A stretch of DNA of 64,000 bases, taken from NCBI GenBank assembly GCA_964435375.1, contig CAYSYK010000004.1, positions 3,954 to 67,953 on the forward strand, in the 5' to 3' direction. Under the pieces are notes generated by a model. The model did no database searches. It was not told the DNA's origin and worked only from the letters and a program-made list of their open reading frames with translations. Source of the stretch: an uncultured Oscillospiraceae bacterium (GTDB taxonomy: Bacteria; Bacillota; Clostridia; Oscillospirales; Oscillospiraceae). The translations under genes and the position numbers were made by a program. Shown in pieces: positions 1 through 64,000 of the stretch. How positions within the stretch are numbered: the first letter of the stretch is position 1; every line of letters begins with the position of its first letter.

Positions 1-91
1 TCTCGCGCAGTTTCATCGGCCCGCGGCGGCCGTCCACGATGGGGCGGATTCCGATGGCGGGGTAGTCCCCGATATAACGATTTTTCGCCAT
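1..91 (-). CDS. fucI: L-fucose isomerase, N-terminal fragment (continues beyond the left edge)
   Basis: Manual translation of the minus strand from ATG at 91 gives MAKNRYIGDYPAIGIRPIVDGRRGPMKLRE, matching the FucI N-terminal motif IGIRPxIDGRR. GGAGG RBS upstream; follows fucU. Confidence 0.88.
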   Translation of the reverse strand, partial: MAKNRYIGDYPAIGIRPIVDGRRGPMKLRE

Positions 92-108
92 AGTTGTTTC
101 CTCCAAAC

Positions 109-549
109 TCAAACTTTTACAACGCCCTTTTTCAGCAGGACGTTGGCATAGATGGCAGTTTCGCCGGTGGCGATGATGAGATAGGCGTTTTTCGCGCGTT
201 CATAGAACGCGAACCGCTCCGTCATCTCGATTTGCGAATGCTCCGGCTCGGCGCGGTGCAGAATTTCCTTGTAGCGTTCCCAGATCGGCGGCGTGGGGCA
301 GGCGTCACCGGCAACGACCTCCATCAGCGCAACGGGCTTTTCCACATAGGCATCGAGCGGGATCATCTTCAGCACGGCCTCAAGGATTTCGGCCGCGCCG
401 TGCCCATCCGCGCGGATGACTTGCGCGTGTTTGCCGATGCTGTGGCTCGGAAAATTGCCGTCGGCAATGACAAGCTCATCGCCGTGTCCCATTTCGCACA
501 GTGCCTTGAGCAGCTCCGGGGATAAAATCGGGGGGATTCCTTTCAGCAT
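109..549 (-). CDS. fucU: L-fucose mutarotase (RbsD/FucU family)
   Basis: MLKGIPPILSPELLKALCEMGHGDELVIADGNFP...ERFAFYERAK...TGETAIYANVLLKKGV is the typical FucU/RbsD signature. Confidence 0.93.
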   Translation of the reverse strand: MLKGIPPILSPELLKALCEMGHGDELVIADGNFPSHSIGKHAQVIRADGHGAAEILEAVLKMIPLDAYVEKPVALMEVVAGDACPTPPIWERYKEILHRAEPEHSQIEMTERFAFYERAKNAYLIIATGETAIYANVLLKKGVVKV

Positions 550-552
550 GGG

Positions 553-1272
553 TCATTCCTCCGTTTCCTTTTTGTGCAGCAGCGGGTCGTCGGGGTTGAA
601 CACCTTGTAGCCCGGGTGTCTGCCCGTGATGCGGTAGTAGCTGCGCAGGTCGATCAGCTTTTGAATGTTTTCGGCGCTGATGTCGCGGCTGCCGCCCAGA
701 ATGACGGCGTTGATGGTGATTTTCGCCCACAGCTCCAAGCTCTCCATCCGATAAAAAGCGGTGATGACATCGCTGCCGACAGCCAGTGCACCGTGGTTTT
801 CCAGAAGCATTACGTCATGCTCCTGCAGATACGGCTCGATGGCGTTCGGGACTTCCGTGGTAGAGGGCGTTCCGTAGGGTGTCAGCGGCACGGCGCCGAT
901 GGCCGCCACATCCTCGATCATATTGTACATATCCATCGCCTTGTGCGCCACGGCGAAGCCGGTCGCTCCGGGCGGATGCGCGTGGATGACACTGCGCACG
1001 TCTTCCCGCTTGTCATAGCAGCGCAGGTGCATCTTCAGCTCGCTGGACGGACGCAAGCCCGCTCCCGCCTCCAGAACATTGCCCTGCCTGTCCACACGGA
1101 TGAGCTTTTCGGGCGTGATAAAGGATTTGCTCATGCCCGTGGGTGTGGTCAGGATGGTATTGTCCTCCAGCAGGGCACTGACATTGCCGTCGTTGGCGGC
1201 GACCCAGCCCAACTGCCACATTTTGTGGCAAACGTCGCAGATTTGTTCTTTGATTTGCTCAATGCTTTCCAT
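553..1272 (-). CDS. fucA: Class II aldolase/adducin family protein, probably L-fuculose-1-phosphate aldolase
   Basis: ANDGNVS, TPTGMSK, PSSE, HAHP and LLENHG motifs. Start moved to ATG 1272 (AAGGAG RBS). Product assigned from the fucU/fucI context. Confidence 0.75.
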   Translation of the reverse strand: MESIEQIKEQICDVCHKMWQLGWVAANDGNVSALLEDNTILTTPTGMSKSFITPEKLIRVDRQGNVLEAGAGLRPSSELKMHLRCYDKREDVRSVIHAHPPGATGFAVAHKAMDMYNMIEDVAAIGAVPLTPYGTPSTTEVPNAIEPYLQEHDVMLLENHGALAVGSDVITAFYRMESLELWAKITINAVILGGSRDISAENIQKLIDLRSYYRITGRHPGYKVFNPDDPLLHKKETEE

Positions 1273-1294
1273 GTATTTCTCCTTATTTCGAAAA

Positions 1295-2248
1295 TCATTT
1301 CCGCACCCGATAATTCCGGGGCGAAACGCCATAGGTCCCTCGGAAAAGCCGATGGAAATAGCTGATGTTTTCATAGCCGACCGAGGCGGCAATGTCGTCA
1401 ATATTCCAGTTGGTCGTGCGCAGCAGAAACGCCGCCTGTGTCAATCGCTTTTCCTGCACCAGCTCCGTGTAGGTTTTCCCGGTCTGTCGATGTATCTCCC
1501 GGGAAAGGGTCGCGATGTCCAGATGGAGCATTTTCGCCACTTCCGTCAGGCTGCCGTCGGCATAGTGCGTTTCGATATAGCGCAAGACCGTCAAAATCAC
1601 GCTCTCGCGGGGCGGTTGCCACAGCTTGTCCGTGTAATTCATCAGTTCCAGAAGCAGCAGTGACATGGTCGTCTGGCTGATGTTGCGCCGATTGTGTTTC
1701 TTTTCCAGCAGAACAAGGATCAGATTTTCGATCAGGTTCTGGATGGAAATATCGTCCGCCGTCTGAAAATACAGGTAGCTGTTGCCTTGTTTCTGTCCCA
1801 GCAGGCAATCAAGAATGAATCGGCGCAGGGGAGAGGCATCCTCCTGAATGGCCGACAGCGGCTCGTTAAAAAATTCCGGCAAGACGATAAAATTTACCGT
1901 AATATCGGTCGCACCCGCTTTGCACACCTCGTGTCGGGCGGACTGCCCCAGAAACAGCAGTTCCCCCTCTTTGAGGCGGATGTGCCGCCCGTTGACAATG
2001 TGCGTCGTCTCGCCCATGCAGGAATAGATCACTTCCACATAGTCGTGCGTGTGCTCCGGGAAGTGGATAAAGCGGGTGTGCGGGCGCATCGTGATGAGTT
2101 TGCCGTCCGCCAGCAGCTTTTTGCTGTTGATGACGTTGGTGGTGCCGGTCATGTAAATATCTCTGTCGATGGAGGGACTTCCGTCGAGCAAAACCCGTTC
2201 CTCGGGTGTGATCGGCTGCAGGCGTGCGAGAATACCGGGATCAATCAT
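1295..2248 (-). CDS. AraC-family transcriptional regulator (cupin sensor plus HTH)
   Basis: N-terminal HTHDYVEVIY cupin motif; C-terminal IAASVGYENISYFHRLFRGTYGVSPRNYR AraC HTH. Confidence 0.92.
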   Translation of the reverse strand: MIDPGILARLQPITPEERVLLDGSPSIDRDIYMTGTTNVINSKKLLADGKLITMRPHTRFIHFPEHTHDYVEVIYSCMGETTHIVNGRHIRLKEGELLFLGQSARHEVCKAGATDITVNFIVLPEFFNEPLSAIQEDASPLRRFILDCLLGQKQGNSYLYFQTADDISIQNLIENLILVLLEKKHNRRNISQTTMSLLLLELMNYTDKLWQPPRESVILTVLRYIETHYADGSLTEVAKMLHLDIATLSREIHRQTGKTYTELVQEKRLTQAAFLLRTTNWNIDDIAASVGYENISYFHRLFRGTYGVSPRNYRVRK

Positions 2249-2272
2249 AGGCCGACCTCCTTCTTTTAAAAT

Positions 2273-2301
2273 ATTATAAACAGCTTGTCAAATGATGTCA
2301 A
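2273..2301 (-). promoter_or_regulatory. sigma-A promoter for araC-fucA-fucU-fucI
   Basis: Perfect TTGACA (2301-2296), 17-bp spacer, TATAAT (2278-2273) on the minus strand. Confidence 0.8.
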
Positions 2302-2467
2302 TGTTTTGAAATGATTGGGAAAATATGGAAAAATCCGAAAAAGGTCGTTTTTTTCCAAAACTGCGTAATTTTTTGGTTGTATTCTCCAATTTAGCTATGC
2401 CATTTTTGTTGATTATGAATAATCAGTCAAAAACCGAACAGAAAAATTGTAGAGATTTAACAAATCA

Positions 2468-2535
2468 TTTTGACAAATAAGGACACTTTTTCGTCAAAAA
2501 CAGACCTACAACTTGCGCCTTTCATATGGTAGAAT
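2468..2535 (+). promoter_or_regulatory. Candidate operator plus extended -10 promoter of the rightward glycan operon
   Basis: Inverted repeat TTTTGAC-N18-GTCAAAA (2468-2499) upstream of TGgTAGAAT (2527-2535). No good -35 at 17 bp, consistent with an activator-dependent promoter. Confidence 0.45.
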
Positions 2536-2649
2536 TTTAACATCGGCATGGAATGCCCACGGCGCAACGCGGGAAGCTCGCTCACCAACGGAGATTTTGC
2601 TCCGTTCAGGCCGTGTGCAGCAAGCCAAAAGAAAAGAAAGGAAGTCACT

Positions 2650-3738
2650 ATGAAAACGATGAAACGTATTGTGGCGGTAACAATGCTCTTGAGCATTTTG
2701 CTCGTCTGCGCGGCCGGTTGCACGCCCGAGGACGATACTACCACCACCGCCCCGAACGCCGACGGGAGTTCCGGCGTAGCCGATACGACCACAGGATCGG
2801 GTCAGCCCGCACACGTCCACACCTACAGTGCGCTGATCTATGAAGAGGATGCCACCTGCTCCGAAGCCGGTTGCAAATCCCATTACACCTGCTTTGGTTG
2901 TGACGCGGTCTTCGATGAAGAGAAGAAGGAAGTTTCTTCCGAAAGTCTGGTCATCTCCGCACTGGGGCACGATTTTGACGATGCCTACAAATGCACCCGC
3001 TGCAAGCTGAAGCTGGGCGAAGTCGTGGAAGCCATCGCCGCCCTGCCCGACGGCAACAACATCACGCTCTCCGCTCTGTCCGCCATCGGCGATGCCATCA
3101 GCAAATACAACAAGCTGGACGATGCCGCGAAAGACGCTCTGAACAATCTGACCGATAAGGTCGCGCATCTTCTGGCGTTGAGCGAACAAATCGAGGGCAT
3201 TGAGGTCGGCGTTATGGCAAAATACCTGTCCGATGCCGGCCAGAACCAGACTCTGACAGACGTGAAGTGGACCGACGGTGTCGACGAGATCTACGGCAAC
3301 TACAAGCAGATCGACTACAGTAGCTGGCAGTGGGTCAATCTCAAGTACAACAGCTCCACCCGTCCCGAGGGCAAAACGGTCGTCATGTTCGTCTACAACG
3401 CTGGCGATGCCGATGTCGAGCTGACTTGGGGCGCGGTCGATCCCGCCAAGACTGGTTGTATCTTCAACATCGGTGTCGGCTGGACAAGCGGCGACGGGGA
3501 AGACCCCGATGTCGGCCATCAGGTGCTGAAAGCAAACTCGTGGAACATGATTACGATCAAATGGGACGCCATCTACGGCTTTAATGCCAACGTCATGACC
3601 ACCGGCCATTATGCCGATGCCGAAAACAAAGCCGCCGTGAACGGCTGGAAATTCTCCGACGTATACATGATGGAAGCGGACAAACTCCCGCTGATGCAGC
3701 AAATCATCGACAACAGCGTCGGCACTTCCGCAGAATAA
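2650..3738 (+). CDS. Modular surface lipoprotein 1 (His/Cys module, helical spacer, putative beta-sandwich domain)
   Basis: Start moved to ATG 2650. Lipobox VCAAG-C, Thr-rich linker, HVH...ATC...HYTCFGC...GH...CTRC module. Paralogous to the next gene. Confidence 0.75.
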   Translation: MKTMKRIVAVTMLLSILLVCAAGCTPEDDTTTTAPNADGSSGVADTTTGSGQPAHVHTYSALIYEEDATCSEAGCKSHYTCFGCDAVFDEEKKEVSSESLVISALGHDFDDAYKCTRCKLKLGEVVEAIAALPDGNNITLSALSAIGDAISKYNKLDDAAKDALNNLTDKVAHLLALSEQIEGIEVGVMAKYLSDAGQNQTLTDVKWTDGVDEIYGNYKQIDYSSWQWVNLKYNSSTRPEGKTVVMFVYNAGDADVELTWGAVDPAKTGCIFNIGVGWTSGDGEDPDVGHQVLKANSWNMITIKWDAIYGFNANVMTTGHYADAENKAAVNGWKFSDVYMMEADKLPLMQQIIDNSVGTSAE

Positions 3739-3819
3739 GCACATCTATAAGTAAGCAACACTCCGAAAACCCGATTTCCATTCAAAAATTGATTCAGAAA
3801 ATCTTAGGAGGAAAAAATA

Positions 3820-6297
3820 ATGAAACGCAACACGAAAAACACGCCGGTAAAATTGCTGTGTCTGGCGATGGTGATCGCCGCCTGCGCACTGGCAATGGTT
3901 GCCTGCACTCCCGAAGGCGCAAGCACGAACGGAACGACGACCGGTGAACCCACCGGCACCCAGCAACAGCCGCACGAGCACGCATACGTCTGGCACGAAG
4001 AAGTCGCCGCCACCTGCACGGCCAACGGCACGAAGGGACATTTCACCTGTGAGTGCGGCAAGTATTTCGATGCAGACAAGAATGAAATCACGGCAGACGA
4101 TCTGGCCATCGTCGGCGGACACAATTTCGTAAACTATGTCTGCGCAGGTTGTAACACCGACCTGAGCGCACTGGCCGCAAAAATCGATGCTCTGCCCGAA
4201 AGTAACTATTCCTTGGCCGACATCCCCGTGATCAACGCCGTCAAGAAAGAATTTGACGCGCTGGACGATGCATTCAAAGCCGTGCTTACCAATTCCGCAC
4301 GCCTTGACAATGCCGTATCCGCCATTTCCGGCGTTTGGGTAGCGGCAGGTGCCGACACACTGGCCAGCGGTGGTCAGTGCGACCAGAGCCTTGTGGGATT
4401 TGCCGCAACCGCATCCGAAGACGAAGGTCTGGGCACCGTGGTGACCATCGGCTATGATGCATGGCAGTGGGCAAACTACCGCCACAACAGCACCGAAAAG
4501 ATTGCCGTCGGCACGAAGGTTGCCTTGGGCGTGTACAATGCCTCCGGCGAGGCAAAGGGCCTGCACTGGGGCGACGGCGCGACGGTTTACACCAACGCCG
4601 ATCAGGTCATTTTGCAGCCCGGCTGGAACCTGATCACCTTCACTTGGGAATGGGACGAGAACGCGATCGGCGAAAATTACGTGATCGCCACGCATATTTA
4701 TACGCTGTCCCCCGTCGGCAACGGCGAGAACATGAACGGCTGGAAATTCACCGCGCTGTTCGCTTACAGCGACGAAGCCGCCTTCAAGGCACTGGCAAGC
4801 AACTCCGTAGACGTTGAAATCCAGCCCGCGCACGTTCACGAGTACATCCACCACGACAAAGTCGATGAAACCTGCACCGTAGACGGTGTCGCAGAGCACT
4901 ACACCTGCGCGTGCGGCAAGTATTTCGATGTCAACAAGAATCCCACCACACAAGCCGCACTTGCGATCGCGCACGGACACAAGTTCGTCGATTCCGTCTG
5001 CTCCGGCTGCGGGCTGAATGTCGATGCCATCATCGAAAGCATTGAAAATCTGAGTCTGGCAAATCTGGCCGACGTGATCGCGCAGTACACCGCACTGCCC
5101 GAGGCGGACAAGGCGCTGGTCACAAACGGCTACAAGCTGGCCGCCCTCGAAAATCTGATCGTTGTCGGCGCGGACACGCTGGCTAACTGGGGCGACTGCG
5201 GCTCGGCCGTCACGTTCACCACCGCCTCCGATGACGTTTACGGCGCATACGGCGAGCTGAACCACACCGCAAGCTGGGCATCCGTGAAATACGCCTCGAA
5301 CCTCTTGCTGCAGGGACTGAACAAAGACCTCGTCGTCTACATCTACAACCCCACCGACGCCAACGTCGATATCGCATTCGGCTATCTCAACGACTCCCAC
5401 CCCGAGAGCATTTTCCAAGGCGCTTGCTACAAATATCAGACTTTGAACGCAAACTCTTGGACAAAGGTTGTCATCGAGTGGTCCGATGCTTATAATTACT
5501 ACATGGAACTCCAGCACATGCTGATGATCGCCTCCACCGGCAGCGCTTGCACCGCCGGTAACGGCATCAATCTGACCGGCTTCAAGATGTCCTCCATGTA
5601 CATCGTCGATGACGCCGCCGCGCTGGATGTTCTGACCGGCGACAGCGATGCCGTGCAGGCCGTGATCAGCGCGATCGACACACTGACGCTTGCAAACATC
5701 GAAGCGAATCTGCAGGGCGTGCTGGCGCAGTATAACGCGCTGTCCGATACGGACAAGGCTCTCGTCACCAACGCAGGCAAGCTGACCGCTCTGGCCAACA
5801 TTCAGGTCGTCGGCGCGGACACGCTGGCCAACTGGGGCGACTGCGGCTCGGCCGTCACGTTCACCACCGCCTCCGATGACGTTTACGGCGCATACGGCGA
5901 GCTGAACCACACCGCAAGCTGGGCATCCGTGAAATACGCCTCGAACCTCTTGCTGCAGGGACTGAACAAAGACCTCGTCGTCTACATCTACAACCCCACC
6001 GACGCCAACGTCGATATCGCATTCGGCTATCTCAACGACTCCCACCCCGAGAGCATTTTCCAAGGCGCTTGCTACAAATATCAGACTTTGAACGCAAACT
6101 CTTGGACAAAGGTTGTCATCGAGTGGTCCGATGCTTATAATTACTACATGGAACTCCAGCACATGCTGATGATCGCCTCCACCGGCAGCGCTTGCACCGC
6201 CGGTAACGGCATCAATCTGACCGGCTTCAAGATGTCCTCCATGTACATCGTCGACGACGCCGCCGCGCTGGACGCTCTGATTCCCGCCGCAGAATAA
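3820..6297 (+). CDS. Modular surface lipoprotein 2 (two His/Cys modules, three helical spacers, three beta-rich domains)
   Basis: AGGAGG RBS, lipobox AMVA-C, internally repeated modules, last two domains identical in protein sequence. Confidence 0.8.
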   Translation: MKRNTKNTPVKLLCLAMVIAACALAMVACTPEGASTNGTTTGEPTGTQQQPHEHAYVWHEEVAATCTANGTKGHFTCECGKYFDADKNEITADDLAIVGGHNFVNYVCAGCNTDLSALAAKIDALPESNYSLADIPVINAVKKEFDALDDAFKAVLTNSARLDNAVSAISGVWVAAGADTLASGGQCDQSLVGFAATASEDEGLGTVVTIGYDAWQWANYRHNSTEKIAVGTKVALGVYNASGEAKGLHWGDGATVYTNADQVILQPGWNLITFTWEWDENAIGENYVIATHIYTLSPVGNGENMNGWKFTALFAYSDEAAFKALASNSVDVEIQPAHVHEYIHHDKVDETCTVDGVAEHYTCACGKYFDVNKNPTTQAALAIAHGHKFVDSVCSGCGLNVDAIIESIENLSLANLADVIAQYTALPEADKALVTNGYKLAALENLIVVGADTLANWGDCGSAVTFTTASDDVYGAYGELNHTASWASVKYASNLLLQGLNKDLVVYIYNPTDANVDIAFGYLNDSHPESIFQGACYKYQTLNANSWTKVVIEWSDAYNYYMELQHMLMIASTGSACTAGNGINLTGFKMSSMYIVDDAAALDVLTGDSDAVQAVISAIDTLTLANIEANLQGVLAQYNALSDTDKALVTNAGKLTALANIQVVGADTLANWGDCGSAVTFTTASDDVYGAYGELNHTASWASVKYASNLLLQGLNKDLVVYIYNPTDANVDIAFGYLNDSHPESIFQGACYKYQTLNANSWTKVVIEWSDAYNYYMELQHMLMIASTGSACTAGNGINLTGFKMSSMYIVDDAAALDALIPAAE
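5164..6272 (+). repeat. Intragenic direct repeat, 464 bp x2 (5164-5627 and 5809-6272)
   Basis: By-eye comparison found only two synonymous differences (5184 T vs 5829 C; 5610 T vs 6255 C). Period 645 bp = 215 codons. Confidence 0.92.
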
Positions 6298-6342
6298 TCT
6301 ACCGTTTTCGGAACAGAGAAGTTTCCATTTGGGAGATTTTCC

Positions 6343-7575
6343 GTGAAAAAATTGAGATTTCTTTCCCTGTGCATAGCAGTTCTGCTGCTATGCACAGGAT
6401 GTTCCGTCAATTCCCAACAGACGGGATCCACCGCGGGATCTACCGTTTCGGAAGATCCCGTTTTGACGGAGCAATGCGTCGATTTTGTTGTCGAGGTCGA
6501 AGCGGGATCCGATCCCGTCATCCTGCATCTGACCGACCCGCAAATCATTGATGCCGCGCAAAAGCGAGCGCCCGACCGTCTCGGCGCAGCCGCCGACGAA
6601 TACTGGGCGACGGATAAAGCCGAGCAGCGTTGCTACGGCTATATTCGCGAAACGATCGAGCAAACAAACCCCGACCTGATTCTCCTGACGGGGGATCTCG
6701 TTTACGGCGAGTTTGACGACAGCGGAACGGCTTTGTGTTCTTTCATCGCATTTATGGACGGCTTTCGCATCCCGTGGGCGCCGGTTTTCGGCAATCACGA
6801 CAACGAAAGCAACATGGGCGCAGATTGGCAGTGCGCGCAGTTGGAAAAATCCGAGTACTGCCTGTTCAAGCAGCGGCAGTTGACGGGAAACGGCAACTAT
6901 ACCGTCGGCATTTCACAGGGCGGTGTCCTCACACGGGTATTTTTCATGCTGGACTCCAACGGCTGCTCCGCCGCCAGTGAAGCATCGCTGGCCAACCAAC
7001 ACACCAAAACAACCGTCGGTTTCGGAAACGATCAAATCGACTGGTACACGCAGACGGCTTTGCAAATTCGCGAAAATCATCCGCAGGCAAAGCTCTCCTT
7101 CGCCTTTCATATTCAGCCGGCAATTTTTCGAACCGCTTTCGAAAAGTACGGTTTTGTCAACGACGACGCGGAAATGCTCCTGAATCCGATCGACATTTCC
7201 GCGCACCCCGAGAAAACGGACGGAGATTTCGGATACTTGGGCAGATGCCTGAAAGACCCGTGGGATGCCAACAATCGAGTGTGGAAGAGCATGGTCGCTT
7301 TGGGTGTCGATTCCGTTTTTGTCGGCCATGAACACTGCAACAATGCGAGCGTGGTTTACAAAGGCGTGCGCTTGCAGTACGGCATGAAAAGCAGCACCTA
7401 TGACCGTGCAAATTTCCGAAACCGTGACGGCACGATCGTCGGCACATCGCTGGGCGATGCGGACGGCAGCCGTGAACCTTTGGTCGGCGGCACGGTGATC
7501 CCCCTGTCTTCATCGGACGGCAGCATTCTGCAGCCGTATATTTACATTTGTGCAAACGTCGACACCAAGCAATAA
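6343..7575 (+). CDS. Lipoprotein, calcineurin-like metallophosphoesterase
   Basis: GTG start, lipobox LCTG-C. Motifs HLTDPQ, LTGDL, FGNHD, FHI and GHEH. Confidence 0.85.
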   Translation: MKKLRFLSLCIAVLLLCTGCSVNSQQTGSTAGSTVSEDPVLTEQCVDFVVEVEAGSDPVILHLTDPQIIDAAQKRAPDRLGAAADEYWATDKAEQRCYGYIRETIEQTNPDLILLTGDLVYGEFDDSGTALCSFIAFMDGFRIPWAPVFGNHDNESNMGADWQCAQLEKSEYCLFKQRQLTGNGNYTVGISQGGVLTRVFFMLDSNGCSAASEASLANQHTKTTVGFGNDQIDWYTQTALQIRENHPQAKLSFAFHIQPAIFRTAFEKYGFVNDDAEMLLNPIDISAHPEKTDGDFGYLGRCLKDPWDANNRVWKSMVALGVDSVFVGHEHCNNASVVYKGVRLQYGMKSSTYDRANFRNRDGTIVGTSLGDADGSREPLVGGTVIPLSSSDGSILQPYIYICANVDTKQ

Positions 7576-7593
7576 CAGAAACGAGGTAACGCT

Positions 7594-9330
7594 ATGAAAA
7601 CAAGAAATTTGATCGCAGGTCTGCTGGCAGCCGTGATGCTGCTGTGCGTCGGCTGTTCCGGCAGCGGCACAACCACCGGCGGCAACGACATCCCCGGTAA
7701 CACCGGCGATAACGCAGGCAACGGCGAATACATCAGTGCCAAGCCCTTGGACATCAGCCGGCTTGGGGACGGATACAACCCCAACTATATGCCCGATGCC
7801 GCCTCCATCAAGCAGAGAAGCGGCACCATCCACGTCGTGCTTGACTTTGACGGCACGCAGGTCGGCTGGCAGAAAGTGGCCGAGGAATACGAGCGCCTGC
7901 ACAGCGGCAAGGTCGACGTCGTAATCAATACCGACTATTCCGGCACCATGTACGGCGAAAAAATCATCAGCGAGCTGCAAAACACCAAGACCGATTGGGA
8001 CATCGTTCAGGGCAACCTCGGCAGCTATCACACCAACGCCGCCTGTATGCACATCTCCTCCATTTCCGACCAAAACAACGAATACTGCGGTGCAAACGTA
8101 AAATGGAACGACGTTCTGGAAAACATTGCGTTCGAATCCATCGAAAACCACTCCACCGACACATATATCATCAACTCCGAAACCATGCAAACCTGCTGGT
8201 TCGTCAACAAAACCGCTCTGGACGAGGCCGCCGCGCTGGGCTATCGAAACTCCGACGGCGAGGCCGCCACGCCGAACACATGGGATGATCTTATGAGCCT
8301 GTGCGCCTATATGCAGCAGGCCGGCTACAATAACCCCCTCGGAATCACCCTGTCCGAAGGCTCCATCCGCACCGCGCAGTTCTCTTGGCTGACGCGTATC
8401 TACGGCGACTATTACTATCGCCAGTACTACCCCTACGTCATGAACTCCGAATATTGGGACGACTACGATCCCGAAGACACCGCGCCCGAGACCGTGGACG
8501 GCTACGGCGTGAAATTCTGCAAGATCGCGAACCTGATGCTGGACAAAAACTCCACTCTCACCGACGACGGTTTTGTCGGTGTCGGCAGCGACATTTACAA
8601 AGATTATCTGTCCAACTTCTATAAAATGCGTGACTATATCATCGCCGATGCGAGCGCGACCGAATTTGCCGCCCTGCGCGACCAGTTCCGTCTGCAATCC
8701 AAAGGCAAAAAGAGCGCGCAGATCATCCTCGATTACGTCGGCTACGGCTGCCTGTACAGCACCTCCGATGCCATCGAGCTGGATTATTTCGACTATCCCG
8801 TGATGGAAAGCGACTATGTTGACTCCGACACGCTTACCAGAGACATCGGCGGCAACGGCGGCTTCCTGTCCATCGTCAAGCACGTCGGCGACAAGGCACA
8901 GAACGAGCTGAACATCGACTTCATGAAATTCTTCATGTCCCCCTACGGTCAGACCATCTACTATCAAGGTCTGGCGGAAGGCAATGTCGCGCCCGCAGGT
9001 CAGACCACCGTCAAGCACGTGGTCATGCCCCAGCAGTGGAGCGCATTCTACAACAAAGTCGGCAAAAAGGTCGAATTTAACGGCAACGTCGACGGCAACA
9101 TCTTCATTTCTTGGGGCGTCCGCTTCTTCGGCGACTACGAGAACACCGACGATATGATCGGCGAAATCTGGAAAAAGCTGCTGCTTCGCGGCATCGGCGC
9201 GAAGGATGAGATCACGGTCGACGAGTTCTGCACAAGCTGGTACGATGCCTGCTTCAAAGACTACAAGCTCAAGTGCATCGACTGCCAGTGGCCCGAAAAT
9301 ATGTACCTGAATCCCGCACTTCCTTACTAA
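7594..9330 (+). CDS. Carbohydrate ABC transporter solute-binding lipoprotein
   Basis: Lipobox LCVG-C. WFVNKTALDEA...TPNTWDDLMSLC segment typical of family-1 SBPs. Precedes two permeases. Confidence 0.78.
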   Translation: MKTRNLIAGLLAAVMLLCVGCSGSGTTTGGNDIPGNTGDNAGNGEYISAKPLDISRLGDGYNPNYMPDAASIKQRSGTIHVVLDFDGTQVGWQKVAEEYERLHSGKVDVVINTDYSGTMYGEKIISELQNTKTDWDIVQGNLGSYHTNAACMHISSISDQNNEYCGANVKWNDVLENIAFESIENHSTDTYIINSETMQTCWFVNKTALDEAAALGYRNSDGEAATPNTWDDLMSLCAYMQQAGYNNPLGITLSEGSIRTAQFSWLTRIYGDYYYRQYYPYVMNSEYWDDYDPEDTAPETVDGYGVKFCKIANLMLDKNSTLTDDGFVGVGSDIYKDYLSNFYKMRDYIIADASATEFAALRDQFRLQSKGKKSAQIILDYVGYGCLYSTSDAIELDYFDYPVMESDYVDSDTLTRDIGGNGGFLSIVKHVGDKAQNELNIDFMKFFMSPYGQTIYYQGLAEGNVAPAGQTTVKHVVMPQQWSAFYNKVGKKVEFNGNVDGNIFISWGVRFFGDYENTDDMIGEIWKKLLLRGIGAKDEITVDEFCTSWYDACFKDYKLKCIDCQWPENMYLNPALPY

Positions 9331-9357
9331 GACCAACTTTCCGAAGGTATTGTGGCT

Positions 9358-11886
9358 ATGAGTAACGTAACGACAAATCCTGCCCCGATCCGGGGCAGGA
9401 AAAAAATAAAAAGTACCATCCTGATCGTAGGCGTACTGACGTTCATCTTTGCTCTGATGACGGCCGGCAGCGCATGGATGATGCCCCGCAAGACCGTTCA
9501 CACGGACGTTTCCGGCGAGGAAATCACCGCCTCCGCACTTTTTTACGGAAAACGCGGTGAGGACTATTTCATGGCGAGCGGCACCACCTTCGAGCGCCGC
9601 AGTCTGTCCGGCGACGAGCAGATTCAATCCGTAAATTTTCTTTCCGACATCAATCGCTATGTGCAGCAGGAAAACGTGCAATTGCTTGAGGGCAGTCTGC
9701 TCCAGTTTTACTTCGTGTACGCCAACAAAAATACCGGCGGAGATAATCTGGTCATCATTGACAATCTCGGAAACCTGTTTAAATACACGGAAGGGGAGAA
9801 CGGTCTGGAATTTTCCTCGGACTGCCTGATTCGAGATTCCGCGACGCAACTGGTCAAGATGATCTCCGACGGCGACGAGCTGTACGTTCTTTCCAACTAT
9901 AACAACCGACTTTTGCTGCAATGCTACGATCTTAACAATCTTTCCGCAGGCGTGCAAAACAGCCGCTATATCTGGTCGGTGGACAGTGTCGGTTCGCAGA
10001 CGAGCCGGATTTCCCCCTTGACCTACAAAATCAAGCTGTGGGAATTTGTCGCCGAGGGAGATTACCTGTATCTGGCAACCGATCTGGGACTTTACAAGCT
10101 GAACAAAAACTTTTACGACTATCAGGACGTGAAATTTCTGGACGCGGCAGACAATGCCTACGTCACCTATCTGCGCGAAACGCTGAAAAAAGCCGATGCC
10201 GCAGTCAAGGCTGAGAACGGCCTGACCGACGAAATCATCGACGGCATGACGCAGGCGCAGATGGCGAAAATTTTCAAAACCGTCACGGGCATCAAAACCT
10301 CCGAAGCAAAAGCGAATGCCGCGGAAGTGTTCGTGGAGGAGCACCCGTGGTGCGTGGATTACGATGCCTCTTCCGCAACCCTGACCGTGAAAAACGAGTG
10401 TCTTGACTCCGAGGCGATCTCCGTTGTAAAGGGCAGTATGTATGTCGTTTTGCGCGGCATGGCATATTCTCCCGTCAACAAAATGTTCTATATCGCCAAC
10501 AGCTACGACGATACGATCTGCTGTGCCTCTCTGGAGGATGTCAACCGCATCGGCCTGACGGACAGCAAAACCTTCGGCGATATCTGCAAAACACTCGACC
10601 TCTCGTTCGGCGGGAAGAAATTCCACGAATCCAAGAGCCTCGAGTGGAACGAAAACGCAAATACCCTGTACGTGGCATTTGCCAGCGACAACAAGCTCAG
10701 CATTCTCGATATTAACGGCGACAAAGCGAAGCTCGCCTATCATTTTGAAGCGGGTTTCGACATTCAGGAATATGTCGGCGACGAACACAACGACAAAATC
10801 TATTTCCTGAACGTCGAAAAATCCACCGATCTGGCAAACAACGTTACCTTGCGCAACACCGTTACCTGCCTCAATCCCCAACGCAGCGAAAATACCGGTA
10901 CAACACGCACCTTGCTGATCGTAAGTGCCGTCATGACGGCCGTGACCGCCATCATTCTGGTATTTGCATTCCGCCTGTACAAAAATCCCGTTGCCGCGCA
11001 GAAAGCAGTCGTGATCGGGAAAGATCTGCGCAAGCACAGAAGAACGTATTTCGCGCTGATTCCCTTTGTCGTGCTGCTGATCATGTTCTGCTATTACGAG
11101 GCGTTCGGCTCGATCGTGCTGTCGTTCTTCGATTACACGCGCGACAAGCCAACGATGAACTGGAACAGCTTCGCGAACTACATCAAAGTATTCAACGACG
11201 ATGATTTCCTGCTGGCCGTCGGCAACACCCTGTTTTTCTTGGTGTTCGACATCATCATCGCCATCGCACCGCCGTTCATTTTCGCATTTTTCCTGTCGGT
11301 CATGCGCAGCAAGAAATATTCCGGCTTCGTGCGCACCGCATTGCTGATTCCCGGTATCATTCCGGGTGTCGCCTCCATGCTGATCTGGCGAGTTGGTATC
11401 TTCGGCGAAACGGGTGTGCTGAACACGCTGCTGTCTTTCTTCGGAAAAGGCTCCGTCGCATGGCTGGAAAATACCTCCGTCTCCCGCTGGTCACTGCTGC
11501 TGATGAGTTTCCCGTTCATCGGGCAATACCTCGTGTTCTACGGTGCCATCATGAATATCCCCAAAGATTATTATGAAGCCGCGGAACTGGACGGCATTTC
11601 GGTTTTCCGCCGTTTCATCTCCATCGACCTGCCGCTGTGCGTGCCGCAGATCGTATACGTTCTGATCACGACCATGATCAATTCCGCGCAGAACTATGCA
11701 AGAACTTATATGCTCCGCAGCTCGGGTACCGTCACCCTCTCGGAGAAAATGTATAAGGCCATGACCTCCAATGGCGCAAACTACGGCCTGTCGTCAGCAT
11801 ACGCCATGGTGATCTTTGCACTTCTGCTCGTAGCGCTGATCATCAATTTCAGAATGCAGAAAAAAAGCTATATGGGAGAGTCCTGA
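9358..11886 (+). CDS. CUT1 ABC permease (MalF/UgpA-like) with a large N-terminal extracellular domain
   Basis: C-terminal ~290 aa with six hydrophobic segments and EAA loop IPKDYYEAAELDG, preceded by TM, ~475 aa hydrophilic domain, TM. Confidence 0.85.
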   Translation: MSNVTTNPAPIRGRKKIKSTILIVGVLTFIFALMTAGSAWMMPRKTVHTDVSGEEITASALFYGKRGEDYFMASGTTFERRSLSGDEQIQSVNFLSDINRYVQQENVQLLEGSLLQFYFVYANKNTGGDNLVIIDNLGNLFKYTEGENGLEFSSDCLIRDSATQLVKMISDGDELYVLSNYNNRLLLQCYDLNNLSAGVQNSRYIWSVDSVGSQTSRISPLTYKIKLWEFVAEGDYLYLATDLGLYKLNKNFYDYQDVKFLDAADNAYVTYLRETLKKADAAVKAENGLTDEIIDGMTQAQMAKIFKTVTGIKTSEAKANAAEVFVEEHPWCVDYDASSATLTVKNECLDSEAISVVKGSMYVVLRGMAYSPVNKMFYIANSYDDTICCASLEDVNRIGLTDSKTFGDICKTLDLSFGGKKFHESKSLEWNENANTLYVAFASDNKLSILDINGDKAKLAYHFEAGFDIQEYVGDEHNDKIYFLNVEKSTDLANNVTLRNTVTCLNPQRSENTGTTRTLLIVSAVMTAVTAIILVFAFRLYKNPVAAQKAVVIGKDLRKHRRTYFALIPFVVLLIMFCYYEAFGSIVLSFFDYTRDKPTMNWNSFANYIKVFNDDDFLLAVGNTLFFLVFDIIIAIAPPFIFAFFLSVMRSKKYSGFVRTALLIPGIIPGVASMLIWRVGIFGETGVLNTLLSFFGKGSVAWLENTSVSRWSLLLMSFPFIGQYLVFYGAIMNIPKDYYEAAELDGISVFRRFISIDLPLCVPQIVYVLITTMINSAQNYARTYMLRSSGTVTLSEKMYKAMTSNGANYGLSSAYAMVIFALLLVALIINFRMQKKSYMGES

Positions 11887-12758
11887 TGATGAAAAATAAA
11901 ATTAAACGGGGAAAGCTGCGTTATTCGCACGAGAAACGGCCGTTTCAGGCGTTTATCACCGTCGTGATCACGCTGTGTATGCTCTTTTCCTTCCTTGCAC
12001 TGTTTATTACGGTCGTCAACTCCATGAAAACCGATAATGAAGTTGCATTTAACATCTTTGCTCTTCCGTCATGGGAAAATCTGTTCGACGCCATTGCGCA
12101 TAACTTCTCAAGTGCATGGGCGGAAATCGGCCCGTATTTCTTCCGTTCCGTCATTACGTCGCTCATCGGCTCCATCGGCGCGGCGATCATCGGTGCGATC
12201 TTGGCGTACATCCTTGTTTTCAAGGATTTCTATTTCAAAAATGTCGTTTTCATGCTGTTCATCGCCGTCATGCTGATTCCCTCGATCATCGGCTATCCGG
12301 TGCTGCTGCCGCTGATGCGCGACACATTCAATCTCGGCGATTCACTGGCCGGTTATGTCATCCCCACCATCGGCGGCTGCCAGGTAGGTGCGATGTTCCT
12401 GTTCCGTACGTTCTTCAGCCAGCAACCCCGTGCGATGTACGAAAGTGCTAAAATGGACGGTGCAAACGACGTGTATCTGTTCTGCTATTTCACCGTGCCG
12501 CTGTCCTTGCCCATCATTCTCTATTTCGCCGTGGGCATTTTCACGAATATGTACAATGATTATCTGTGGTCAAGCCTGATCCTCGATTCGAATCTGACGC
12601 TGATGCCGAAGATGCTGTCCTTGGTCGACTCCAATACGCTTCAGTACGGCTCCATGTATGCCATGTACTGCATCTCGTCCGTGCCGATGATCGTCATTGC
12701 CATCATTTCCGCGAAGTATTTCCGCAGCGGCGAGTTTGCCTCCGGTATGAAACTGTGA
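11886..12758 (+). CDS. CUT1 ABC permease (MalG-like)
   Basis: Hydrophobic segments, EAA loop QPRAMYESAKMDGAND; start overlaps the upstream stop. Confidence 0.9.
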   Translation: MMKNKIKRGKLRYSHEKRPFQAFITVVITLCMLFSFLALFITVVNSMKTDNEVAFNIFALPSWENLFDAIAHNFSSAWAEIGPYFFRSVITSLIGSIGAAIIGAILAYILVFKDFYFKNVVFMLFIAVMLIPSIIGYPVLLPLMRDTFNLGDSLAGYVIPTIGGCQVGAMFLFRTFFSQQPRAMYESAKMDGANDVYLFCYFTVPLSLPIILYFAVGIFTNMYNDYLWSSLILDSNLTLMPKMLSLVDSNTLQYGSMYAMYCISSVPMIVIAIISAKYFRSGEFASGMKL

Positions 12759-12779
12759 GCTGCGACAAGTGAGGTTCGT

Positions 12780-14387
12780 ATGAAAAACATCAGCAAAAAA
12801 CTGTTTTCTCTGGCCATCGCCTGCACACTGTGCCTATCCGCCGTCCCGGGATGCACCCCCGGGCAAGAATCCACCCCCGACGGCGGCACGACATCCGGCG
12901 CGGATGCCACCGAGCCGATCGTGTTTGAAACCGTCTACACGGACGGCAGTGCAAAATCTCTTCTGCGCTACAACGCAGCCGTACCCGAAGAAAACGGCGT
13001 TGTCAGCTACGAGATCAAGCGCGACGTCGGAAATAAAAATTATATGCGCATCGCGCTCGAAACCGACGTAAACCTCGTCGGCTATATCTACTACACGAAT
13101 GCGCAGGATGCCACGCAAAGCCACAAAGAAAAATTCTTCATTGAGGCAGGTTCCACGGAATTTACAACCTTCCTTGACGCATTCCGCCACGGCGCATTTG
13201 CGCCTTATGAAAAAACGATCGGAAAAATCACGCTGCAAAACGTGGACGACACGAAATCCGGAACCGTCACGCTCAAAAGCGTCGATTTCTCCGATCGGAC
13301 TTACGACCCCGACGTTACCATGTACATTGACGACGGCGTTCTGCGCGTGGGTACATCGCTCGGCTTCGGCGGTGCCATCACCTATGTGGCGCGCATTAAT
13401 GCCAATATCAAAGAGTACATTGACGTCAACGGTAACACCTGCATTGGTCCGCTGGAGGATAGCTCCGATGTCGACCTGATCTCCGAAGAGGCGAATCTTG
13501 TCAACATTTACGACTTGGGGCGGGAAATTCAGCAGTCGTTCTACTGGCCGGTAAAGCCACAGCACGGCTATGTGCCCACCAGTGACCAGAAATACCCGGG
13601 CGATCTGAACTACAATCCCATTCAGTGCGGAAGTGCCGGCAGCGTCGGCCCGCAGATTGTCGATTATCGCTGTTCCGAGGATGAAATTTACGTCAAATCC
13701 TACGGCGCGGACTGGTATCTAGTCAATCAGGTGGACGCGACCTACTATGAAACATGGCTCCGTTTCGGCATTGACGGTACGTTGGTGGTGAAAAACAGAG
13801 TCACAAACTTCGGCCAGTTCATCGACACCGATCGTCTGGAATTTGTCAATCAGGAATCTCCCGCGTTTTATTCGGTATACCCGCTGGACTATTTCTACGC
13901 GGAAACCACCGACGGCACGATTTTTGACAACGAGCTCACCGCCGTCGGCAACGGAAGCGTCAAATCCTCCGCCACCGATACGGCAAGCAGCGGATACTGG
14001 TACAGCCTGAGCGCCGAAAAAATCAAAAACAACTGGATCGCCTTCGTGACGGAAAACAAATTCGGACTGGGCATCTACAATCCGTCCGCCGACTGCTTTG
14101 TCGCATCCAGCGGCACCCCCACAACCAAGTACATGAGCAACCAGATAACGCACCCGGATTTTTATGTCGATGACTATTCCGGCTACATTCCGAGCTGCTA
14201 CACAAACAACTACGGGTATCTGAACACGTCGATTCGCTGCAAAATGACGGATTTTGTCCCGATGGAATTTTCCTACGCGCTGTACGCAGGTACGGTGCAG
14301 GAGATAAAGTCGGCATTCCGTCAGCTCGAAGTCGGCAACGTGATGGAGCCCGCCAAAATCACGTGGCCGCACGAAAACGTGCAGTGA
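12780..14387 (+). CDS. Uncharacterised lipoprotein 3
   Basis: Lipobox AVPG-C; aromatic and beta-strand-rich sequence; no family confidently recognised. Confidence 0.7.
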   Translation: MKNISKKLFSLAIACTLCLSAVPGCTPGQESTPDGGTTSGADATEPIVFETVYTDGSAKSLLRYNAAVPEENGVVSYEIKRDVGNKNYMRIALETDVNLVGYIYYTNAQDATQSHKEKFFIEAGSTEFTTFLDAFRHGAFAPYEKTIGKITLQNVDDTKSGTVTLKSVDFSDRTYDPDVTMYIDDGVLRVGTSLGFGGAITYVARINANIKEYIDVNGNTCIGPLEDSSDVDLISEEANLVNIYDLGREIQQSFYWPVKPQHGYVPTSDQKYPGDLNYNPIQCGSAGSVGPQIVDYRCSEDEIYVKSYGADWYLVNQVDATYYETWLRFGIDGTLVVKNRVTNFGQFIDTDRLEFVNQESPAFYSVYPLDYFYAETTDGTIFDNELTAVGNGSVKSSATDTASSGYWYSLSAEKIKNNWIAFVTENKFGLGIYNPSADCFVASSGTPTTKYMSNQITHPDFYVDDYSGYIPSCYTNNYGYLNTSIRCKMTDFVPMEFSYALYAGTVQEIKSAFRQLEVGNVMEPAKITWPHENVQ

Positions 14388-14421
14388 ACGTTGCGGATTT
14401 CAAACTAAGAATGGTGTCATT

Positions 14422-15681
14422 ATGAAAAAAATAACTGCTGTGATTGTCGGCTACGGAAACCGAGGCTCCGTGTATGCGGATTATTCCTTTGAAGATCCCA
14501 ATTTTCAGGTCGTCGGTGTTGTCGACATCAATCCGTTCAAGCTGAGCACCGCAAAGCAGCGTTATGCGCTTTCCGACGATCAGCTTTACGAAAGCCTCGC
14601 GACTTTCTTGGAAAAGAAGCCCGCGGCGGATATCGTCATCAACACGACCATGGATCAGGACCATTACCATACATCCATGGCAATTCTGGGCGCGGGCTAC
14701 CATATGCTCGTGGAAAAGCCCGTCGTGAACAACAAAAAGGAACTTCTGGACATTGCAGCGCTGGCGAAAAAGAACGGCTGCAAAGTGTTCGTGTGCCATG
14801 TTCTGCGCTATACACCGTTTTATCGCACCGTCAAGCAACTTCTGCTTGACGGCGTGATCGGTGATATCATCTCCATAGAAATGCACGAGCACGTTGCCAT
14901 TTCTCACTTCCTGACCAGCTATTGCCGCGGAAAATGGAACGACGAAGATACCTGCGGCAGTCCGTTCCTGCTGGCGAAATGCTGTCACGACATGGATTTG
15001 ATTGCATGGCTGAACAACGCCTCCGTTCCGACTCGAATTTCGTCGTTCGGCTCGCGTTCGCTGTTCGTAAAGGAAAAAATGCCCGCCGATGCGACCGAAT
15101 ATTGCTACCAATGCCCCCACTATGAAACCTGCATCTACAGCGCAAAGCTGCAATATTTACAGCGCGACGATATGCCGTTCCTGACGTGGGCAGACCTGAA
15201 CAAGCCGCTTGAAGAAATCACCATGGCAGAAAAAGAAGAATTTCTCAAGCACAGCAATTTCGGCCGCTGTGCCTATATCGCAGGCGGCAATCTGGTGGAT
15301 CGGCAGAACCTGATCATCGAATTCAAGGACGGCTCGTGCGCCTCGTTCACTTTGGCGGCCAATGCCACCAAGCCACAGCGCCATCTGCACATCGTCGGCA
15401 CCAAAGGCGAGCTGGAGGGCATTCTTGAGAACAATCAACTCACCGTCCGAAAAGCCTACTGTCCCGACGAAACCATCGACCTGTCCGAACGCATCATCAA
15501 CAAGGTGCTTTTCGGCGGGCACAGCGGCGGCGACCACGCCATCATGGCCGACATCGTTGCCTATTTCAACGGCGACACCACGAGCATTTCCATGACCCAC
15601 ATTGACGATTCCGTCAACGGACACCTGCTTGTATACGCCGCAGAGGAAAGCCGCAAGCGCGGAAAAACCGTCGAATTGTAA
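14422..15681 (+). CDS. Gfo/Idh/MocA family NAD(P)-dependent oxidoreductase
   Basis: Rossmann VIVGYGNRG, LVEKP, LRY and LLAKCCHDMD motifs. Confidence 0.9.
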   Translation: MKKITAVIVGYGNRGSVYADYSFEDPNFQVVGVVDINPFKLSTAKQRYALSDDQLYESLATFLEKKPAADIVINTTMDQDHYHTSMAILGAGYHMLVEKPVVNNKKELLDIAALAKKNGCKVFVCHVLRYTPFYRTVKQLLLDGVIGDIISIEMHEHVAISHFLTSYCRGKWNDEDTCGSPFLLAKCCHDMDLIAWLNNASVPTRISSFGSRSLFVKEKMPADATEYCYQCPHYETCIYSAKLQYLQRDDMPFLTWADLNKPLEEITMAEKEEFLKHSNFGRCAYIAGGNLVDRQNLIIEFKDGSCASFTLAANATKPQRHLHIVGTKGELEGILENNQLTVRKAYCPDETIDLSERIINKVLFGGHSGGDHAIMADIVAYFNGDTTSISMTHIDDSVNGHLLVYAAEESRKRGKTVEL

Positions 15682-15708
15682 TCGGAAGCCAAAGGAGGCA
15701 TAGCCGTA

Positions 15709-17745
15709 ATGCAAGCATATTGGATCGACAATATTGACCGAAAGAATTACGAAATATGCCTTACCACGCGCGTAGGGCAGGCAAAAGAAGCAAGCATCGC
15801 CGTCATTGCGAAATATACCTATAATCTGTTTATCAACGGCGCGTTTGTTTGCTACGGCCCTGCGCGCACAGCCGACGGTTATGCCCGCATCGATCGCATC
15901 GACATCAGCCGCTTTTTGACGCAGGCGGAAAATGTGATCTCCCTTTACTGCCTTAGCGTCGAAACAAAGACGCTTTGTTTCGCGGCGGGTGCCTCGTTTT
16001 TGGGTTGTGAACTGACGCTCGACGGCCGCACCGTCGATGCGCGCGCATTTTCCTGCTATCTGATGAACGACCGCGTCGACAGGGTGGAGCGAATGTCCGC
16101 CCAGCGGGGCTATGTCGAGGTGTACGAACAATCCGCCGACCGCACCGCTTTCGCCGACTGTAAATCGGTTCGCCTTTCGCCGCGCAAGACGCCGCAGCTT
16201 TTGGAGCGGCGCGTGCCGTTTTCGCGAAACGAACGCGTTTCGGGCACCGAATTTGCGCGCGGCTGCGTCACATTCGACAATCCGCATCCGTGGGGCGCGT
16301 GCTTGGTCAATTTCCTCTCCGACTGCACGGATGGAGATTTTTACCCGCTGAAAGATTGCCGCACGGTGCTCTATCGCGAATTGGAGCAAATGCGTTTTCA
16401 TCCGAACGCGGCAGGGAAGTGCCGCTATATTTCCTACGATTTGGGGCAGACATACAGCGGAAAAATCGAAATTCGGCTCAATGTCGCGCAAGATACGAAC
16501 CTCTGGGTCACCTATGACGATCTGCTGACGGACGGATGTGTCTTTTTCGGCAGGGAACAGATCATCCACGGCCTGAAATGGACGCTGAAAAAGGGAAATT
16601 ACACCCTGCATTCGGCGGAAGTGTATGCCATGCGCTACCTGTCGCTGATTTTCGACGGCAATGCGGCCGCAATTCGCGTGTCGGTAATTACGGTCGAAAA
16701 CCCCGCGTGGAAAGAGGTCTCCTTTGCCGATGCGAAGCTCGCGCAGATTTACCGTGCGGCACAGCGCACGTTCCGCCAAAACGCCTACGACCTCTATACG
16801 GATTGCCCGTCGCGCGAACGCGCCGGCTGGCTGTGCGACAGTTATTTCACGGCCAAAGCAGAGCGATTCTTCACCGGCGACAATTCGGTCGAACGAAATT
16901 TCCTCGAAAACTATCTGCTCTATGACGGGGCGGCTTTTCCCCACAAGGGAATTTTGCCCTCGTGTTTTCCCTCCGTGCCGAAGCATCCCAACGACTTCAT
17001 TCCAAACTGGATTCTGTGGTTCTTGGTGGAACTGGGCGATTTTGTCGCGCGTACCGGCGATTTGGCGTTTGCCCTGCGCTTTCGGGACAAAATCACGGAC
17101 ATTCTTGCCTATTTCCGCGCGTTTGAAAACGAGTACGGTTTCTTGGAAAATCTGCAGGGCTGGGTGTTTTTGGAGTGGAGCAAGGCAAACGATTTCATGG
17201 ACGGCGTGAATTTCCCGTCCAATATGCTCTATTACGGCGCACTTAGAAGCGCGGGCACGCTTTTGGACGACCGACAGCTTTTGGAAAAAGCCTCGGCCTT
17301 GCGGGAAGCCATCCGCGCATTCTCCTTTGACGGAGACTATTTCTACGACAATGCCCTTCGCACGGGAACAACACTCACGCGCACCGAGCACATCAGCGAA
17401 ACCTGTCAGTATTTTGCGGCGTTTTTCGACATCGCGCCCGACCGGGATGCCTTTGTCGAAAAGCTGGCGGAAAAGTTTTCGCCCTTTGCCGCGCCGCAGG
17501 ATCCGTTCTGCCCGTCGCCGATGTTCATCGGCTATGTTCTGCGGCTGTCGCTCCTGTTTGACGCAGGGGCGTATCGGCAACTGCTGGCCGAATGCAGGGA
17601 GAAATTCCTGCCCATGGCAGAACGAACGGGAACAATTTGGGAATTTTTCGATGAGAGCGCAAGCTGTAACCACGGCTTTGGCTCCATCGTCGGATATTTT
17701 GTGGCGGAGGCCGAAGAAAAATGCAGGAATGCTACCAAAATCTGA
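15709..17745 (+). CDS. GH78-like alpha-L-rhamnosidase (cytoplasmic)
   Basis: DCPSRERAGWLCDS matches the GH78 DCPxRERxGW motif. C-terminal TIWEFFDESASCNHG. No signal peptide. Confidence 0.75.
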   Translation: MQAYWIDNIDRKNYEICLTTRVGQAKEASIAVIAKYTYNLFINGAFVCYGPARTADGYARIDRIDISRFLTQAENVISLYCLSVETKTLCFAAGASFLGCELTLDGRTVDARAFSCYLMNDRVDRVERMSAQRGYVEVYEQSADRTAFADCKSVRLSPRKTPQLLERRVPFSRNERVSGTEFARGCVTFDNPHPWGACLVNFLSDCTDGDFYPLKDCRTVLYRELEQMRFHPNAAGKCRYISYDLGQTYSGKIEIRLNVAQDTNLWVTYDDLLTDGCVFFGREQIIHGLKWTLKKGNYTLHSAEVYAMRYLSLIFDGNAAAIRVSVITVENPAWKEVSFADAKLAQIYRAAQRTFRQNAYDLYTDCPSRERAGWLCDSYFTAKAERFFTGDNSVERNFLENYLLYDGAAFPHKGILPSCFPSVPKHPNDFIPNWILWFLVELGDFVARTGDLAFALRFRDKITDILAYFRAFENEYGFLENLQGWVFLEWSKANDFMDGVNFPSNMLYYGALRSAGTLLDDRQLLEKASALREAIRAFSFDGDYFYDNALRTGTTLTRTEHISETCQYFAAFFDIAPDRDAFVEKLAEKFSPFAAPQDPFCPSPMFIGYVLRLSLLFDAGAYRQLLAECREKFLPMAERTGTIWEFFDESASCNHGFGSIVGYFVAEAEEKCRNATKI

Positions 17746-20021
17746 ATCAATATGATATTGCCTACGACACCGCCATTCACAACTGGGATGAAGCTTTGCC
17801 CATCGGCAACGGCAAAATGGGTTGCCTGCTTTACGGCGACGGGCCGATCCGTTTTTCCTTGGATCGGGTGGACTTGTGGGACACGCGCCCTCATCCGCAC
17901 ACGCAGGAAGCGGGCTTTTCCTATCGGAATCTGCTCAGACTTGCCAAAAGCGGGAGCGAAACGGACTGGCAGGAGTATTTGCGGCTGTTTGACATCATCT
18001 CGTCGGACAAGGCATATCCCTCCAAGCTGACCGCCGGACGGCTGGAACTGGATTTCGGCGTTCGGACGGAGCAGATCCGATCCCATGTGGATATTCGCCG
18101 TGCCGTGGCAACGATGGAGCTGTGCTCGCCGTGCCGTGCGCGTATTGAGGCGTTCGCCTCCGCGACGGAATTTATCGGCGTGGCACGGGTTTTCGGCACC
18201 TACCGTCTGGGATTGCACATTCCCGACTACATTTCCGGTGACGACACGGGAAGCTGCACGAATCGCTCCGGCATCGGCGCGGTCGACGTTGATGCCTGCC
18301 TGCACTACCCCCGTGCCGACATCGCGACCGACGGCGCGTTTACCTATTATCGGCAGAAAACGTTGTCCGATTTTGAGTACGGCGTTGTCGTATTTGAAAA
18401 AGAAGTTGACGATTGTCACGAGCTGTATTTTACCGTGGTGACCAATCGCGACGGCGACGACGATATGATCCGCGCCGCCGAGGCACATTTGCAATCCGTA
18501 GCCGCGCGCGGCTACGACACACTGAAGCGGGAACACATCGCATGGTGGGAACGCTACTGGGGCAAATCCGCCATCCGCATCGGCGACCGGCTGTTGGAAA
18601 AGACATATTATCGCGCTTACTACCTGTTCGCCTCCTGTTCCCGCGCGGGATTTTATCCCATGCCCCTGCAGGGTGTCTGGACGGCGGATAACGACAGTTT
18701 GCCGCCATGGAAAGGCGATTATCATCACGACACCAACACCCAGCTTTCTTATCAATCCTTCCTGAAAGCCAACCGGCTGGAAGAGGGCAGGGTATTTTTG
18801 GACTATCTTTGGTCGATGAAGGCAACGTTTGAGAACTTTGCCGAGTCCTTTTTCGGCGTGCGCGGTCTTTTGCTGCCGTCGTGCTCCACGCTGGACGGCA
18901 AACCCATCGGCGGCTGGCCGCAGTATTCCTTTTCCCCGACGATGAGCATCTGGGCGGCGCAGAGCTTTGATGAATACTACCGTTATACCGCGGATCGCGA
19001 TTTTCTGTCGGAGCGGGCTTATCCGTTCCTTGGCGAAGTGGAGCAGGCAATTTCCGGACTTTTGGAAGAAAAAGACGGCAAGCTGTATCTGCCCCTGTCC
19101 TCCTCGCCCGAAATCTTCGACACAACCCCGCAGGCATACCTTACGCCGAATTCCAATTTTGACCTCGCCCTGTTGCGTTATCTGTATCAGACGCTCGGCG
19201 GCTATGCCGACGAGCTGGCGCAAGCGGAAAAAGCGCGCTATTATCGCCAAATGCTGGCACAACTCGACGACATTGCCGTTTCCGGCGACGGCGTCGTCAT
19301 GCTCGATCGCACGCAGACACTGCGTCAATCGCATCGCCATTTTTCCCATCTGATGTGCCTGTATCCGCTGCACCTGATCAATTACGACACAGAGCAGCAC
19401 AAACGCATCTACGAAGCGTCGCTGTTGGACATTGAATTGTACGGCACGGGAATGTGGGTCGGTTTCTCTTTCGCCATGTGCGCGCAGATCTATGCCATGG
19501 CCTGCAAAGGAAACGCCGCCTATGAAAAACTGCGGCAATTTGCCAACGGATTCGTCGCGGACAACGGATTCCACCTGAACGGCGATTTTAAAAACTACGG
19601 CTATTCCACATTCCATTATCGTCCGTTCACGTTGGAAAGTCTGTTCGGCTACTGCGATGCCTTGCAGGAAATGCTTTTGCAGGAGCATCAGGGCTACATT
19701 CATTTGTTCCCCGCAATCGCGCAGGATTGGGAGAATCGGGAGCTGTCGTTTGAAAATCTGCGCAGTTACGGCGGCATTTTGGTCAGCGCAACGAAAAAGG
19801 GAACGCAGGTTCGCGCCACGCTTTGCGCGCAGAAGCCGACCTCCGTTCGCATAAAAAATGTATTTCACAGTCCCTTGCTGTGCGTCCGCGGAGAATCGAG
19901 CAGCCGAATCGTTTCGGAGCAGGACGGTTTCTTTGATCTTACGCTGGAACGCGGCACGACGACCCTTACGCCGCACGGCACGGAACACACACCCACGACC
20001 GAAAACAGGAGAAACCCGTGA
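17721..20021 (+). CDS. GH95-like alpha-L-fucosidase/L-galactosidase (cytoplasmic)
   Basis: WDEALPIGNGKMG, LQGVW, DYHHDTN, SSSPE and SHRHFSHLMCLYP correspond to GH95 motifs. Confidence 0.75.
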   Translation: MQECYQNLNQYDIAYDTAIHNWDEALPIGNGKMGCLLYGDGPIRFSLDRVDLWDTRPHPHTQEAGFSYRNLLRLAKSGSETDWQEYLRLFDIISSDKAYPSKLTAGRLELDFGVRTEQIRSHVDIRRAVATMELCSPCRARIEAFASATEFIGVARVFGTYRLGLHIPDYISGDDTGSCTNRSGIGAVDVDACLHYPRADIATDGAFTYYRQKTLSDFEYGVVVFEKEVDDCHELYFTVVTNRDGDDDMIRAAEAHLQSVAARGYDTLKREHIAWWERYWGKSAIRIGDRLLEKTYYRAYYLFASCSRAGFYPMPLQGVWTADNDSLPPWKGDYHHDTNTQLSYQSFLKANRLEEGRVFLDYLWSMKATFENFAESFFGVRGLLLPSCSTLDGKPIGGWPQYSFSPTMSIWAAQSFDEYYRYTADRDFLSERAYPFLGEVEQAISGLLEEKDGKLYLPLSSSPEIFDTTPQAYLTPNSNFDLALLRYLYQTLGGYADELAQAEKARYYRQMLAQLDDIAVSGDGVVMLDRTQTLRQSHRHFSHLMCLYPLHLINYDTEQHKRIYEASLLDIELYGTGMWVGFSFAMCAQIYAMACKGNAAYEKLRQFANGFVADNGFHLNGDFKNYGYSTFHYRPFTLESLFGYCDALQEMLLQEHQGYIHLFPAIAQDWENRELSFENLRSYGGILVSATKKGTQVRATLCAQKPTSVRIKNVFHSPLLCVRGESSSRIVSEQDGFFDLTLERGTTTLTPHGTEHTPTTENRRNP

Positions 20022-22015
20022 AAAAAGAATTTTTGAATTGCCTGCGTGTCCAGATCGTTCCCGGACATTACGAGCAGGCGCGCATTGAAAATATTGCCGA
20101 TTTTTGCGAAAAATACGGCTTTCGGAATATCATGCTGTTTATCAACGCCGAGGAATACTGCGTCGGTCACATGACGATCGAGGAAGCAAAACCTTGGATT
20201 GAAACCATGAAGCGCGCGAAGCAGGTTTTTGTCGCGCGCGGGCTGTCCGTCAGTCTCAATCCGTGGATCGAGATCGGACATCTGGATCGCGAACGCCCGC
20301 TCAAGCCGGGGCAGGACTTCACCACCATGGTCGACTACAACGGCCGACAAAGCGAAATGGTCGCCTGTCCTTTCTGCGAAAACTGGCGGCGCTATTACGG
20401 GCAGTTTTATGCCTATCTGCTGCGCGAACTGGAGCCGGAAGTCGTGTGGGTGGAGGACGATTTTCGCATCCACAACCATGCGCCTCTGGCCTACGGCGGT
20501 TGTTTCTGTCGGGAGCATATGCGCCGTTACAACGAAGCGCTTGGCAAAAATTATACGCGTGAACAATTCACGCAGCTCCTGTTTGACAAAGGCGACGCCA
20601 AGGTTCGCAAAGCATGGCTCGACGTGAACCGCCGTGTTATGGTAGATTTGGCGGACTATCTTGGAAAGGTGGTTTACGACACCACGGGCGGAAAGACAAA
20701 GGTCGGCCTGATGTCGTCCATGCACCAGCAGCACGCCACGGAGGGGCGCGACTGGCACGCAATCCATAAAGCATTGGCGCAGGGCGGCGAAATGATCGAC
20801 CGGCTGCATCTGCCCAGCTATCAGGAGATTTCCTCCAAGCAATATTATTATAACTTCAATCTGGTTCCGTATATCGGCAGAGCGTTTTTGCCGAAGGAAT
20901 GCCGCGTGCTGCCCGAGCTGGAAAACGGCTCGTTCGGCACCTTTACCAAAGAGGCACGTTTTTTGCAATTCCAGTTGGAATCGGCCATTCCGCTGTGCAT
21001 CGACGGCATGACCTATGACATTTTCGACTTTGTCGGAAACGGCACGGTAGAATCCTTCGGCTACGGTCAGGCAGTGCATGGGATCGCACCCTACCTCAAT
21101 GCCGTGCGCAATCTTTCCCTGAAATACGAAACGCTGGAGGGCATTGTCTGCCCCGTCGACGAAAAAACGGTCTATCATCGGAAAAACGTCAGCGGCTTGG
21201 ACAGCCTGTACCCCGACGAATATGATTTCTACGCCTACCTCAATGCCGTCGGCTTTACGACCGAGATCACGAAAGCCAAGCGTTTCCGCGGCAAAACCGT
21301 CGCGCTGTCGGGCGGCGGTGTGGACAATTTCACCGATGCACAACTCGACGCGCTGTTTGCCGATAATTTCGTGGTTTTGGAAGGCGGTGCCGCCATCCGA
21401 CTGATCGAGCGTGGTCTGGGACACCTGATCAAAGCGGAGGGCTATCAGCGTTTTGACAAAGAATGCCGCCTCAGCTACGAGCAAGTGGCACACGGCACGC
21501 AGATTAACGGCAGGGATGGCTACCGCGCCACCATGTTCTTCCGCGCAGGGCACTACGTTCGGCTGGAGTATACGCACGATGTCCGCGCGCTGTCGCATGT
21601 TTACGATTATCAAAATACCCTTGTCGGCTGCGGCGACGTGTACGAGCAGAATTTCCTGCTGATCCCATTTGTCATCAACACCCTGCTGCTTGAACAGTTC
21701 CACGACCTGCGCACGACGCTGCTGCGCCAAGTGCTGTTGGAGCGGACGGCTTGCGTCGTATCCACCAATTATGCCGGCCTGTACGCGTATCTCTACCGCC
21801 GCAAGCGGGAAGATGTCCTCATTCTGGTAAACAGCACAGTCAGCGATCTGCCGCAGGTAACGCCGGACATTCGTGGGCTTGACCCCGTCGACATCCGCGT
21901 CATAGACCGCAAAAGCGGCAAGCGCCGCAAGCTCGCGTTCCGAAAAGAAAACGGGCGCATTGTTTTGAATCACACCGTCGGCGCAATGACGACCTGCACC
22001 CTGATCGTAAAATAA
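20018..22015 (+). CDS. Putative glycoside hydrolase, unassigned family
   Basis: GTG start overlapping the upstream stop. Barrel-like N-terminal half (VWVEDDFR, GCFCREH, PELEN); sits among three GHs. Confidence 0.5.
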   Translation: MKKEFLNCLRVQIVPGHYEQARIENIADFCEKYGFRNIMLFINAEEYCVGHMTIEEAKPWIETMKRAKQVFVARGLSVSLNPWIEIGHLDRERPLKPGQDFTTMVDYNGRQSEMVACPFCENWRRYYGQFYAYLLRELEPEVVWVEDDFRIHNHAPLAYGGCFCREHMRRYNEALGKNYTREQFTQLLFDKGDAKVRKAWLDVNRRVMVDLADYLGKVVYDTTGGKTKVGLMSSMHQQHATEGRDWHAIHKALAQGGEMIDRLHLPSYQEISSKQYYYNFNLVPYIGRAFLPKECRVLPELENGSFGTFTKEARFLQFQLESAIPLCIDGMTYDIFDFVGNGTVESFGYGQAVHGIAPYLNAVRNLSLKYETLEGIVCPVDEKTVYHRKNVSGLDSLYPDEYDFYAYLNAVGFTTEITKAKRFRGKTVALSGGGVDNFTDAQLDALFADNFVVLEGGAAIRLIERGLGHLIKAEGYQRFDKECRLSYEQVAHGTQINGRDGYRATMFFRAGHYVRLEYTHDVRALSHVYDYQNTLVGCGDVYEQNFLLIPFVINTLLLEQFHDLRTTLLRQVLLERTACVVSTNYAGLYAYLYRRKREDVLILVNSTVSDLPQVTPDIRGLDPVDIRVIDRKSGKRRKLAFRKENGRIVLNHTVGAMTTCTLIVK

Positions 22016-22069
22016 CACGCCATTCAAAGCGCGGCGCATTTGAACGAACTCTGACAGAAGGAAACAGCC

Positions 22070-24913
22070 ATGGAAAAAGACCTTTTGGCACAATATCGCC
22101 CCATCCCGTTCTGGTCATGGAACGACAAGCTGAACCCCGAAACGCTCATCGAACAGATCCGCTGGATGAAGCAAATGGGACTCGGCGGCTTTTTCATGCA
22201 CGCGCGCGCCGGTCTGCAAACGCAATATCTGTCCGAGGAATGGTTTCACTGCATTGAAGTCGGTGCCGACGAAGCACAAGCGCAAGCGATGCGCGCATGG
22301 ATATACGACGAAAACGGCTGGCCGAGCGGTTTCGTCGGCGGCAAGCTGTTGCAGGCGGAAGAAAACCACGATTGGTTGATTGAATCGCGCGAGGGCGCGT
22401 TTGACGCACAGGCCACCGTCAGCTATTTTACGGGCGCAGACGAACTCGTGCGCGTGTCCGAGCCGATATCGGACACGCCGCACTATCTGAACCTTTATCT
22501 GCGCACGGCCGCATCTACGGTGGATATTTTGAATCCGAATGTGGTGGAGCAATTTCTTTCTTTGACGCACACGGAATATCAAAAACGATTCGGCGCCGAT
22601 TTTTCCAAGAAAATTGCCGGTTTTTTCACGGATGAGCCACAGTACCAGCGTTGGGGGACGCCGTATACCAAACAAATCGCCCTGTATTTCCGCGAAAATT
22701 ACGACGAGGACATTCTCGACGGACTGGGTCTGCTGTTCGTGGAAAAAATCGGCTACCGCCGATTCCGCTATCGGTATTGGAAAGCTATGCAGGAATTGAT
22801 GCTGCATAGCTACAGCGAACGCGTGTACCGCTGGTGCCAAACCAACGGAGTCCGATTCACGGGACACTACATTGAAGAGACCTCGCTCGGCTATCAACTT
22901 ATGTGCTGTGGCGGCGTGATGCCTTTCTACGAATATATGGACATCCCGGGCATCGACTGGCTTGGAAAAAACACCGATGCATCGCTGTCCGCCGTGCAGG
23001 TTGCCAGCGTGGCGGCGCAATTGGGCAAAAAACAAGTGCTGACGGAAACCTTCGCTTGCTGCGGCTGGGATGTGAAGCCCTCCGAACTGCGCCGCGTGGC
23101 CGGCTACCAGTATGTGCACGGCGTCAATTTGCTGTGCTGTCACCTGATCCCGTACAGCGAGCGCGGCACGCGAAAATACGATTATCCCGCGCATTATTCC
23201 GCCATAAACCCTTGGATTTCCGATGGTTTTCGGACATTTAACGACTATTTCTCCCGCCTCGGCTATTTGCTGGGTGAGGGGGAGCAGCACGTAAGCGTCG
23301 CCGTTTTGCATCCCATTCGAAGCGCATATTTTTCCTATAAGCGCGCACTTGAAAACAGCGGATTCGGCGTTGCCGAGTTGGATAAGGCGCTGCATTCCGC
23401 GGCCAAGCTCCTAGAGCGGCACGGCATCGCCTATCATTATCTGGATGAGACCCTGCTTGCAAAATACGGGTTCGTCGAAAACGCCGCCATCGGTTGCGGC
23501 AACTGCAAATACACCTATTTGATTTTGCCCAAACTGCTAACCATGGACGCGACCACGGAAAAGCTGCTGCGTCAATTCGTATCGCAGGGCGGCAAGGTCT
23601 TACTGCTGGATGAAAAGCCCGCATATCTGGAAGCGGAGCCGTTCGACTATCCCTATCTGGAAAGCAACTGCACCCTGTGCGACATTTTGCGGGATATGCC
23701 GTTCCGCGTGGAGGCTACGGATACGGAACTTTGCTACGCCTATCGCACCATGGACGAGCGAAAATATCTTTACGTTATCAATCCCTCCCGGACGCAGACC
23801 TTTTCCCAGAAATTCGATTTCGGAGAAAGCGTGCGCGCTTTCACGCGGGTACACCTGCAAGACCTTTCCACGCAACGGATTTCCCTTTCCGTCACGTTGC
23901 AGCCGGGGGAGGACGCACTTCTGTTTTGCAGCACACGCGAAGCCGAAAAGCCCCGCGCCTTGCAGCCATATCCCTTCCGTTTTACGCAGGCGACGGTCGA
24001 ATTTTCACAAAATGCACTGATTGTGGACTGCGTTTCCTATTCTTACGACGGCATCCATTATTCCAAGCCGTGGCCCTGCCCGGCGCTGTTCCAAAAACTT
24101 TTGAAAGAACGATTTGCCGGCAGAATTTTCCTGCGCTATGCCTTCAAGATCGAGCAGGTGCCGAACGCAATCCTGCTGCAATCGGAAAACAGCCACGATC
24201 TTCGCGCATGGATCAACGGCATCCCGCTGACGGAAAAACTTCCCTCGCGCGAATCTTACGAAACTCTGTACGACATCTCAAAACACGTAAAACCCGGCAT
24301 CAATCACTACACCGTCTCGGTACTGTGGCACGAGGACGCCTCCGTCTATCGCACGCTTTTCGCGAAGGATGCAACGGAAGGGCTGAAAAACTGCATTGCC
24401 TACGATTCGGAACTGCAGCCGATCTATCTGCTGGGCGATTTCGGCGTTTATCCGAAATCCGGCTATCGGGATACCGAGCCGAATTTTGTCGAGGCCGACG
24501 ATTTCTACATCGGAAAGGTGCCCGAAACCGTCTCGGACATCACCACGGACGGATTCCCGTTCTTTTCCGGGCAGATCACCCTTTGCCGGGCATTCGATCT
24601 GGCGCGAACGGACGTTTCTCTGCATCTGCTCGGCGAATATCTATCGGCCGAGGTAACGATCAACGGCACTGACAAGGGCAGACTCTTGTTTGACACGCAA
24701 ATGGACATATCCGACGTGGCCGTGGTGGGCACGAATACCATCCGCGTCCGCTTTCAGATCAGCAACCGCAACCGAATGGGGCCGCACCACATGGTCGGCG
24801 GAAAAACATGGGGCGTTTCCCCGTGGAGCTTTGAAATGTTCGGTTCTTGGAACGACGACAAGAGCGACGCTTACCACGACGGCTATGATTTAAAACTGTT
24901 CTACGCACGATAA
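22070..24913 (+). CDS. GH106-like alpha-L-rhamnosidase
   Basis: RPIPFWSWND, GLGGFFMHARAG, WIYDENGWPSG, FFTDEPQ and PGIDWL motifs. Confidence 0.72.
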   Translation: MEKDLLAQYRPIPFWSWNDKLNPETLIEQIRWMKQMGLGGFFMHARAGLQTQYLSEEWFHCIEVGADEAQAQAMRAWIYDENGWPSGFVGGKLLQAEENHDWLIESREGAFDAQATVSYFTGADELVRVSEPISDTPHYLNLYLRTAASTVDILNPNVVEQFLSLTHTEYQKRFGADFSKKIAGFFTDEPQYQRWGTPYTKQIALYFRENYDEDILDGLGLLFVEKIGYRRFRYRYWKAMQELMLHSYSERVYRWCQTNGVRFTGHYIEETSLGYQLMCCGGVMPFYEYMDIPGIDWLGKNTDASLSAVQVASVAAQLGKKQVLTETFACCGWDVKPSELRRVAGYQYVHGVNLLCCHLIPYSERGTRKYDYPAHYSAINPWISDGFRTFNDYFSRLGYLLGEGEQHVSVAVLHPIRSAYFSYKRALENSGFGVAELDKALHSAAKLLERHGIAYHYLDETLLAKYGFVENAAIGCGNCKYTYLILPKLLTMDATTEKLLRQFVSQGGKVLLLDEKPAYLEAEPFDYPYLESNCTLCDILRDMPFRVEATDTELCYAYRTMDERKYLYVINPSRTQTFSQKFDFGESVRAFTRVHLQDLSTQRISLSVTLQPGEDALLFCSTREAEKPRALQPYPFRFTQATVEFSQNALIVDCVSYSYDGIHYSKPWPCPALFQKLLKERFAGRIFLRYAFKIEQVPNAILLQSENSHDLRAWINGIPLTEKLPSRESYETLYDISKHVKPGINHYTVSVLWHEDASVYRTLFAKDATEGLKNCIAYDSELQPIYLLGDFGVYPKSGYRDTEPNFVEADDFYIGKVPETVSDITTDGFPFFSGQITLCRAFDLARTDVSLHLLGEYLSAEVTINGTDKGRLLFDTQMDISDVAVVGTNTIRVRFQISNRNRMGPHHMVGGKTWGVSPWSFEMFGSWNDDKSDAYHDGYDLKLFYAR

Positions 24914-24955
24914 CGCTCCCAAAAACAGGCATGGGGATATATAGGAGGAATCAAT

Positions 24956-26206
24956 GTGAGTTACGTAAATGCGAAAGAAAAATATGCCGCCATCGGCGTA
25001 GATACCGAAGCGGCCATGGAAAGGTTGCAGCGCACGCCCCTGTCGCTGCACTGCTGGCAGGGCGATGATGTCCGCGGCTTTGATACGGACCCAACCAAGC
25101 CCCTGACGGGCGGCATCCAGACCACGGGCAACTATCCCGGCAGAGCACGGACGCCCGACGAGCTGATGGCCGACATGGAAGTGGTTCTGAAGCTCTGCCC
25201 CGGAACGAAAAAACTCAATCTCCACGCAAGCTATGCCATTTTTGAAGACAGCGACTGGGCAGATCGGGACAAGCTGGAACCGAAACACTTCAAAAAGTGG
25301 GTGGATTTCTGCAAAAAGCACGGTCTGGGTGCAGATTTTAACCCCACCTTTTTCTCTCATCCCAAGGCAAACGGCCTAACGCTTTCTTCGCCTGATGAAG
25401 AAATTCGCCGTTTCTGGATCGACCACGGCAAGGCCTGCGTCCGTATCTCTCAGTATCTGGCAGAGGAATTGGGACAGCCTTGCACCATGAATATTTGGAC
25501 AGGCGACGGCTTCAAGGACATTCCTGCTGACCGCATGGGGCCCCGCCTCCGCTACAAAGAGGCCATCGACGAAATCCTGTCCGAACCGTACGACTTCCGT
25601 CTGGTCAAGCCCTGTATTGAGTCAAAAGTTTTCGGCATCGGTGTGGAAAGCTACACCGTCGGTTCTGCGGAGTTTAGCCTGAGCTATGCCGCGATGAATA
25701 AGGAAAAGTGCATTCCTCTGATGGACAACGGCCACTACCATCCCACGGAAGTGGTGTCCGACAAAATTCCCGCCTTGCTTGCCTTCTTCCCGGAAATCGC
25801 CTTGCACATCACCCGTCCCGTCCGCTGGGACAGTGATCATGTGGTGCTGTTCGACGACGAAACCAAGGAAATCTGCAAAGAGATCGTCCGTTGCGGCGGT
25901 TTGGACGGTCGAGTGCATATGGCACTGGATTATTTCGATGCCTCCGTCAACCGCATTGCCGCATGGGTCACAGGCTTCCGCAATGTGCAAAAGAGCTTGC
26001 TGTACGCACTGCTGACCCCCGATATGACCGATAAGCAGGACAACAACGACTGGACAAGTCTGCTGGTTTATCAGGAAGAACTGAAAACCATGCCCTTCGG
26101 GGAAATCTGGGCAGAGTATTGCCGCAGAAACGGTGTGTCGGAGGATGGCGCATGGCTGAGCGCAGTTCGGGAATACGAAAAGACGGTCTTGGAGGCGAGA
26201 GCATGA
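24956..26206 (+). CDS. rhaA: L-rhamnose isomerase
   Basis: SLHCWQGDDVRGF, GNYPGRAR, IESKVFGIGVESYTVGS and RPVRWDSDHV motifs. Confidence 0.95.
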   Translation: MSYVNAKEKYAAIGVDTEAAMERLQRTPLSLHCWQGDDVRGFDTDPTKPLTGGIQTTGNYPGRARTPDELMADMEVVLKLCPGTKKLNLHASYAIFEDSDWADRDKLEPKHFKKWVDFCKKHGLGADFNPTFFSHPKANGLTLSSPDEEIRRFWIDHGKACVRISQYLAEELGQPCTMNIWTGDGFKDIPADRMGPRLRYKEAIDEILSEPYDFRLVKPCIESKVFGIGVESYTVGSAEFSLSYAAMNKEKCIPLMDNGHYHPTEVVSDKIPALLAFFPEIALHITRPVRWDSDHVVLFDDETKEICKEIVRCGGLDGRVHMALDYFDASVNRIAAWVTGFRNVQKSLLYALLTPDMTDKQDNNDWTSLLVYQEELKTMPFGEIWAEYCRRNGVSEDGAWLSAVREYEKTVLEARA

Positions 26207-27015
26207 ACGATATTTTGACGGCACCGTGGATGGTGGAGATGATCCGCACCACCACCAATATGTATGCCCACGGTTGGGATGAACGCAACGGCGGCAATGT
26301 GAGCCTGCTGTTGGAGGAAAATCAGGTGGGGGAGTATCTGAATACGAAAAATGTCCAGCGTGTCATCCCTACCGGCTTTTCCTGCCCGGAACTGGAGGGC
26401 AAGTATTTCCTTGTCACCGGCACGGGAAAGTATTTCAAAAACGTGCAGTATGCCCCGGAGGTCAATCTGGGTCTGGTGCGACTGGCGGACGAGGGAAGAA
26501 AAGCGGAACTTCTGTGGGGCTATGCCGACGGCGGCAAATTCACCTCCGAATTTCCCGCTCACATGATGAGCCATGCCGCCCGGCTGAAAATTGATCCCAA
26601 TAATCGTGTGGTAATGCACTGCCATCCGGCAAATCTGCTGGCCATGACCTATGTTCATCGCTTGGAGGAACGGGAGTTCACCAGAACCCTGTGGCAGATG
26701 TGCACCGAGTGCATCGTGGTGTTCCCGGACGGCGTAAATGTACTGCCGTGGATGCTCTGCGGCACGAATGAGATCGGCATGGCCACCGCCAAGAAGATGG
26801 AAACTGCCCGACTGGTGGTGTGGGCGCAACACGGGATTTACGGCGCGGGCAAGGATTTGGACGAGACCTTCGGCCTGATCGAAACCGCCGAAAAAGCCGC
26901 GGAAATCTATATGAAGATCGCCCATTTGCCCCGTGTCAACACCATCACCGACGACCAACTGAAACTGCTGGCCGATGCCTTTGGCGTTGCATACCGGAAG
27001 AATTATCTGAATTGA
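26203..27015 (+). CDS. rhaD: Rhamnulose-1-phosphate aldolase
   Basis: GWDERNGGNVS, VTGTGKYF, TSEFPAH and MHCHP motifs. ATGA overlap with rhaA; start moved to 26203. Confidence 0.95.
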   Translation: MNDILTAPWMVEMIRTTTNMYAHGWDERNGGNVSLLLEENQVGEYLNTKNVQRVIPTGFSCPELEGKYFLVTGTGKYFKNVQYAPEVNLGLVRLADEGRKAELLWGYADGGKFTSEFPAHMMSHAARLKIDPNNRVVMHCHPANLLAMTYVHRLEEREFTRTLWQMCTECIVVFPDGVNVLPWMLCGTNEIGMATAKKMETARLVVWAQHGIYGAGKDLDETFGLIETAEKAAEIYMKIAHLPRVNTITDDQLKLLADAFGVAYRKNYLN

Positions 27016-27064
27016 TTCGTCGCGACGGCCGCTTTCCGGCGGGCAATCGCACGCAAACAATTAC

Positions 27065-27102
27065 AAAAACGGAGCGTTCCCGATGCGGAATGCTCCGTTT
27101 TT
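27065..27102. terminator. Bidirectional intrinsic terminator between rhaD and recG
   Basis: AAAAACGGAGCGTTCC-6-GGAATGCTCCGTTTTT. Confidence 0.8.
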
Positions 27103-27108
27103 CCATTT

Positions 27109-29157
27109 TTAATTCAATGCGCCGTTCATCGTGCGGAACAGCGTTGCAATGCGGCCGCGCAGCGCCTTTGCCTGCGGCGTGTCGGACGTGCCGAGCGTTT
27201 CGATCCAGCGCACGGAGGCCGCCTGCGCGTCTTTAAGCGTTTGCAGGTCACAGTTCAGGTTGGCCACGCGGAATACGGGCAATCCCGATTGCCGTGCGCC
27301 GAAGAAATCGCCGGGGCCGCGCAAGCGCAGATCTTCCTCCGCAATGCGGAAGCCGTCATTCGTCTTGCAGAATGCTTTGAGTCGCTGTAAGGTTTCCGGC
27401 GAGCGATTGTGCGTGGTTAAAATGCAATAGCTTTTCGCATGGCCGCGGCCGACGCGCCCGCGCAACTGATGAAGCTGCGACAGGCCGAATCGGTCGGCGT
27501 CTTCTATGACCATCAGTGTCGCATTGGGCACGTCCACGCCGACCTCGATGACGGTGGTCGCAACCAGGATGTCACTTTCCGCGCGCGCAAACGCCGTCAT
27601 GATGCTTTCTTTTTCCGCGCCTTTCATCCGCCCGTGCAGCAGGGAAACACGCAGGTCGGGGAAGACGGAATTTTGCAAGGTTTCCGCCCAAAGCTGTGCG
27701 GATTTGATGTTCAGCTCCTCGTTCTCCTCCACGGCTGGGCACACCACAAACACCTGATGCCCCTCCTGCGCCTGTTTTCGGATGAACGCGTTGATGCGCG
27801 GGCGGTAGCTTTCCGTCAGCAGGAAGGTGTCCACGCTCTGCCGTCCCGGCGGCAATTCGTCGAGAATCGACACATTCAGATCGCCGTACATGATCAGCGC
27901 CAGCGTGCGCGGGATGGGCGTCGCCGACATGACCAGCAGGTGCGGCTCGTTGCCCTTCGTACTCAGACGCGCGCGCTGTGCCACGCCGAAACGGTGCTGT
28001 TCGTCGGCGATCACGAGCCGCAGGTCGGCAAAGACTGTGCTGTCCGTGATCAGCGCGTGCGTTCCGACGACCAAATCCAATTCTCCCGCCGCGATGGCGG
28101 CACGCACCGCCTTTTTTTCGCTCTCTTTCATCGAACCGGTCAGTAGTCCGACGCGCATCCCCAGCGGCGAGAGGAGAGCTCCCAGCGAGGCATTATGCTG
28201 TTCGGCCAAAATTTCCGTCGGCACCATCAGTGCCGTCTGGTGGCCGTTTTGCGCGCACAGATAGGCCGCGGCGGCGGCGACCATTGTCTTTCCGCTGCCC
28301 ACGTCGCCCTGCACGAGCCGATTCATCGGCGTGCCGCTGCAAAAATCGACACGAATTTCCTCGATGGCGCGCAGTTGCGCGCCCGTCAGGCGGAACGGCA
28401 GGGCATCGAGGAAGGGCTTTGTCCGTGTGTTTCCAAACGGCGGGCACTTTTTCTCGGTCTGCGCCGCGCGAATGAGGGAAAGTCCCGCGGAAAATACGAA
28501 AAATTCCTCAAAAATCATCCGTTTTCGCGCCTGTTCCGCCTCCTGCACGGAACGCGGCTGATGGATGGCGAAATACGCTCTTTGCGCGGGAAGAATATCG
28601 TATTCCCGGCATATCTCCTCGGGGATGATTTCCTCCGGCATCGGGCACAGTGCCAGTGCCTGCGCAACCGCTTTCACCACGGAGGCATTGGACAGCCCCG
28701 CCGTCAGCGGATAGATCGGCAAAACGCGGCGGGTCGTAACGGGCGGCGCGTCAAGCGCCTCGAATGCGGGAGAGGTCATGCCGTAGCCGCCGAAATCGCC
28801 CGACAGGCTCCCGTAAAAAATATATTCTTTTCCGTATTGCAGTTGCCCGGTCGTAAATTTCTGGTTGAAAAACGTCAGATTCAGGCGAGCGGTATGGTCA
28901 GCGACCTGCACCTTCGTAATGTCCAGCCCTTTGCGCACGTGCGCCGTGCGCGGCGTGTTCATCACCATGGCGCGGAAACACGCGGGTTTGTCCGCCTCCA
29001 ACTGCGCAATGGTCACCAGCCGCGTGCGATCTTCGTAATCGCGCGGGAAATGGCAGATCAGGTCGCCCAACGTGCGAATATTCAGTTCGGCAAACTGCGC
29101 CGCTTTGGTCGGCCCGATGCCCTTGAGCATCGTGATCGGGTCGGAAAGGTTTGCCAT
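27109..29157 (-). CDS. recG: ATP-dependent DNA helicase RecG
   Basis: QGDVGSGKT, DEQHRFG, MSATPIPRT, SQLHQLRGRVGRG and RGPGDFFGARQSG. Start moved to ATG 29157. Confidence 0.97.
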   Translation of the reverse strand: MANLSDPITMLKGIGPTKAAQFAELNIRTLGDLICHFPRDYEDRTRLVTIAQLEADKPACFRAMVMNTPRTAHVRKGLDITKVQVADHTARLNLTFFNQKFTTGQLQYGKEYIFYGSLSGDFGGYGMTSPAFEALDAPPVTTRRVLPIYPLTAGLSNASVVKAVAQALALCPMPEEIIPEEICREYDILPAQRAYFAIHQPRSVQEAEQARKRMIFEEFFVFSAGLSLIRAAQTEKKCPPFGNTRTKPFLDALPFRLTGAQLRAIEEIRVDFCSGTPMNRLVQGDVGSGKTMVAAAAAYLCAQNGHQTALMVPTEILAEQHNASLGALLSPLGMRVGLLTGSMKESEKKAVRAAIAAGELDLVVGTHALITDSTVFADLRLVIADEQHRFGVAQRARLSTKGNEPHLLVMSATPIPRTLALIMYGDLNVSILDELPPGRQSVDTFLLTESYRPRINAFIRKQAQEGHQVFVVCPAVEENEELNIKSAQLWAETLQNSVFPDLRVSLLHGRMKGAEKESIMTAFARAESDILVATTVIEVGVDVPNATLMVIEDADRFGLSQLHQLRGRVGRGHAKSYCILTTHNRSPETLQRLKAFCKTNDGFRIAEEDLRLRGPGDFFGARQSGLPVFRVANLNCDLQTLKDAQAASVRWIETLGTSDTPQAKALRGRIATLFRTMNGALN

Positions 29158-29180
29158 ATCGGTTTCCCCCGTTTTTGAAT

Positions 29181-30521
29181 TTAGCATCCGATGTCGTCCG
29201 CATTGCCCGCGGAGGCATCCGGCAAAAAGGCAAGCAGTGCCTGCCGTTCGTTTTCCACACGCTCATCCAGAACGGCGTTGAGCAGCGTTTGCAGCGCCTT
29301 GCCGATCTGTCCGCCATGATAGCCCAGTGCCATCAGATCGTGCCCGTCGACGGCGAGGTCGCGGATGTGCAGGCAGGCATTTTCGGCCTGAATTTCCTCC
29401 GACAGGGCACGCAACTGCGCAAACGCGGGCGTTTGCGTGGCCGTACCCGTGCCGCCCATGTCCGCCTCCTGCAACGTCAGAAGCTGTGCAAAGGCCTCCG
29501 CGCCCATGCGGCTGAGCCAGCGGCGCACCGCCTTTTTGCTCGGCGGGATCTGCGCCATGTGGTTTTCCACCAACCGCACGACCTCGGTGCGCAGGGCATT
29601 CGGCGCTTTCAGCCGCCGCAGGGCGACATTCGCCAGCTCCGCACTTTTCTCGGCGTGGCCGTAAAAATGCCCAACGCCGTTTTCATCCGTCGTAAAACAG
29701 GCAGGTTTTCCGATGTCGTGCAGCAGCGCCGCCAAGCGCACGGAAAGCACCGGCGGCACGGCGGCCACCACGTGCGCCGTGTGGACGTACACGTCATAAA
29801 TATGGTGGAGATTGTGCTGCTCAAATCCGACGCACGGCGCAAGCTCGGGAATTATCTGCGATAAAATCGGCGCAAACAGGCACAGATCGTCCGCATTCAC
29901 GCAAACGATTAGTTTACATAACTCATCAAATACACGTTCCCGCGCCAGCAGATTCAGCTCCGGCGTCAAAGAAAACATCGCCTGCAATGTTTTTTCTTCC
30001 ACGCGCAGTCCGTATCGGACGGAAAACCGCACGCCGCGCACGATGCGCAGGGCATCTTCCGCAAATCGTTCCTCCGCCGCGCCGACCGTGCGCAAAATAC
30101 CGTTTTCCATATCCGCGCGGCCGCCGAACGGGTCGGCAAATCCGCGCGTCGGAGAATAGGCCATGGCATTGATCGTGAAATCGCGCCGCGCCAGATCTTT
30201 CTCGATTTCGTCCACAAATTCGACCCGATCGGGATGTCGGCTGTCGCTGTATGTGCTTTCCGTGCGGAATGTCGTGATCTCGTAGATCTCCCCGTCGGGG
30301 AAAACGATGCCGACCGTGCCGTGCTTTTCTCCGGCGCGAACCTGCGGATATTCGCAAAACAATTCCTCGATCTGCGCAGGCTTGGCCGAGGTGCACAGGT
30401 CGTAATCATGCGGCGTCAGGCCGAGCTGCGCATCGCGCACGCATCCGCCGACGGCATAGCAGGGAAATCCCGCCTGCTCCAACCGCGCGATGCACAATTT
30501 TGCATTTTCCGGCAAAAACAC
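29181..30521 (-). CDS. cca: CCA tRNA nucleotidyltransferase with HD domain
   Basis: VGGCVRD, DYD, DLARRDFTINAM, EDALRI, ERV and LLHDIGK motifs. Confidence 0.88.
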   Translation of the reverse strand: MFLPENAKLCIARLEQAGFPCYAVGGCVRDAQLGLTPHDYDLCTSAKPAQIEELFCEYPQVRAGEKHGTVGIVFPDGEIYEITTFRTESTYSDSRHPDRVEFVDEIEKDLARRDFTINAMAYSPTRGFADPFGGRADMENGILRTVGAAEERFAEDALRIVRGVRFSVRYGLRVEEKTLQAMFSLTPELNLLARERVFDELCKLIVCVNADDLCLFAPILSQIIPELAPCVGFEQHNLHHIYDVYVHTAHVVAAVPPVLSVRLAALLHDIGKPACFTTDENGVGHFYGHAEKSAELANVALRRLKAPNALRTEVVRLVENHMAQIPPSKKAVRRWLSRMGAEAFAQLLTLQEADMGGTGTATQTPAFAQLRALSEEIQAENACLHIRDLAVDGHDLMALGYHGGQIGKALQTLLNAVLDERVENERQALLAFLPDASAGNADDIGC

Positions 30522-30539
30522 GAGATTTCCCCCTTTTTC

Positions 30540-31301
30540 CTACAAATTTTCCGACTCGATTGTTTCGATTTCCTCGGTTTCTTCCTCATTTTCCTCGGGT
30601 GCAGGCTCCTGCGGGGCAGGGAGAAACTCCGTCTCAAACGGCCCGGCCAGTATCCAGATGCCGACCCACAGGTACATCCAGTGCGCACCCGGTGCGGCGG
30701 CAATGCACGCAAATCCGGCAAGCATCTTCCAGAATTTTCTCAGTCGCGGTCTGTCCATGCCCACGGCCTGCCCCCAATTGCGATACAGCGCCAGCGCCGC
30801 AACGGTCACGGCCAGCGCCTGCGGCAGGAAGCGGATCGTTTCCGGCTCGCCGCGATAGCGCAAAATGATCTGGAACAGCAGTGCCATCAGATACACGCAC
30901 GGCAAAAGATAGCACACGGCTCTCGCACGCCGCCGCAGTGCAAAATCCAGCGGCAGGAGCACGAGCGCGGCGCAAATGCCCGCAAAAAAGAACACTTTGT
31001 CCACCGTTTCGCCGTCGCGCGCCAGAGAAAAAGCGTAAAACACGATGCCCAGTGCCGCCGCAATTTGCAAAACCGCGGTCACACTGTCGTTTTTCGGCGT
31101 TTCGGGCACGTCATCGGCCTTGCGCGCCAGCAGGAAAAACACGGCCGCGGCGATCGGCCACAAAATCAGATAGCCGATCCATCCCGGATGCGCGGCGGGG
31201 TACAGTCCCTTGTCGTCCACGCCGACCGACAGCGTCCAATACCGCAGCAGCGCGCCGACCACGCCGAACGCGGCGGCCGCCCACAGACTCCGTTTTTTCA
31301 T
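30540..31301 (-). CDS. Hypothetical integral membrane protein
   Basis: About seven hydrophobic segments, acidic C-tail, GAGGT RBS, operonic spacing. Confidence 0.7.
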   Translation of the reverse strand: MKKRSLWAAAAFGVVGALLRYWTLSVGVDDKGLYPAAHPGWIGYLILWPIAAAVFFLLARKADDVPETPKNDSVTAVLQIAAALGIVFYAFSLARDGETVDKVFFFAGICAALVLLPLDFALRRRARAVCYLLPCVYLMALLFQIILRYRGEPETIRFLPQALAVTVAALALYRNWGQAVGMDRPRLRKFWKMLAGFACIAAAPGAHWMYLWVGIWILAGPFETEFLPAPQEPAPEENEEETEEIETIESENL

Positions 31302-31310
31302 AGCATAACC

Positions 31311-32033
31311 TCATTTCAGGTAAGAAATCAGCATACAAATTCCCGCCAGAATCGGCTGATGTCCCATGTATATCCACAAAGACTGCCGTCCGCAGAAGGA
31401 AAAGAAGCGAATGATCGGATTTCTCTCGTTGACCTTGGGCATCAGGCTTTCTTTTTTTGCATAGGTATAGCGTCCGATGACCGCGCCGATCAGGAAATAT
31501 CCCAGATTCGGCATCAGGGGAAAGTAGTCGCCGCCGGCGGACAGGCCGACGTTGCGCAGTCCCAAGAACATCCAGTAGGGCACATCGACGGGATAAATCT
31601 CTTTCAGGTTCAGGTACAGCCCCGCCGCCGCAAGCAGCACGCCCGCGCACAGCAAAACAGGGGAGGGCAGCTTGCGCAGCAGTGCCCACAGCAGCATGCA
31701 CAGTCCCAGACAGTGCAGAACGCCGAAATAGATGATCGTGCCCTTGCTCAGAAATCCGAACCGATACATCCCGTACGTCACCAGTGAGATCAGCAGGCCG
31801 CAGCCGAATACGATCGCGCCGCGCTTGACATGGTGGTGTCCCAGCGTGACGCAGATGCCCGACAGTACGATGAACAAAATGCCGCCGTAGCTCTGGACGA
31901 CGGAAAACCACGTCGGATACGTCCAGTCCACCAGCCGATACAGGTACACGAGGTCGTACACGAAATGCACGGCGATCATGCCCAGTATGCAAATTCCGCG
32001 GAATGCATCAAGCTCCCAAATTCTTTTTTTCAT
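31311..32033 (-). CDS. DUF1624 / heparan-alpha-glucosaminide N-acetyltransferase-like membrane protein
   Basis: RIWELDAFRGICILGMIAVH, GVLHCLG and SLWIYMGHQP. Start moved to 32033 (ATGA overlap). Confidence 0.8.
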   Translation of the reverse strand: MKKRIWELDAFRGICILGMIAVHFVYDLVYLYRLVDWTYPTWFSVVQSYGGILFIVLSGICVTLGHHHVKRGAIVFGCGLLISLVTYGMYRFGFLSKGTIIYFGVLHCLGLCMLLWALLRKLPSPVLLCAGVLLAAAGLYLNLKEIYPVDVPYWMFLGLRNVGLSAGGDYFPLMPNLGYFLIGAVIGRYTYAKKESLMPKVNERNPIIRFFSFCGRQSLWIYMGHQPILAGICMLISYLK

Positions 32034-33748
32034 GATTTTGCTTCCTTTTCCGCTTCCTCTTCCAGCACGCGGTACGCCACCTTGCCGACCAGCGTCTTGG
32101 GTAGCTCCGTACGGAAGATCATTTCTTTGGGAAGGGCGTATTTTGCGATATTTTCCCGACAGTAGTCCATCAGCTCCCGCTTCAGCGCGTCCGACGCTTC
32201 GATGCCCGGCATGGGCACGACATAGGCGCGAATGCGGCGGCCGCGATAATCGTCCGGCACGCCGATGATGCACGAAAGCAGCACTTTTTCATGGCGGTCG
32301 ATGATGTTTTCGAGTTGCGAGGGATAAATATTGTAGCCCGAGGAAATGATCAGCCGCTTCATCCGCTGACGGAAATAGACGAATCCGTCTGCGTCCATAT
32401 AGCCGAGGTCGCCGCTGTGCAGCCAGAGTTTTCCGTCGGCGTGCCGTTTCAGTGTGGCGGCGGTTTCTTCGGGGTTGTCCATATAGCCCAGCATCACGGT
32501 CGGGCCGCTGACGCAGATCTCGCCCTCTTCCATGGGCGGTACTTCTTCGGTCGTTCCGGGAGCGACGATTTTATAGAACGTGTCCGGGAACGGAACGCCG
32601 ATGGAATTTTCGCGCGCATAGGACTTCGGGGTCAGGCACGAGGCGGTGACGCACTCGGTCGTGCCGTAGCCCTCGCGAATCTGCTCGGCGCAGTTGTGCG
32701 CCTTTAAGAACGCGTCTACCTTCTTTTTCAGCTCGGGCGACAGGCTGTCGCCGCCGCAGAAAATGCCTTTCAGGAAGCTCATGTCGGTTTTTTCCAGCCC
32801 CTGCGTGCGCAGCAGTGCCTCAAACAGCGTCGGAACGCCGGGAATGAAATCGGGTTTCTGCTTTTTCAGAATGTCGGCATAGGTCTTGACGGAAAACTGC
32901 GGCACCAGAATGCATTGCGCGCCGCCGATGAGCGCCGTGTGGATGCCGATGCCGAGGCCGAAGCCGTGGAAAACGGGCATGATCGACAGCATTTTCATCC
33001 CCGCGATGCACGGATAGCCGGATGCGGCAATGGTCTGCAAGCCCAACGCGTTGAAATTCCGATTGGAGAGCATGATGCCCTTGTTCGTCCCGGTCGTGCC
33101 GCCGGAATAGAGGATGGCACCGCAGTCGTCGGCCTTGCCGATGTCGGCAGGCAGTTGCGCAACCGTCGCGCCCGCGGCCACGACGTCGCGCCACAGGAGA
33201 TAGTCGCGTTTTTCTTTCGGCAGGGAACAGCGCCCCGCTTTCGTGTGCGGATAGAGCACGTTCAGCGGAAAGGGCAGCTCCTCGGCGATTTTTGCGACAA
33301 AAATCTGCACCGGGTGGTCGACCTCCGACAAAATACCGGAAACTTTTTCGTAAAATCCGTCAAGCGTCAAAATCGCCTTGCTGTGCGACACATTCAGATA
33401 AAACGCGATTTCCTTGGCCGCCGACAGGGGATGGATCATATTGGGGATCGCGCCGATGCGATTGAGCGCATAGAAGCAGTGCAGCGTCTGCGGGCAGTTT
33501 GGCATGCAGAGCGTCACACGGTCGCCACGCGTGATGCCCATGGCCAGCAGGCCCTTGGCAGCGCGGTCGATATGCCGCAAAAAACGGGCAAAGGTCGTTT
33601 TCTTGCCCATGAAGCCATAGGCAATATTGTCGGGATATTTTTTTGCGGTATCCGCCAGAAGCTGATACATCGTCTTTTCGGGGTAGTTCAGGGTGGCGGG
33701 GGTATTGCCGTAAAATGCCAGCCACGGCGCAGATGCGGACAGTGTCAT
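32030..33748 (-). CDS. Long-chain acyl-CoA synthetase (AMP-binding)
   Basis: YSGGTTGTNKG, EGYGTTE, WLHSGDLG and terminal VGKV. Confidence 0.9.
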   Translation of the reverse strand: MTLSASAPWLAFYGNTPATLNYPEKTMYQLLADTAKKYPDNIAYGFMGKKTTFARFLRHIDRAAKGLLAMGITRGDRVTLCMPNCPQTLHCFYALNRIGAIPNMIHPLSAAKEIAFYLNVSHSKAILTLDGFYEKVSGILSEVDHPVQIFVAKIAEELPFPLNVLYPHTKAGRCSLPKEKRDYLLWRDVVAAGATVAQLPADIGKADDCGAILYSGGTTGTNKGIMLSNRNFNALGLQTIAASGYPCIAGMKMLSIMPVFHGFGLGIGIHTALIGGAQCILVPQFSVKTYADILKKQKPDFIPGVPTLFEALLRTQGLEKTDMSFLKGIFCGGDSLSPELKKKVDAFLKAHNCAEQIREGYGTTECVTASCLTPKSYARENSIGVPFPDTFYKIVAPGTTEEVPPMEEGEICVSGPTVMLGYMDNPEETAATLKRHADGKLWLHSGDLGYMDADGFVYFRQRMKRLIISSGYNIYPSQLENIIDRHEKVLLSCIIGVPDDYRGRRIRAYVVPMPGIEASDALKRELMDYCRENIAKYALPKEMIFRTELPKTLVGKVAYRVLEEEAEKEAKS

Positions 33749-33867
33749 AAAGGTGAATCCTTTCGGGAAAAATCGAATTTGGTAAATTTTCTCTCATACA
33801 GTATACCATATCCGACGCACGGATTTCCACCCTTTTGTTAAAAAAATCCGTTTTTGGAAAATAGTTA

Positions 33868-33896
33868 TTGTTTCCTGTGGCAAAATCGCGTATACT
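33868..33896 (+). promoter_or_regulatory. sigma-A promoter of the plsC-like gene
   Basis: TTGTTT-17-TATACT. Confidence 0.55.
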
Positions 33897-33931
33897 GTAT
33901 GCAGAGATTTTGTCTTTTCGGAGGTTTTCGT

Positions 33932-34762
33932 ATGATACTCGGCATTGTCACCGCATTCGCGGCGGGTGCGGACGCACTGTTTTATTTTCTGGTGCAGCCC
34001 CATCCGCTGCTGCTGCTCCCGCTTTTTGCGGGATTCTGGCTGGTCGGGCTTTTGCTGGCCGTCGGATTTTTGGCATGGATGGCCTCGCTGGTGGATCCAT
34101 CCGTCGCGCAGGAGCACGACAGCCGGTTTTATCGTGCAATGGCCACGGCGTACATCCGCGCCATTGTCACGCTCTGCCGCGTCCGCGTTCGGCGCGTCGG
34201 CATGGAGCAGCTTTCATCGCTTCCGCAGGGTAGCCGCTATTTGCTCGTGTGCAACCACGTCTGCATCGCCGACCCCGTCGTTTTGCTGCATTGTTTCCCG
34301 AAGTCTCAGCTTGCGTTCATTTCCAAGAAAGAAAACGGCACCATGCCCATCGTCAGCGGCGTCATGCATCGGCTGCAATGCCAACTGATCGACCGCGAAA
34401 ACGACCGCGCCGCACTGAAAACCATCATCCGGTGCATCCAGATTCTGAAAGACAACAAAGCCTCCGTCGCCGTTTTCCCGGAGGGCTACTGCTCCAAAGA
34501 CGGCCTGCTGCACCACTTCCGTTCGGGCGTTTTCCGCATCGCGCAGAAGGCGGACGTGCCCATCGTCGTGTGCACCGTGCACAATACCGCCACCATTCTC
34601 CCCAACATTCGCGCCCTGCGCGGCAGCCGCGTGGAAATGCACCTTGTCGGCATTGTCCGCCCCGAGGAATTTCACGGCGAGACCACCGTCGAGCTTTCCG
34701 AACGCGTCTATCGGATGATGGCCGACGATCTGGGCAGTGAACTTGTCTACCACGGGGAATAA
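33932..34762 (+). CDS. plsC: 1-acyl-sn-glycerol-3-phosphate acyltransferase family protein
   Basis: NHVCIAD (HX4D) and FPEG motifs. Start moved to ATG 33932 after GGAGGT. Confidence 0.8.
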   Translation: MILGIVTAFAAGADALFYFLVQPHPLLLLPLFAGFWLVGLLLAVGFLAWMASLVDPSVAQEHDSRFYRAMATAYIRAIVTLCRVRVRRVGMEQLSSLPQGSRYLLVCNHVCIADPVVLLHCFPKSQLAFISKKENGTMPIVSGVMHRLQCQLIDRENDRAALKTIIRCIQILKDNKASVAVFPEGYCSKDGLLHHFRSGVFRIAQKADVPIVVCTVHNTATILPNIRALRGSRVEMHLVGIVRPEEFHGETTVELSERVYRMMADDLGSELVYHGE

Positions 34763-34771
34763 AATCTCCCC

Positions 34772-34800
34772 TTGATTTGTGACGAAAACCTTTGTATAAT
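34772..34800 (+). promoter_or_regulatory. sigma-A promoter of glyQS
   Basis: TTGATT-17-TATAAT; leader to ATG is only ~40 nt. Confidence 0.7.
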
Positions 34801-34842
34801 GAATTTCAAGCGGAATTATTTCCTTATGTTGGAGGATGCAAT

Positions 34843-36270
34843 ATGAAAAACAGCGAAAAAACACTCGATATGATCGTCAATCTCTGCAAAAGCAGAGGCT
34901 ATGTCTATCCCGGCTCCGAAATTTACGGTGGCTTGGCAAACTCGTGGGATTTCGGCCCTCTGGGTGTGGAATTTAAGAACAACGTCAAAAAGGCATGGCT
35001 GAAAAAATTCGTGCAGGAATCGGATTACAATGTCGGTCTGGACTCCGCGATTCTGATGAATCCGCAGACTTGGATCACCACCGGCCACGTCGGCAGTTTT
35101 TCAGACCCCTTGGTCGATTGCAAGGGCTGCGGCTCGCGCCAGCGCGCCGACCAGCTCATTTCCGCATCCGACAGCGGAAAATCCGTGAACGTCGATGCCA
35201 TGAGCTTTGAGGAAATGGATGCCTACATCGCCGCGCACGAAGATGTCGTCTGCCCCAACTGCGGCAAGCATCATTTCACCGCCATCCGCAAATTCAATCT
35301 CATGTTCAAGACGCAGATCGGTGTCACCGAGGACACCGCCTCCACCGTCTATCTTCGCCCGGAGACCGCGCAGGGCATTTTCGTCAACTTTGCGAACATC
35401 CAGCGCACCACCCGCAAAAAGCTGCCGTTCGGCGTCTGTCAGGTCGGCAAATCGTTCCGCAACGAGATCACGCCCGGCAACTTCATTTTCCGCATCCGCG
35501 AATTTGAGCAGATGGAATGCGAATTTTTCTGCCAGCCCGGCACCGATCTGGAATGGTTCGCCTATTGGAAAGATTTCTGCAAAAACTGGCTTATCAGCCT
35601 CGGCATCAAGGAAGACTCCCTGCGCCTGCGCGACCATGACCCGGCGGAGCTCGCCTTCTATTCCCGCGCCACCACCGACATCGAGTATCAGTTCCCGTTC
35701 GGCAACGGATGGGGCGAGCTGTGGGGCATTGCCGACCGCACCGATTATGACCTCGGCCGCCATCAGGAAGCCTCCGGCAAGAGTCTGGAATATTTCGATC
35801 AGGAAAAGGGCGAGCACTACATCCCCTACGTCATCGAGCCGTCGCTCGGCTGTGACCGTGTCGCGCTGGCATTCCTGTGCGAGGCGTACGACGAAGAGGT
35901 GATCGGGCAGGACAAAAACGGCAAGGACGATGTGCGCACCGTTTTGCATCTGCATCCCGCGCTTGCGCCGTTCAAGGCGGCCGTCCTCCCGCTGTCGAAG
36001 AAGCTCTCGCCCAAGGCCGAGGAAATTTACCGCGATCTGCGCAAGGATTTCATGATCGACTTTGACGACACCGGTTCGATCGGCAAGCGTTACCGCCGTG
36101 AGGACGAAATCGGCACGCCGCTTTGCATCACGGTCGATTTCCAGACCGTCGGCGACGAAAACACCCCCGCCGACAATTGTGTCACCGTGCGCGACCGTGA
36201 CACCATGGAGCAGGTGCGCATCCCGATTTCGGAGCTGAAAGCCTATATCGCCGCCAAATGCGAATTCTGA
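34843..36270 (+). CDS. glyQS: Glycine--tRNA ligase (homodimeric type)
   Basis: [29 protein letters not shown] and IEPSLGCDR. Start moved to 34843 after GGAGG. Confidence 0.95.
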
Positions 36271-36280
36271 TTGCATTTCT

Positions 36281-36309
36281 CCCCGCCGAGATTTTCTCGG
36301 CGGGGTTTT
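36281..36309 (+). terminator. Intrinsic terminator after glyQS
   Basis: CCCCGCCGAGA-TTT-TCTCGGCGGGG followed by TTTT. Confidence 0.85.
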
Positions 36310-36354
36310 CGTTTGCAAAACGCACCGTGAAATGTGTAAAATTACCGCCGTTCT

Positions 36355-36421
36355 CTGTAGGGGCGATCATCGATCGCCCGCTTGCTCCGCACTACCCGCT
36401 ATGTCATCCCGAGCAAGCAAA
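36355..36421 (+). repeat. REP-like intergenic element, copy 1
   Basis: CTGTAG + GGGCGATC-ATC-GATCGCCC hairpin + CCGCACTACCCGCTATGTCATCCCGAGCAAGCAA; homologous to 43777-43843. Confidence 0.8.
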
Positions 36422-36475
36422 CGACGAAGGTAGTAGGTGTGGCACACGATAATTCTTAATCTTTTCTTAACACTA

Positions 36476-36504
36476 TTGACTTTTCTGCCTTTTCGGGGTA
36501 TAAA
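36476..36504 (+). promoter_or_regulatory. sigma-A promoter
   Basis: TTGACT-17-TATAAA. Confidence 0.65.
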
Positions 36505-36549
36505 GTCATGGCTAAGCGGAATTTCCGCAGAAAGAGAGGTTCCTGCGCA

Positions 36550-37299
36550 ATGGTATGGGGTCCCGCCTTCGGCACGGTGCATTTGCTCACGCTGGCTGCC
36601 GCCGTGCTCATCATTCTGGCGCTGTATTTTCTTCTGAGAAAAGCCACTGTTCGGCTTCAGATCCTTGTTCTGGGCGCGCTTTCCTTTGCCGGAATTGCCG
36701 CCATTATTTTTAATCTGACCGTATGCTCCCGCTGGGGGCAATCTCCGATCGAATATCTGCCGCTGCATCTTTGCTCGGTCAATGCCATTTTGCTGCCCAT
36801 TGCCGTGTTCTCGCGCAGTAAGGTCGTCGGCAATATGCTGCTTCTGTGGAGCTTGGGCGCGCTGTTCGCGCTGCTGTGCAACCGCCCGGATTACGAGCTG
36901 ATGAGCGACGTTTTCTTCTTCTACTATTTCCCGCACGTGTTGGAGTTCGGCATTCCCATCCTGCTGTTCTCGCTTGGTCTGATCAAGAAAGATGCCGGGT
37001 GCATTTTCTCCACGCTGGCGCTGACGCTCCTGATCTATCTCTTCGTGCACCAGTGCAATGTCTTTATCAATTCCATGGATCTGATCAATCCGGACGGTGA
37101 GCAGATCGAGGTCAATTATATGTACTCCCTGATTCCCGAGGTCTCCCTGCTGGAAGTTTTCTGGAAGATTGTGCCGCACCGTTTCTGGTATATGCTCGTC
37201 ATCTTCCCGCCGGTGGCCGCGTATCTGCTCGTGCTCTATATTCCGCAGATCACGAAAAAGCTGCATCGGCACGAAAAGTTCCGTCACAAATCCGTCTAG
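36550..37299 (+). CDS. YwaF-like integral membrane protein
   Basis: YLPLHLC, FFFYYFPH and VNYMY motifs with multiple TM segments. Start placed at ATG 36550 after AGAGGT. Confidence 0.75.
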   Translation: MVWGPAFGTVHLLTLAAAVLIILALYFLLRKATVRLQILVLGALSFAGIAAIIFNLTVCSRWGQSPIEYLPLHLCSVNAILLPIAVFSRSKVVGNMLLLWSLGALFALLCNRPDYELMSDVFFFYYFPHVLEFGIPILLFSLGLIKKDAGCIFSTLALTLLIYLFVHQCNVFINSMDLINPDGEQIEVNYMYSLIPEVSLLEVFWKIVPHRFWYMLVIFPPVAAYLLVLYIPQITKKLHRHEKFRHKSV

Positions 37300-37307
37300 A
37301 AAAACGC

Positions 37308-37348
37308 ATTCCCGAAATCCGCACATATGCGGATTTCGGGAATTTTTC
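37308..37348 (+). terminator. Intrinsic terminator
   Basis: Perfect 16-bp stem ATTCCCGAAATCCGCA-CATA-TGCGGATTTCGGGAAT followed by TTTT. Confidence 0.85.
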
Positions 37349-37360
37349 CTGCGGTTTTTC

Positions 37361-37389
37361 TTGACCTGCCCCGCCGCGTGTGATATATT
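37361..37389 (+). promoter_or_regulatory. sigma-A promoter of yitT-like/guaB
   Basis: TTGACC-17-TATATT with extended TG. Confidence 0.65.
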
Positions 37390-37447
37390 AAAATGTGGTG
37401 TGCCAAACGAAGCCACCCGAACTACCTACATACCCAAAGGAATGCAC

Positions 37448-38350
37448 ATGAAACTTATCAAAAAAATCCTCACCTACCTGATGATCGTCTGCACGGCGGC
37501 CGTCACCTCTTTGAGCTATCAGCTTTTCGTCTTCCCGAATGATTTCGCGCCCTCGGGCGTCAGCGGTATCTGCACCATCATCCAGCACCTGACCGGTTTT
37601 TCCGTCGGCTATATGAGCCTGCTGATCAATATTCCGCTTGCGATTATCGTCTTTTTCGTCGTCAGCCGCTCCGTGGCCGTCCGTTCGATGGTCTATTCGC
37701 TGGTATTTTCCGCCGGATTGCTGATTTTCGAGCGGGTCGACCTGTCGGCCTTCGCCTACACCGGCGTGTCCGCCCACGTGCTCGGCCCACTGGTCGCCGG
37801 TGTCGTCATGGGCACGGCCTATTCCATGCTGGTGCGCGTTTCCGCCACCACGGGCGGCATCGACTTCGTCGCCGCACTCATCCACAAAAAGCATCCGGAA
37901 ACCAATATGTTCTGGATCATTTTCACGATGAATCTGTGCATTGCCGCCGTTTCTTATTTCGTCTACGGATTTAACATGGAACCGGTGCTTTTGTGCATTC
38001 TCTATTCGTTCACTTCCAGCACCGTGACCGACAAGCTCACCAAATCCGGCCGCAGTGCCATCCGCTTTGAGATCGTCACCGACTATCCGCAGGAGCTGTA
38101 CGCCGCCATCCGCGAACACCTGCACCACGGTGTGACGATGATCCCCGGCAAGGGAATGTACCGCGACCGCCCGGTCAGCGTGCTCATTTGCGTCATCAAC
38201 AAAAGCCAGATCGCACCGATGAACGACCTCATCCGTTCTTTCCCGGATACCTTTGCCGTGATGAGTCAGGTCGGCTCCGTCGTCGGCAATTTCCGCCAGC
38301 TCGACAAAGACGGCAACGAGGAAGTTACCCTGCTCGATCCCGGCGAATAA
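37448..38350 (+). CDS. YitT family membrane protein
   Basis: FAPSGVSGI, LLINIPL, TTGGIDF and a C-terminal DUF2179-like segment (GVT...GMY). Start moved to 37448. Confidence 0.85.
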   Translation: MKLIKKILTYLMIVCTAAVTSLSYQLFVFPNDFAPSGVSGICTIIQHLTGFSVGYMSLLINIPLAIIVFFVVSRSVAVRSMVYSLVFSAGLLIFERVDLSAFAYTGVSAHVLGPLVAGVVMGTAYSMLVRVSATTGGIDFVAALIHKKHPETNMFWIIFTMNLCIAAVSYFVYGFNMEPVLLCILYSFTSSTVTDKLTKSGRSAIRFEIVTDYPQELYAAIREHLHHGVTMIPGKGMYRDRPVSVLICVINKSQIAPMNDLIRSFPDTFAVMSQVGSVVGNFRQLDKDGNEEVTLLDPGE

Positions 38351-38380
38351 GCTATCATTTTTTCCACGGAGGTATTTTCC

Positions 38381-39886
38381 ATGGCCTATTATTATCCCGA
38401 GCCCAGCCACACATTCAGCGAATATCTGCTGGTTCCCGGCTACACAAGCGAAGGCTGCATCCCGGATCGGGTCAGCCTGCAAACGCCGCTCGTCCGTTAT
38501 CGCAAAGGGGAGGAGAGCTGCCCCATCACGCTCAATATCCCGATGACCTCTGCCATCATGCAGAGCGTTTCGAACGACACCTTGGCCATTGCCTTGGCCA
38601 AAGAGGGCGGTCTGAGCTTTATTTACAGCTCGCAGCCCATTGCGGCGCAGGCCGCCATGGTCGCCCGCGTCAAGAACTACAAGGCAGGCTTTGTCGTGTC
38701 CGCCTCCAATCTGACGCCCGCACACACGCTGGCCGACGTACTTGACCTCAAGGCGCTCAACGGCTTTTCCACCGTCGCCGTCACCGATGACGGCACGGCC
38801 AACGGCAAGCTCTTGGGTATCGTCACCGGGCGCGACTATCGCGTCAGCCGCATGAGTCCCACCGACCCCATCTCCTCGTTCATGACGCCGCTGGAGAAGC
38901 TCGTCACCGCCCCCGCAGAGACGACGCTCAAAGAGGCCAACGACATCATCTGGGAGCACAAGCTCAACAGCCTTCCCATCGTGGACAAGGACGGACGGCT
39001 GCTGTATTTCGTCTTCCGCAAGGACTACGCCTCTCACAAGGCCAATCCGCAGGAGTTGCTCGACGGCCACAAGCGTTTTATGGTCGGCGCGGGCATCAAC
39101 GTATGCGACTACGAAACGCGTGTCCCCGCACTGCTGGAGGCCGGAGCGGACGTGCTGTGCATCGACTCGTCCGAGGGCTACAACTATCGTCAGGAAAAAA
39201 CGATCGCGTGGATTCGCAAAAACTACGGAAACGACGTTAAAGTCGGCGCGGGCAACGTCGTCGACCGGGACGGTTTCCTGTTTCTGGCGCAGGCCGGTGC
39301 GGATTTCGTGAAAGTCGGCATCGGCGGCGGCTCGGTCTGCATCACGCGCGAGACCAAGGGCATCGGCCGCGGACAGGCGACCGCCCTGATTGAAGTGGCC
39401 GCCGCGCGCGACGAATACTACCGCCAGACCGGCATCTACGTGCCCATCTGCTCGGACGGCGGCATCATCCACGATTATCATATGACGCTTGCGCTGGCCA
39501 TGGGCGCGGACTTTTTCATGCTCGGCCGCTATTTCGCGCGGTTCGACGAATCGCCCGCGCCGAAGGTTCTGGTCGGCGGCGCATACATGAAAGAATATTG
39601 GGGCGAGGGCAGCAGCCGCGCCCGCAACTGGCAGCGCTACGATCTGGGCGGCTCGTCCAAGCTGAGCTTTGAAGAGGACGTCGATTCGTACGTCACCTAT
39701 GCCGGCCCCTTGCACGACAATGTGGAAATTTCGCTCTGCAAGGTCAGATCTACGATGTGTCACTGCGGTTGCATCACCATTCCCGATCTGCAGGAAAACG
39801 CGCGCCTGACGCTCGTTTCCGCCACGTCCATCGTCGAGGGCAGCCACCACAATGTCATTCTTCCCTCGTCCACACAGAGAAAATAA
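38381..39886 (+). CDS. guaB: IMP dehydrogenase with CBS pair (clostridial/Bacteroides type)
   Basis: [12 protein letters not shown] catalytic-Cys loop, [18 protein letters not shown] and a CBS insert. Confidence 0.85.
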
Positions 39887-39892
39887 CCCCCC

Positions 39893-39927
39893 ACCGCCGA
39901 CCCTCCCCGGGTCGGCGGTTTCCTTTT
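39893..39927 (+). terminator. Intrinsic terminator after guaB
   Basis: ACCGCCGACCC-5-GGGTCGGCGGT followed by TTCCTTTT. Confidence 0.8.
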
Positions 39928-39931
39928 CCGC

Positions 39932-39992
39932 ACGCACGGAAATGCATAATGCATAATGAAAAATGCAAAATTTGCCATCCCCTGTAGGAGCG
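39932..39992 (+). repeat. Heptamer tandem array plus truncated GTAG element
   Basis: AATGCAT AATGCAT AATGAAA AATGCAA (39941-39968), then CATCCCCTGTAGGAGCG; both parts recur at 43772-43901. Confidence 0.7.
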
Positions 39993-40019
39993 GGGGAAAT
40001 TTCCCGTTTTTCCACATTT

Positions 40020-40793
40020 TTACGCGAACAATTCGTCGATCGTTGCGAACCGATAGCCCATGGCCTCCCATTTTGTCAACAGCTCGTCCAGAATGGCCGC
40101 GTTTGTTTCGCTCGTCGAATGCAGCAGCACCACCGCGCCGTTGTGCGTACGCGGCAGGAGCTTGGAAAAGGCATATTCCGCCGTCGGCTGGCTGTCGTTG
40201 TTCCAATCCACATAGGCCAAGCTCCAAAACACCGTCTTATACCCAAGCCGCTGCGCCATTTTCAGGTTGCTTTCGGAATAATTTCCCTGCGGCGGCCGAT
40301 AAAATTTCCGCATTTTCTCGCCGGTCGTCTTTTCGTACAACGCCTCCAGCGATTCCAATTCCTTTTCAAACGCCGAAAAATCGCTGATTTTCGACATATC
40401 CGGGTGGTGCATCGTGTGGTTGCCGACGATGTGCCCCTCCGCAGCCATCCTGCGCACCAGATCGGCATTACGCTCGATATAATTCCCCACGAGGAAAAAG
40501 GCCGCCGAAACCTTGTGCTTTTTCAGCGTGTCGAGGATCTTCGCCGTGCAGCCGTTTTCATACCCCGCGTCAAATGTCAGATAAATCGTCTTTTGCGACG
40601 TGTCGCCGATGTAGGCGGCATCCAACCCCGCCAAAACCGCAGCGTTGGCCGGGCCGACGGGCGGCATTCCCTCCGTGCGGAAGCTCAGCCCCCAGCTTGC
40701 CGTTTCGATGTGCTCCGAGGCAAAAATCCCGACCGTCAGTGCCAACGCCAACACGACGACCGCCGCCAAAATGTACAAATCCCGTTTAAACAT
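40020..40793 (-). CDS. pdaA: Polysaccharide deacetylase, PdaA-like
   Basis: YLTFDAGYENG, GNHTMHHP, YRPPQG, FWSLAYVDW and VLLH. Start moved to 40793. Confidence 0.75.
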   Translation of the reverse strand: MFKRDLYILAAVVVLALALTVGIFASEHIETASWGLSFRTEGMPPVGPANAAVLAGLDAAYIGDTSQKTIYLTFDAGYENGCTAKILDTLKKHKVSAAFFLVGNYIERNADLVRRMAAEGHIVGNHTMHHPDMSKISDFSAFEKELESLEALYEKTTGEKMRKFYRPPQGNYSESNLKMAQRLGYKTVFWSLAYVDWNNDSQPTAEYAFSKLLPRTHNGAVVLLHSTSETNAAILDELLTKWEAMGYRFATIDELFA

Positions 40794-40892
40794 AACATTC
40801 CCTCCCATCCGAGCATATGCGCCCCGCGCGAAAAAATACCCGAGCGGGATGCTGTCCGTCCCCCGCGAAATGTGTTTTTCCAATAAAAACAG

Positions 40893-40921
40893 TTGCTTTT
40901 CAAAAGGAAACATGGTATACT
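40893..40921 (+). promoter_or_regulatory. sigma-A promoter of tldD-tldE
   Basis: TTGCTT-17-TATACT with extended TG. Confidence 0.65.
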
Positions 40922-40953
40922 GTATGCATTCTGAAAAAAGGAGCTTTTTGTCT

Positions 40954-42336
40954 ATGATTTCCAGAGATATCTGTCAACGTGTCCTGCAAAAAGCCGTGTC
41001 CACCGGCGCGGACTATGCCGAACTTTTTGCGGAAAACACGGTCAATCATTCCATTTCCATGATTGCCGACAAAGTCGATGCCATCAACGACGCCGTCATC
41101 GCCGGCGCGTCCGTGCGTGTCTATAAGGGAATGCGTTCGGTCATGGCCTCCACCGTCGACACCTCCGAGGCAGGTCTGATCCGTTGCGCCGAGCAGGCCG
41201 CCGATGCACTGGGGCAGGGAAGCGCCGCCATCGACATTGTGCTCAAAGAACGCCTGTACGGCGACATTCACCCCGTGAAAATCGCCCCCTCTTCCTGCGA
41301 CAATAAGGAAAAGGTCGCCATTTTGAAAGAGGGCTATTTCGCCGCCAAGGAATACGACGCGTCCGTCGTGCAGGTTTCCGGCAGCTTGCTGGACGTCGAT
41401 CACAATATCCTCATCGCCTCGACCGACGGGATTTACGCGCAGGATCGCCAGATCCGCACCCGTATTGCCATCTCCGCCGTAGCCGATAAGGGCAGCGGCA
41501 CGCAGACGGGCTTCTTCGGCCCGGGCAGACGCATGGGCATGGAAGTGTTCGACAGCATCATCGTCCCCAAGGAAGTGGGTATCTGCGCGGCCAAGCAGGC
41601 CGTCACCATGGCCGGTGCGGGCTATTGCCCCGCGGGTGTCATGCCCGTCGCCATCGACAACGGATTCGGTGGCGTTATCTTCCATGAAGCCTGCGGTCAC
41701 GGTCTGGAGGCGTCCTCCGTCGCCTACGGCCAGAGCGTCTTCGCCGGCAAACTGGGACAGAAAATCGCAAACGAAAAAGTCACCGCCATCGACGACGGCA
41801 CGATTCCGAATGCTTGGGGTTCGATCAACATCGACGACGAAGGCACGCCCGCACAGCGCAACGTGCTCATCGAAAACGGCATTTTGAAATCGTACATGAT
41901 CGACAAGTTCAACGGTCGACGCATGGGCATGGCCTCCACCGGCTCTTCCCGCCGCCAGAGCTACGCCTACACCCCCACCTCCCGCATGACCAACACCTAC
42001 ATTGCCGCCGGTTCGGACAAGAACGAGGACATCATTTCCTCCATCGAGTACGGCCTGTACGCGGCCTCCATGGGCGGCGGTTCGGTCAACCCCGTCACGG
42101 GCGAATTTAACTTCGCCGTCAACGAGGGCTACATGATCCGCGACGGCAAGATCTGCGAGCCGGTTCGCGGCGCAACGCTTGTCGGCAAGGGAAGCGAAGT
42201 CATCCGGAACATCGACATGGTCGGCACGGATATGGATATGGGTCAGGGTATGTGCGGTTCGTCTTCCGGCTCCATCCCCACGAACGTCGGTCAACCTCTG
42301 ATTCGTGTATCCACGATCACCGTCGGCGGCAGATAA
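40954..42336 (+). CDS. tldD: TldD metalloprotease subunit
   Basis: FHEACGHGLE, DDEG, RMTNT and CGS...P...GQP. Start moved to 40954. Confidence 0.92.
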   Translation: MISRDICQRVLQKAVSTGADYAELFAENTVNHSISMIADKVDAINDAVIAGASVRVYKGMRSVMASTVDTSEAGLIRCAEQAADALGQGSAAIDIVLKERLYGDIHPVKIAPSSCDNKEKVAILKEGYFAAKEYDASVVQVSGSLLDVDHNILIASTDGIYAQDRQIRTRIAISAVADKGSGTQTGFFGPGRRMGMEVFDSIIVPKEVGICAAKQAVTMAGAGYCPAGVMPVAIDNGFGGVIFHEACGHGLEASSVAYGQSVFAGKLGQKIANEKVTAIDDGTIPNAWGSINIDDEGTPAQRNVLIENGILKSYMIDKFNGRRMGMASTGSSRRQSYAYTPTSRMTNTYIAAGSDKNEDIISSIEYGLYAASMGGGSVNPVTGEFNFAVNEGYMIRDGKICEPVRGATLVGKGSEVIRNIDMVGTDMDMGQGMCGSSSGSIPTNVGQPLIRVSTITVGGR

Positions 42337-42349
42337 GGAGGGTTTTACC

Positions 42350-43696
42350 ATGAAATTCAACGAATTTAAAGAACTTGTCATCGCCGCGTGCGCCGAGCGG
42401 GGCGTCGCGGAATATGAGCTGTACTATCAGTCCAGCTCCTCCACGAGCGTCGATACCTTCCAGCACAGCATCAACGAGTTTTCGTCCTCCCTTTCCGGCG
42501 GTCTGTGCTTCCGCTGCATCGTAGACGGCCACATGGGCTATGCCTCCACCGAGTTGCTCTCCGCCGAGCAGGCCGTTTCCGTCGTCGAAAAAGCCGTCGA
42601 CAACGCGAAAAATCTGGAAACCGAGGAGCAGGTCTTCTTGGGCGAGGGCGGTCAGGTCTATGAACCCCTGCCCGACAGAAGCTATCCCGCACCCGAAACC
42701 GACGAAATGCTTTCCGTCGCGCTTTCCACGGCGGATAAGCTCTACGCCGCCGACCCCATGGCCATCGACGGCTGCCAGTCGCAGGTCATCCGCGGTTCTG
42801 AAGAAGTCGCCATCTACAATTCCAGAGGTTTGGATCTCCATCGCAGCAACAGCCTCGCCGGCATCATCGCCGTCGGCGTCGTTTCCGACGGTCAGGCCAT
42901 GTCCAACGATTACCGGATCAAGCTGGGCGAGCTTTCCAAGATCGACATTGATCAGATGGTCGAAAAAGCCATCAACGGCGCGAAGGTCAAGCTGGGCGGC
43001 GACGTTGCCCCCACCGGGCAGTATCCCGTCATCTTCAATCCCGATGCCATGTGTAGCCTGCTGAGCGTCTATTCCTCCATTTTCAATTCCGAGGCCGCAC
43101 AAAAGGGGCTTTCCCTGCTGGCCGGAAAAGAGGGGGAGATCATCGCCGCCGATATCGTCACGCTGGTGGACGATCCGTTCCATAAGGACAATCCGGAGCC
43201 TGCCAATTTCGACGCGGAAGGCAGTCCCACGCACAAAAAGAACATCATCGAAAACGGTCGACTCAATACCCTGCTGTATAACCTGAAAACGGCCGCCGTC
43301 GCCGGAAAGAAGACCACCGGCAACGCCTCCAAGGGCAGCTACACATCCTCCGTCGGCATCCGCCCGTTCACGCTCTATCTTGAAAACGGCGCATATTCGG
43401 AGCAGGAGCTGCTGAACATGGCCGGCAACGGCGTGTACATCACCGACCTGAGCGGCCTGCACGCAGGTGCGGACTCGATTTCCGGCGACTTCTCCCTGCA
43501 AAGCGAGGGCTATATGATCGAAAACGGCGAAAAGACGAAATTCGTCAAGTCGTTCACCGTCGCGGGCAATTTCTACGACCTGCTGAAAAACATCGCGGCA
43601 CTGGCCGATAATTGCAAGCTGCCCAATGCCATGGGCATGACCGCATTCGGTTCGCCCAGCGTGCTGGTCAACGGCCTGAGCATCGCCGGAAAATAA
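42350..43696 (+). CDS. tldE: TldE/PmbA subunit
   Basis: FDAEG, TGNA, GLHAGADSISGDFS and AGNF; lacks HExxxH; follows tldD. Confidence 0.88.
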   Translation: MKFNEFKELVIAACAERGVAEYELYYQSSSSTSVDTFQHSINEFSSSLSGGLCFRCIVDGHMGYASTELLSAEQAVSVVEKAVDNAKNLETEEQVFLGEGGQVYEPLPDRSYPAPETDEMLSVALSTADKLYAADPMAIDGCQSQVIRGSEEVAIYNSRGLDLHRSNSLAGIIAVGVVSDGQAMSNDYRIKLGELSKIDIDQMVEKAINGAKVKLGGDVAPTGQYPVIFNPDAMCSLLSVYSSIFNSEAAQKGLSLLAGKEGEIIAADIVTLVDDPFHKDNPEPANFDAEGSPTHKKNIIENGRLNTLLYNLKTAAVAGKKTTGNASKGSYTSSVGIRPFTLYLENGAYSEQELLNMAGNGVYITDLSGLHAGADSISGDFSLQSEGYMIENGEKTKFVKSFTVAGNFYDLLKNIAALADNCKLPNAMGMTAFGSPSVLVNGLSIAGK

Positions 43697-43712
43697 GCAT
43701 TTTTGACATTGT

Positions 43713-43747
43713 AAGCCATCCCACGGCCCCGCCGTGGGATGGCTTTT
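43713..43747 (+). terminator. Intrinsic terminator after tldE
   Basis: AAGCCATCCCACGG-5-CCGTGGGATGGCTT followed by TT. Confidence 0.8.
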
Positions 43748-43769
43748 GCATCCCTCCCACAAAAATTTC

Positions 43770-43971
43770 GTCATCCCTGTAGGAGCGATCATCGATCGCT
43801 CGCCCGCACCGCACTCCCCACTATGTCATTCCGAGCGAGCGAATGCGAGTCGAGAAATCTACGCACTTATGGAAATGCATAATGTGAAGTGAAAAGTGAA
43901 AAAGCTTCGCGTCATTGCGAGGCGTACAGCGCCGTGGCAATCCGTTTCTGCCTTCCCAAAATGGGAAGGCA
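43770..43971 (+). repeat. Composite REP-like mosaic (GTAG hairpin, two GTCATT..CGAG units, heptamer array, hairpin)
   Basis: GTAG-GAGCGATC-ATC-GATCGCTC (43779-43801); GTCATTCCGAGC...GAGAAATCT (43825-43860); AATGCAT AATGTGA AGTGAAA AGTGAAA (43874-43901); GTCATTGCGAGG...GTGGCAATCC (43911-43943); TGCCTTCCCA-TGGGAAGGCA (43949-43971). Confidence 0.8.
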
Positions 43972-43997
43972 CGGCGTATTTCCCATAGAAAATTGCG

Positions 43998-44029
43998 ACA
44001 ACCCCGTCTGCGTTGGCAGACGGGGTTGT
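43998..44029. terminator. Hairpin terminator at the rsmG 3' end
   Basis: ACAACCCCGTCTGC-GTTG-GCAGACGGGGTTGT. Confidence 0.7.
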
Positions 44030-44030
44030 T

Positions 44031-44735
44031 TTACAGGGGAAATTGTTTGATTTTGGCAAATCGGCGGGGGTATTGTGCCGGCGTTGGGGACACCTTGCGC
44101 AGAACGATCACCGCGTGATCCGCGCCGTCAATGCGGAAGTTATGTACTTTCTCCGTCCGCAAGCCGAGCTTGGCAATGGCATTTTTTGCCTCCGCAAGCT
44201 CCTCCTGCGCCGCCGCGCCCTTCATCGCCAGCACCGCGCCGCCGACCTTGACGAACGGTGCCGTCAGCTCCAGCAGGACGTTCAGCCGCGCCACGGCACG
44301 GCTCGTGGCATAGTCATAGCTTTCGCGCCGCGATGCCGCAGCCTCCTCCGCCCGCGCGGCGATGCACTGTGCCTGCACGCCAAGCGTCGGCAGGATCGTT
44401 TCCAACCATCGGATCCGCTTGCCGAGCGAATCGAGCAACGTCAGCTCCGCCTCCGGGCAGGCAATTTTCAGCGGTACACCGGGAAATCCCGCGCCGCATC
44501 CCACGTCGATCAGCGATTTTCCCCGCAGATCGACGCATTTCAAAATGCTGACACTGTCCTGCAAATGCAATTTTGCGACTGCATCGGGCGCAGTGATCGC
44601 CGTCAGATTCATGACCGCGTTCTGCTCCACCACCGCCGCGCCGAATGCGCACAAACGCGCGATCGTTTCCTCGCCGAGCGGCAAATCCATGCCCGCAAGC
44701 TCTGCGCGCAGGGTATTTTTCATTTGTTCATCCAT
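44031..44735 (-). CDS. rsmG: 16S rRNA m7G527 methyltransferase
   Basis: MNLTAIT, HLQDS, DVGCGAGFPGVPL, RAEE and SRAVA. Start placed at 44735. Confidence 0.93.
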   Translation of the reverse strand: MDEQMKNTLRAELAGMDLPLGEETIARLCAFGAAVVEQNAVMNLTAITAPDAVAKLHLQDSVSILKCVDLRGKSLIDVGCGAGFPGVPLKIACPEAELTLLDSLGKRIRWLETILPTLGVQAQCIAARAEEAAASRRESYDYATSRAVARLNVLLELTAPFVKVGGAVLAMKGAAAQEELAEAKNAIAKLGLRTEKVHNFRIDGADHAVIVLRKVSPTPAQYPRRFAKIKQFPL

Positions 44736-45858
44736 CGTTTTCTCCCAAAATTCCGTTGATATAGTCCGCATCCGTCGGATCAAAGCGGGGCGTTTCCTCG
44801 CTCGGCGTGACCTGCTGCAAATACCAGTTCGTAAGCTGCGTGACCACCTGTCCGTAGCTTTTCACGCCCTGACTGTCGCCGCTGGCCTGAAGAAATTTGT
44901 CGTTTACCGCGGTGGCGATGTTCGTCGCCGTCTGGTTGCCGTTTTTTCTGTAAAAGGCGAAATAGGCCGACGCGTCCGCACGCAGAAGATCGCACGCCCC
45001 TTCGTCCTTGGAAATGCTACGCCCGAGCGCGTTCATGCATTTGAGATACGCCGTGAAATAGCCCGCATAGCGGAACTGAATGTCGTCGCTGGCATTGCAC
45101 GCCAGAAAGGCCGCAAAATTGGCATCGTTTTCCGACGCGATGGCCATGCGGTGCGCCATTTCGTGACACATGACGTACGGCATGGAAACCTGCGGCATGT
45201 CCGCAACCACTGCCGCCTCACCCGTCACGGCCATGGTCACGCCGCAAATGCCCATGGCATTGTACAGCCGCCCCCACGACAGTTTTTTGACCGGCGCAGT
45301 CGACCCGGCAAAGACCGAATAGCCCGCGCTCACCAGATTTTCATAGCCGTTTCCCGCTTTTTCGGCGAGGGTTTCAAACGCGTCGAACGCGATGTTTCCC
45401 GCGCCGTCTCTGGAAACCTGCGGCGCAAGCGCGTTGGCCGCGTCGCGGAAATAGGCCGTTGCCTGTTCCAGCTCCTGCTTGCTGATGGTTTTCATTTCCA
45501 TGTGCAGATCTTCGGCGAGGGGACTTGCATAATTGTTCAGCCCCTGCAAGGACGTATGCGCCGTCCAGAGCAGGCAGGCGACGGCCAGCCACCAGCCCAG
45601 CCAGCGCAGAAAACTGCGCTTTCGGACGATCATCAGCACGAGCGTCAGAATCAGCGCACCGAGCAAGATCACGACCAGCACCTGCCACACCGTGAACGGG
45701 AAAATCCCCGTCACGCGGGCAATGGCACTCTGCGCGGTTCTGGAAAAATACGGATAAAATGCGTCGAGCAGTGCCCCGTATCGCCGCGCAAAGAGCGTAA
45801 TGGCGGCGGTGAACAGCAAACTTGCGCCCGCCACGATAAATCCTGTGTACTTTTTCAA
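44728..45858 (-). CDS. DUF3810-like membrane-anchored protein with HExxH motif
   Basis: N-terminal TM segments, CHEMAHRMAIASENDANFAAF. TTG start at 45858 after AGGAAG. Confidence 0.7.
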   Translation of the reverse strand: MKKYTGFIVAGASLLFTAAITLFARRYGALLDAFYPYFSRTAQSAIARVTGIFPFTVWQVLVVILLGALILTLVLMIVRKRSFLRWLGWWLAVACLLWTAHTSLQGLNNYASPLAEDLHMEMKTISKQELEQATAYFRDAANALAPQVSRDGAGNIAFDAFETLAEKAGNGYENLVSAGYSVFAGSTAPVKKLSWGRLYNAMGICGVTMAVTGEAAVVADMPQVSMPYVMCHEMAHRMAIASENDANFAAFLACNASDDIQFRYAGYFTAYLKCMNALGRSISKDEGACDLLRADASAYFAFYRKNGNQTATNIATAVNDKFLQASGDSQGVKSYGQVVTQLTNWYLQQVTPSEETPRFDPTDADYINGILGENDG

Positions 45859-45939
45859 AAAAATCTTCCTTTTCCTGTGGAAATCTTTTTTCAGTATACC
45901 ATATGCCGACACACTTTTGTTGACAAAAATGAAAATTTT

Positions 45940-46797
45940 TCAAAAATCGGGGATATAGGCCGCATCCGCGCCGTCGGCCTCCTGCACGAAGCCCTCCAGC
46001 TCGTTGAGAAACATCCAGCTCAGCACGGCATCGTACTCCGCATCCGTGACCTTGCGGTCGAGCGGCGTGCACAGCCCGGGCATGGGCGTGTATTGCCGCA
46101 TCAGGCTGACGAGTACCTCGCCCGGCGCGAACGTTTCGCCGATCCAATCGAGCACTCGCAGGGAATTTTCCACCTCGCCGGGCAAGATCAAATGCCGGAT
46201 GACCACGCCTTTTTCGATTTTTTCCCCCGCGCGTCGCGGCGCACCGGTTTGCCGCACCATTTCCTTGATCGCGGCCGTCGCCGTTTCAAAATAATCCGAC
46301 GCACCCGAGAGCCGTTTTGCCAGCGCATTGTCGGCATATTTGAGATCGGGCAGGTAAATATCCACCAACCCGTCGAGCCGCTTTAGCGTTTCCACGCACT
46401 CATATCCGCCGCAGTTGTAAATTACGGGCACGCCGAGCTTCGGGGAAAGGGCAGGCAGGATCGTCGGCAAAAATTGCGTGGGCGTGACCAGATCTATGTT
46501 TTCCGCCCCCTGTGCGATGAGGTTTTCCATCATTTCGCGCAGTTGCACGGAATCGGCGCGCGTTCCGACCGCCTTTTCGGAAATGGTGCGGTTCTGGCAA
46601 TAGTTGCAGCGGAGCGTGCACCCGCCGAAGAAAATCGCGCCGCTGCCGCCCGTACCCGCCAGAATCGGCTCTTCCCAGTAATGGCGCATGGTTTTCGCGA
46701 CAAGCGCCGTGTCGGGACAGCCGCAGAATCCGAGGCGGCCTGCCGTCCTGTCCGCGCCGCAACGCCGCGGGCAGAGCATACAGTTTTGGTAATCCAT
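45940..46797 (-). CDS. Radical SAM protein, PflX-like
   Basis: CMLCPRRC, HYWEEP, GCTLRCNYCQN (CxxxCxxC), YLPDLKY and RHLILPG. Confidence 0.85.
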   Translation of the reverse strand: MDYQNCMLCPRRCGADRTAGRLGFCGCPDTALVAKTMRHYWEEPILAGTGGSGAIFFGGCTLRCNYCQNRTISEKAVGTRADSVQLREMMENLIAQGAENIDLVTPTQFLPTILPALSPKLGVPVIYNCGGYECVETLKRLDGLVDIYLPDLKYADNALAKRLSGASDYFETATAAIKEMVRQTGAPRRAGEKIEKGVVIRHLILPGEVENSLRVLDWIGETFAPGEVLVSLMRQYTPMPGLCTPLDRKVTDAEYDAVLSWMFLNELEGFVQEADGADAAYIPDF

Positions 46798-46857
46798 AGT
46801 ATTCCCACCTTTCCCGAATTTATTGTACCATCTTTTCCTCCATTTCTCAACGGGTAC

Positions 46858-46886
46858 TTTACCGAAACGGGATTTTGTGCTAAAAT
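46858..46886 (+). promoter_or_regulatory. sigma-A promoter of rlmD
   Basis: TTTACC-17-TAAAAT with extended TG. Confidence 0.55.
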
Positions 46887-46939
46887 GTAGAAAATCGCGG
46901 CCGCGTCCTTTTCGGCCGATTTCACGGGGTGCTGATTTT

Positions 46940-48292
46940 ATGCTGCAAAAAAACGAATGTTACGAAGCCGTCATAACGGATTATACTTCCGAAGGGCAGG
47001 GCGTGGCGCGCGTCGACGGTTGTGCGGTGTTCCTGCCGAACGCCATCGCGGGCGAGCGCGTGCGCCTGCGCATCGAAAAAGTCGGAAAAACGTGGGCGAG
47101 CGGAAAAATCGTCGAGATTCTGGAAAAATCCCCGCACCGCGTCAATCGCGAATGCCCCGTGGCCAAGCTGTGCGGCGGGTGCGATTTCTGGCACATGGAC
47201 TACGCCGAGGAATGTCGCCTGAAAGCGGCGCGCGTGCGCGATTGCCTGAACCGTCTGGCAGGCGAACACCTGACGGACGTGCCCATTCTTTCCGCGCCCG
47301 ATTGTCACGGCTACCGCAACAAGGCGCAGTATCCCGTATCGGCGCAAAAAGGGCGCGCCTACGCGGGATTTTTCAAAGCGGGCACGCATACGGTCATCGA
47401 AAATGCGCGCTGCCTGATCCTGCCCGAGCAGACCGATCGGGTCAAGGCCGCAGTTGTGGATTATGTAAACCAAAACCATATCTCCGTCTATGACGAAACC
47501 GCACACAGCGGCCTTTTGCGGCACATTTACGTCCGCCGCGGTGTCGTGTCGGGGCAAATTCTCGTTTGCCTTGCCTGTAACGGCGAAACTTTGCCCAACG
47601 ATCAAAAGCTGATCGAACAATTGAAGAAAATCGACGGCTTCACCACCTTGGTTCTGTCCGTCAATACCAAAAAGGGCAATGCCGTTCTGGGCGACAAATT
47701 CGTCACCCTCTACGGTCCGGGATATATTGAGGACACGCTCTGCGGCCTGAATTTCCGCCTGTCGCCGCGCTCGTTCTATCAGGTCAACCACCATCAGGCC
47801 GAGCGGCTCTACGCCGCGGCCATCGAGCTGGCAGGCATTTCCAAAACCGATCTGGTGCTCGACCTGTACTGCGGTGTCGGCACGATCACGCTCGCCATGG
47901 CGGGCGCGGCAGGGAAGGTCATCGGCGTGGAAGTCGTCGCGCAGGCGGTCGAGGATGCGAAAGACAATGCACGGCGCAACGGCATCGAAAACGCGGAATT
48001 TTTCTGCGGCGATGCGGGGCAGGCCGCACTGGAACTGGAAAAGCAGGGTGTTCACGCGGATGTGATCGTCGTTGACCCACCACGCAAGGGCCTGAACGCC
48101 GATACCATCGAAGCGCTGCGCCGCTTTGCCCCGCGCCACATCGTCTATGTCTCCTGCGACCCCGCCACCCTCGCGCGCGACGTGGCACTGATGAAAGAAA
48201 ACGGCTATGCGCTTTCCAAAGTCCTCGCCGCCGACCTGTTCCCAAGATGTAGTCATGTGGAGACGGTTTGTTTGCTGTCAAGGAAAATGTAG
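46940..48292 (+). CDS. rlmD: 23S rRNA m5U1939 methyltransferase
   Basis: TRAM domain, CGGC Fe-S motif, SFYQVN, DLYCGVG, VDPPRKG, YVSCDP and HVETV. Start moved to 46940. Confidence 0.93.
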   Translation: MLQKNECYEAVITDYTSEGQGVARVDGCAVFLPNAIAGERVRLRIEKVGKTWASGKIVEILEKSPHRVNRECPVAKLCGGCDFWHMDYAEECRLKAARVRDCLNRLAGEHLTDVPILSAPDCHGYRNKAQYPVSAQKGRAYAGFFKAGTHTVIENARCLILPEQTDRVKAAVVDYVNQNHISVYDETAHSGLLRHIYVRRGVVSGQILVCLACNGETLPNDQKLIEQLKKIDGFTTLVLSVNTKKGNAVLGDKFVTLYGPGYIEDTLCGLNFRLSPRSFYQVNHHQAERLYAAAIELAGISKTDLVLDLYCGVGTITLAMAGAAGKVIGVEVVAQAVEDAKDNARRNGIENAEFFCGDAGQAALELEKQGVHADVIVVDPPRKGLNADTIEALRRFAPRHIVYVSCDPATLARDVALMKENGYALSKVLAADLFPRCSHVETVCLLSRKM

Positions 48293-48320
48293 CATCTTTA
48301 ATAAGAAAGTTGGAACTTAT

Positions 48321-48420
48321 ATGAATAGAACATTATATATCGGATTTAAGGGGAAGAATAATGCATCGCGTGTTTTGATAGAAGCTATTTCTGCAAACAA
48401 TTACTTGTTGACCAATTCTT
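48321..48420 (+). pseudogene. AT-rich truncated gene fragment downstream of rlmD
   Basis: ATG 48321 opens MNRTLYIGFKGKNNASRVLIEAISANNYLLTNS, which then runs into a terminator and antisense host sequence. 48241-48420 is 62/180 G+C (34%) by hand count. Confidence 0.55.
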
Positions 48421-48428
48421 TTTTTTAC

Positions 48429-48465
48429 AAAAAACAGGCTCGGGTTTTTCCCGAGCCTGTTTTTT
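48429..48465. terminator. Bidirectional terminator (rlmD / remB)
   Basis: AAAAAACAGGCTCGGG-TTTTT-CCCGAGCCTGTTTTTT. Confidence 0.88.
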
Positions 48466-48481
48466 CATACTTTTTGGTCGA

Positions 48482-48730
48482 TCAGCCTTGGCGCATTCGT
48501 TTTTCCAGCGTGGCGGCGGACAGCGGTGTGAGATACACGCGGATCATGCCGTATTCGCACGTCAGCAGAAACGATTTCGGCAGATCGTCGCAGGGGACGA
48601 CCGCGCCCTCTTTTTCCGCGTTTTCCAGAAATTCGCGCGTGCGCTTGGATGTGGAGGTATTGTCCAGATCGAAAACACCCAGCACCGATCGCTGTTGCAG
48701 CATAAAGTCGCCGCCGATGGAAAAATACAT
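48482..48730 (-). CDS. remB: RemB/YaaB (DUF370-like) small protein
   Basis: MYFSIGGDF...GVFD...EFL...PKS...YLTPLSAATLEKR parallels B. subtilis YaaB/RemB as recalled. GGAGG RBS. Confidence 0.75.
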   Translation of the reverse strand: MYFSIGGDFMLQQRSVLGVFDLDNTSTSKRTREFLENAEKEGAVVPCDDLPKSFLLTCEYGMIRVYLTPLSAATLEKRMRQG

Positions 48731-48789
48731 AACATTCCTCCGTATTCGGTCATACGTTTTTCGGATTTCAAAGAATCAATTCCGCACGG

Positions 48790-49227
48790 TCATTTCAGCT
48801 TTTTCCATTCTCCGACGGCCAGCTCGTCACAGCGGTTGTTTTTCGGGTTTTCGGCATGGCCTTTCACCCAATGGTAATGCATTTCGTGCTTGGCCGTCAA
48901 TTCCAGCAGAATTTCCCATAGATCCGGATTCAGCGCCGGTTTTTTATCCGACTTGATCCAGCCCTTTTTCTGCCATGAGGCCGCCCAGCCCTTTTGCAGG
49001 CCGTCGATCACGTACTTCGAGTCGGAATACAGTTCCACCACACACGGCTCTTTCAGTGCCTGCAAGCCTTTGATCACCGCCATCAGCTCCATGCGGTTGT
49101 TGGTGGTGCTTTTTTCGCCGCCGGACATCTCCCGTTCGTGCTCCTTATAGGCCAGAATGGCGCCCCAGCCGCCGGGGCCGGGATTGCCGGAACAGGCACC
49201 GTCGGTATAGAGCGTTACCTGCTTCAT
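48790..49227 (-). CDS. rnhA: Ribonuclease HI
   Basis: [29 protein letters not shown] and [15 protein letters not shown]. Confidence 0.96.
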
Positions 49228-51722
49228 GCTTCGTCCTGCTCCGCTTCCACGCGCTCGACGGATACGACCTGATTGCCTTCCTCGATGCGCATAACGATCA
49301 CGCCCTGCACATCGCGCTTGTAGACATTGATGGAGGCCGCGGGGATACGGATGATCACGCCGCCGTTTTCGATGAGCATGACGTCATCGTCCTCGCTCAC
49401 CACGCGGCAGCCCGCCACGAGGCCGGTTTTCGCCGTGATATTGTAGTTTTTCAGACCCTTACCGCCGCGGCTCTGGGCGGCTTTTTCGCCGTTCGCGCCC
49501 GTGCGCAGATATTCGGAAAGCTCCGTGCGCTTGCCGTAGCCGCGCTCGGTGACGGTCAGCAATGTCTTGCCCTCTTCGGCCTTTTCCGCGCCGATGACCA
49601 CGTCTCCGTCGCTCAGCCAAATGCCGCGCACGCCCATGGCATCTCTGCCCATGGGACGGACATCGTTTTCGTTGAAGCAGATGGCCATGCCCTGACGCGT
49701 CGCCAGAATCAGATTGTCGTTTCCGCCCGTGCGGATGACGTTGATAAGCTGGTCGCCCTCGTCGAGCGTGATGGCGCGAATGCCGCCCTTGCGGTTCGTT
49801 TTCAGCGCGATGAACGGAATGCGCTTGACGGTGCCGAATTTCGTGACCATCATCAGGTATTCGTTCTCGTCAAACTCGCGCGTGATGACCATGGCCGTCA
49901 CGTTTTCTCCCTGTTCCAGCGGCAGAACGTTGATCATGGCCGTGCCGCGCGCCGTGCGTCCCGCCTCGGGGATCTGGTAGCCTTTGCGGTGGTGGACGCG
50001 GCCGAGGTCAGTGAAGAAGAGGATATGGTCATGCGTGGAGGCAATGTTCAGGCTCTTGACGAAATCCTCGTCTTTCAGGTTCTGCGCATTGACGCCGCGG
50101 CCGCCGCGACTTTGCGTGCGGTAGGTGTCGGCCGGCATACGCTTGACATAGCCGTGGTTGGAGATGGTGAACACGCAGGTTTCCTCTTCGATGAGATCCT
50201 CGATATCGATTTCGTCCTCCACGTCCTGAATTTCGGTGTAACGCTCGTCGCCGTACTTCTCGCGGATGGCGATCAACTCGTCTTTCAGGATATTTTTAAC
50301 AAGCTGCGGGTCGGCCAGAACGGCTTGGTAATAGGCGATTTTTTCTTCCAGCTCGTTATACTCGTTTTGCAGTTTCTCGCGGTCAAGCCCCTGCAGTGCC
50401 TTCAGGCGCATATCCAGAATTGCTTGCGCCTGCACATCGGACAAGCCGAAGCGATTCATCAGGTTTTCCTTTGCGTCGTCATACGATGCGCGGATGATTT
50501 TGATGACCTCGTCGATATTGTCCTGCGCGATGAGCAGACCTTCCAGCAGATGCGCGCGCTCCTGCGCTTTTTTCAGGTCAAATTCCGTGCGGCGATAAAT
50601 GACCTGCTCTTGGAACGTCAGGTATTCGTCCAGACATTCGCGCAGTGTCAGCACCTTGGGCTGGCTCTGGTTATTCACCAGTGCCAGCATATTGATGGCA
50701 AAGGTCGTCTGCAACTGCGTCTGCGTGAAGAGCTTGTTAAGGACGATCTGCGCATTGGCATCGCGTTTCAGCTCGATGACGATGCGCATACCCGTGCGGT
50801 CGGACTCGTCGCGGATGTCGGAAATGCCGTCAAGACGCTTGTCATTGACCTGATCGGCCATGCTCTTGATGAGCATTCTTTTGTTAACCTGATAGGGAAG
50901 CTCCGTGATGATGATGCGCGTGCGATCCTGCCCGAATTCTTCGAAATGGTGGCGCGCACGCAGGGTCAGTCTGCCCTTGCCGGTGGCATAGGCCGCGCGG
51001 ATGCCGCTGCGTCCCATGATAATGCCGCGGGTTGGGAAGTCCGGGCCCGTGACATGCTGCATCAGGTCGGCGAGCGTCGCCTCCGGGTCGTCGAGCACGC
51101 AGATGCAGGCATTGATGACCTCCGTCAGATTGTGCGGCGGGATGTTCGTCGCCATGCCGACGGCAATGCCGGAAGAACCGTTAACCAGCAAATTCGGGAA
51201 ACGGCTGGGCAAAACGCGCGGCTCTTTGCGCGTTTCGTCGAAGTTAGGATCCCAGTCAACCGTGTCTTTTTCGATGTCGCGCAGCATTTCGTTGGCAATT
51301 TTCGACATTCTGGCCTCGGTGTAACGGTAGGCGGCAGGGGGGTCGCCATCGACGGAACCGAAGTTGCCGTGTCCGTCCACGAGCATATAGCGCATGGAAA
51401 AGTCCTGCGCAAGACGCACCAGCGCGTCGTACACCGACGCATCGCCATGCGGATGGTAGCGTCCAAGCACGTCACCGACGCAGGTCGCAGACTTGCGGAA
51501 CGGCCGATCGGAGGTCAGATTGTCCTCGTACATGGCATAGAGAATGCGGCGGTGAACGGGCTTCAGACCGTCGCGGGCATCGGGCAGCGCACGTCCGACG
51601 ATAACGGACATGGCATACTCGATGTAGCTGCTTTTCATTTCGTGGACAAGCTCGGACTCGATGATCGCCTGATCGGGATACATGATATCTTCGGGCTTGT
51701 AATCTTTTTTATGTTGTGCCAA
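49224..51722 (-). CDS. gyrA: DNA gyrase subunit A
   Basis: [29 protein letters not shown] and GyrA box QSRGGRG; TTG start. Confidence 0.97.
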
Positions 51723-51770
51723 AAGAATTTCCTCCTTTTGTTCTAGGTAACGGGTTGGGCGGGAAATGCC

Positions 51771-52625
51771 TTACTCGCAGGTCGTATAGCAGGCTTTTTT
51801 CAGGGGCATGGCCGCCTCGTCCGGATTTTTCCATTTGCGCCGTAGCCAGCTTTTGGCCAAAGGCATCCATTGCGCGAAGCTCGGGTCTCCGCCGTCCTCG
51901 CAGACCTGTGCGTCGGACAGTGACAATCCGTGTCCGCCGTTGGGGAAAACGTGCAGCTCGCACGGCACGCCCGCGCGAATCAACGCGGAGGCGAACACGA
52001 TGCTGTCCTCCACGGGGACGACATCGTCGCGGACGGTATGCGCCAAGAACGTCTGCGGGCAGCTTGCCGTCACGGCATTGGGCAGATTCAGCTTTTGCCT
52101 GACCGCCTGCGGATCGTTTTCTCCGAGCAGGCGCGGCAGGGCACCGTCATTCTCGATCCACGACGTTGAGGTCACGGGATAGCCCAGAATCAGCGCGTCG
52201 GGACGGTTTTCACCGTTTTGGCAGCCGGAAAGCGCCACGATCTCAGGATCGTTCCAGTATACGCCGAGGCTTGCGGCGAGATGTCCGCCCGCGGAGAAGC
52301 CGCACACCGCCACTTTCCCGCGGATAACGCCGAATTCGTCCGCTTTTTCGTAAATCAGCTTCATTGCCGCGCACAGATCGAGCAGGGAATTTGGAAACAC
52401 GGCGTTTTCTTGGCAACTGTAATACAGGATAAATGCCTGATACCCCTCGGACAAAAACTGCATAGCCACGGGGTCTGCCTCCCGATCGGAGCACCACCAG
52501 TACCCGCCGCCGGGACAGACCACCACCGCCGGGCGATTGTGCAAATAGGGCAGTTCGTCGCTCGGCGCGTAGCCGATGCGCACAAGATGCGCGTGCTCGC
52601 GGATGGGATAGGTTTCATAAATCAT
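51771..52625 (-). CDS. Alpha/beta hydrolase (carbohydrate-esterase/lipase-like)
   Basis: CPGGGY oxyanion loop, GFSAGG nucleophile, DDVVP and GGHG. Start moved to 52625. Confidence 0.85.
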   Translation of the reverse strand: MIYETYPIREHAHLVRIGYAPSDELPYLHNRPAVVVCPGGGYWWCSDREADPVAMQFLSEGYQAFILYYSCQENAVFPNSLLDLCAAMKLIYEKADEFGVIRGKVAVCGFSAGGHLAASLGVYWNDPEIVALSGCQNGENRPDALILGYPVTSTSWIENDGALPRLLGENDPQAVRQKLNLPNAVTASCPQTFLAHTVRDDVVPVEDSIVFASALIRAGVPCELHVFPNGGHGLSLSDAQVCEDGGDPSFAQWMPLAKSWLRRKWKNPDEAAMPLKKACYTTCE

Positions 52626-52636
52626 GGCAATACCCC

Positions 52637-55726
<3,090 letters not shown>

Positions 55727-55740
<14 letters not shown>

Positions 55741-55978
55741 ACGCGCAGATCACGAACCGCTGTCCGGCAAATTCCACGCGGTCGCCCGGACGCAGTTTTT
55801 TCCCGCGCATGGTGCACACCTCTCCGTTGACCGTGACGGCGCCGTCCTGAATGAGCGTCTTTGCCTCGCCGCCGGAATAGACGACGTTGGCATATTTCAG
55901 TGCATCCTGCAATTTGATATATTCCGTGGAAATCGGCAGGTTTTCGGCCGACTCCACCCTTTTCACGGTTACTTTCAT
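55727..55978 (-). CDS. yaaA: S4-domain RNA-binding protein YaaA
   Basis: [10 protein letters not shown]...GGEAK...[13 protein letters not shown]; between dnaN and recF. Confidence 0.88.
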
Positions 55979-56018
55979 AGGGTTACTCCTTGCCCGCCCG
56001 AATGTTTGCGGGCGAAAA

Positions 56019-57125
56019 TCAACTGTTGCGAATGCGCACAGGCAGAACCATGTATGCAAAATCGTGCTTGTCGTCGATTGGGGTGAATACCATCGGATTA
56101 AGACCGTTGCTCAGCTCCAGCATGACCTCGTCGCTCGGGATCGCCTTAAGCGCCTCTGCAAGATAGCGGACGTTGAAGCCGATTTCCAGATCCTTGCCGT
56201 CTCCGGCAAAGGAGCAGCGATCTTCCGCCGCGCCGATGGTGGTATTCGTCTTCAGCTCCGCCTCGTTGTGATGGAAGATGCAGCGCACGGGGCTTTTGTA
56301 TTTCTCGGAAACAATCAGACCCACGCGCTCGATGGAGTTTGCCAGATCGGCAACGTGTACGGCCAGACGGATGGGGTTTTCGGTCGGCACAACTCTGCGC
56401 CAATCAAGGAAATCGCCCTCCAGCAGGCGGCAAACGAGCGTCGTATCGCCGATTTGGAACAGAATATGCTTGCTGCCCAGCGTGAAGGCAACATCGCCGT
56501 CGTCGGTCAGCAATTTTTCGACCTCTTTGAGTCCCGCGGCGGGCACGACGAACGCAAGCTGACGGCCGATGCTGTTTTCCGTATGATAGGTGCGCCGCGC
56601 CAGACGGAAACCGTCCACGGCGATGGCGGAAACGGAAGTGTTCTCCACCTCGAATTTTACGCCCGTGTGGATCGGCCGTCCCTGATTTTCGGACACGGCA
56701 AAGATCGTCCCGCCGATCAGCTCTTTAAGTGCCGATTGCGGAATGCAGACGGCTTTTCCGTCGTTTACGTCGGGCAGAACGGGGTAGTCCTCGGCATTTT
56801 CCGCGGAAATGGTAAACGCTGCAAAGCCCGCGCGAACGGAAACTTTATAGCCGTCATCGACCACGACCGTCACCGGCCCTTCCGGCAGACGGCGCACGAT
56901 GTCGGCAAACAGGCGCGCGGGGAGAATGCATTCACCGGGATCATGAACGTCCGCGTCGATGCGATGGGTGATCGCCGTTTCCATATTATAACCGGTCAGG
57001 GTGAGGCCGGTATCGGCACGGCAGAGGATACCCTCGATTACGGAGAGGCTGCTTTTGACGGCAACCGTACGGCCGGCAATGCTCAGGCCGGCGGATAGCG
57101 CATTTTTTTCACAGGTAAAACGCAT
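56019..57125 (-). CDS. dnaN: DNA polymerase III beta clamp
   Basis: [21 protein letters not shown] and MVLPVR. Start placed at 57125 (AGGA 8 nt upstream). Confidence 0.96.
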
Positions 57126-57139
57126 ATGCTTCATCCTTT

Positions 57140-57367
57140 CGTTTCTAGAATACAGTAAATATAATTCTAAATAGTCATATTAGGCAGTAATAACAGTAGT
57201 AGGGAAAACTTATGTGGAAAAGTGCCGAAAAGCCTGCTGTGGCGGGCTGATTTTCTCCACAGGCAAGTGTGGAAAAGTCTCGCGTATTCCACAGCCGTTG
57301 TGGAAAAATTCCCGCGTGCAACCATTCCACAGAAAATTATTCCACATTCCACAGCCTCTGTGGAAAA
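57140..57367. other. oriC: Chromosomal replication origin oriC (AT-rich unwinding element, DnaA-trios, DnaA boxes)
   Basis: In the dnaA-dnaN gap: AT-rich 57140-57184, trios CAG TAA TAA CAG TAG TAG (57185-57202), and eight boxes at 57213, 57253, 57268, 57285, 57299, 57323, 57338/57345 (overlapping pair counted once) and 57359. Confidence 0.88.
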
Positions 57368-57369
57368 CT

Positions 57370-58683
57370 TTACAGGCGGGAATTGATGTTCGCGGTGATG
57401 TCGCGAATGTTGTTTTGCAGGTTGGTGTCGCCGTCTTTCAGCGCTTTTTCGACCTTGCGGATGTTGTACAGTACGGTGGAGTGGTCTTTGGAAAATTCCG
57501 TCCCGATGTCCGGCAGGCTCAGATTTGTCAGCTTACGGATGAGATACATCGCCACCGAACGCGCCTCGGCAATGCCCTTGCTTTTCTGGCTTCCGCGCAG
57601 GAGCGCTTCGTCGATCGTGTAGAAATTGGCGACCTGCGTGATGATCAGACCCGGTGTCGGCAGGGCGTTGCCCTCGACGGTGAACATATCCTCGATGGCA
57701 CGCGAAACATTCGGCAGATCCAGCGGCATATTGTTCAGCTCCTGATAGGCAAGGATTTTTTTGACCGTGCCTTCGAGCTGACGGATGTTATTGGTGATGT
57801 TGAGCGCAATGTAATTACTTATGTCGTCCGTGAAGTTCAGACCCATTTGCGCGGATTTGTTTCTGATGATGGCCATGCGCGTTTCATAGTCCGGCGGCTG
57901 AATGTCGGCAAGCAGACCCCACTCAAATCGGGTGCGCAGACGGTCTTCCAGCGTGAGCATATCGCCTGGTTTGCGGTCGGAGGTCATGACGATCTGCTTG
58001 TGGCTTTCATAGAGCTTGTTGAACGTATGGAAAAATTCTTCCTGCGTACTTTCCTTGCCGGCGATGAACTGCACGTCATCGACGAGGAAAAGGTCAGCTT
58101 CCCGGTATTTGTTGTGAAACTCTATGTTTTTACCGCCTTGGATGGCGGCGATCAGCTCGTTGGTAAACTGGTCGCCTTTGATGTAGACGATGTTGGCATC
58201 CGGATTTTTTTTGCGAATGTCGTTGGCAATGGCGTACAGAAGGTGCGTTTTTCCGACGCCGGGAGGGCCGTAGATGAACAGGGGATTGTACACGTCGCCG
58301 GGGTGGTTGGAAACGGCAATGGCCGCACTGTGGGCGAAACGATTGGAAGGACCCACCACGAAACTGTCGAAATTGTACTGGGGGTTAAAGTCCATGGACG
58401 AACGCTTTTTCCCTTTGGAACGATAGACGTCATACTCTTGATCCCCATAGACAATCAGCTTGGCATCGGATTGAAAGATTTTTTGCATGGCTTCCCGGAT
58501 CAGCTCGGAATAGCGCTGGATGATGATGTCGCGGCGATAGTCGGAAGATGTGTGCAGGATCATACGGTCTTCCGTCAGCTCCACGACTTCCGTATCGTCA
58601 AACCATGTGGACACGATCACGGATCCGAGCTGCTCTTCCATATAGCCCAGAATTTTCGCCCATACGTAGGCGGATGAGTACAT
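57370..58683 (-). CDS. dnaA: Chromosomal replication initiator DnaA
   Basis: FVVGPSNRFAH, YNPLFIYGPPGVGKTHL, DDVQF, EEFFHTFN, RLRTRFEWG and DHSTV. Confidence 0.98.
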   Translation of the reverse strand: MYSSAYVWAKILGYMEEQLGSVIVSTWFDDTEVVELTEDRMILHTSSDYRRDIIIQRYSELIREAMQKIFQSDAKLIVYGDQEYDVYRSKGKKRSSMDFNPQYNFDSFVVGPSNRFAHSAAIAVSNHPGDVYNPLFIYGPPGVGKTHLLYAIANDIRKKNPDANIVYIKGDQFTNELIAAIQGGKNIEFHNKYREADLFLVDDVQFIAGKESTQEEFFHTFNKLYESHKQIVMTSDRKPGDMLTLEDRLRTRFEWGLLADIQPPDYETRMAIIRNKSAQMGLNFTDDISNYIALNITNNIRQLEGTVKKILAYQELNNMPLDLPNVSRAIEDMFTVEGNALPTPGLIITQVANFYTIDEALLRGSQKSKGIAEARSVAMYLIRKLTNLSLPDIGTEFSKDHSTVLYNIRKVEKALKDGDTNLQNNIRDITANINSRL

Positions 58684-58712
58684 AATTCTCTGCCCCTTTC
58701 AGTCTTTTACCC

Positions 58713-58781
58713 GGTGGAAAAGAGAAAATCTTCTCCCCATTATCTCAACAAAATCATACCATATTTCGGTGTAAAAAACAA
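58713..58781 (-). promoter_or_regulatory. dnaA promoter with one DnaA-box-like site in the leader
   Basis: TTGTTT (58781-58776), 17 bp, TATGAT (58758-58753) with extended TG; TTTTCCACC at 58721-58713. Confidence 0.55.
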
Positions 58782-58815
58782 GGTTTTTTTGTCGACATAC
58801 TATATAAAAAAGAAA

Positions 58816-58838
58816 TTTCCCCCGCCGAGCGGGGGAAA
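58816..58838 (-). terminator. Intrinsic terminator ending the minD-mgsA-hisS-deaminase run
   Basis: TTTCCCCCGC-3-GCGGGGGAAA followed on the minus strand by TTTCTTTTTT. Confidence 0.8.
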
Positions 58839-58866
58839 CGTGTCGAATTGACGGAAAAAATGCGCT

Positions 58867-59361
58867 TTATTTCTGATCTTCCGTGGGAACGAAGCTCAGC
58901 GTCAGGCTTTCCAGCCCCGTCTGCATACGGATGTAGTTGACACCCGCCGCGCCGAGCATCCGCTTGGATGCCAGATTGCTCATGGAATTGTTGTATTTGT
59001 CGGAGAGATAGATGACCTCGCGAATGCCGCATTGGATGATCGCCTTGGCGCATTCGTTACAGGGGAAGAGCGCGACATAGAGCCGACTTCCGCGCAGATC
59101 GCGCCCGTTGGCATTGAGAATGGCATTCAGCTCGGCATGGACGACGAAGGGATATTTCGTCTCCTCGCCCTCCCGCGTCCACGGAAATTCATCGTCGGAG
59201 CAGCCTTTGGGCATACCGTTGTAGCCGGTGGAGATGATGATATTATCCTGCGAAACGATGCAGGCACCGACCTGTGTGTTCGGGTCTTTGCTGCGTTTGG
59301 CCGCAAGCATGGCGATTCCCATGAAATACTCGTCCCAGCTGATAAAATTCTGCCGTTTCAT
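58867..59361 (-). CDS. dCMP deaminase family protein
   Basis: SWDEYFM, RSKDP, GYNG, HAELNAI and PCNEC zinc motifs. Confidence 0.9.
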   Translation of the reverse strand: MKRQNFISWDEYFMGIAMLAAKRSKDPNTQVGACIVSQDNIIISTGYNGMPKGCSDDEFPWTREGEETKYPFVVHAELNAILNANGRDLRGSRLYVALFPCNECAKAIIQCGIREVIYLSDKYNNSMSNLASKRMLGAAGVNYIRMQTGLESLTLSFVPTEDQK

Positions 59362-59391
59362 CGCAATACCTCCCGATTTTGAAAAAGTGAA

Positions 59392-60744
59392 TTATTCCAG
59401 AATGATCGGCCCGCTGTTTTCCTGCAACTGCCGGCGGATGAGTGTTGCCGCATCCTCGGCGCTGAGCGTGACCTGTTCACCCGTTTTCATGTTTTTGACG
59501 GAGCAGGCGTTTACGGCGATCTCATCCTCGCCGAGCAAAACGGCGAAGGGGACACCCAGCTTGTCCGCGTACGACATTTTTTGCTTAAACTTTTTCTGCT
59601 CGCCGTAGAGCTGTACGCGCAGACCCGCATCGCGCAGTGTTCCGGCCAAGGACACGGCCGCCGCGATGTTCTGCGTCATGGGCAGAACCAGCACGTCCGC
59701 AGGCGCGGCGGGCAGCTCGGAATTCAGAAGTCCCTGCTCGTCGAGCACGTAGAACAGTCTGGTCAGGCCGATGGAAATGCCAACGCCGGGCAGAGGCTTA
59801 TCAATATAGTATCCGGCGAGGTTGTCGTATCGGCCGCCGGAGCAGACCGAGCCGATCTCGGGATGGTCGAGCAGGGTGGTTTCGTACACGGTGCCCGTGT
59901 AGTAGTCCAGACCGCGGGCGATGGTCAGATCGACGGCAAAATTCGCCTCCGGAACGCCGAATGCGCTCAGGTTTTCGGTGACGGCTTTCAGCTCGGCCAG
60001 ACCGGTGTCGAACAGTTCGTTTTTCCCGGAATATGCCTCCAGCGCGGACAAAACGTCGGCATTCGTGCCGGAAATGGCGATGAATTTCAGAATTTCTTCC
60101 GCTTTTTCGGGCGCGATGCCGCATTCCTCAACGAGAAGGCCGTGCACCTTTTGCGCGCCGATCTTGTCGAGCTTGTCCACGGTACGCATGATGTCGCCGC
60201 TCTTTTCCGACAGCTCCGTCATGGCGTAGAAACCGTTGAGAATTTTGCGGTTGTTCACCCGAATTTGGAAACGGGTCAGGCCGAAGCCGCGGAATACCTT
60301 ATAGATGATGGCGGGGATCTCCGCCTCGTTGAGAATATCCAGCTTGCCGTCGCCGATGATGTCGATGTCGGCCTGATAAAATTCACGGAAACGGCCGCGC
60401 TGGGCGCGTTCGCCGCGATAGACCTTGCCGATCTGGAAGCGGCGGAAGGGGAAGGCCAGATCATTGTAGTGCAGGGCGACATATTTTGCCAGCGGGACGG
60501 TTAGATCAAAGCGCAACGCCAGATCGCTGTCGCCTTTGGAAAAGCGGTAGATCTGCTTTTCGGTCTCGCCGCCGCCTTTGGCGAGCAGAATCTGCGCATC
60601 TTCGATGATCGGCGTGTCCAGCGGCGCAAAGCCGTAGGAGGCGTAGGTCGTCCTGAGAATTTCCGCCATTTTCTCGAATTTTACCTGCTTGGCGGGCAGC
60701 AATTCCATAAAACCGGACAGAGTCCGCGGTTTGATAATGTCCAT
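59392..60744 (-). CDS. hisS: Histidine--tRNA ligase
   Basis: LRFDLTVP, YRGERAQRGRFREFYQ, RGLDYYTG, GGRYD and IGLTR. Confidence 0.96.
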   Translation of the reverse strand: MDIIKPRTLSGFMELLPAKQVKFEKMAEILRTTYASYGFAPLDTPIIEDAQILLAKGGGETEKQIYRFSKGDSDLALRFDLTVPLAKYVALHYNDLAFPFRRFQIGKVYRGERAQRGRFREFYQADIDIIGDGKLDILNEAEIPAIIYKVFRGFGLTRFQIRVNNRKILNGFYAMTELSEKSGDIMRTVDKLDKIGAQKVHGLLVEECGIAPEKAEEILKFIAISGTNADVLSALEAYSGKNELFDTGLAELKAVTENLSAFGVPEANFAVDLTIARGLDYYTGTVYETTLLDHPEIGSVCSGGRYDNLAGYYIDKPLPGVGISIGLTRLFYVLDEQGLLNSELPAAPADVLVLPMTQNIAAAVSLAGTLRDAGLRVQLYGEQKKFKQKMSYADKLGVPFAVLLGEDEIAVNACSVKNMKTGEQVTLSAEDAATLIRRQLQENSGPIILE

Positions 60745-60765
60745 GTTTGTCCTCCGGAGGGAAAA

Positions 60766-61179
60766 TCAGTATCTCGTTTTGTTGTGCAGCATTTCGCGCC
60801 AATCCAAATCGCCGCGCTGCAGACCCATGATGAGCATTTCCGCGGAGGCCAGATTGGTGGCAACGGGGACATTGTGCTTGTCGCAATGGCGAATGGTCTC
60901 CACCATCTGACTGTCGTCCCAAGCGTCGGTGGAGTTCGGATCCGTGAACATCATCACGAGGTCGATCTCGTTGTAAGCGATGCGGGCGTTGATTTGCTGA
61001 TGGCCGCCCTGCTTGTGCGAAAGCAGCAGCGTGATGGGCAGACCCGTATTGTCCGCGATCAGGCGGCCGGTGGTGGCGGTGGCAAACAGATTGTGCTTCA
61101 TCAGAACGCTTTTGTAAGCGGTGCAGAACTGAACCATCAGCTCTTTTTTCTTATCGTGAGCAAGAAATGCAATATTCAT
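60766..61179 (-). CDS. mgsA: Methylglyoxal synthase-like protein with degenerate active site
   Basis: AHDKKK, ATATTG and PVATN retained, but GGDQQ reads GGHQQ and PHxxD is absent. Start moved to 61179. Confidence 0.8.
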   Translation of the reverse strand: MNIAFLAHDKKKELMVQFCTAYKSVLMKHNLFATATTGRLIADNTGLPITLLLSHKQGGHQQINARIAYNEIDLVMMFTDPNSTDAWDDSQMVETIRHCDKHNVPVATNLASAEMLIMGLQRGDLDWREMLHNKTRY

Positions 61180-61208
61180 CGTGATTCTCCCTTTCTTGAA
61201 TGGTCGGA

Positions 61209-61937
61209 TTATAACGGGATCGCGTGTCCCTGTATTCTTTTGGCGATGCGCTTGCACGCGGCGGCTGCGCCGAGGCGCGTATATTGCAGAAGCGGCTTTC
61301 CGTGTGCCGCGGCAAGGCTGATGTTGGGGTCGGTCGGGACAATGCCCAGAAGCGGCAGGCCGATGGTGTCCATCACGTCGTCGATGTTTTTGTCCATGGC
61401 TTTCAGAAGGTCGCGGTATACGCGATTGACGATCAGGCGGACGTTTTTAATCTCCAGCTTTTCCAGCTCCTGCGCCGCACGTTCAACACTGCGGATGGAG
61501 GCCGGATCCGGGAGCGTGACCATGATGCAGCGGTCAGCGGCGGTCGCCGCAAAGCGCATACCGTCCCCGAGGCCGGACGGGCCGTCGATCAGGACGAAAT
61601 CAAAGTCGTGTCGCGCCTGCTGCAGCAGTGCGGCGAAGCTGACCGGGGAAATGTCGACCGCGTCGGCATGAATGGGCGCTGTGAGAAAGGAAAGCGCGGG
61701 GTAGGCGGGATGAACAGGCGCGGCGTGCAGGGGATAGTCCCCGCGGCAGATGTCGGCAAAGCTGAGCGCGTCCTGCTCGGAAATGCCGAGAAACACATCC
61801 AGATTGCGCAATCCGACGTCCGCATCTATGCATAGCACGCGTCGGCCGTCCGACACGAGTGCCGTGGCGACGGCGGCGCATACGGACGATTTCCCCGTGC
61901 CGCCTTTGCCGGAAAGAAATGCAATCACTTCACCCAA
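61209..61937 (-). CDS. minD: MinD-family P-loop ATPase lacking the C-terminal membrane-targeting helix
   Basis: SGKGGTGKS deviant Walker A, DADVGLRNLD, DGPSG and LIVNR; ends GHAIPL. TTG start at 61937 after GGAGGT. Confidence 0.8.
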   Translation of the reverse strand: MGEVIAFLSGKGGTGKSSVCAAVATALVSDGRRVLCIDADVGLRNLDVFLGISEQDALSFADICRGDYPLHAAPVHPAYPALSFLTAPIHADAVDISPVSFAALLQQARHDFDFVLIDGPSGLGDGMRFAATAADRCIMVTLPDPASIRSVERAAQELEKLEIKNVRLIVNRVYRDLLKAMDKNIDDVMDTIGLPLLGIVPTDPNISLAAAHGKPLLQYTRLGAAAACKRIAKRIQGHAIPL

Positions 61938-61961
61938 ATGCCACACCTCCCATTGTCAATT

Positions 61962-61997
61962 TTGCTTTATTATAAAGCAATAACGCACAAATTGCAA
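61962..61997 (-). promoter_or_regulatory. sigma-A promoter of minD overlapped by a palindrome
   Basis: TTGCAA (61997-61992), 17 bp, TATAAT (61974-61969); TTGCTTTAT-T-ATAAAGCAA at 61962-61980. Confidence 0.7.
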
Positions 61998-62105
61998 GTA
62001 GATTTCGCACATTTTCCGTGAATTTTTTATCATTTTATACAAAAAACATCCCTTCAAAGCGAAAATCTCCGAAAAATTTTCGTCCGCGGAAGAAAATCGT
62101 TTGTC

Positions 62106-62134
62106 TGGACAATCCATAGGGAATCTGTTATAAT
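62106..62134 (+). promoter_or_regulatory. sigma-A promoter of the CotH-family gene
   Basis: TGGACA-17-TATAAT with extended TG. Confidence 0.7.
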
Positions 62135-62161
62135 ACGGAAAAAGGAAAAAGGAGACGCTCT

Positions 62162-63997
62162 ATGCGATATGTTTTGAAAGCAACGGCGTTGCTTTTGCTA
62201 GCTTGCTTGCTTTGCGGCTGTACCTTACTGCCGGGAGCGCTCGGCACCGGCACAAGTTCCGACGGCCTACCCTCGGCCTCCCAGACCGACTTCAAACCCG
62301 ACCCGACAGGCGGCAACGATATGCCGGGCGACGCACTTTCGGAGGAAATGCTCTATCGCAACCTGTTCGATTTCAACTGCAAGGTGGAACTGCGCTTGGA
62401 TATGGACGAAAAGCAGCTTGCCGCCATGCAGCGCGATTACGAAGCTTACGGCAACCGCGGCTCCAAATCGCCCATTTATCGTATGGCCGATCTGCACGTG
62501 ACCCTTACGACCCCGGACGGAAACGTCTACCGTTACACCGTCGAGCAGGTGGGCGTGCGGATGAAAGGCAATACCTCCCGCACGAGCTTTTACAGCGCGT
62601 CGGGCGGAATTTATAATCTAATCCACTTGAAACTCAGCTTCCAAGAAACCTTCGACAAGGAAGCGTACTACGGCACCGATGCCCTCGTCTGGGAAAACGA
62701 CGAAAGCCGCAAGGCGCGCAAAGAGCGCACCTTTGCCACGCTGGAAAAAATGGACATCCGCTGGAACAAATGCAACGACGCGACCTACATCCGCGAGTAT
62801 TACGCCTTTGAAATGTACCGCGCCAACGGCGTGCTTGCGCCGCGTACCAACCTTGCAAGCGTGGATTGGGCGGGATACCACTGCGGCGTTTACACCATTT
62901 ATGAACCTGTGGACAAAATTTTCTTGGAACGCAATTTGCCGACGGAAAAGCAGGGCGGCGACCTGTATAAGCTGGGCTGGACATCGGTCGGCGCGAATTT
63001 CACGAGCGAGAATTCAATCGGTGTCGAGAATGAGGACGACGGCCTCTTCTTCACCTATGACCTGAAAACCAATAAGAAAAAATCCGACCACGCCGCGCTC
63101 CGGCAGTTTATTCAGACGCTCAACGGCGGCGGGGTGACCAAGCAGACCCTGCAGAATCTTGTCGATATGGATTCTTTCCTGTCGTTTGCGGCCGTGTCCT
63201 ATTTCTTGGGAAATCCCGACGATTTGCGCAACAATTACAACAATTGCTACGTCTATTTCCCGCCGGAGGGCGGCTGCCTGTTCATCCCCACGGATTACGA
63301 CCGCTGTCTGGGTCTGACCTACGAATGGGACCCGACCGGCGACGGCGTGACCTCGGACGGCCCCTTTACCCTGCACCTTGCGGCCAACGGCGAACCGCAG
63401 AGCAGTCCGCTGTTTTTGTACACCGTCTGTCAGGGCGGATTTTATGTCGAAGAATATACGCACAGATTGCGGCAGATTGCCGCGTCGCAATGGATGACGC
63501 TTTCCAACTACCAATCGCTGTTCGACAAGGCAAAATCCCGCTACGGCAACCTCTGCACCCCCGATCCGCGCTTTTCCAATGCCGCCGCCCGCCGCAACGC
63601 CATGACCATGGACGGCTCGGACGGCAATTGGACGATCGAGGCGTATTTCAGCGAAAAACTGGCAACATTCGAGCGCGCCATGCGCGGCGAATTGCCGTCC
63701 GAGCAGCTCCCGTCCGTCGGCGTGTATATCCGCGCGGAATTTACGAACTGGGACATGCTGCCCGAATATCGGATGGAAGAAACGGACGATGGCCTTTACC
63801 GCCTCACGATTCCCGGCGGCGCGCAGTTCAAGGTCTATGACGAGCAAAGCGGTGCATGGTACGGCACGGAAGCGCTGAGCGAGAACACAAGCGTGTGGTG
63901 GGGTTCGGGCGAGTACGGCAACATCATCCTGTCGGAAGGAACGTATCAGGTCGTGTTTGACCCTGCCGCGCGAACCGTCACCGTGACGGAAGCGTAA
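62162..63997 (+). CDS. CotH kinase family lipoprotein with C-terminal beta-sandwich-like domain
   Basis: Lipobox LLCG-C; GVRMKGNTSR, IREY, GVYTIYE, DDLRNNYNN and IPTDYD resemble CotH motifs; C-terminal IRAEFTNWD...FKVYD domain. Confidence 0.75.
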   Translation: MRYVLKATALLLLACLLCGCTLLPGALGTGTSSDGLPSASQTDFKPDPTGGNDMPGDALSEEMLYRNLFDFNCKVELRLDMDEKQLAAMQRDYEAYGNRGSKSPIYRMADLHVTLTTPDGNVYRYTVEQVGVRMKGNTSRTSFYSASGGIYNLIHLKLSFQETFDKEAYYGTDALVWENDESRKARKERTFATLEKMDIRWNKCNDATYIREYYAFEMYRANGVLAPRTNLASVDWAGYHCGVYTIYEPVDKIFLERNLPTEKQGGDLYKLGWTSVGANFTSENSIGVENEDDGLFFTYDLKTNKKKSDHAALRQFIQTLNGGGVTKQTLQNLVDMDSFLSFAAVSYFLGNPDDLRNNYNNCYVYFPPEGGCLFIPTDYDRCLGLTYEWDPTGDGVTSDGPFTLHLAANGEPQSSPLFLYTVCQGGFYVEEYTHRLRQIAASQWMTLSNYQSLFDKAKSRYGNLCTPDPRFSNAAARRNAMTMDGSDGNWTIEAYFSEKLATFERAMRGELPSEQLPSVGVYIRAEFTNWDMLPEYRMEETDDGLYRLTIPGGAQFKVYDEQSGAWYGTEALSENTSVWWGSGEYGNIILSEGTYQVVFDPAARTVTVTEA

Positions 63998-64000
63998 CTA

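Follow-up and report, generated by a model that had tools for sequence, protein, structure and literature searches.

A candidate polysaccharide-utilisation operon in a Clostridia-type bacterium, built around a CUT1-type importer with a predicted propeller ectodomain

The 64,000-nt stretch of DNA analyzed here (the window) comes from an organism that, judged from its relatives, is a Clostridia-type monoderm. Between positions 2650 and 15681, eight consecutive plus-strand genes encode, in order, lipoproteins A and B (lipoA, lipoB), a metallophosphoesterase lipoprotein (MPE), a solute-binding lipoprotein (SBP), a MalF-type permease (permE), a MalG/UgpE-type permease (perm2), lipoprotein C (lipoC) and a Gfo/Idh/MocA oxidoreductase (GFO). 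The tight run of five lipoproteins, two ABC permeases and an oxidoreductase reported in the initial annotation was thereby confirmed: intergenic spacing ranges from -1 to 81 bp, a scan of the plus strand found no terminator-like site between the genes, and all five lipoproteins begin with a basic segment and a hydrophobic stretch that lead up to a lipobox cysteine (lipoboxes LVCAAGC, AMVAC, LCTGC, LCVGC and AVPGC). The first gene, lipoA, starts with an ATG at 2650, with AAAGGAAG upstream, and a 401-bp intergenic region separates it from a divergent, minus-strand gene for an AraC-family regulator (1295..2248; Pfam HTH_18, HTH_AraC, AraC_binding and Cupin_2). The AraC gene adjoins the cassette in related loci as well, in some of them fused to the Gfo oxidoreductase. 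In independent gut metagenome assemblies the stretch lies on single contigs, and the conservation of its synteny in other genomes shows that the arrangement is not due to chance. As the initial annotation had also held, three of the lipoproteins (lipoA, lipoB and lipoC) and the permE ectodomain match no family in Pfam or NCBIfam.

By sequence and predicted structure, the importer is of the CUT1 (type I) class, combining an SBP_bac_1/8-type binding protein with a MalF/MalG-type permease pair that has the BPD_transp_1 core. The SBP (7594-9330, 578 aa) is predicted to be the large, divergent solute-binding lipoprotein of this importer: its Pfam match to SBP_bac_8 is weak and covers the N-lobe only (1.5e-7, 31.9 bits vs. 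a cut-off of 27), and a PDB sequence search gave no match. It is 62-78% identical in two related loci (L003 and L006), occurs in every cassette with enough flanking sequence, and is recovered from divergent loci by phmmer at E-values of 1e-114 to 1e-142. The smaller permease, perm2 (11886-12758, 290 aa), matches BPD_transp_1 (7.9e-12, 45.7 bits) and the NCBIfam models for UgpE, GlcU and MalG, is 63-71% identical in L003 and L006, and starts by overlapping the stop of permE (11886). For permE itself (9352-11886, 844 aa), BPD_transp_1 scores 23.1 bits, under the Pfam cut-off of 26.4; residues 552-835 match AlgM1 (6.7e-16), SugA and MalF in a PDB sequence search, and Foldseek matches the core to the same three proteins. 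The locus has no gene for a MalK/MsmX-type ATPase; the genome encodes MsmX/MalK-like ATPases elsewhere, on contigs C12 and C9, and one relative (L024) carries an ATPase gene inside the cassette.

Structure prediction followed by Foldseek, the check proposed with the initial annotation, modeled the permE ectodomain as a propeller and lipoC as a beta-supersandwich with a weak likeness to GH174. In permE, hydropathy and the AF2 model (mean pLDDT 81.8, about 90 in the ectodomain) place a TM helix at residues ~14-43, the propeller at ~45-510 (nt ~9484-10881) and a second TM helix at ~515-544, followed by the six-helix CUT1 core. The ectodomain is accordingly modeled outside the membrane, between two extra N-terminal helices, as a beta-propeller of about seven four-stranded blades with a helical insert of ~70 aa (residues 262-330). 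Its best fold match is to seven-bladed (YVTN/WD40-like) propellers, led in Foldseek by E. coli YncE (3vgz, E 6.8e-9, TMt 0.65) and including many of WD40 type; unlike YncE, which is a soluble periplasmic protein, the ectodomain forms part of a permease and contains the helical insert, and the two have no sequence similarity. A Pfam repeat family was not detected by sequence. Relatives of the ectodomain form 10 clusters at 90% identity and 22 at 50% identity; those of full length are permease fusions of the same kind, and the shorter sequences seem to be fragments. Conservation of the propeller is poor, with two invariant residues in 22 sequences and no recognizable ligand site. An extracytoplasmic domain of a MalF-type subunit that could contact the binding protein has a parallel in the P2 loop of E. 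coli MalF, which comprises about 180 aa between TM3 and TM4, inside the core. The ~470-aa propeller, in contrast, precedes the core between its two added helices, and we rejected its assignment to the P2-loop type because these helices lie ahead of the region that aligns from residue 5 of the six-helix AlgM1 and SugA.

The AF2 model of lipoC (12780-14387, 535 aa; pLDDT 90.8) has an N-terminal beta-sandwich (~49-171) followed by a large beta-supersandwich (~180-505). Sequence searches of Pfam, NCBIfam and the PDB gave no match, nor did a 56-sequence profile against the PDB at E-values up to 10. The top Foldseek match is the GH174 endo-1,3-fucanase 8jd7 (E 6.6e-8, probability 1.0), at a weak TM of 0.37, followed by beta-galactosidase domain 5, YidC P1, PL26 and mutarotase. 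The GH174 endo-1,3-fucanases (8jd7, 9k1g), for which catalytic residues D119, E120 and E218 are given in Fun174A, are described in PMC12534559, citing Chen et al. 2024, as having an unusual, beta-sheet-dominated glycoside hydrolase fold. GH174 is thus the closest structural match, and both proteins are extracellular and occur in a deoxyhexose (fucose/rhamnose) context; however, TM values to the GH174 structures reach only 0.37-0.40 (rmsd 7-9 Å, 12% identity). Membership of GH174 by sequence was rejected, since both the single sequence and the 56-sequence profile miss 8jd7 and 9k1g, which are in the PDB. Across 72 sequences from Bacillota to Planctomycetota, including Cytophagales, lipoC retains 20 invariant residues (G191, G197, G198, N242, D245, G247, R248, Q251, Y255, Y278, N279, P280, Q282, G284, E359, P361, W419, A421, G429 and Y480), which gives it the look of an enzyme. 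We regard it as a candidate enzyme, from a family without a name, for cleaving glycans outside the cell, in which case it would be an analogue of SusG and not a binder. In ~27 loci, lipoC follows the SBP and permease genes, directly or one lipoprotein gene later. Its domain is also encoded by itself, as a secreted protein, in genomes from which the propeller permease is absent (as determined by a search with a positive control), and Cytophagales and Planctomycetota have secreted proteins of the family; stand-alone occurrence fits an autonomous enzyme or binder, not a mere transporter subunit. GH78-like genes adjoin lipoC-family genes in separate lineages (L009-L011, L045 and L056).

The first lipoprotein, lipoA (2650-3738, 362 aa), combines its lipobox (LVCAAGC) with a linker of low complexity, a stalk motif of the His/Cys zinc-ribbon kind, a helical spacer and a beta domain of ~150 aa that bears no family name. 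Its paralogue lipoB (3820-6297, 825 aa), with whose repeats the lipoA module aligns, contains the full stalk/spacer/beta-domain module twice, plus a third unit of spacer and beta domain; its final two beta domains are near-identical. The corresponding DNA repeat (5059-5358 and 5704-6003) is supported as real by an independent metagenome, in which contigs break and the collapsed unit reaches about 2x depth. A profile of the lipoA/B module matches residues 851-907 of an IgA protease (PDB 9qa6, E 2e-5) with Cys and His aligned; in PMC12415215, on this Thomasclavelia ramosa protease, CTD2 and CTD4 are Cys/His zinc "periscope" domains. The stalk motif, at the foot of each lipoA/B module, has the same Cys/His pattern, and zinc binding is predicted. 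In both cases the modules are spacers in surface-anchored Bacillota proteins with the Cys/His positions kept, but the T. ramosa domain spaces a protease from an LPXTG-type anchor, whereas the lipoA/B motif carries the unnamed beta domain on a lipoprotein. That beta domain has no PDB match by profile and no Pfam match even at E 10, and lipoB has no PDB match by sequence. Orthologues of lipoA occupy the same position in L003, L006 and L009, and a search of 5.8 bn proteins found only 11 clusters; lipoA and lipoB are clade-specific, confined to the nearest clade. In most relatives their place is taken by a ~900-aa Flg_new lipoprotein (Lipo900), and hhalign found no relation of the lipoA/B beta domain to either Lipo900 or lipoC. 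Judging from architecture and context, we infer that the beta domain may bind glycan.

The third lipoprotein, MPE (6343-7575, 410 aa), is predicted to be a calcineurin-like metallophosphoesterase, a known superfamily (Pfam Metallophos, 2.2e-10, 41.7 bits vs. a cut-off of 21.5). Its motifs DPQ65, GDLVY117, GNHD150, FHIQ255 and GHEH328 form a purple-acid-phosphatase-like set containing GDxxY, GNHD and GHxH, with DPQ as the first motif where DxH is expected. The gene is absent from L003, L006 and the loci with Lipo900, present downstream in L009, and found near a stand-alone lipoC gene in L030; by this distribution MPE is an accessory outside the conserved core.

The last gene of the run encodes GFO (14422-15681, 419 aa), predicted to be a cytoplasmic NAD(P)-dependent oxidoreductase and a conserved partner of the cassette, in most copies of which it occurs either free-standing or fused to AraC. 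It has the Pfam GFO_IDH_MocA and C-terminal domains, a Cys-rich insert and the motifs EKP98, CCHD187 and CYQCP228; its PDB relatives are distant only, and NCBIfam matches to glycoside and disaccharide 3-dehydrogenase models are weak. Four more plus-strand genes follow: a GH78-like six-hairpin gene (15709-17745; Bac_rhamnosid6H, 2.7e-15), a GH95 gene (17721-20021; Glyco_hydro_95_cat, 1e-49), a gene for an unnamed 665-aa protein (20018-22015) and a GH106-like gene (22070-24913; Glyco_hydro_106, 4.1e-15). The initial annotation had described all four as glycoside hydrolase-like and lacking signal peptides. The latter holds throughout, with no signal peptide or TM segment in any of the four, but the former extends to three, since 20018-22015 has no family in Pfam or NCBIfam. 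Downstream on the plus strand lie genes for L-rhamnose isomerase RhaA (24956-26206; Pfam RhaA, 9.7e-169) and a RhaD-like class II aldolase (ORF 26119-27015, its true start probably near 26203; Aldolase_II, 8.1e-29). At the other end of the window, on the minus strand, are the end of an L-fucose isomerase gene that runs off the window start (within 1..1401; Pfam Fucose_iso_N1/N2/C) and a class II aldolase of fuculose-phosphate type (553-1401; Aldolase_II, 2.8e-47), and an FGGY sugar kinase (FGGY_N/C) is encoded on contig C4 just upstream of the window. These fucose and rhamnose catabolic genes, together with the GH78-like, GH95 and GH106-like genes, fit a rhamnose/fucose glycan, the target originally suggested.

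The SBP, propeller permease, MalG-like permease and lipoC are shared by ~27 loci in other gut and rumen Clostridia MAGs, most of which also have GFO. Genes of the lipoA/B type accompany SBP-permE-perm2-lipoC in L003-L006 and L009-L012; about 20 more distant loci have the order SBP-permE-perm2-Lipo900-lipoC-surface protein-GFO, and divergent propeller-permease loci have the same gene set in shuffled order. The importer is always accompanied by lipoC and by at least one large multi-domain surface lipoprotein, lipoA and lipoB here and Lipo900 in most relatives. The lipoproteins thus co-occur with the ABC genes elsewhere, as the synteny test set out beforehand asked, and none of the unnamed proteins matched a characterized non-carbohydrate family; both outcomes go the way the initial annotation had anticipated. 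Most of the distant cassettes have just the Gfo enzyme and no glycoside hydrolase close by, which means that the conserved SBP may carry a smaller, common ligand. The partnership of propeller importer and lipoproteins is a conserved, previously unstudied design.

Gram-positive polysaccharide utilisation loci (gpPULs) were defined by Sheridan et al. 2016, in wording that PMC13543919 quotes, and the locus has the elements named there: GH95, GH78-like and GH106-like genes, an SBP with two permeases, and an AraC regulator. It resembles gpPULs built on CUT1 importers (MalEFGK2, LpqY-SugABC, AlgQ-AlgM1M2SS) in uniting a regulator, an SBP-dependent ABC importer and glycoside hydrolases; its permease core is homologous to AlgM1, SugA and MalF, and its ATPase gene lies outside the operon, as in many Bacillota CUT1 systems. 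Unlike known gpPUL/CUT1 importers, however, it has a ~470-aa propeller set between the two helices added at the N-terminus of its MalF-like subunit, four more lipoproteins beyond the SBP, and as fixed partners a beta-supersandwich lipoprotein and a Gfo/Idh/MocA enzyme. None of these features appears in a 2026 review of glycoside transporters, from which the words "propeller", "accessory" and "extracellular domain" are absent.

We give somewhat better than even credence to the reading that this is an AraC-controlled Gram-positive polysaccharide-utilisation operon around an unusual, conserved CUT1-type importer that works as follows. The zinc-ribbon and helical stalks of lipoA and lipoB would hold the terminal beta domains off the membrane, where these would bind a rhamnose/fucose-containing polymer. 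Cleavage to oligosaccharides would fall to lipoC, which alone among the conserved extracellular proteins has an invariant polar site like that of an enzyme, and in this clade the surface phosphoesterase may strip phosphate substituents. The SBP would then hand the fragments to the permease pair, with the propeller offering the SBP or the accessory lipoproteins a platform for docking or guidance and a shared MsmX/MalK-type ATPase encoded elsewhere powering import. Once in the cytoplasm, the oligosaccharide would be dismantled by the Gfo-type oxidoreductase and the GH78-like, GH95, GH106-like and 665-aa proteins, and the flanking pathways would take freed L-rhamnose to RhaA/RhaD and freed L-fucose to FucI, kinase and aldolase.

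The proposal that the locus is a monoderm analogue of the Sus apparatus is partly supported. Surface proteins, an ABC importer and cytoplasmic glycosidases remain the best reading, but there is no homology, in sequence or fold, to any Sus protein, and the locus is Sus-like in logic only. As in Bacteroides SusCDEFG, surface lipoproteins are encoded beside transporter genes and final breakdown would follow uptake; lipoC, as a candidate surface enzyme, compares with SusG, and the poorly conserved, interchangeable lipoA/B or Lipo900 with SusE/F. In contrast to SusCDEFG, there is no outer membrane, TonB-dependent SusC or SusD, import would proceed through an ABC transporter straight to the cytoplasm, and glycan binding by the lipoproteins is proposed only. 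Pfam and NCBIfam searches of the genes at 1-27 kb found neither a TonB-dependent receptor nor a SusD family member, and membership of a Bacteroidota PUL was rejected because adjacent SusC/SusD genes are missing. The initial view of the lipoproteins as surface binders also needs narrowing: lipoC looks like an enzyme, lipoA and lipoB are confined to the nearest clade, and MPE lies outside the core. Nor does the Sus analogy explain GFO, which is as conserved a partner as the lipoproteins.

A bolder version of the same reading, which we advance tentatively and with the balance against it, is that the propeller, the stalked and multi-domain lipoproteins and lipoC form one monoderm "utilisome" on an ABC importer, the first Gram-positive counterpart of SusCDEFG, and that lipoC founds a new beta-supersandwich family of glycan-cleaving enzymes (hydrolases or lyases) with D245, R248, Q251, Y255, N279, Q282 and E359 as its active site. 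Part of the evidence points elsewhere. That the Gfo enzyme accompanies the importer as regularly as lipoC does and is in some cases joined to the regulator, that the SBP is strongly conserved across loci differing in other genes, that most distant cassettes are missing glycoside hydrolase neighbors, and that GFO has those weak 3-dehydrogenase matches would all suit a cargo of small rhamnosylated or fucosylated glycosides (plant flavonoids or saponins) or of a common small sugar derivative in place of polymer fragments. The Gfo enzyme would then start deglycosylation of 3-keto-glycoside or NAD-dependent type, and the lipoproteins would serve, for example, adhesion or envelope structure. We judge this unlikely: a small soluble ligand would hardly call for five surface lipoproteins, some of them stalked and multi-domain and one an enzyme-like beta-supersandwich, Pfam and NCBIfam reveal no DgpBC-like or sugar-isomerase-fold lyase partner in the locus, and three exo-glycosidase-like genes indicate an oligosaccharide.

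If the target is a polymer, it might still be neither dietary nor host-derived. A bacterial cell-envelope or capsular polymer, such as a rhamnose-rich wall polysaccharide or one with phosphodiester-linked repeats, could be scavenged from neighbors or recycled by the cell itself; phosphodiester links are typical of bacterial wall polymers, and a metallophosphoesterase lipoprotein in the predicted operon, another near lipoC-family genes and the rhamnosidase-like genes are in keeping with this. However, the phosphoesterase lies outside the conserved core, GH95 and the fucose pathway are equally compatible with plant or host glycans, and no feature of the locus is specific to wall polymers, so we consider such a target distinctly improbable. 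Slightly more doubtful still is that lipoC and the large lipoproteins are structural subunits on the propeller, where they would form a cage or lid to hold the SBP in position or to shield the importer in the thick wall, without touching substrate. Their strict co-occurrence with the propeller permease in ~27 loci would be accounted for, the propeller fold is a frequent protein-protein platform, and lipoC also resembles the YidC P1 domain and beta-galactosidase domain 5, in which such a fold has non-catalytic roles. Against a scaffold stand the lipoC-family proteins found alone where the propeller permease is absent, those among the secreted proteins of Cytophagales and Planctomycetota, and the 20 invariant residues, N, D, R, Q, Y and E among them; moreover, lipoA/B and Lipo900 are unrelated yet interchangeable, which is easier to reconcile with variable substrate capture than with a fixed scaffold.

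Compared with the Sus paradigm of Bacteroides, far less is understood of how complex glycans are seized by Gram-positive gut bacteria. Four nameless protein families (the propeller ectodomain, lipoC, the lipoA/B beta domain and the ~900-aa lipoprotein of relatives) are genetically tied to an ABC importer across numerous uncultured Clostridia of gut and rumen. Should the components work together, they would provide a testable model of surface capture and hand-off in monoderms, and lipoC would moreover be a candidate for a new CAZyme family acting on deoxyhexose-rich polymers. Even on a conservative reading, the locus defines a recognizable, searchable transporter subtype for the annotation of MAGs.

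Eight genes lie on the + strand of the window between 2650 and 15681, with intergenic gaps of -1 to 81 bp: two unnamed lipoproteins, lipoA (2650-3738, 362 aa) and lipoB (3820-6297, 825 aa); a metallophosphoesterase lipoprotein, MPE (6343-7575, 410 aa; Metallophos in Pfam/NCBIfam); a solute-binding lipoprotein, SBP (7594-9330, 578 aa; weakly SBP_bac_8); a MalF-type permease with an N-terminal ectodomain, permE (9352-11886, 844 aa; BPD_transp_1); a MalG-like permease, perm2 (11886-12758, 290 aa; BPD_transp_1); a third unnamed lipoprotein, lipoC (12780-14387, 535 aa); and a Gfo/Idh/MocA oxidoreductase, Gfo (14422-15681, 419 aa; GFO_IDH_MocA). A Shine-Dalgarno-like AAAGGAAG precedes the lipoA start at 2650, no terminator-like sites were found between genes on the + strand of the run, and 401 bp separate the run from an upstream, divergent AraC gene (1295-2248). 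Five of the eight products carry a lipobox cysteine, a hydrophobic stretch and a basic N-terminus; the genome-wide lipobox regex gave a rough background of 3.5%, a crude figure because shadow ORFs mask true genes. The tight run of five lipoproteins, two permeases and an oxidoreductase described in the initial annotation is confirmed by these gaps, lipoboxes and Pfam assignments, and its statement that three of the lipoproteins and the permease ectodomain lack a family also held: with Pfam and NCBIfam only five genes of the run could be assigned, and lipoA, lipoB, lipoC and the N-terminal ~540 residues of permE were left without a family. The stretch is present on single contigs in independent gut metagenomes; none of the RNA runs searched for the SBP gene, as evidence of co-transcription, contains it. 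There was no signal of recent horizontal acquisition (GC 53.8% in the locus, 55.9% in the genome), though the distribution is patchy.

The 3' flank holds cytoplasmic GH78-like, GH95 and GH106-like genes and an unnamed 665-aa protein, followed by RhaA and a class II aldolase; upstream, on the opposite strand, are a class II aldolase, an L-fucose isomerase and an FGGY kinase. Of the four glycoside hydrolase-like genes originally proposed, three thus have a family match and the 665-aa protein has none. This cytoplasmic protein (20018-22015, between the GH95 and GH106-like genes) matched nothing in Pfam, NCBIfam or PDB; it is conserved in related loci (L045, and L059 at E 5.9e-144) and may represent an unnamed glycosidase family. 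The longest ORF of the RhaD-like aldolase begins with TTG and overlaps rhaA by 88 nt (26119-26206); an ATG ~84 nt downstream of the TTG (MNDIL...) is the more likely start.

By sequence, residues ~552-835 of permE align with the six-helix CUT1 permeases AlgM1, SugA and MalF, which were also the Foldseek matches of this core. Ahead of it lie a transmembrane helix (~14-43), ~470 hydrophilic residues and a second transmembrane helix (~515-544). In an AlphaFold2 model built from a 25-sequence alignment (mean pLDDT 81.8, about 90 in the ectodomain), the hydrophilic region is predicted to form four-stranded sheets totalling about seven blades, with a helical insert at 262-330, and Foldseek ranked YncE, a propeller of seven blades, first for it (E 6.8e-9, TM on target 0.65), ahead of generic propellers of the WD40 type. 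This propeller is not equivalent to the P2 loop of MalF, which sits within the permease core. The ectodomain is rare: it was found in 10 clusters among 5.8 billion proteins and, in a set of 1.84 billion, in 22 clusters at 50% identity. All full-length relatives are permeases of ~750-925 aa, and those of only 196-638 aa seem to be fragmentary. Because the ectodomain is poorly conserved, with only two residues invariant among 22 sequences, a platform or a variable binder would fit the propeller better than an enzyme. Neither a MalF-type permease with a propeller nor any of the accessory families turned up in the literature that could be searched.

For lipoC, more than 120 relatives were recovered by word-based search, all unnamed and none with a Pfam domain, and sequence and profile searches of Pfam, NCBIfam and PDB gave no match and no link to any PDB chain. 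Its AlphaFold2 model (56 relatives, pLDDT 90.8) comprises an N-terminal beta-sandwich and a large all-beta domain. The best fold match was to the GH174 endo-1,3-fucanase (8jd7, E 6.6e-8; also 9k1g), a family described as having an unusual beta-sheet-dominated hydrolase fold (PMC12534559). With a TM-score of only 0.37-0.40 this match is weak; behind it came beta-supersandwich domains that serve other functions (beta-galactosidase domain 5, YidC P1, PL26 and mutarotase). Across 72 aligned family members, among them stand-alone paralogues as well as secreted proteins from MAGs of Cytophagales and Planctomycetota, 20 positions are invariant; they fall in the motifs GG, N-x2-D-x-GR-x2-Q-x3-Y, YNP-x-Q-x-G, E-x-P and W-x-A. 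That N, D, R, Q, Y and E residues stay unchanged across so wide a phylogenetic range is the pattern expected of a catalytic or highly specific site, and on the strength of these polar residues lipoC is our candidate for the system's extracellular depolymerase. That lipoC is an obligate subunit of the transporter is made less plausible by the stand-alone paralogues and by 11 lipoC-positive genomes without the propeller permease, in a search whose model recovers the window's own gene at 5.5e-180. The lipoC core domain also occurs, motifs intact, in secreted multi-domain proteins of the Cytophagales and Planctomycetota MAGs (L048 4348-6828, L049 9671-12151, L050 181-1248), with no ABC context and no recognisable PUL; a Bacteroidota PUL context was sought specifically around the Cytophagales relatives and none was found.

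The remaining unnamed lipoproteins, lipoA and lipoB, are paralogues built from one module, in which a His/Cys motif leads into a ~60-residue helical spacer and a ~150-residue beta-rich domain: lipoA is a single module, and lipoB has two followed by a third spacer/beta-domain unit. The last two beta domains of lipoB (5059-5358 and 5704-6003) are almost identical in DNA, with diverged spacers. We rejected an assembly artefact and regard the duplication as real because independent assemblies break at the repeat and, in an independent run, the collapsed unit has about 2x depth; gene conversion probably keeps the copies alike. Among Pfam, NCBIfam and PDB only the stalk motif was matched, the single PDB match of the module profile being residues 851-907 of an IgA protease (9qa6, E 2e-5), where Cys and His fall at matching positions. 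Regions of this kind in the T. ramosa enzyme, CTD2 and CTD4, have been described as zinc-stabilised 'periscope' spacers of a surface protein (PMC12415215). For the beta domain, relaxing the thresholds brought up no family either. In architecture, lipoA and lipoB have the build of proteins that hold a domain away from the membrane.

Conserved synteny in gut Clostridia MAGs, which the initial annotation had put forward as a check, was found. The order lipoA, lipoB, SBP, permE, perm2, lipoC is kept in the closest relatives (L003-L006 and L009), whose permE proteins are 49-66% identical over their full length and down to 40% in the ectodomain, and in which MPE is missing or located elsewhere. When a genome collection was scanned with the lipoC alignment, 42 loci came back from Clostridia MAGs of gut and rumen; many of them bear the label Candidatus Scatosoma, and the nearest is labelled Subdoligranulum sp. 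About 20 with sufficient flank share a divergent AraC gene, SBP (~590 aa), permE (~870), perm2 (~299), a ~900-aa Flg_new lipoprotein, lipoC, a 700-2000-aa surface protein and Gfo (~425). Profile-profile comparison rejected lipoA and lipoB as diverged copies of the ~900-aa lipoprotein or of the lipoC N-domain (probability 0.2% or less each), and L010-L012 contain both a lipoB-like and a ~900-aa gene. In the window's own genome each part is present once and a homologue of the ~900-aa protein is lacking, from which we conclude that lipoA and lipoB fill that protein's role here.

Propeller-permease loci of greater divergence were found in the family of one MAG from the lipoC scan. Most contain SBP, permE, perm2, Gfo, the ~900-aa family and lipoC as well, but in changed order; of six examined, two (L062 and L063) have no lipoC in the 20 kb that were read, and in L063 SBP and Gfo are missing too. 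For two distant ectodomain relatives (P0131 and P0138) the contigs end too early to reveal downstream genes. The system is patchily distributed, the propeller occurring in 6 of 81 genomes of one family and lipoC in 12 of 399 across the class. In the divergent loci the Gfo domain is often fused to the AraC regulator. Across several related cassettes such fusions, of 608-716 aa, were seen at L006 2110-4215, L009 3-1829, L058 6000-8150, L059 6201-8312 and L060 5320-7461; their Gfo domain, of the same family as the window's free-standing oxidoreductase, may be an enzyme-derived ligand sensor.

Most cassettes, the window's included, have no ATPase gene, and the importer is probably energised by a shared MsmX-type protein encoded elsewhere. 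In one relative, at L024 11518-13365, a 615-aa MalK/MsmX-type ATPase directly follows lipoC and has a ~200-residue insert between its ABC and OB_MalK domains. SBP had no match in PDB by sequence or profile. MPE has a purple-acid-phosphatase-like motif set (GDxxY, GNHD, GHxH), with DPQ rather than DxH as its first motif; the presence of such a surface enzyme hints at phosphate substituents.

Together these data are consistent with an operon for polysaccharide utilisation of the Gram-positive type, whose specialised ABC importer would have co-evolved with accessory proteins at the surface, a reading whose mechanism we infer exclusively from anatomy and synteny. For this genome, a glycan containing rhamnose and fucose is indicated by the neighbouring GH78-like, GH95 and GH106-like genes together with the two deoxyhexose pathways. 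An unlikely alternative is that a small glycoside is imported and that Gfo starts its oxidative deglycosylation. It seems more doubtful that the target is a polymer of bacterial walls, and a purely structural role for the lipoproteins is about as improbable.

The locus fits the definition of a Gram-positive polysaccharide-utilisation locus (gpPUL) and has the solute-binding protein and the two permeases of a CUT1 importer. The initial proposal of a monoderm counterpart to the Sus system holds in its logic only, the locus having no SusC/D and no homology to that system. The feature is real, conserved and undescribed, and the system it belongs to varies on a known kind. A common chemistry is suggested by the constant parts (SBP, the propeller permease, perm2, lipoC and Gfo), and adaptation to different polymers by those that are interchangeable (lipoA/lipoB or the ~900-aa lipoprotein, the large surface proteins, MPE and the glycosidases).

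Follow-up and report, generated by a model that had tools for sequence, protein, structure and literature searches.

Genes A and B encode lipid-anchored surface proteins that are most likely the cell's glycan-catching arms. In the window, the 64,000-nucleotide stretch of DNA that was analysed, they head a rhamnose/fucose utilisation (sugar-uptake) operon in an uncultured Clostridia bacterium of the gut, and we consider it reasonably probable that they are surface glycan-binding lipoproteins of a Gram-positive polysaccharide-utilisation operon and represent a candidate new CBM family. Gut Firmicutes break down much dietary and host glycan, yet to our knowledge far less is understood about how they capture it at the surface than about the Sus-like systems of Bacteroidota. 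The locus provides a compact, testable example, with five lipoproteins and an ABC importer, in which the candidate family goes undetected by the database models searched (Pfam and NCBIfam) and a recently noticed Cys/His stalk module bears a likely binding domain instead of an enzyme.

Gene architecture and locus

Both proteins follow one module order: a lipobox, found by by-eye reading of the translations, is followed by a Thr/Ser/Gly linker and a Cys/His module, and then by units of a helical segment and a ~155-aa beta domain (Table 1). To draw module boundaries, HMMs were iterated over both proteins together with their homologues. This delimited three module types; the two genes together have three copies of the Cys/His module and four each of the helical segment and the beta domain. 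No Pfam or NCBIfam model matched any module of either protein. The features described in a sequence-only reading of this DNA were all found in place, with corrections of detail, and the two proteins are paralogues (BLASTP 4e-31, 30% identity across the whole unit). That reading had both genes ending in CCGCAGAATAA, and the window indeed has exactly two occurrences of this sequence, one closing each gene (3728-3738 and 6287-6297), against a chance expectation of 0.03 from shuffles.

The locus comprises an AraC-family regulator, whose position is unchanged in a 94%-identical strain (L011), five lipoproteins, the ABC importer, GFO/IDH/MocA, GH78-like, GH95 and GH106 genes, RhaA, an aldolase and RbsD/FucU. 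Its GH genes lack signal peptides, and no recognisable extracellular depolymerase was found among the locus genes. The orphan lipoprotein lipo3 had no match in Pfam or the PDB. In one relative (P0018) the N-terminal 520 aa share 52% identity with it, and type-3 units are joined C-terminally to this lipo3-like domain; in another (P0023) the C-terminus shares 27% identity with it (E = 2e-37), and the units are joined N-terminally. The units of P0018 are 83-86% identical to those in the adjacent lipoB orthologue. As the units and lipo3-like domains are fused in relatives, their ligand, once defined, would also provide a handle on lipo3 function.

The beta-domain family is rare, with 45 clusters among 1.84 billion representatives, and gene A homologues form 11 clusters at 53-96% identity. 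In Subdoligranulum (L006), a named genus from a different lineage than the window's host, and in strain L011, the A-B pair directly precedes the same SBP/permease genes. In a metagenome locus (L009), one extra gene (P0018) stands between the pair and the SBP, and the pair is found beside the same ABC importer in these three other loci. Faecalimonas (L005) has the two genes side by side as well, on a contig that stops inside gene B, short of where transporter genes would lie. In the Subdoligranulum locus the gene A and B proteins have diverged faster than the transporter (43-54% vs 65-78% identity). The most conserved parts of gene A among orthologues are the beta domain (69%, including the type-1 loop) and the Cys/His module (66%), and the least conserved is the signal peptide with the linker (40% mean identity).

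Table 1. Coordinates of genes, modules and neighbouring features in the window.
Feature	Position	Strand	Basis or remarks
AraC-family regulator, divergent	1295..2248	-	Pfam HTH_18, HTH_AraC, AraC_binding
Gene A (lipoA, P0001, 362 aa)	2650..3738	+	ORF and translation; lipoprotein with 1 Cys/His module, 1 helical segment, beta domain type 1
Gene A signal peptide with lipobox LVCAAG-C24 and Thr/Ser/Gly-rich linker (aa 25-52)	2650..2805	+	Sequence reading
Cys/His module 1 (P0001 aa 53-122)	2806..3015	+	H57, C70, C81, C84, then cap H107, C115, C118
Helical segment 1 (P0001 aa 123-185)	3016..3204	+	Model 1 helices 122-130, 140-154, 158-167, 171-180
Beta domain type 1 (P0001 aa 186-350)	3205..3699	+	HMM; type-specific conserved loop aa 266-292
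Gene B (lipoB, P0002, 825 aa)	3820..6297	+	Lipoprotein (AMVA-C29) with 2 Cys/His modules, 3 helix + beta units
Cys/His module 2 (P0002 aa 50-115)	3967..4164	+	E 1.5e-26 to module HMM
Helical segment 2 (P0002 aa 115-172)	4162..4335	+	HMM delimitation
Beta domain type 2 (P0002 aa 174-323)	4339..4788	+	HMM; 32% identical to type 1
Cys/His module 3 (P0002 aa 336-401)	4825..5022	+	Module HMM; model 2 pLDDT 91-98
Helical segment 3 (P0002 aa 400-450)	5017..5169	+	HMM; model 2 helices at model residues 66-74, 81-89, 93-96, 102-108
Beta domain type 3, copy 1 (P0002 aa 447-605)	5158..5634	+	HMM; model 2 pLDDT ~90-98; Foldseek top matches CBMs
Helical segment 4 (P0002 aa 610-666)	5647..5817	+	HMM delimitation
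Beta domain type 3, copy 2 (P0002 aa 664-819)	5809..6276	+	DNA 5830-6254 = 5185-5609
Metallophosphoesterase lipoprotein	6343..7575	+	Pfam Metallophos; lipobox LLCTG-C
ABC importer: solute-binding lipoprotein, permease fused to external domain, second permease	7594..12758	+	Pfam SBP_bac_8, BPD_transp_1
Orphan 535-aa lipoprotein (lipo3)	12780..14387	+	Homologues fused to type-3 beta units in P0018, P0023

The Cys/His stalk module

The three His/Cys modules first read at 2812-3003, 3973-4152 and 4831-5010 each fall inside an HMM-defined module. The Cys and His residues listed for module 1 in Table 1 are invariant in 12 gene A orthologues; over 20 module copies H5, C18, C29 and C32 are invariant and H55 is nearly so, and the cap has just three conserved ligands. 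Two details of the motif were amended. The second His of the HxH is kept in gene A orthologues while the first is not conserved, and the second Cys pair is C-x-x-C, as proposed, in gene A but reads C-x-C in gene B. In AlphaFold model 2, Cys/His module 3 consists of short strands followed by a short helix.

Among PDB sequences, the Cys/His profile (A5) matches residues 851-907 of the Thomasclavelia ramosa IgA protease (9qa6_A; E = 2.9e-13, 52.8 bits). By sequence comparison, the module is homologous to ZBD1 subdomain I (= CTD2) of this M64 protease, whose ZBD1 and ZBD2 (= CTD2 and CTD4) are also called "metal-associated periscope domains" (9qa6; PMC12237041; PMC12415215). They have in common an H...ATC...YxCxxC...GH pattern, predicted short up-and-down strands followed by a short helix, and a location that separates the working domains from the cell anchor. 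The protease rod is built of three subdomains, whereas the window's stalk is a single unit with a short His-Cys2 cap. The protease has a C-terminal sortase/TM anchor and carries a protease, whereas genes A and B have an N-terminal lipid anchor and carry a predicted CBM-like domain. The published sites are mostly His2Cys2 while the window's conserved set is His-Cys3, and metal is predicted in both.

The His/Cys module is already described, because two 2025 papers treat it: structural zinc is predicted in ZBD1/CTD2 (PMC12237041), and the CTD2 region forms an extended rod by SAXS, a "periscope" stalk (PMC12415215). The earlier proposal of a structural metal knuckle gains computational support from homology to this domain, in which zinc is itself a prediction. 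The Cys/His module is probably a stalk piece stapled by zinc. It is quite improbable that the cysteines are disulfide-bonded or free, and the module a metal-less, plain spacer. While that alternative would suit extracellular proteins, a zinc that is only predicted in the homologous domains and a cap with three rather than four conserved ligands, the His residues are invariant alongside the Cys residues, the CxxC/CxC knuckles sit on hairpins in a zinc-ribbon-like manner, and the host appears to be a gut anaerobe. The IgA protease also shows no disulfide in any structure or model and needs reducing agent for monodispersity (PMC12237041).

Membership in Pfam RYYR-CCHC (PF23674) or DUF7128 (PF23447) was considered and rejected. 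Isolated modules gave weak matches (5 of 20 and 8 of 20), the best at 22.8 bits against a gathering cut-off of 27, and a Pfam search with P0001 and P0002 returned no match to either model.

Beta domains and helical segments

The four beta domains had been taken for four variant copies. They fall into three sequence types, the fourth being an exact DNA duplicate of the third over 425 nt (5185-5609 and 5830-6254, 100% identity, period 645 nt). The spacers of the two type-3 copies share 59% protein identity, compared with 100% DNA identity in the beta domains, and helical segment 4 is closest to the spacer of a relative (P0017, 66%). The copy 2 unit is missing from the 610-aa gene B orthologue of strain L011, a short-read assembly in which repeat collapse is possible, and unit number varies among gene B homologues (492-1359 aa). 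The proposed succession of module, helical spacer and beta domain holds after all three Cys/His modules, while the fourth helix and beta unit lacks a preceding Cys/His module. Helical segment 1 had no sequence match in Pfam or the PDB.

The W, YN, G and K motifs that had been reported as shared are indeed so: in 22 copies of the three types, W43, Y64-N65, G76, W113 and K149 are invariant, and W120 and G147 are nearly so. Columns invariant across the types read A, G, W, Y, N, G, W, K and include no conserved acidic pair. The Trp residues common to all three types more probably belong to the fold core than to an exposed surface. Within the type-1 loop, W278, D285, P286, H290 and Q291 are invariant. 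Type-specific loops are conserved in orthologues, so the "divergent tips" of the sequence-only reading do differ between paralogous types, as it held, without rapid diversification.

Model 2 (pLDDT 93, pTM 0.83) shows the beta domain as a beta-jelly roll, with the helical segment set confidently against it. A Foldseek search with this model against the PDB gave 27 matches at E <= 1e-3, nearly all jelly-roll CBMs, and the CBMs among the best neighbours are CBM11, 4, 29, 22, 86, 6, 35, 36 and 27, of which the CBM86 is from a gut Firmicute. Model 1 (type 1, lower confidence) separately matches CBM29, CBM11, CBM22, CBM4 and CBM16. The CBM matches are weak (E ~1e-4, TM 0.45-0.57 normalised to target, 9-14% identity) and indicate fold class, neither family nor ligand; the fold itself is that of a predicted structure. 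The beta domain had no match in Pfam or NCBIfam, including the Pfam CBM models, and its profile had none among PDB sequences. The predicted structure thus supports the CBM-like jelly roll suggested earlier, and the beta domain is predicted to have a jelly-roll fold of the CBM type.

The likeness to CBM11 (1v0a), CBM4 (1gui, 3p6b), CBM29 (1wcu, 1gwk), CBM22 (4xuo, 1dyo), CBM86 of Roseburia intestinalis (6sgf) and CBM6/35/36 extends to the predicted fold class, a size of ~150 aa, tandem occurrence and a place on surface proteins of a glycan-utilisation locus. Unlike these, the window's beta domains each have their own preceding helical segment and are not joined to a recognised CAZyme, the partner in relatives being a lipo3-like domain, and almost none of 37 distant family members has a catalytic domain; there is no sequence-level relation, and TM is only ~0.5.

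Proposed role in glycan capture

The operon, the importer-adjacent pair and the fusion to a lipo3-like domain fit glycan capture. Under this proposal, the lipobox Cys would lipid-anchor each protein, the flexible Thr/Ser/Gly linker would span the wall zone, and the Cys/His module, probably zinc-stapled through a His-Cys3 site and a His-Cys2 cap, would serve as a stiff part of the stalk. Mounted on it, one to three helix and jelly-roll units would display CBM-like domains of three sequence types, which may bind, at the cell surface, a glycan that contains rhamnose and/or fucose. The bound glycan could be processed there by the metallophosphoesterase and by lipo3, a candidate depolymerase, and we infer that the products would pass to the solute-binding protein and on to the ABC importer, with cytoplasmic GH78-like, GH95 and GH106 enzymes and the rhamnose pathway completing breakdown.

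SusE/SusF of Bacteroidota PULs, and such Gram-positive gut examples as Sas6/Sas20 of Ruminococcus bromii, are non-catalytic glycan-binding proteins with tandem CBM-like domains. Genes A and B resemble them as lipoproteins of (predicted) tandem CBM-like domains beside the transporter of a glycan locus, and resemble SusE/SusF in diverging faster than that transporter. Unlike SusE/SusF, they belong to a monoderm host with an ABC importer instead of SusC/D, and unlike both systems they have a Cys/His stalk and unrelated domain families. A bolder reading is possible, if tentative: the helix and beta unit would be a new CBM family whose three types bind different epitopes of one rhamnose/fucose glycan, lipo3 would be a new extracellular depolymerase family, and the locus would be the first described Gram-positive SusE/F-like capture system on zinc-stapled stalks, having spread by gene transfer between distant gut Clostridia.

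Jelly rolls are also used for protein binding and in viral coats, and the beta domains could be protein-protein interaction or scaffolding modules that assemble lipo3, the phosphoesterase and the solute-binding protein without binding glycan. Cohesins, among other protein binders, are jelly-roll sandwiches, the locus has four other surface proteins, relatives have the units fused to a lipo3-like domain, and the same genome has a cohesin/dockerin pair elsewhere. We regard scaffolding as unlikely, however, since CBMs dominate the best 50 PDB fold matches and none of these is described as a cohesin, three tandem paralogous types with copy-number change are typical of CBM arrays, and none of the locus proteins showed a dockerin-like partner motif. 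A catalytic role, in which the beta domain is a small new enzyme built on a jelly roll (such as a glycoside hydrolase, lyase or esterase), would supply the extracellular depolymerase that the locus lacks in recognisable form. A chondroitin ABC lyase domain ranks 12 among the fold matches of model 2, and one relative has a Pfam Polysacc_lyase match, but the latter is partial (40 residues) and below threshold, the top fold matches are non-catalytic modules, the domain comes in tandem arrays, and the missing acidic pair argues against catalysis, which makes an enzyme highly improbable.

It is also rather unlikely that the two proteins serve in general adhesion, for example to other cells, food particles or host mucus, with the transporter adjacency incidental. 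Their stalk-plus-head build does resemble periscope and fibrillar adhesins (PMC12415215), and distant members of the family are giant, highly repetitive surface proteins that have fn3 or Listeria-Bacteroides repeats but lack enzyme domains. Against this, the pair recurs beside the same importer in other loci, one of them in Subdoligranulum, no terminator-like site was found in the two short gaps flanking gene B (gene A to the phosphoesterase gene), and in relatives the units are fused to a domain specific to the locus.

A further structural resemblance concerns the C-terminal protoxin region of Cry1Ac/Cry1Aa (4w8j, 8w7n), the best fold match of the low-confidence model 1 over ~280 columns. While TM is only ~0.26 (RMSD ~13 Å), with no sequence relation and a different biology, the Cry1Ac region reportedly alternates helical bundles with CBM-like beta-rolls, a helix/beta alternation like that of the units of genes A and B.

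Gene order and domain architecture

On balance we favour the view that genes A and B encode surface glycan-binding lipoproteins, each carried on a short, probably zinc-stapled stalk and feeding a rhamnose/fucose glycan importer, with binding itself being a prediction. Glycan caught by the two stalked lipoproteins would then pass to the importer. The locus opens with a divergent AraC regulator, followed in order by genes A and B, a metallophosphoesterase lipoprotein, a solute-binding lipoprotein, two permeases and the orphan 535-aa lipoprotein lipo3, and then by a GFO/IDH/MocA oxidoreductase, a GH78-like protein, GH95, an unknown protein, GH106 and RhaA; the upstream side carries a class II aldolase and RbsD/FucU. 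Lipoboxes are present in five of the locus proteins, and no signal peptide was seen on the glycosidases. No terminator-like site was seen in the short intervals on either side of gene B. A literature search found nothing relevant on Firmicute GH78/GH95/GH106 loci.

Genes A and B and the modules of their products, with genes in window positions and modules in residues
Feature	Protein	Length	Position	Remark
Gene A	P0001	362 aa	2650-3738	same orientation as gene B
Gene B	P0002	825 aa	3820-6297	same orientation as gene A
Cys/His module	P0001; P0002	~67 aa	P0001 53-122; P0002 50-115, 336-401	iterative HMM
Helical segment	P0001; P0002	~55-65 aa	P0001 121-185; P0002 115-172, 400-450, 610-666	iterative HMM
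Beta domain	P0001; P0002	~155 aa	P0001 186-350; P0002 174-323, 447-605, 664-819	iterative HMM

Each protein begins with a signal peptide, a lipobox (LVCAAG-C24 in gene A, AMVA-C29 in gene B) and a Thr/Ser/Gly/Pro-rich linker, and the two are paralogues (E 4e-31). Module limits were set by an iterative HMM search with P0001, P0002 and their homologues, which yielded three module types. The coordinates and motifs of the sequence-only reading were right, with the W, YN, G, W and K columns invariant in 22 beta-domain copies, and so was the gene ending it had described as common to both, as the 11-mer CCGCAGAATAA terminates genes A and B and has no other occurrence in the window. Pfam and NCBIfam scans of both proteins gave noise only, and phmmer found no match to P0002 among PDB sequences.

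The beta domain and its helical partner

That reading had also proposed a CBM-like jelly roll for the beta domain, with which the predicted fold agrees. A model of P0002 336-612, built on an alignment of all three beta types with extra stalk copies, is confident (pLDDT 93, pTM 0.83), and its Foldseek matches in the PDB are nearly all beta-jelly-roll CBMs, among them families CBM11, CBM4, CBM29, CBM22, CBM86 (Roseburia), CBM6, CBM35, CBM36 and CBM27, at modest strength (E ~1e-4, target-normalised TM 0.45-0.57, identity 9-14%). The model of gene A is mediocre (pLDDT 61) and arrives independently at the same fold class. The beta-domain profile has no genuine match among PDB sequences, Dicer (E 0.06) being spurious, and sub-threshold Pfam matches of relatives to Polysacc_lyase and DUF6762, over 25-40 residues, were rejected. 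As modelled, the beta domain has a CBM fold with no recognised family membership in Pfam, NCBIfam or PDB sequences.

The helical segment has no credible relative in Pfam or the PDB; its best match, to a cytidylyltransferase over 28 residues (E 9e-4), was taken as chance. The high pTM points to a single unit in which the helical segment is packed on the jelly roll, and the 215-aa repeat period agrees with this. A word-indexed search found 11 homologue clusters for P0001 and 8 for P0002. Full HMMER with a three-type profile recovered 45 beta-domain clusters (E <= 1e-3) from a set of 1.84 billion representatives, and almost none of these clusters carries any Pfam domain. One distant family member has Metallophos. 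The helix and jelly-roll unit is a rare, unnamed family; should binding be confirmed, it would count as a new family of CBMs.

Rival accounts would make the beta domains protein scaffolding or a small enzyme, or the two proteins general adhesins. The first two are to be set beside a PDB comparison dominated by CBMs. A viral structure library returned phage tail-fibre jelly rolls, equally weak, and contributed nothing further. Among gene A orthologues, the best-conserved parts are the beta domain, type-specific loop included, and the stalk module, so each beta type seems, from this conservation, to have a fixed job without free diversification. Glycan binding by stalked surface lipoproteins remains our preferred account.

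The Cys/His stalk module

The Cys/His module is real, has already been described, in one protein, in 2025, and is probably, by prediction, a metal-stapled spacer. Pfam and NCBIfam gave nothing above threshold (RYYR-CCHC and DUF7128 were weak and below cut-offs), and the literature search found nothing relevant on RYYR-CCHC. A 20-copy profile had one strong match among PDB sequences, residues 851-907 of the Thomasclavelia ramosa IgA protease (9qa6_A, E 2.9e-13), which form subdomain I of "ZBD1" (PMC12237041); a second paper calls this protease region "CTD2" (PMC12415215). In both papers the Cys/His zinc sites of the region, like its structure, are predictions; one of them finds the isolated domain to be an extended rod by SAXS and proposes a "metal-associated periscope domain". 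In a rival account the stalk would be metal-free. The invariant residues of the window's module family are one His and three Cys, with a cap made up of one His and two Cys after them. In the relative P0020, 11 tandem modules separate Laminin_G_3 domains from a C-terminal membrane anchor, which is how a stalk would behave.

Another contig of the same genome (C17:10500-21500) holds a related pair. ORF 4793-9454 encodes a secreted 1553-aa protein with dozens of short Cys/His repeats and a C-terminus that is dockerin-like by eye, and the adjoining ORF 9470-10999 encodes a cohesin-domain protein with a stalk of tandem GH...ATC...CxxC repeats that ends in a membrane anchor. Pfam recognised the cohesin alone in this pair.

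Duplication, exchange and distribution of the units

The sequence-only reading counted four variant copies. There are indeed four beta domains, of three types rather than four (pairwise identity 26-32%), type 1 in gene A and types 2 and 3 in gene B. The fourth domain is identical to the third at the DNA level: window positions 5185-5609 and 5830-6254, both in gene B, share 425 identical nucleotides with a period of 645 nt. The helical spacers ahead of these two domains are only 59% identical in protein sequence, and the nearest match of the fourth spacer is that of the relative P0017 (66%). A recent whole-unit duplication fits less well with these spacers, from which the fourth unit seems to be an older one that was homogenised, or a product of recombination. 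The same locus in a strain of 94% DNA identity has a gene B of 610 aa, exactly one unit fewer, in a short-read assembly where the repeat may have collapsed. Each duplicated beta domain contains a sigma-70-like 11/12 match (TTGTCA, 17 nt, TATAAT) on the coding strand (5468-5496, 6113-6141), probably a chance match doubled by the repeat.

Units also occur in fusions. An extra metagenomic gene (L009 12513-16592), between gene B and the solute-binding protein gene, encodes P0018, in which an N-terminal stretch of 520 aa with 52% identity to lipo3 precedes three type-3 helix and beta units; in P0023, three type-3 units are N-terminal and a lipo3-like domain C-terminal (aa 1545-2025; 27% identity, E 2e-37). 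Within L009 8494-16592, comparison of the P0018 units with single units of P0016, the gene B orthologue next to it, gives identities of 83-86% and 74%, whereas the two units within P0016 share just 45%; this suggests that modules are exchanged between neighbouring genes. By analogy, such fusion and exchange resemble CBM behaviour, here with a partner without assigned function. For lipo3 there is no Pfam match at E <= 1 and no PDB match with a four-sequence profile. Its fusion to type-3 units in two arrangements in relatives makes it a candidate for a new extracellular enzyme encoded by the locus.

In its own genome (1.82 Mb) the beta domain is limited to genes A and B, and a search of 48 species genomes of its genus and 32 genomes from elsewhere in the order did not recover it. 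The named genomes that do have it are of the genera Faecalimonas and Subdoligranulum, a distribution from which the locus seems to have moved horizontally. The A-B pair stands ahead of the same transporter in Subdoligranulum (L006), a metagenome locus (L009) and the 94%-identical strain (L011), and is present in a Faecalimonas MAG whose contig stops within gene B. Between Subdoligranulum and the window, genes A and B show identities of 54% and 43%, and the transporter components 65-78%.

Both the window (6343-7575) and L011 have the metallophosphoesterase lipoprotein gene placed after gene B and before that of the solute-binding protein; at that position it is missing from L006, and L009 has the lipo3-fusion gene instead. 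The GFO/IDH/MocA oxidoreductase homologue of L006 (2644-4749) has 701 aa, against 419 aa in the window, and lies upstream of gene A, whereas that of the window lies downstream of lipo3 (12780-14387).

Follow-up and report, generated by a model that had tools for sequence, protein, structure and literature searches.

A sugar ABC importer permease with a predicted extracellular beta-propeller in an uncultured Oscillospiraceae bacterium

Gut Firmicutes import glycan fragments chiefly through ABC sugar importers, and to our knowledge the textbook architecture of these importers includes no extracellular permease domain apart from the MalF P2 loop. A 64,000-nucleotide stretch of DNA from an uncultured Oscillospiraceae bacterium, which we call the window, encodes a permease-like protein in which a large hydrophilic domain precedes the membrane core. 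The original prediction, made from the sequence alone, took this domain for an extracellular beta-propeller with a helical insert and proposed a built-in receptor, a clamp for the substrate-binding protein (SBP), or an enzyme at the transporter mouth. We asked whether the fusion is genuine, what fold the domain has and which of these roles fits it best.

The mechanical open reading frame of the long permease spans 9352..11886 (+) and encodes 844 aa from a GTG at 9352. The ATG at 9358 is most likely the true start, as the homologues begin with MS... in the alignment and a GAAGG Shine–Dalgarno sequence lies 9 nt upstream (Table 1). A 1,175-aa antisense frame (7510–11037, minus strand) lacks support and lies opposite two conserved genes; it was treated as spurious. 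We derived the topology from hydropathy and the positive-inside rule. Residues 1–22 contain five K/R and no D/E, and the N-terminus is therefore predicted to be cytoplasmic, whereas the hydrophilic residues 42–520 are acidic (45 K/R vs. 68 D/E) and were for that reason placed outside. Hydropathy puts the start of TM2 at nt 10912, where it had been predicted, and finds six more TMs after the linker. The protein would thus run from a cytoplasmic N-terminus through TM1, a 479-aa ectodomain, TM2 and a basic linker into a six-TM core. Hydropathy and charge distribution together agree with the predicted extracellular rather than cytoplasmic location of the domain, and we regard the overall order of TM1, propeller, TM2 and core as nearly certain.

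Table 1. Coordinates of the long permease, its predicted parts and the neighboring cassette genes in the window.
Feature	Residues	Coordinates	Strand	Basis
Cognate lipoprotein SBP of a divergent family, 578 aa		7594..9330	+	SBP_bac_8, E 1.5e-7
Long permease gene, 842 aa		9358..11886	+	ATG 9358 start by homologue alignment and RBS
TM1 (predicted)	23–41	9418..9474	+	hydropathy 2.27, positive-inside count; basic RGRKKIK precedes
Predicted extracellular seven-bladed NHL/YncE-like beta-propeller	45–520	9484..10911	+	AlphaFold2, Foldseek, NHLRC2 profile match
Helical insert (~70 aa), C–D loop of predicted blade 4	262–330	10135..10341	+	DSSP helices, AlphaFold2 model
TM2 (predicted), bringing the chain back to the cytoplasm	521–539	10912..10968	+	hydropathy 2.71
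Basic cytoplasmic linker (predicted)	540–566	10969..11049	+	8 K/R, 1 D/E
Six-TM BPD_transp_1 core, CUT1-type (MalF/UgpA/AlgM1-like) importer subunit		11050..11883	+	Pfam, NCBIfam, PDB
EAA motif EAAELDGISVFRRFISIDLP	742–761	11575–11634	+	read from sequence
Second permease, UgpE/MalG type, 290 aa		11886..12758	+	PF00528, E 7.9e-12; UgpE/GlcU matches
Lipoprotein, 535 aa, frequent but not universal cassette companion		12780..14387	+	neighbor comparison

A permease core follows the ectodomain in the same frame, as had been stated, with matches to PF00528 and to importer TMDs of known structure. The Pfam match (residues 643–831, E 6.7e-5) scores 23.1 bits, just under the gathering score of 26.4 bits, and six scanned members of the family reach 28.5–40.6 bits. 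The NCBIfam models GlcT, MalF and UgpA match the core in part, UgpA positions 13–288 aligning to residues 564–836 and MalF positions 266–517 to residues 606–838. The PDB matches were AlgM1 (E 1.3e-16), the sugar permease 7cad_A (8.5e-15) and MalF (1.4e-12). In such importers the EAA motif, EAA-x3-G-x9-I-x-LP, lies in a cytoplasmic loop and couples the permease to the ATPase; E742, G748 and P761 of the motif are invariant in 122 relatives of the long permease. Together with a six-TM core, both termini on the inside and adjacent genes for a second TMD and an SBP, these matches identify the gene product as the first membrane subunit of a sugar ABC importer of type I, CUT1-like and dependent on a binding protein. 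No ATPase was found among the ORFs scanned in the locus, and four OB_MalK-containing frames on other contigs of the genome are candidate MalK-type ATPases.

The fusion is not chimeric. Two different studies supply contigs, of 19.9 kb and 14.8 kb, that span positions 9300–12000 with no differences and no gaps, and ten full-length homologues of 838–847 aa, with ectodomains 42–98% identical, come from independent assemblies. A search for proteins with the same fusion found 203 relatives (candidates of 464–1,477 aa), and of the 120 listed three are short and all others measure 719–925 aa. The long forms in this list show 48–99% core identity, and ordinary permeases of ~300 aa on long contigs show 27–31% core identity to the window protein. 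Short core matches at 45% identity or more were rejected as genuine short forms: their contigs are small (~0.7–6 kb) and the core lies too near the N-terminus to leave room for an ectodomain, for which reasons we read them as gene fragments. The long permeases thus appear as a distinct clade, sharply separated from the ordinary ones, and even the ectodomains of its distant subclades are homologous (hhalign probability 99.1%, E 1e-18). The database record of one clade member gives it no more than the label "sugar ABC transporter permease." Relatives bear the labels Subdoligranulum and Faecalimonas. Literature searches on ABC permeases fused to extracellular propellers, on MalF P2 and extra extracellular domains and on DUF5711 found no description of such a fusion, and by this measure the clade is undescribed and unstudied.

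AlphaFold2 modeling of residues 45–520 from an eight-sequence alignment gave a mean pLDDT of 84.5 and a pTM of 0.84. The model is all beta, with 32 strands that we assigned to seven four-stranded blades, and blade 7, the last, is completed by pairing with the N-terminal strand, a velcro closure. At E ≤ 0.001, Foldseek found 657 matches in the PDB; virtually all of the 50 listed are beta-propeller proteins, of the generic WD40/YncE/BamB type; E. coli YncE was among the best of those listed (E 4e-8, TM score 0.64 on the target). A single-sequence search of the PDB with the ectodomain gave nothing significant, and the profile alone reached NHL blades, matching two of those of NHLRC2 (E 1e-4). The weak tail matches of a profile search were NHL, lactonase and YncE propellers. 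We found no Pfam family for the ectodomain, nor a Pfam NHL match in it at E ≤ 0.01. The AlphaFold2 model and the Foldseek matches show the ectodomain to be a seven-bladed NHL/YncE-like beta-propeller. The expectation of a propeller fold was thereby borne out by the very modeling and structure search that had been proposed for it, and every blade-like string listed in the original prediction maps to the B–C strand pair of a predicted blade. The supposed helical insert likewise corresponds to helices assigned by DSSP on the model (domain residues 218–286). It is clade-specific, with an occupancy of 0.61 in 122 sequences, and is absent from the relatives of 719–747 aa, where hhalign leaves a gap. 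The last strand ends beside the N-terminal strand, and with the strand order usual for propellers both termini would lie on the bottom face. A full-length AlphaFold2 model from 11 sequences had a mean pLDDT of 53.7, and below 50 in the core, and could not be used to position the propeller with respect to the pore.

The domain, insert included, differs by 49 synonymous and 9 nonsynonymous changes (dN/dS 0.046), a ratio showing purifying selection. Together with the independent contigs and the long homologues, this ratio of 0.05 excludes an assembly or annotation artefact, which we weighed jointly with the built-in receptor discussed below. The ectodomain positions kept in at least 60% of the 122 long permeases are Gly, Tyr, Phe, Leu, Ile and Pro together with three Asp (76–80%); Ser, Asn and Thr add a single position apiece at 61–66%. 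No polar residue of the ectodomain is invariant across the 122 family members, the three Asp being the best conserved. None of the RNA runs holds the ectodomain sequence.

This pattern bears on the proposal that the domain is an enzyme, a glycoside hydrolase, lyase or esterase trimming the substrate at the transporter mouth. Seven-bladed propellers include the rhamnose-related CAZymes GH145 and PL42 and the ulvan lyases PL24 and PL25, and the cassette is set in a rhamnose/fucose glycan locus (GH78-like, GH95, GH106 and RhaA) that has no obvious secreted depolymerase; its rhamnose-centered genes, GH78-like, GH106 and RhaA, would suit such an enzyme. However, conservation limited to structural positions and three Asp that are partly conserved argues against catalysis, no CAZyme or hydrolase family was matched in Pfam, NCBIfam or the PDB profile search, and the listed Foldseek matches are of the generic type named above. 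We therefore disfavor this part of the original prediction and consider a tethered enzyme quite unlikely.

The neighboring genes bear on the proposal of a built-in receptor. In all nine loci examined, a binding lipoprotein of ~560–600 aa, from the same divergent SBP family each time, is encoded directly upstream and a second permease of ~290 aa downstream; in the window, the start of the latter overlaps the stop codon of the long permease. These two are the only universal partners of the long permease in the loci examined. The SBP of the window is 42–46% identical to those of distant clade members, and profile search found no relative of it in the PDB. The 535-aa lipoprotein, which has no Pfam or NCBIfam match, shares 39% identity with a 550-aa protein of locus L012, and loci L002, L005 and L013 have neighbors of the same size. 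Surface lipoproteins or Flg_new proteins adjoin the cassette in a set that varies by locus, and an AraC regulator lies near it in most loci. A receptor built into the permease, taking the place of the SBP or duplicating it, has precedent in the fused receptors of other ABC importers such as GlnPQ and OpuA, but a dedicated SBP gene stands directly upstream in 9/9 loci and the fold of the ectodomain in AlphaFold2 and Foldseek is not that of a Venus-flytrap SBP. This part of the prediction did not hold up, and such a receptor is extremely unlikely.

The reading that fits best is a form of the clamp. In this clade, the extra N-terminal TM pair displays the seven-bladed propeller on the outer face of the membrane. 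With both ends leaving the bottom face and entering TM1 and TM2, the propeller would be held directly above the membrane beside the pore, its top face, the usual ligand-binding face of propellers, pointing outward. There it may act as a noncatalytic tethered platform that holds the large lipoprotein SBP, and possibly also the incoming rhamnose- or fucose-containing oligosaccharide, at the transporter mouth. Tethering would make loaded SBP locally more concentrated in the open wall space of a Gram-positive cell, and a shared MalK/MsmX-type ATPase whose gene lies elsewhere in the genome would provide the ATP. The role would be like that of the MalF P2 loop, but of independent origin, at another site and with another fold. 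The retention of the fusion in the long forms, with no genuine short form accepted among the core matches, speaks for docking or capture. Also in its favor are the predicted outside location of the ectodomain, the confident propeller model with propellers alone as listed structural neighbors, the place of both termini, the homology of ectodomains across distant subclades, the purifying selection, the comparable rarity of the ectodomain and SBP families in the sampled genomes and the MalK-type candidates on other contigs. The SBP family next to the long permease in 9/9 loci supports it further, keeping 42–46% identity to the window's SBP where the ectodomains, in the alignment of the diverse set, share only 16–29% with that of the window. 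On the other side, the ectodomain diverges faster than the SBP (about 20% vs. about 45% identity between subclades), which a tight conserved protein–protein interface does not obviously predict, and co-occurrence with the SBP is expected of any component of one operon. The orientation of the faces, the lack of catalysis and the role itself are all inferred; the propeller may be a docking or capture platform for the SBP, the glycan or both, a reading to which we give a probability of roughly 45%.

The same divergence also bears on a lectin-like alternative, in which the outward top face would bind poly- or oligosaccharide directly and feed it to the SBP or the pore, the propeller not binding the SBP itself. 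Within the window's subclade (42–98% identity), many polar and aromatic residues on the predicted B–C and D–A loops, which form the top face, are invariant (examples are DNxGNLFK, SNxNNR, YDD, SFxG..FH and FEAGFDIQ). The ectodomain also differs strongly between loci with different glycosidases (GH78-like, GH95 and GH106 here vs. GH36 in L012), and its fast evolution would fit a changing ligand specificity. Several of the top-face motifs are, however, ordinary structural turn motifs of NHL-type blades, so that their conservation is not necessarily the sign of a binding site, Pfam and NCBIfam gave no match to a CBM or lectin family, and the SBP, the usual determinant of specificity, is more conserved than the propeller. 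We hold this alternative possible but rather doubtful.

Under another alternative, the propeller would have no part in the transport step but would gather locus-encoded surface lipoproteins or Flg_new-repeat proteins around the transporter, touch the cell wall or sense the substrate for regulation. Several such proteins stand beside the cassette, propellers such as BamB, itself among the listed Foldseek matches, are protein scaffolds, and the AraC regulator would suit a part in sensing. Yet the accessory surface proteins change from locus to locus where the propeller is constant, and permanent fusion to a permease argues for a role in transport, making a scaffold unlikely.

A docking or capture platform could form part of a larger pattern. 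The ectodomain family turned up in a single genome, the window's own, whether 301 genomes of the order or 399 of the class were sampled, and is therefore too rare for co-occurrence statistics. In the same 399 Clostridia genomes, the SBP family is comparably rare, present in two, and the additional genome also has a propeller-bearing permease beside its SBP gene. A distant long permease, in genome G512, matches DUF5711 (E 1.5e-11), and its propeller has no detectable relation to the window's ectodomain (hhalign probability 1.5%). DUF5711 (PF18975), which has no match in the window protein, was accordingly rejected as the ectodomain's family. DUF5711 occurs mostly as a stand-alone protein of ~370–430 aa and is present in 223 of 300 Clostridia genomes. 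In this distant relative, an unrelated-looking DUF5711/PQQ-type propeller thus occupies the same TM1–TM2 site beside a homologous SBP, which would mean that a propeller at the mouth was selected repeatedly or was kept through extreme divergence. A tentative extension, plausible but one that we would sooner bet against, is that the long permease, its dedicated ~580-aa SBP and the second permease work in Gram-positive gut bacteria as one obligate machine for capture and import, in which the propeller is an indispensable third element on the outside, serving either as a docking clamp or as a station for glycan hand-over. If true, a propeller at the mouth would point to a general, undescribed principle of SBP-dependent import by cells lacking a periplasm.

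The clade is coherent: it comprises hundreds of metagenomic sequences, its permease core is only about 30% identical to those of ordinary CUT1 permeases, it has an SBP family of its own with no solved relative, and Pfam has no model for its ectodomain. Should the propeller dock the SBP or the glycan, it would reveal how capture stays coupled to translocation in bacteria that lack a periplasm and would offer a handle for predicting what uncultured gut Clostridia import; at a minimum, the clade warrants a new domain family and a correction of its annotation.

Among known systems, the likeness in the propeller fold itself is to NHLRC2 and E. coli YncE, which share the blade motif but have neither the helical insert nor the placement within a membrane hairpin of a transporter, and whose functions give no direct clue to that of the window's propeller. 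The closest solved relatives of the core are AlgM1 of AlgM1M2SS-AlgQ2 from Sphingomonas sp. A1 and the mycobacterial 7cad_A, likewise subunits of importers that take up oligosaccharides by means of a MalK-type ATPase and an SBP, either periplasmic or a lipoprotein, but they are ordinary permeases of ~300 aa with neither the N-terminal hairpin nor an ectodomain. GlnPQ and OpuA also tether an extracytoplasmic domain to a type I TMD, at high local concentration and in a Gram-positive envelope; there, fused Venus-flytrap SBPs replace the free SBP, whereas the window has a propeller and a separate SBP gene. The comparison originally drawn with the MalF P2 loop stands insofar as both permeases carry a large domain on the outside, and is otherwise one of analogy. 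In E. coli, P2 is an Ig-like domain of about 180 aa that docks the binding protein and lies between MalF TM3 and TM4, the pair of helices with which the conserved core begins. MalF belongs to the same superfamily of type I importer TMDs and likewise has eight TM helices in total, two of them extra and N-terminal, and a large extracytoplasmic domain. In the window protein, the 479-aa insert lies between the added TM1 and TM2, ahead of the whole six-TM core, and the core loop equivalent to P2 (residues 586–626) is only 41 aa long. The ectodomain has no MalF_P2 match in Pfam and folds in the model as a propeller, not as an Ig-like beta-sandwich, and the two domains are related neither in sequence nor in fold.

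The longest frame for the permease runs from 9352 to 11886 on the plus strand (844 aa), and residues are numbered here from 9352. Because homologues begin at the second in-frame start (MS...) and the ATG at 9358 has a GAAGG ribosome-binding site 9 nt upstream, the gene most likely spans 9358-11886 and encodes 842 aa. A Kyte-Doolittle scan and loop charge counts gave the layout listed in the table, and under the positive-inside rule the charge distribution predicts that the 479-aa hydrophilic stretch lies outside the cell. The limits originally predicted for the inserted domain, 9484-10911 (residues 45-520), agree with this layout. Shortly past the start codon, in codons ~9-17, window positions 9378-9400 form a GC-rich inverted repeat with perfect 10-bp arms (TCCTGCCCCG-atc-CGGGGCAGGA), which could influence how translation starts or is coupled to the solute-binding protein (SBP) gene upstream. 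A 1175-aa stop-free frame antisense to the SBP and permease genes (7510-11037, minus strand) was judged to be a by-product of codon composition and not a gene.

Features of the long permease, its surroundings in the window and the G512 locus
Feature	Location	Strand	Remarks
N-terminus of long permease	residues 1-22		basic: 5 K/R, 0 D/E
TM1	residues 23-41		Kyte-Doolittle scan
Acidic hydrophilic stretch	residues 42-520		479 aa; 45 K/R, 68 D/E
TM2	residues 521-539		Kyte-Doolittle scan
Linker after TM2	residues 540-566		very basic, 8 K/R
Six further helices	after linker		carry EAA coupling motif EAAELDGISVFRRFISIDLP, residues 742-761
AraC regulator	window 1295-2248	minus	divergent; adjoins repeat-domain lipoprotein genes
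Pair of genes for lipoproteins containing internal domain repeats	window 2548-3738, 3820-6297		upstream of transporter; no Pfam match
578-aa lipoprotein SBP	window 7594-9330		divergent family; partial SBP_bac_8 match alone
535-aa lipoprotein	window 12780-14387		no Pfam or NCBIfam match
665-aa protein	window 20018-22015		between GH95 and GH106 genes; no Pfam match
G512 SBP	L017 (G512:C8) 4755-6431
G512 permease	L017 (G512:C8) 6517-8502
G512 second permease	L017 (G512:C8) 8521-9402

Residues 564-836 align to positions 13-288 of the 295-position UgpA model, almost its full length, and residues 606-838 to MalF positions 266-517, the part beyond the periplasmic loop P2. Among solved structures in the PDB, the core matched AlgM1 best (1.3e-16), then the mycobacterial sugar permease 7cad_A (8.5e-15) and MalF (1.4e-12). 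The MalF-type core expected behind the domain is thus present, and the alignments and solved relatives identify the protein, at the level of sequence, as a CUT1-type "F/A" subunit with an added TM hairpin in front.

Two separate studies yielded Logan contigs (19.9 and 14.8 kb) that span 9300-12000 and are identical to the window there. A word-based search querying the ectodomain returned ten relatives at full length (838-847 aa; ectodomain identity 42-98%). Both results support a true fusion over a chimeric assembly. An ectodomain profile matched only 26 of 1.84 billion representatives, nearly all of them permeases of 800-925 aa that carry the domain at the same place near the N-terminus, or fragments of such permeases; no free-standing secreted form appeared in that search. 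A core search limited to long candidates gave 203 relatives, and the 120 listed were 719-925 aa long except for three short sequences, with core identities of 48-99%. Sampled subclades of 732-815 aa carry ectodomains homologous to that of the window (hhalign 99.1%, E 1e-18), the 732-747-aa forms missing the helical insert. In a core search limited to normal lengths, every short match of at least 45% identity lay on a contig of ~0.7-6 kb and was rejected as a fragment, and for true permeases of ~295-319 aa core identity was no more than 27-31%. Given this gap, the long permeases form a clade of their own that has never lost the ectodomain. A relative at 98% identity differs from the window in the ectodomain by 49 synonymous and 9 nonsynonymous changes (dN/dS 0.046; 0.03 in the helical insert alone and 0.009 in the core), consistent with strong selection.

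Even with a broad profile, the family is sporadic: it was found in one of 301 genomes sampled from the window's order and one of 399 sampled from its class. Those relatives that bear a name are MAGs labelled Faecalimonas and Subdoligranulum, and the runs holding the window sequence are faecal or gut metagenomes; the window's own genome (1.82 Mb, 68 contigs) has one copy. One clade member is labelled merely "sugar ABC transporter permease", and no paper describing this fusion was found in the literature collection searched. The fusion is real, conserved and unstudied.

Pfam and NCBIfam scans of the long permease matched only its core, and no Pfam family was found for the ectodomain. An AlphaFold2 model of residues 45-520 from an 8-sequence alignment (mean pLDDT 84.5, pTM 0.84) has 32 beta-strands. 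We assign these to seven blades of four strands each, with domain residues 3-6 at the N-terminus supplying the outer strand of blade 7 in a "velcro" closure. Foldseek returned 657 PDB matches at E<=0.001, and the best 50 are essentially all propeller proteins, including YncE (E 4e-8, TM 0.64 normalised on the target). The ectodomain profile also matched two NHL blades of human NHLRC2 (E 1e-4), and propellers of NHL, lactonase and YncE type were the weakest matches of the large profile search. The domain thus has a seven-bladed NHL/YncE-like fold, yet lies below the reach of the Pfam NHL model. The original prediction of a propeller with a helical insert holds in the model, the insert occupying domain residues 218-286 (protein 262-330) and the blade-like strings (DELYVLSN, DYLYLATDLGLYKL, KMFYIAN, NANTLYVAF, DKIYFLN) all falling on B-C strand pairs of blades 3-7.

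In all nine loci compared (the window, L002, L005, L008, L009, L010, L012, L013 and L014), a ~570-600-aa SBP-like lipoprotein gene precedes the long permease gene, and a second permease of 284-299 aa comes after it. Most loci also have an AraC regulator close to this cassette, and often a GFO/IDH/MocA oxidoreductase and surface proteins. Downstream of the cassette, the 535-aa lipoprotein recurs in several of the loci: a 550-aa protein of L012 is 39% identical to it, L002, L005 and L013 have genes of the same size, and L010 has none at that position. The window cassette sits within a rhamnose/fucose locus comprising the AraC regulator, repeat-domain lipoproteins, a metallophosphoesterase lipoprotein, SBP, two permeases and the 535-aa lipoprotein, together with a GFO-type oxidoreductase, GH78-like, GH95, the 665-aa protein, GH106, RhaA and a class II aldolase. 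In L005 a gene sized like that of the 665-aa protein follows a rhamnosidase-like gene. No ATPase family matched among the scanned ORFs of the window locus; four frames with a MalK-type OB domain are on other contigs of the genome, a location typical of the shared MsmX-type ATPases of Firmicutes. The SBPs of the distant loci L008, L009, L010 and L012 are 42-48% identical to the window's, and ectodomains of comparably distant clade members just 16-29%. By profile, the SBP family had no relative in the PDB.

The SBP family is as rare as the ectodomain, occurring in two of the 399 Clostridia genomes sampled, in both beside a propeller-bearing permease. In the second genome, G512, a 661-aa permease directly follows an SBP homologous to the window's (E 1e-57) and has the same TM1-ectodomain-TM2-core layout. 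Its ectodomain is a ~300-aa propeller of DUF5711/PQQ_2 type, for which hhalign detected no relatedness to the window's (probability 1.5%). DUF5711 (PF18975) is a very widespread propeller, present in 223 of 300 sampled Clostridia genomes, mostly as one ~370-430-aa frame per genome; the genome of the window (90% complete) gave no match to it. Upstream in the G512 locus lies a DUF5722 protein.

We favour, at a probability of about 0.45, a propeller that would act, covalently fixed beside the pore, as a tethered docking or capture platform holding the large lipoprotein SBP, and perhaps an oligosaccharide, at the transporter mouth. This reading is preferred because the SBP and second permease are the sole universal partners and the domain is fixed by the pore and strongly selected. 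The original prediction had also allowed a built-in receptor or an enzyme; with the SBP gene in 9/9 loci, the propeller very probably does not replace the receptor. Mean consensus frequency among 122 long permeases is 0.68 in the core vs 0.37 in the ectodomain, and the ectodomain positions at least 60% kept are Gly, Tyr, Phe, Leu, Ile and Pro, with three Asp (76-80%) and one Ser, one Asn and one Thr (61-66%). This pattern would fit a structural or binding module rather than a conserved active site, and no enzyme family matched in the Pfam and NCBIfam scans or was prominent among the 50 Foldseek matches listed, which makes a tethered enzyme improbable. From canonical propeller strand order, we infer that the chain enters and leaves at the bottom face, which should therefore face the membrane, the top facing away; the helical insert sits in the C-D loop of blade 4, which would place it away from the anchor, at the rim or on the bottom side. 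The full-length AlphaFold2 model (pLDDT 53.7) is too poor for checking this orientation. Direct lectin-like glycan capture, the main rival, draws support from polar and aromatic residues that the subclade keeps invariant in predicted loops of the top face. Several of them, though, form part of the usual turn motifs of NHL blades, and we consider this reading less likely; a scaffold, wall or sensing role seems less probable still.

The role proposed for this docking platform is analogous to that of MalF P2, and to that extent the comparison with MalF stands. The ectodomain, however, is not at the P2 position: the P2-equivalent loop of the long permease is only 41 aa, and on both counts tested the ectodomain was not a P2-type domain. 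Nor is the long permease of the kind of the GlnPQ/OpuA SBD fusions. It tested as a type I importer TMD, and type I importers whose permease bears an extracytoplasmic accessory domain are a known arrangement, of which the long permease is a variant.

Follow-up and report, generated by a model that had tools for sequence, protein, structure and literature searches.

The window analysed here, a stretch of 64,000 nucleotides from an uncultured Oscillospiraceae bacterium of the genus Faecousia (formerly CAG-110), carries on its reverse strand an operon-like row of genes, the second of which encodes a protein resembling methylglyoxal synthase (MgsA). This gene (termed here the mgs-like gene, and its product the MgsA-like protein) has an intact reading frame that starts with an ATG at position 61179, 3' of a ribosome-binding site (aaagggaga). 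It lies 29 nt downstream of a gene for a MinD-like ATPase and is followed by hisS, after which comes a gene of the cytidine/dCMP-deaminase family (Pfam dCMP_cyt_deam_1). The coordinates of these genes, of a promoter-like and a terminator-like sequence that flank them, and of the residues discussed below are given in Table 1. An Rfam scan of positions 58500-62400 (E<=1) detected neither a T-box nor any other relevant leader. Further along the same strand gyrB, recF, dnaN and dnaA lie in a row, which puts some 2 kb between the mgs-like gene and the replication-origin gene cluster; most other Faecousia loci do not share this closeness. Divergent from the operon is a gene whose product belongs to the CotH-kinase family and has an N-terminus resembling that of a lipoprotein (LLACLLCGC); this gene runs past the end of the window.

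Table 1. Genes, putative signals and diagnostic residues at the mgs-like locus (positions within the window)
Feature	Position	Strand	Remark
MgsA-like ORF, 137 aa + stop	60766..61179	(-)	orthologue of the Clostridial MgsA, probably non-catalytic
CAT codon 60: His where MgsA has its catalytic base, Asp71	61000..61002	(-)	direct read
Codons 54-56: Ser-His-Lys in place of the Ser65-Gly66-Pro67 lid	61012..61020	(-)	
TGG codon 87: Trp where MgsA has His98	60919..60921	(-)	
AHDKKK, residues 7-12: kept equivalents of H19, D20 and K23	61144..61161	(-)	
ATATTG, residues 33-38: kept phosphate loop T45/T47/T48/G49	61066..61083	(-)	
MinD-like P-loop ATPase of 245 aa; opens the operon	61209..61946	(-)	TIGR01968, 175 bits
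hisS (histidyl-tRNA synthetase)	59392..60744	(-)	start 21 nt past the mgs-like stop codon
Sigma-70-like promoter TTGCAA-17-TATAAT, 5' of the MinD-like gene	61969..61997	(-)	consensus match only
Intrinsic-terminator-like hairpin 3' of the deaminase gene, likely operon end	58815..58839	(-)	consensus match only
gyrB, recF, dnaN, dnaA	52640-58683	(-)	
CotH-kinase-family protein	62162-63997	(+)	continues past the window end

In E. coli MgsA, D71 is the catalytic base, H98 is an accessory residue, K23, S65 and T45-G49 hold the phosphate, and G66-P67 cover C1-C2 of dihydroxyacetone phosphate (DHAP); in the C. difficile enzyme (MGS), with whose residue numbering that of the MgsA-like protein coincides, D60 is the base, H8 and H87 are helpers, G55 makes a backbone contact, and K12, S54 and T34-G38 bind phosphate (PMC7843640). 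At these positions the MgsA-like protein has H60, H8, W87, H55, K12, S54 and TATTG. When aligned by HMMER with B. subtilis MgsA (6f2c; E 2e-30), residues 54-62 (SHKQGGHQQ) pair with SGPLGGDQQ and, within the segment spanning residues 79-92 (TDPNSTDAWDDSQM), the stretch DPNSTDAWDDSQM pairs with DPLTAQPHE-PDV. Hence Asp71 corresponds to His60, His98 to Trp87, and the Gly66-Pro67 lid to His55-Lys56, the last being a change beyond those that the initial annotation had stressed. Asp101 pairs with Ser90 or Gln91, neither of which is an Asp, because the loop is longer by one residue. Retained are H8 and D9 (equivalent to H19 and D20), all of the phosphate-binding residues (K12, T34, T36, T37, G38 and S54), Asp80-Pro81 (D91-P92), the GG-QQ frame and an invariant C-terminal GDLDWR segment. 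The initial annotation had described much the same mixture--SHKQGGHQQ in place of SGPxGGDQQ, with a CAT His codon at 61002-61000; a replaced DPLxxxPHxxDV loop; and a kept AHDKKK, TxTT loop, Ser and first Asp of DP--and the codon read, the 6f2c alignment and the residues found at 7-12, 33-38, Ser54 and Asp80 agree with it.

Family models differ in where they place the protein: it scores 43.8 bits against Pfam MGS (PF02142; cut-off 24.1; residues 15-108) and 116.6 bits against the NCBIfam NF003559 equivalog, which is above the cut-off of 84, whereas its 114.6 bits against the TIGR00160 equivalog fall below the cut-off of 146.9. An AF2 model based on a 57-sequence alignment (pLDDT 93.7) predicts that the protein adopts the MGS alpha/beta fold of about 130-150 residues; its top Foldseek matches are all MgsA structures (TM 0.85/0.92, rmsd 1.0 A; 1wo8, 6f2c), followed by the allosteric domain of CarB/CPS1 and then by PurH. 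Relative to the MgsA enzymes of B. subtilis (6f2c; 47% identity), C. difficile, Thermus (1wo8/2x8w) and E. coli (1b93), the length, fold and order of secondary-structure elements are the same, and H19, D20, K23, T45/T47/T48, S65, GG-QQ and D91-P92 are shared; the differences lie in the TIGR00160 score, in a 91-101 loop that is one residue longer, and in the substitution of His for Asp71, Trp for His98, Ser/Gln for Asp101 and His-Lys for Gly66-Pro67. Measured against what defines an MgsA, the base, the His98-Asp101 set and the lid are missing and the phosphate-binding set (K23, T45, T47, T48, G49 and S65) is present; measured against what defines a pseudoenzyme, there is homology to an active family whose catalytic residues have been replaced, together with purifying selection and wide retention. 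The MGS-like domains of CarB/CPS1 and the N-terminal domain of PurH share the fold and lack methylglyoxal chemistry (for CPS1 and CarB the TM-score to the model is about 0.65), but they are parts of large enzymes and only about 17-21% identical, whereas the MgsA-like protein is free-standing and far nearer in sequence to true MgsA. The CarB domain binds IMP/UMP and the PurH domain AICAR/XMP--that is, phosphorylated nucleotides held in an equivalent cradle.

Selection was examined within Faecousia using 99 coding sequences, with codons counted in the 97 of standard length. The median pairwise dN/dS of the mgs-like gene is 0.06 (at dS about 1.1), whereas hisS reaches 0.12 and the MinD-like gene 0.23. 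His60, Lys56 and Gln57 are each conserved in 99/99 sequences, His55 in 98/99 and Trp87 in 94/99, which indicates that the remodelled pocket is itself under selection; K12, T34, T36, T37, G38 and S54 are conserved in 96-99 of the 99. Because both His codons are in use at position 60 (CAT in 52, CAC in 45), it is the amino acid itself that is maintained. The SHKQGGHQQ motif is found in 117 of 121 sequences consisting of the query and its 120 closest 90%-identity database clusters, some of which represent thousands of metagenome sequences. This recurrence, along with that at all 99 Faecousia loci, excludes chance and sequencing error, just as the initial annotation had maintained in denying a sequencing slip; and the strain-private decay that it had named as the contrary outcome is not what the dN/dS, the conservation of His60 and the two His codons reveal. 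The catalytic residues of this protein have been lost under selection.

Across the Oscillospiraceae a homologue is present in 118/121 genomes and 99/101 genera, with 47-89% identity. Key alignment columns were tabulated for 100 Oscillospiraceae loci and for 10 loci from other families of the order; in a further table of 78 Oscillospiraceae genera each genus is represented by one copy, always that in the shared gene neighbourhood. In E. coli numbering, Asp71 and Gly66 are each kept in 4 of the 78 genera, Asp101 in 14, and His98 and Pro67 in none. Among the phosphate-binding residues Thr48 is kept in 77 genera, Thr45 in 76, Lys23 and Gly49 in 75, Thr47 in 61 and Ser65 in 58; Asp20 is kept in 76, His19 in 68, and the C-terminal Trp127 and Arg128 in all 78. 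Thus the coordinated losses around an intact phosphate pocket, which the initial annotation proposed for this one protein, hold both within Faecousia and across the 78 genera. The GGHQQ clade, whose extent that annotation had suggested surveying, comprises about 13 genera; the loss of catalytic residues extends well beyond the clade and takes in nearly every sampled Oscillospiraceae genus. At position 71 the 78 genera have S (31), H (12), A (10), V (5), I (5), D (4), N (3), T (3), Q (2), Y (1), G (1) and C (1). The idea that a new catalytic or phosphorylatable residue is uniformly present at this position (position 60 of the MgsA-like protein) was considered and rejected, inasmuch as 26 of the 78 genera have Ala, Val, Ile, Gly, Asn or Gln there. 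A few homologues elsewhere have one in-frame TAA inside the match (G039:C1:106760-107164, as well as G106, G152, G215 and G222); these may be pseudogenes, or the match may have been extended past the stop codon.

On a maximum-likelihood tree, the Oscillospiraceae copies that have the shared gene neighbourhood form one clade (SH-aLRT 99), within which the His60 forms make up a sub-clade of 21 rows and 13 genera (SH-aLRT 96) where the His60/Trp87 pair is fixed. Position 60 requires at least 39 changes on this tree (among S, H, A, V, I, N, T, Q and others), a count that is approximate because the tree is built from 139 columns and many of its forks are unresolved.

The nearest homologues in other Clostridia are 49-61% identical and mostly canonical, with the complete SGPxGGDQQ/PHEPD set in 13 of the 29 sampled; the RGDLDWR tail is already present in them, and a MinD-like gene lies just upstream in 19 of the 29. 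Because it shares both this tail and this upstream neighbour with canonical Clostridial MgsA, the Oscillospiraceae protein is its orthologue and no ancient paralogue. Forms without the Asp also occur in other families of the class (having Y, S, T or L instead, or a shortened GEQQ), and in 6 of 10 other families of the order. The Faecousia form is a single branch within a loss that runs through the whole family, and through part of the class, in the Clostridial MgsA orthologue.

A canonical MgsA was sought, as the initial annotation had advised, and none was found in 81 Faecousia species genomes: none of the 81 has a TIGR00160 match over the cut-off, and 79 have exactly one match, all at 105-119 bits. 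The assembly containing the window (1.82 Mb and 90% complete) has just one further MGS domain, in a 1058-aa ORF that is taken to be CarB and has the length of CarB. Elsewhere, a second copy with the full canonical motifs (SGPLGGDQQ and PH[DE]PD; 35-41% identity to the query) was retrieved in ten cases, eight from Oscillospiraceae and two from other families of the order. On the tree every one of these falls with ordinary MgsA, and neither a minD-like gene nor hisS adjoins any of them. That genomes with a canonical MgsA have it as a separate gene while keeping the degenerate one is direct evidence of different functions for the two.

The MinD-like protein scores 175 bits against TIGR01968, below the cut-off of 212.9, over model positions 2-242 of 261. 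It has the deviant Walker A motif, whose signature and P-loop lysines do not vary among 68 relatives. It ends about 19 positions before the end of the MinD model and is without the C-terminal membrane helix; this last stretch of the model is presumably the site of the membrane-targeting helix. No other gene of the genome matches MinD better, so that it appears to be an orphan and the only gene of MinD type there; neither a MinC nor a MinE domain was found. Within Faecousia its sequences are just 50-59% identical, a far quicker evolution than that of the MgsA-like neighbour. A complex prediction for the two proteins, using alignments from the same 68 loci, gave a score of 0.13, which is below the mark and is counted neither for nor against their interaction.

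Gene order is well conserved within Faecousia, where the MinD-like gene is upstream at 78/80 loci, hisS is downstream at 79/80, and the full order minD-like/mgs-like/hisS occurs at 76/80. Of the 78 genera, 60 have the MinD-like gene upstream and 18 lack it there within the flanks examined, and 63 have hisS downstream; among the 10 loci from other families of the order, the three genes are in this order at 7, a MinD-like gene is upstream at 9, and a HisRS homologue is downstream at 8. The link to hisS is specific to the order and that to MinD extends through the class. HisRS in the downstream slot is 60-85% identical to that of the window in most genera and only 25-28% identical at nine loci (L147, L162, L163, L165, L174, L179, L184, L189 and L210), so that this operon position in Oscillospiraceae genera seems to be filled by either of two HisRS types. 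One contig labelled as a Succinimonas sp. MAG (Gammaproteobacteria; L043, NZ_JBGVMK010000157.1) has a Faecousia-type minD-like/mgs-like/hisS locus at 91% protein identity and is probably mis-binned.

Given the loss of the Asp, the accessory His, Asp101 and the Gly-Pro lid, the MgsA-like protein most likely turns DHAP into methylglyoxal too slowly, if at all, to be useful. Its catalytic positions have drifted or been rebuilt while its phosphate-binding residues, GG-QQ frame and C-terminal segment have stayed fixed, which is the pattern expected if the chemistry of MgsA is gone and the phosphate site and oligomer contacts are still used. Hence we consider it somewhat probable that this is a functional, non-catalytic pseudoenzyme, whose fold and phosphate-binding residues have been kept for a regulatory or scaffold role; from these patterns we infer a loss of activity, the binding of a ligand and the existence of a partner. 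On such a mechanism, the mgs-like gene would be co-transcribed with the MinD-like ATPase gene and hisS; the old active site would still bind phosphate or a phosphorylated metabolite or nucleotide; and the protein, acting as a regulatory or scaffold subunit, would pass this ligand information on, most plausibly to the MinD-like ATPase. It is gene order that is suggestive of the latter partnership and from which the putative link is drawn, and the conservation of K12, T34 and T37 could stem from fold stability rather than from ligand binding.

Several other explanations bear on the same observations. A decaying gene--that is, a strain-private lesion or assembly error in a true mgsA--has in its favor only that Asp (GAT) turns into His (CAT) by a single-base change; in view of a frame that is intact in 99 species-level loci, the low dN/dS, an unvarying His60 spelled by two codons, and clusters that cover thousands of metagenome sequences, its probability is negligible. 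That the protein is still an enzyme, with His60 serving as the general base and with His55, Lys56 and Trp87 forming a remodelled substrate site, so that it produces methylglyoxal slowly or performs a different chemistry on a phosphorylated substrate, is a more substantial proposal. A histidine can serve as a general base, the phosphate-binding residues and H8 are kept, the NF003559 score is above an equivalog cut-off, and the near invariance of His60, His55, Lys56, Gln57 and Trp87 in Faecousia, with the His60/Trp87 pair fixed across about 13 genera, is what might be expected of residues that still do chemistry or that bind a specific ligand. Sister lineages, however, have Ser, Ala, Val, Ile, Asn, Gly or Cys in place of His60 along with the same conservation elsewhere, which implies that the function shared by the family does not depend on a base at that site; His98, Asp101 and the Gly-Pro lid have been lost too. 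Even conservative D71 mutants, moreover, were reportedly found by Saadat and Harrison in 1998 to lose several orders of magnitude of activity. We therefore regard retained catalysis as unlikely.

A purely structural role, in which the MgsA oligomer, a hexamer in the canonical enzyme, is a scaffold or adaptor (for the MinD-like ATPase, for example) and the old active site is empty, would fit the fact that the strictest order-wide conservation lies outside the pocket, at C19, Y22, E71, D73, C99, G123, W127 and R128, and that the pocket shows some drift at S65, T47 and H19. Yet K23, T45, T48 and G49 are kept in 75-77 of the 78 genera even as the adjacent catalytic positions vary freely, a contrast that is difficult to account for unless the phosphate site is still in use and that renders an empty pocket quite unlikely. 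An extension of the non-catalytic reading may be offered tentatively, as something that we doubt more than we believe: Clostridial MgsA may have a second, non-catalytic job with the adjacent MinD-like ATPase--coupling the glycolytic or phosphate state to cell division or cargo positioning, for example--and this job would be the sole survivor in the Oscillospiraceae. In Faecousia the pocket, comprising His55, Lys56, His60 and Trp87 plus the phosphate-binding residues, would then have been rebuilt for another ligand, perhaps a nucleotide; by analogy with the MGS-like domains of CarB and PurH, its basic and aromatic make-up suggests as much.

Literature searches on these topics found no published non-catalytic MgsA and no published MinD-MgsA link, and we know of no accepted explanation for the occurrence of mgsA in a cell-shape/division gene block of Firmicutes. 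In a bioRxiv preprint on Clostridium MgsA, mgsA overexpression gave no detectable methylglyoxal; residue loss is not discussed there. What is new here is a widespread, apparently non-catalytic variant of a well-known enzyme family. A protein whose chemistry has been discarded and which is nonetheless under stronger constraint than hisS suggests a function other than catalysis, and the Oscillospiraceae offer a natural system in which to seek such a function of MgsA; likewise, a family in which a single catalytic position has been replaced dozens of times independently in nature should be useful for studying how pseudoenzymes originate. There are also consequences for annotation: the MgsA-like protein scores above the cut-off of NCBI's NF003559 model, a close relative of it is already labelled 'methylglyoxal synthase' in at least one source, and, judging by their residues, mgsA-annotated genes in the Oscillospiraceae, which are abundant gut bacteria, probably make no methylglyoxal. 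Methylglyoxal producers are now linked to host physiology (PMC12291648). Metagenomic counts of such producers would include many genes that probably do not produce it.

Two of the residues that are conserved throughout the order deserve separate mention. C19 and C99 are invariant in the whole MinD-adjacent family (68 orthologues across the order), and the residue corresponding to C19 in B. subtilis MgsA is a Thr; a redox or metal role for this pair of cysteines is conceivable.
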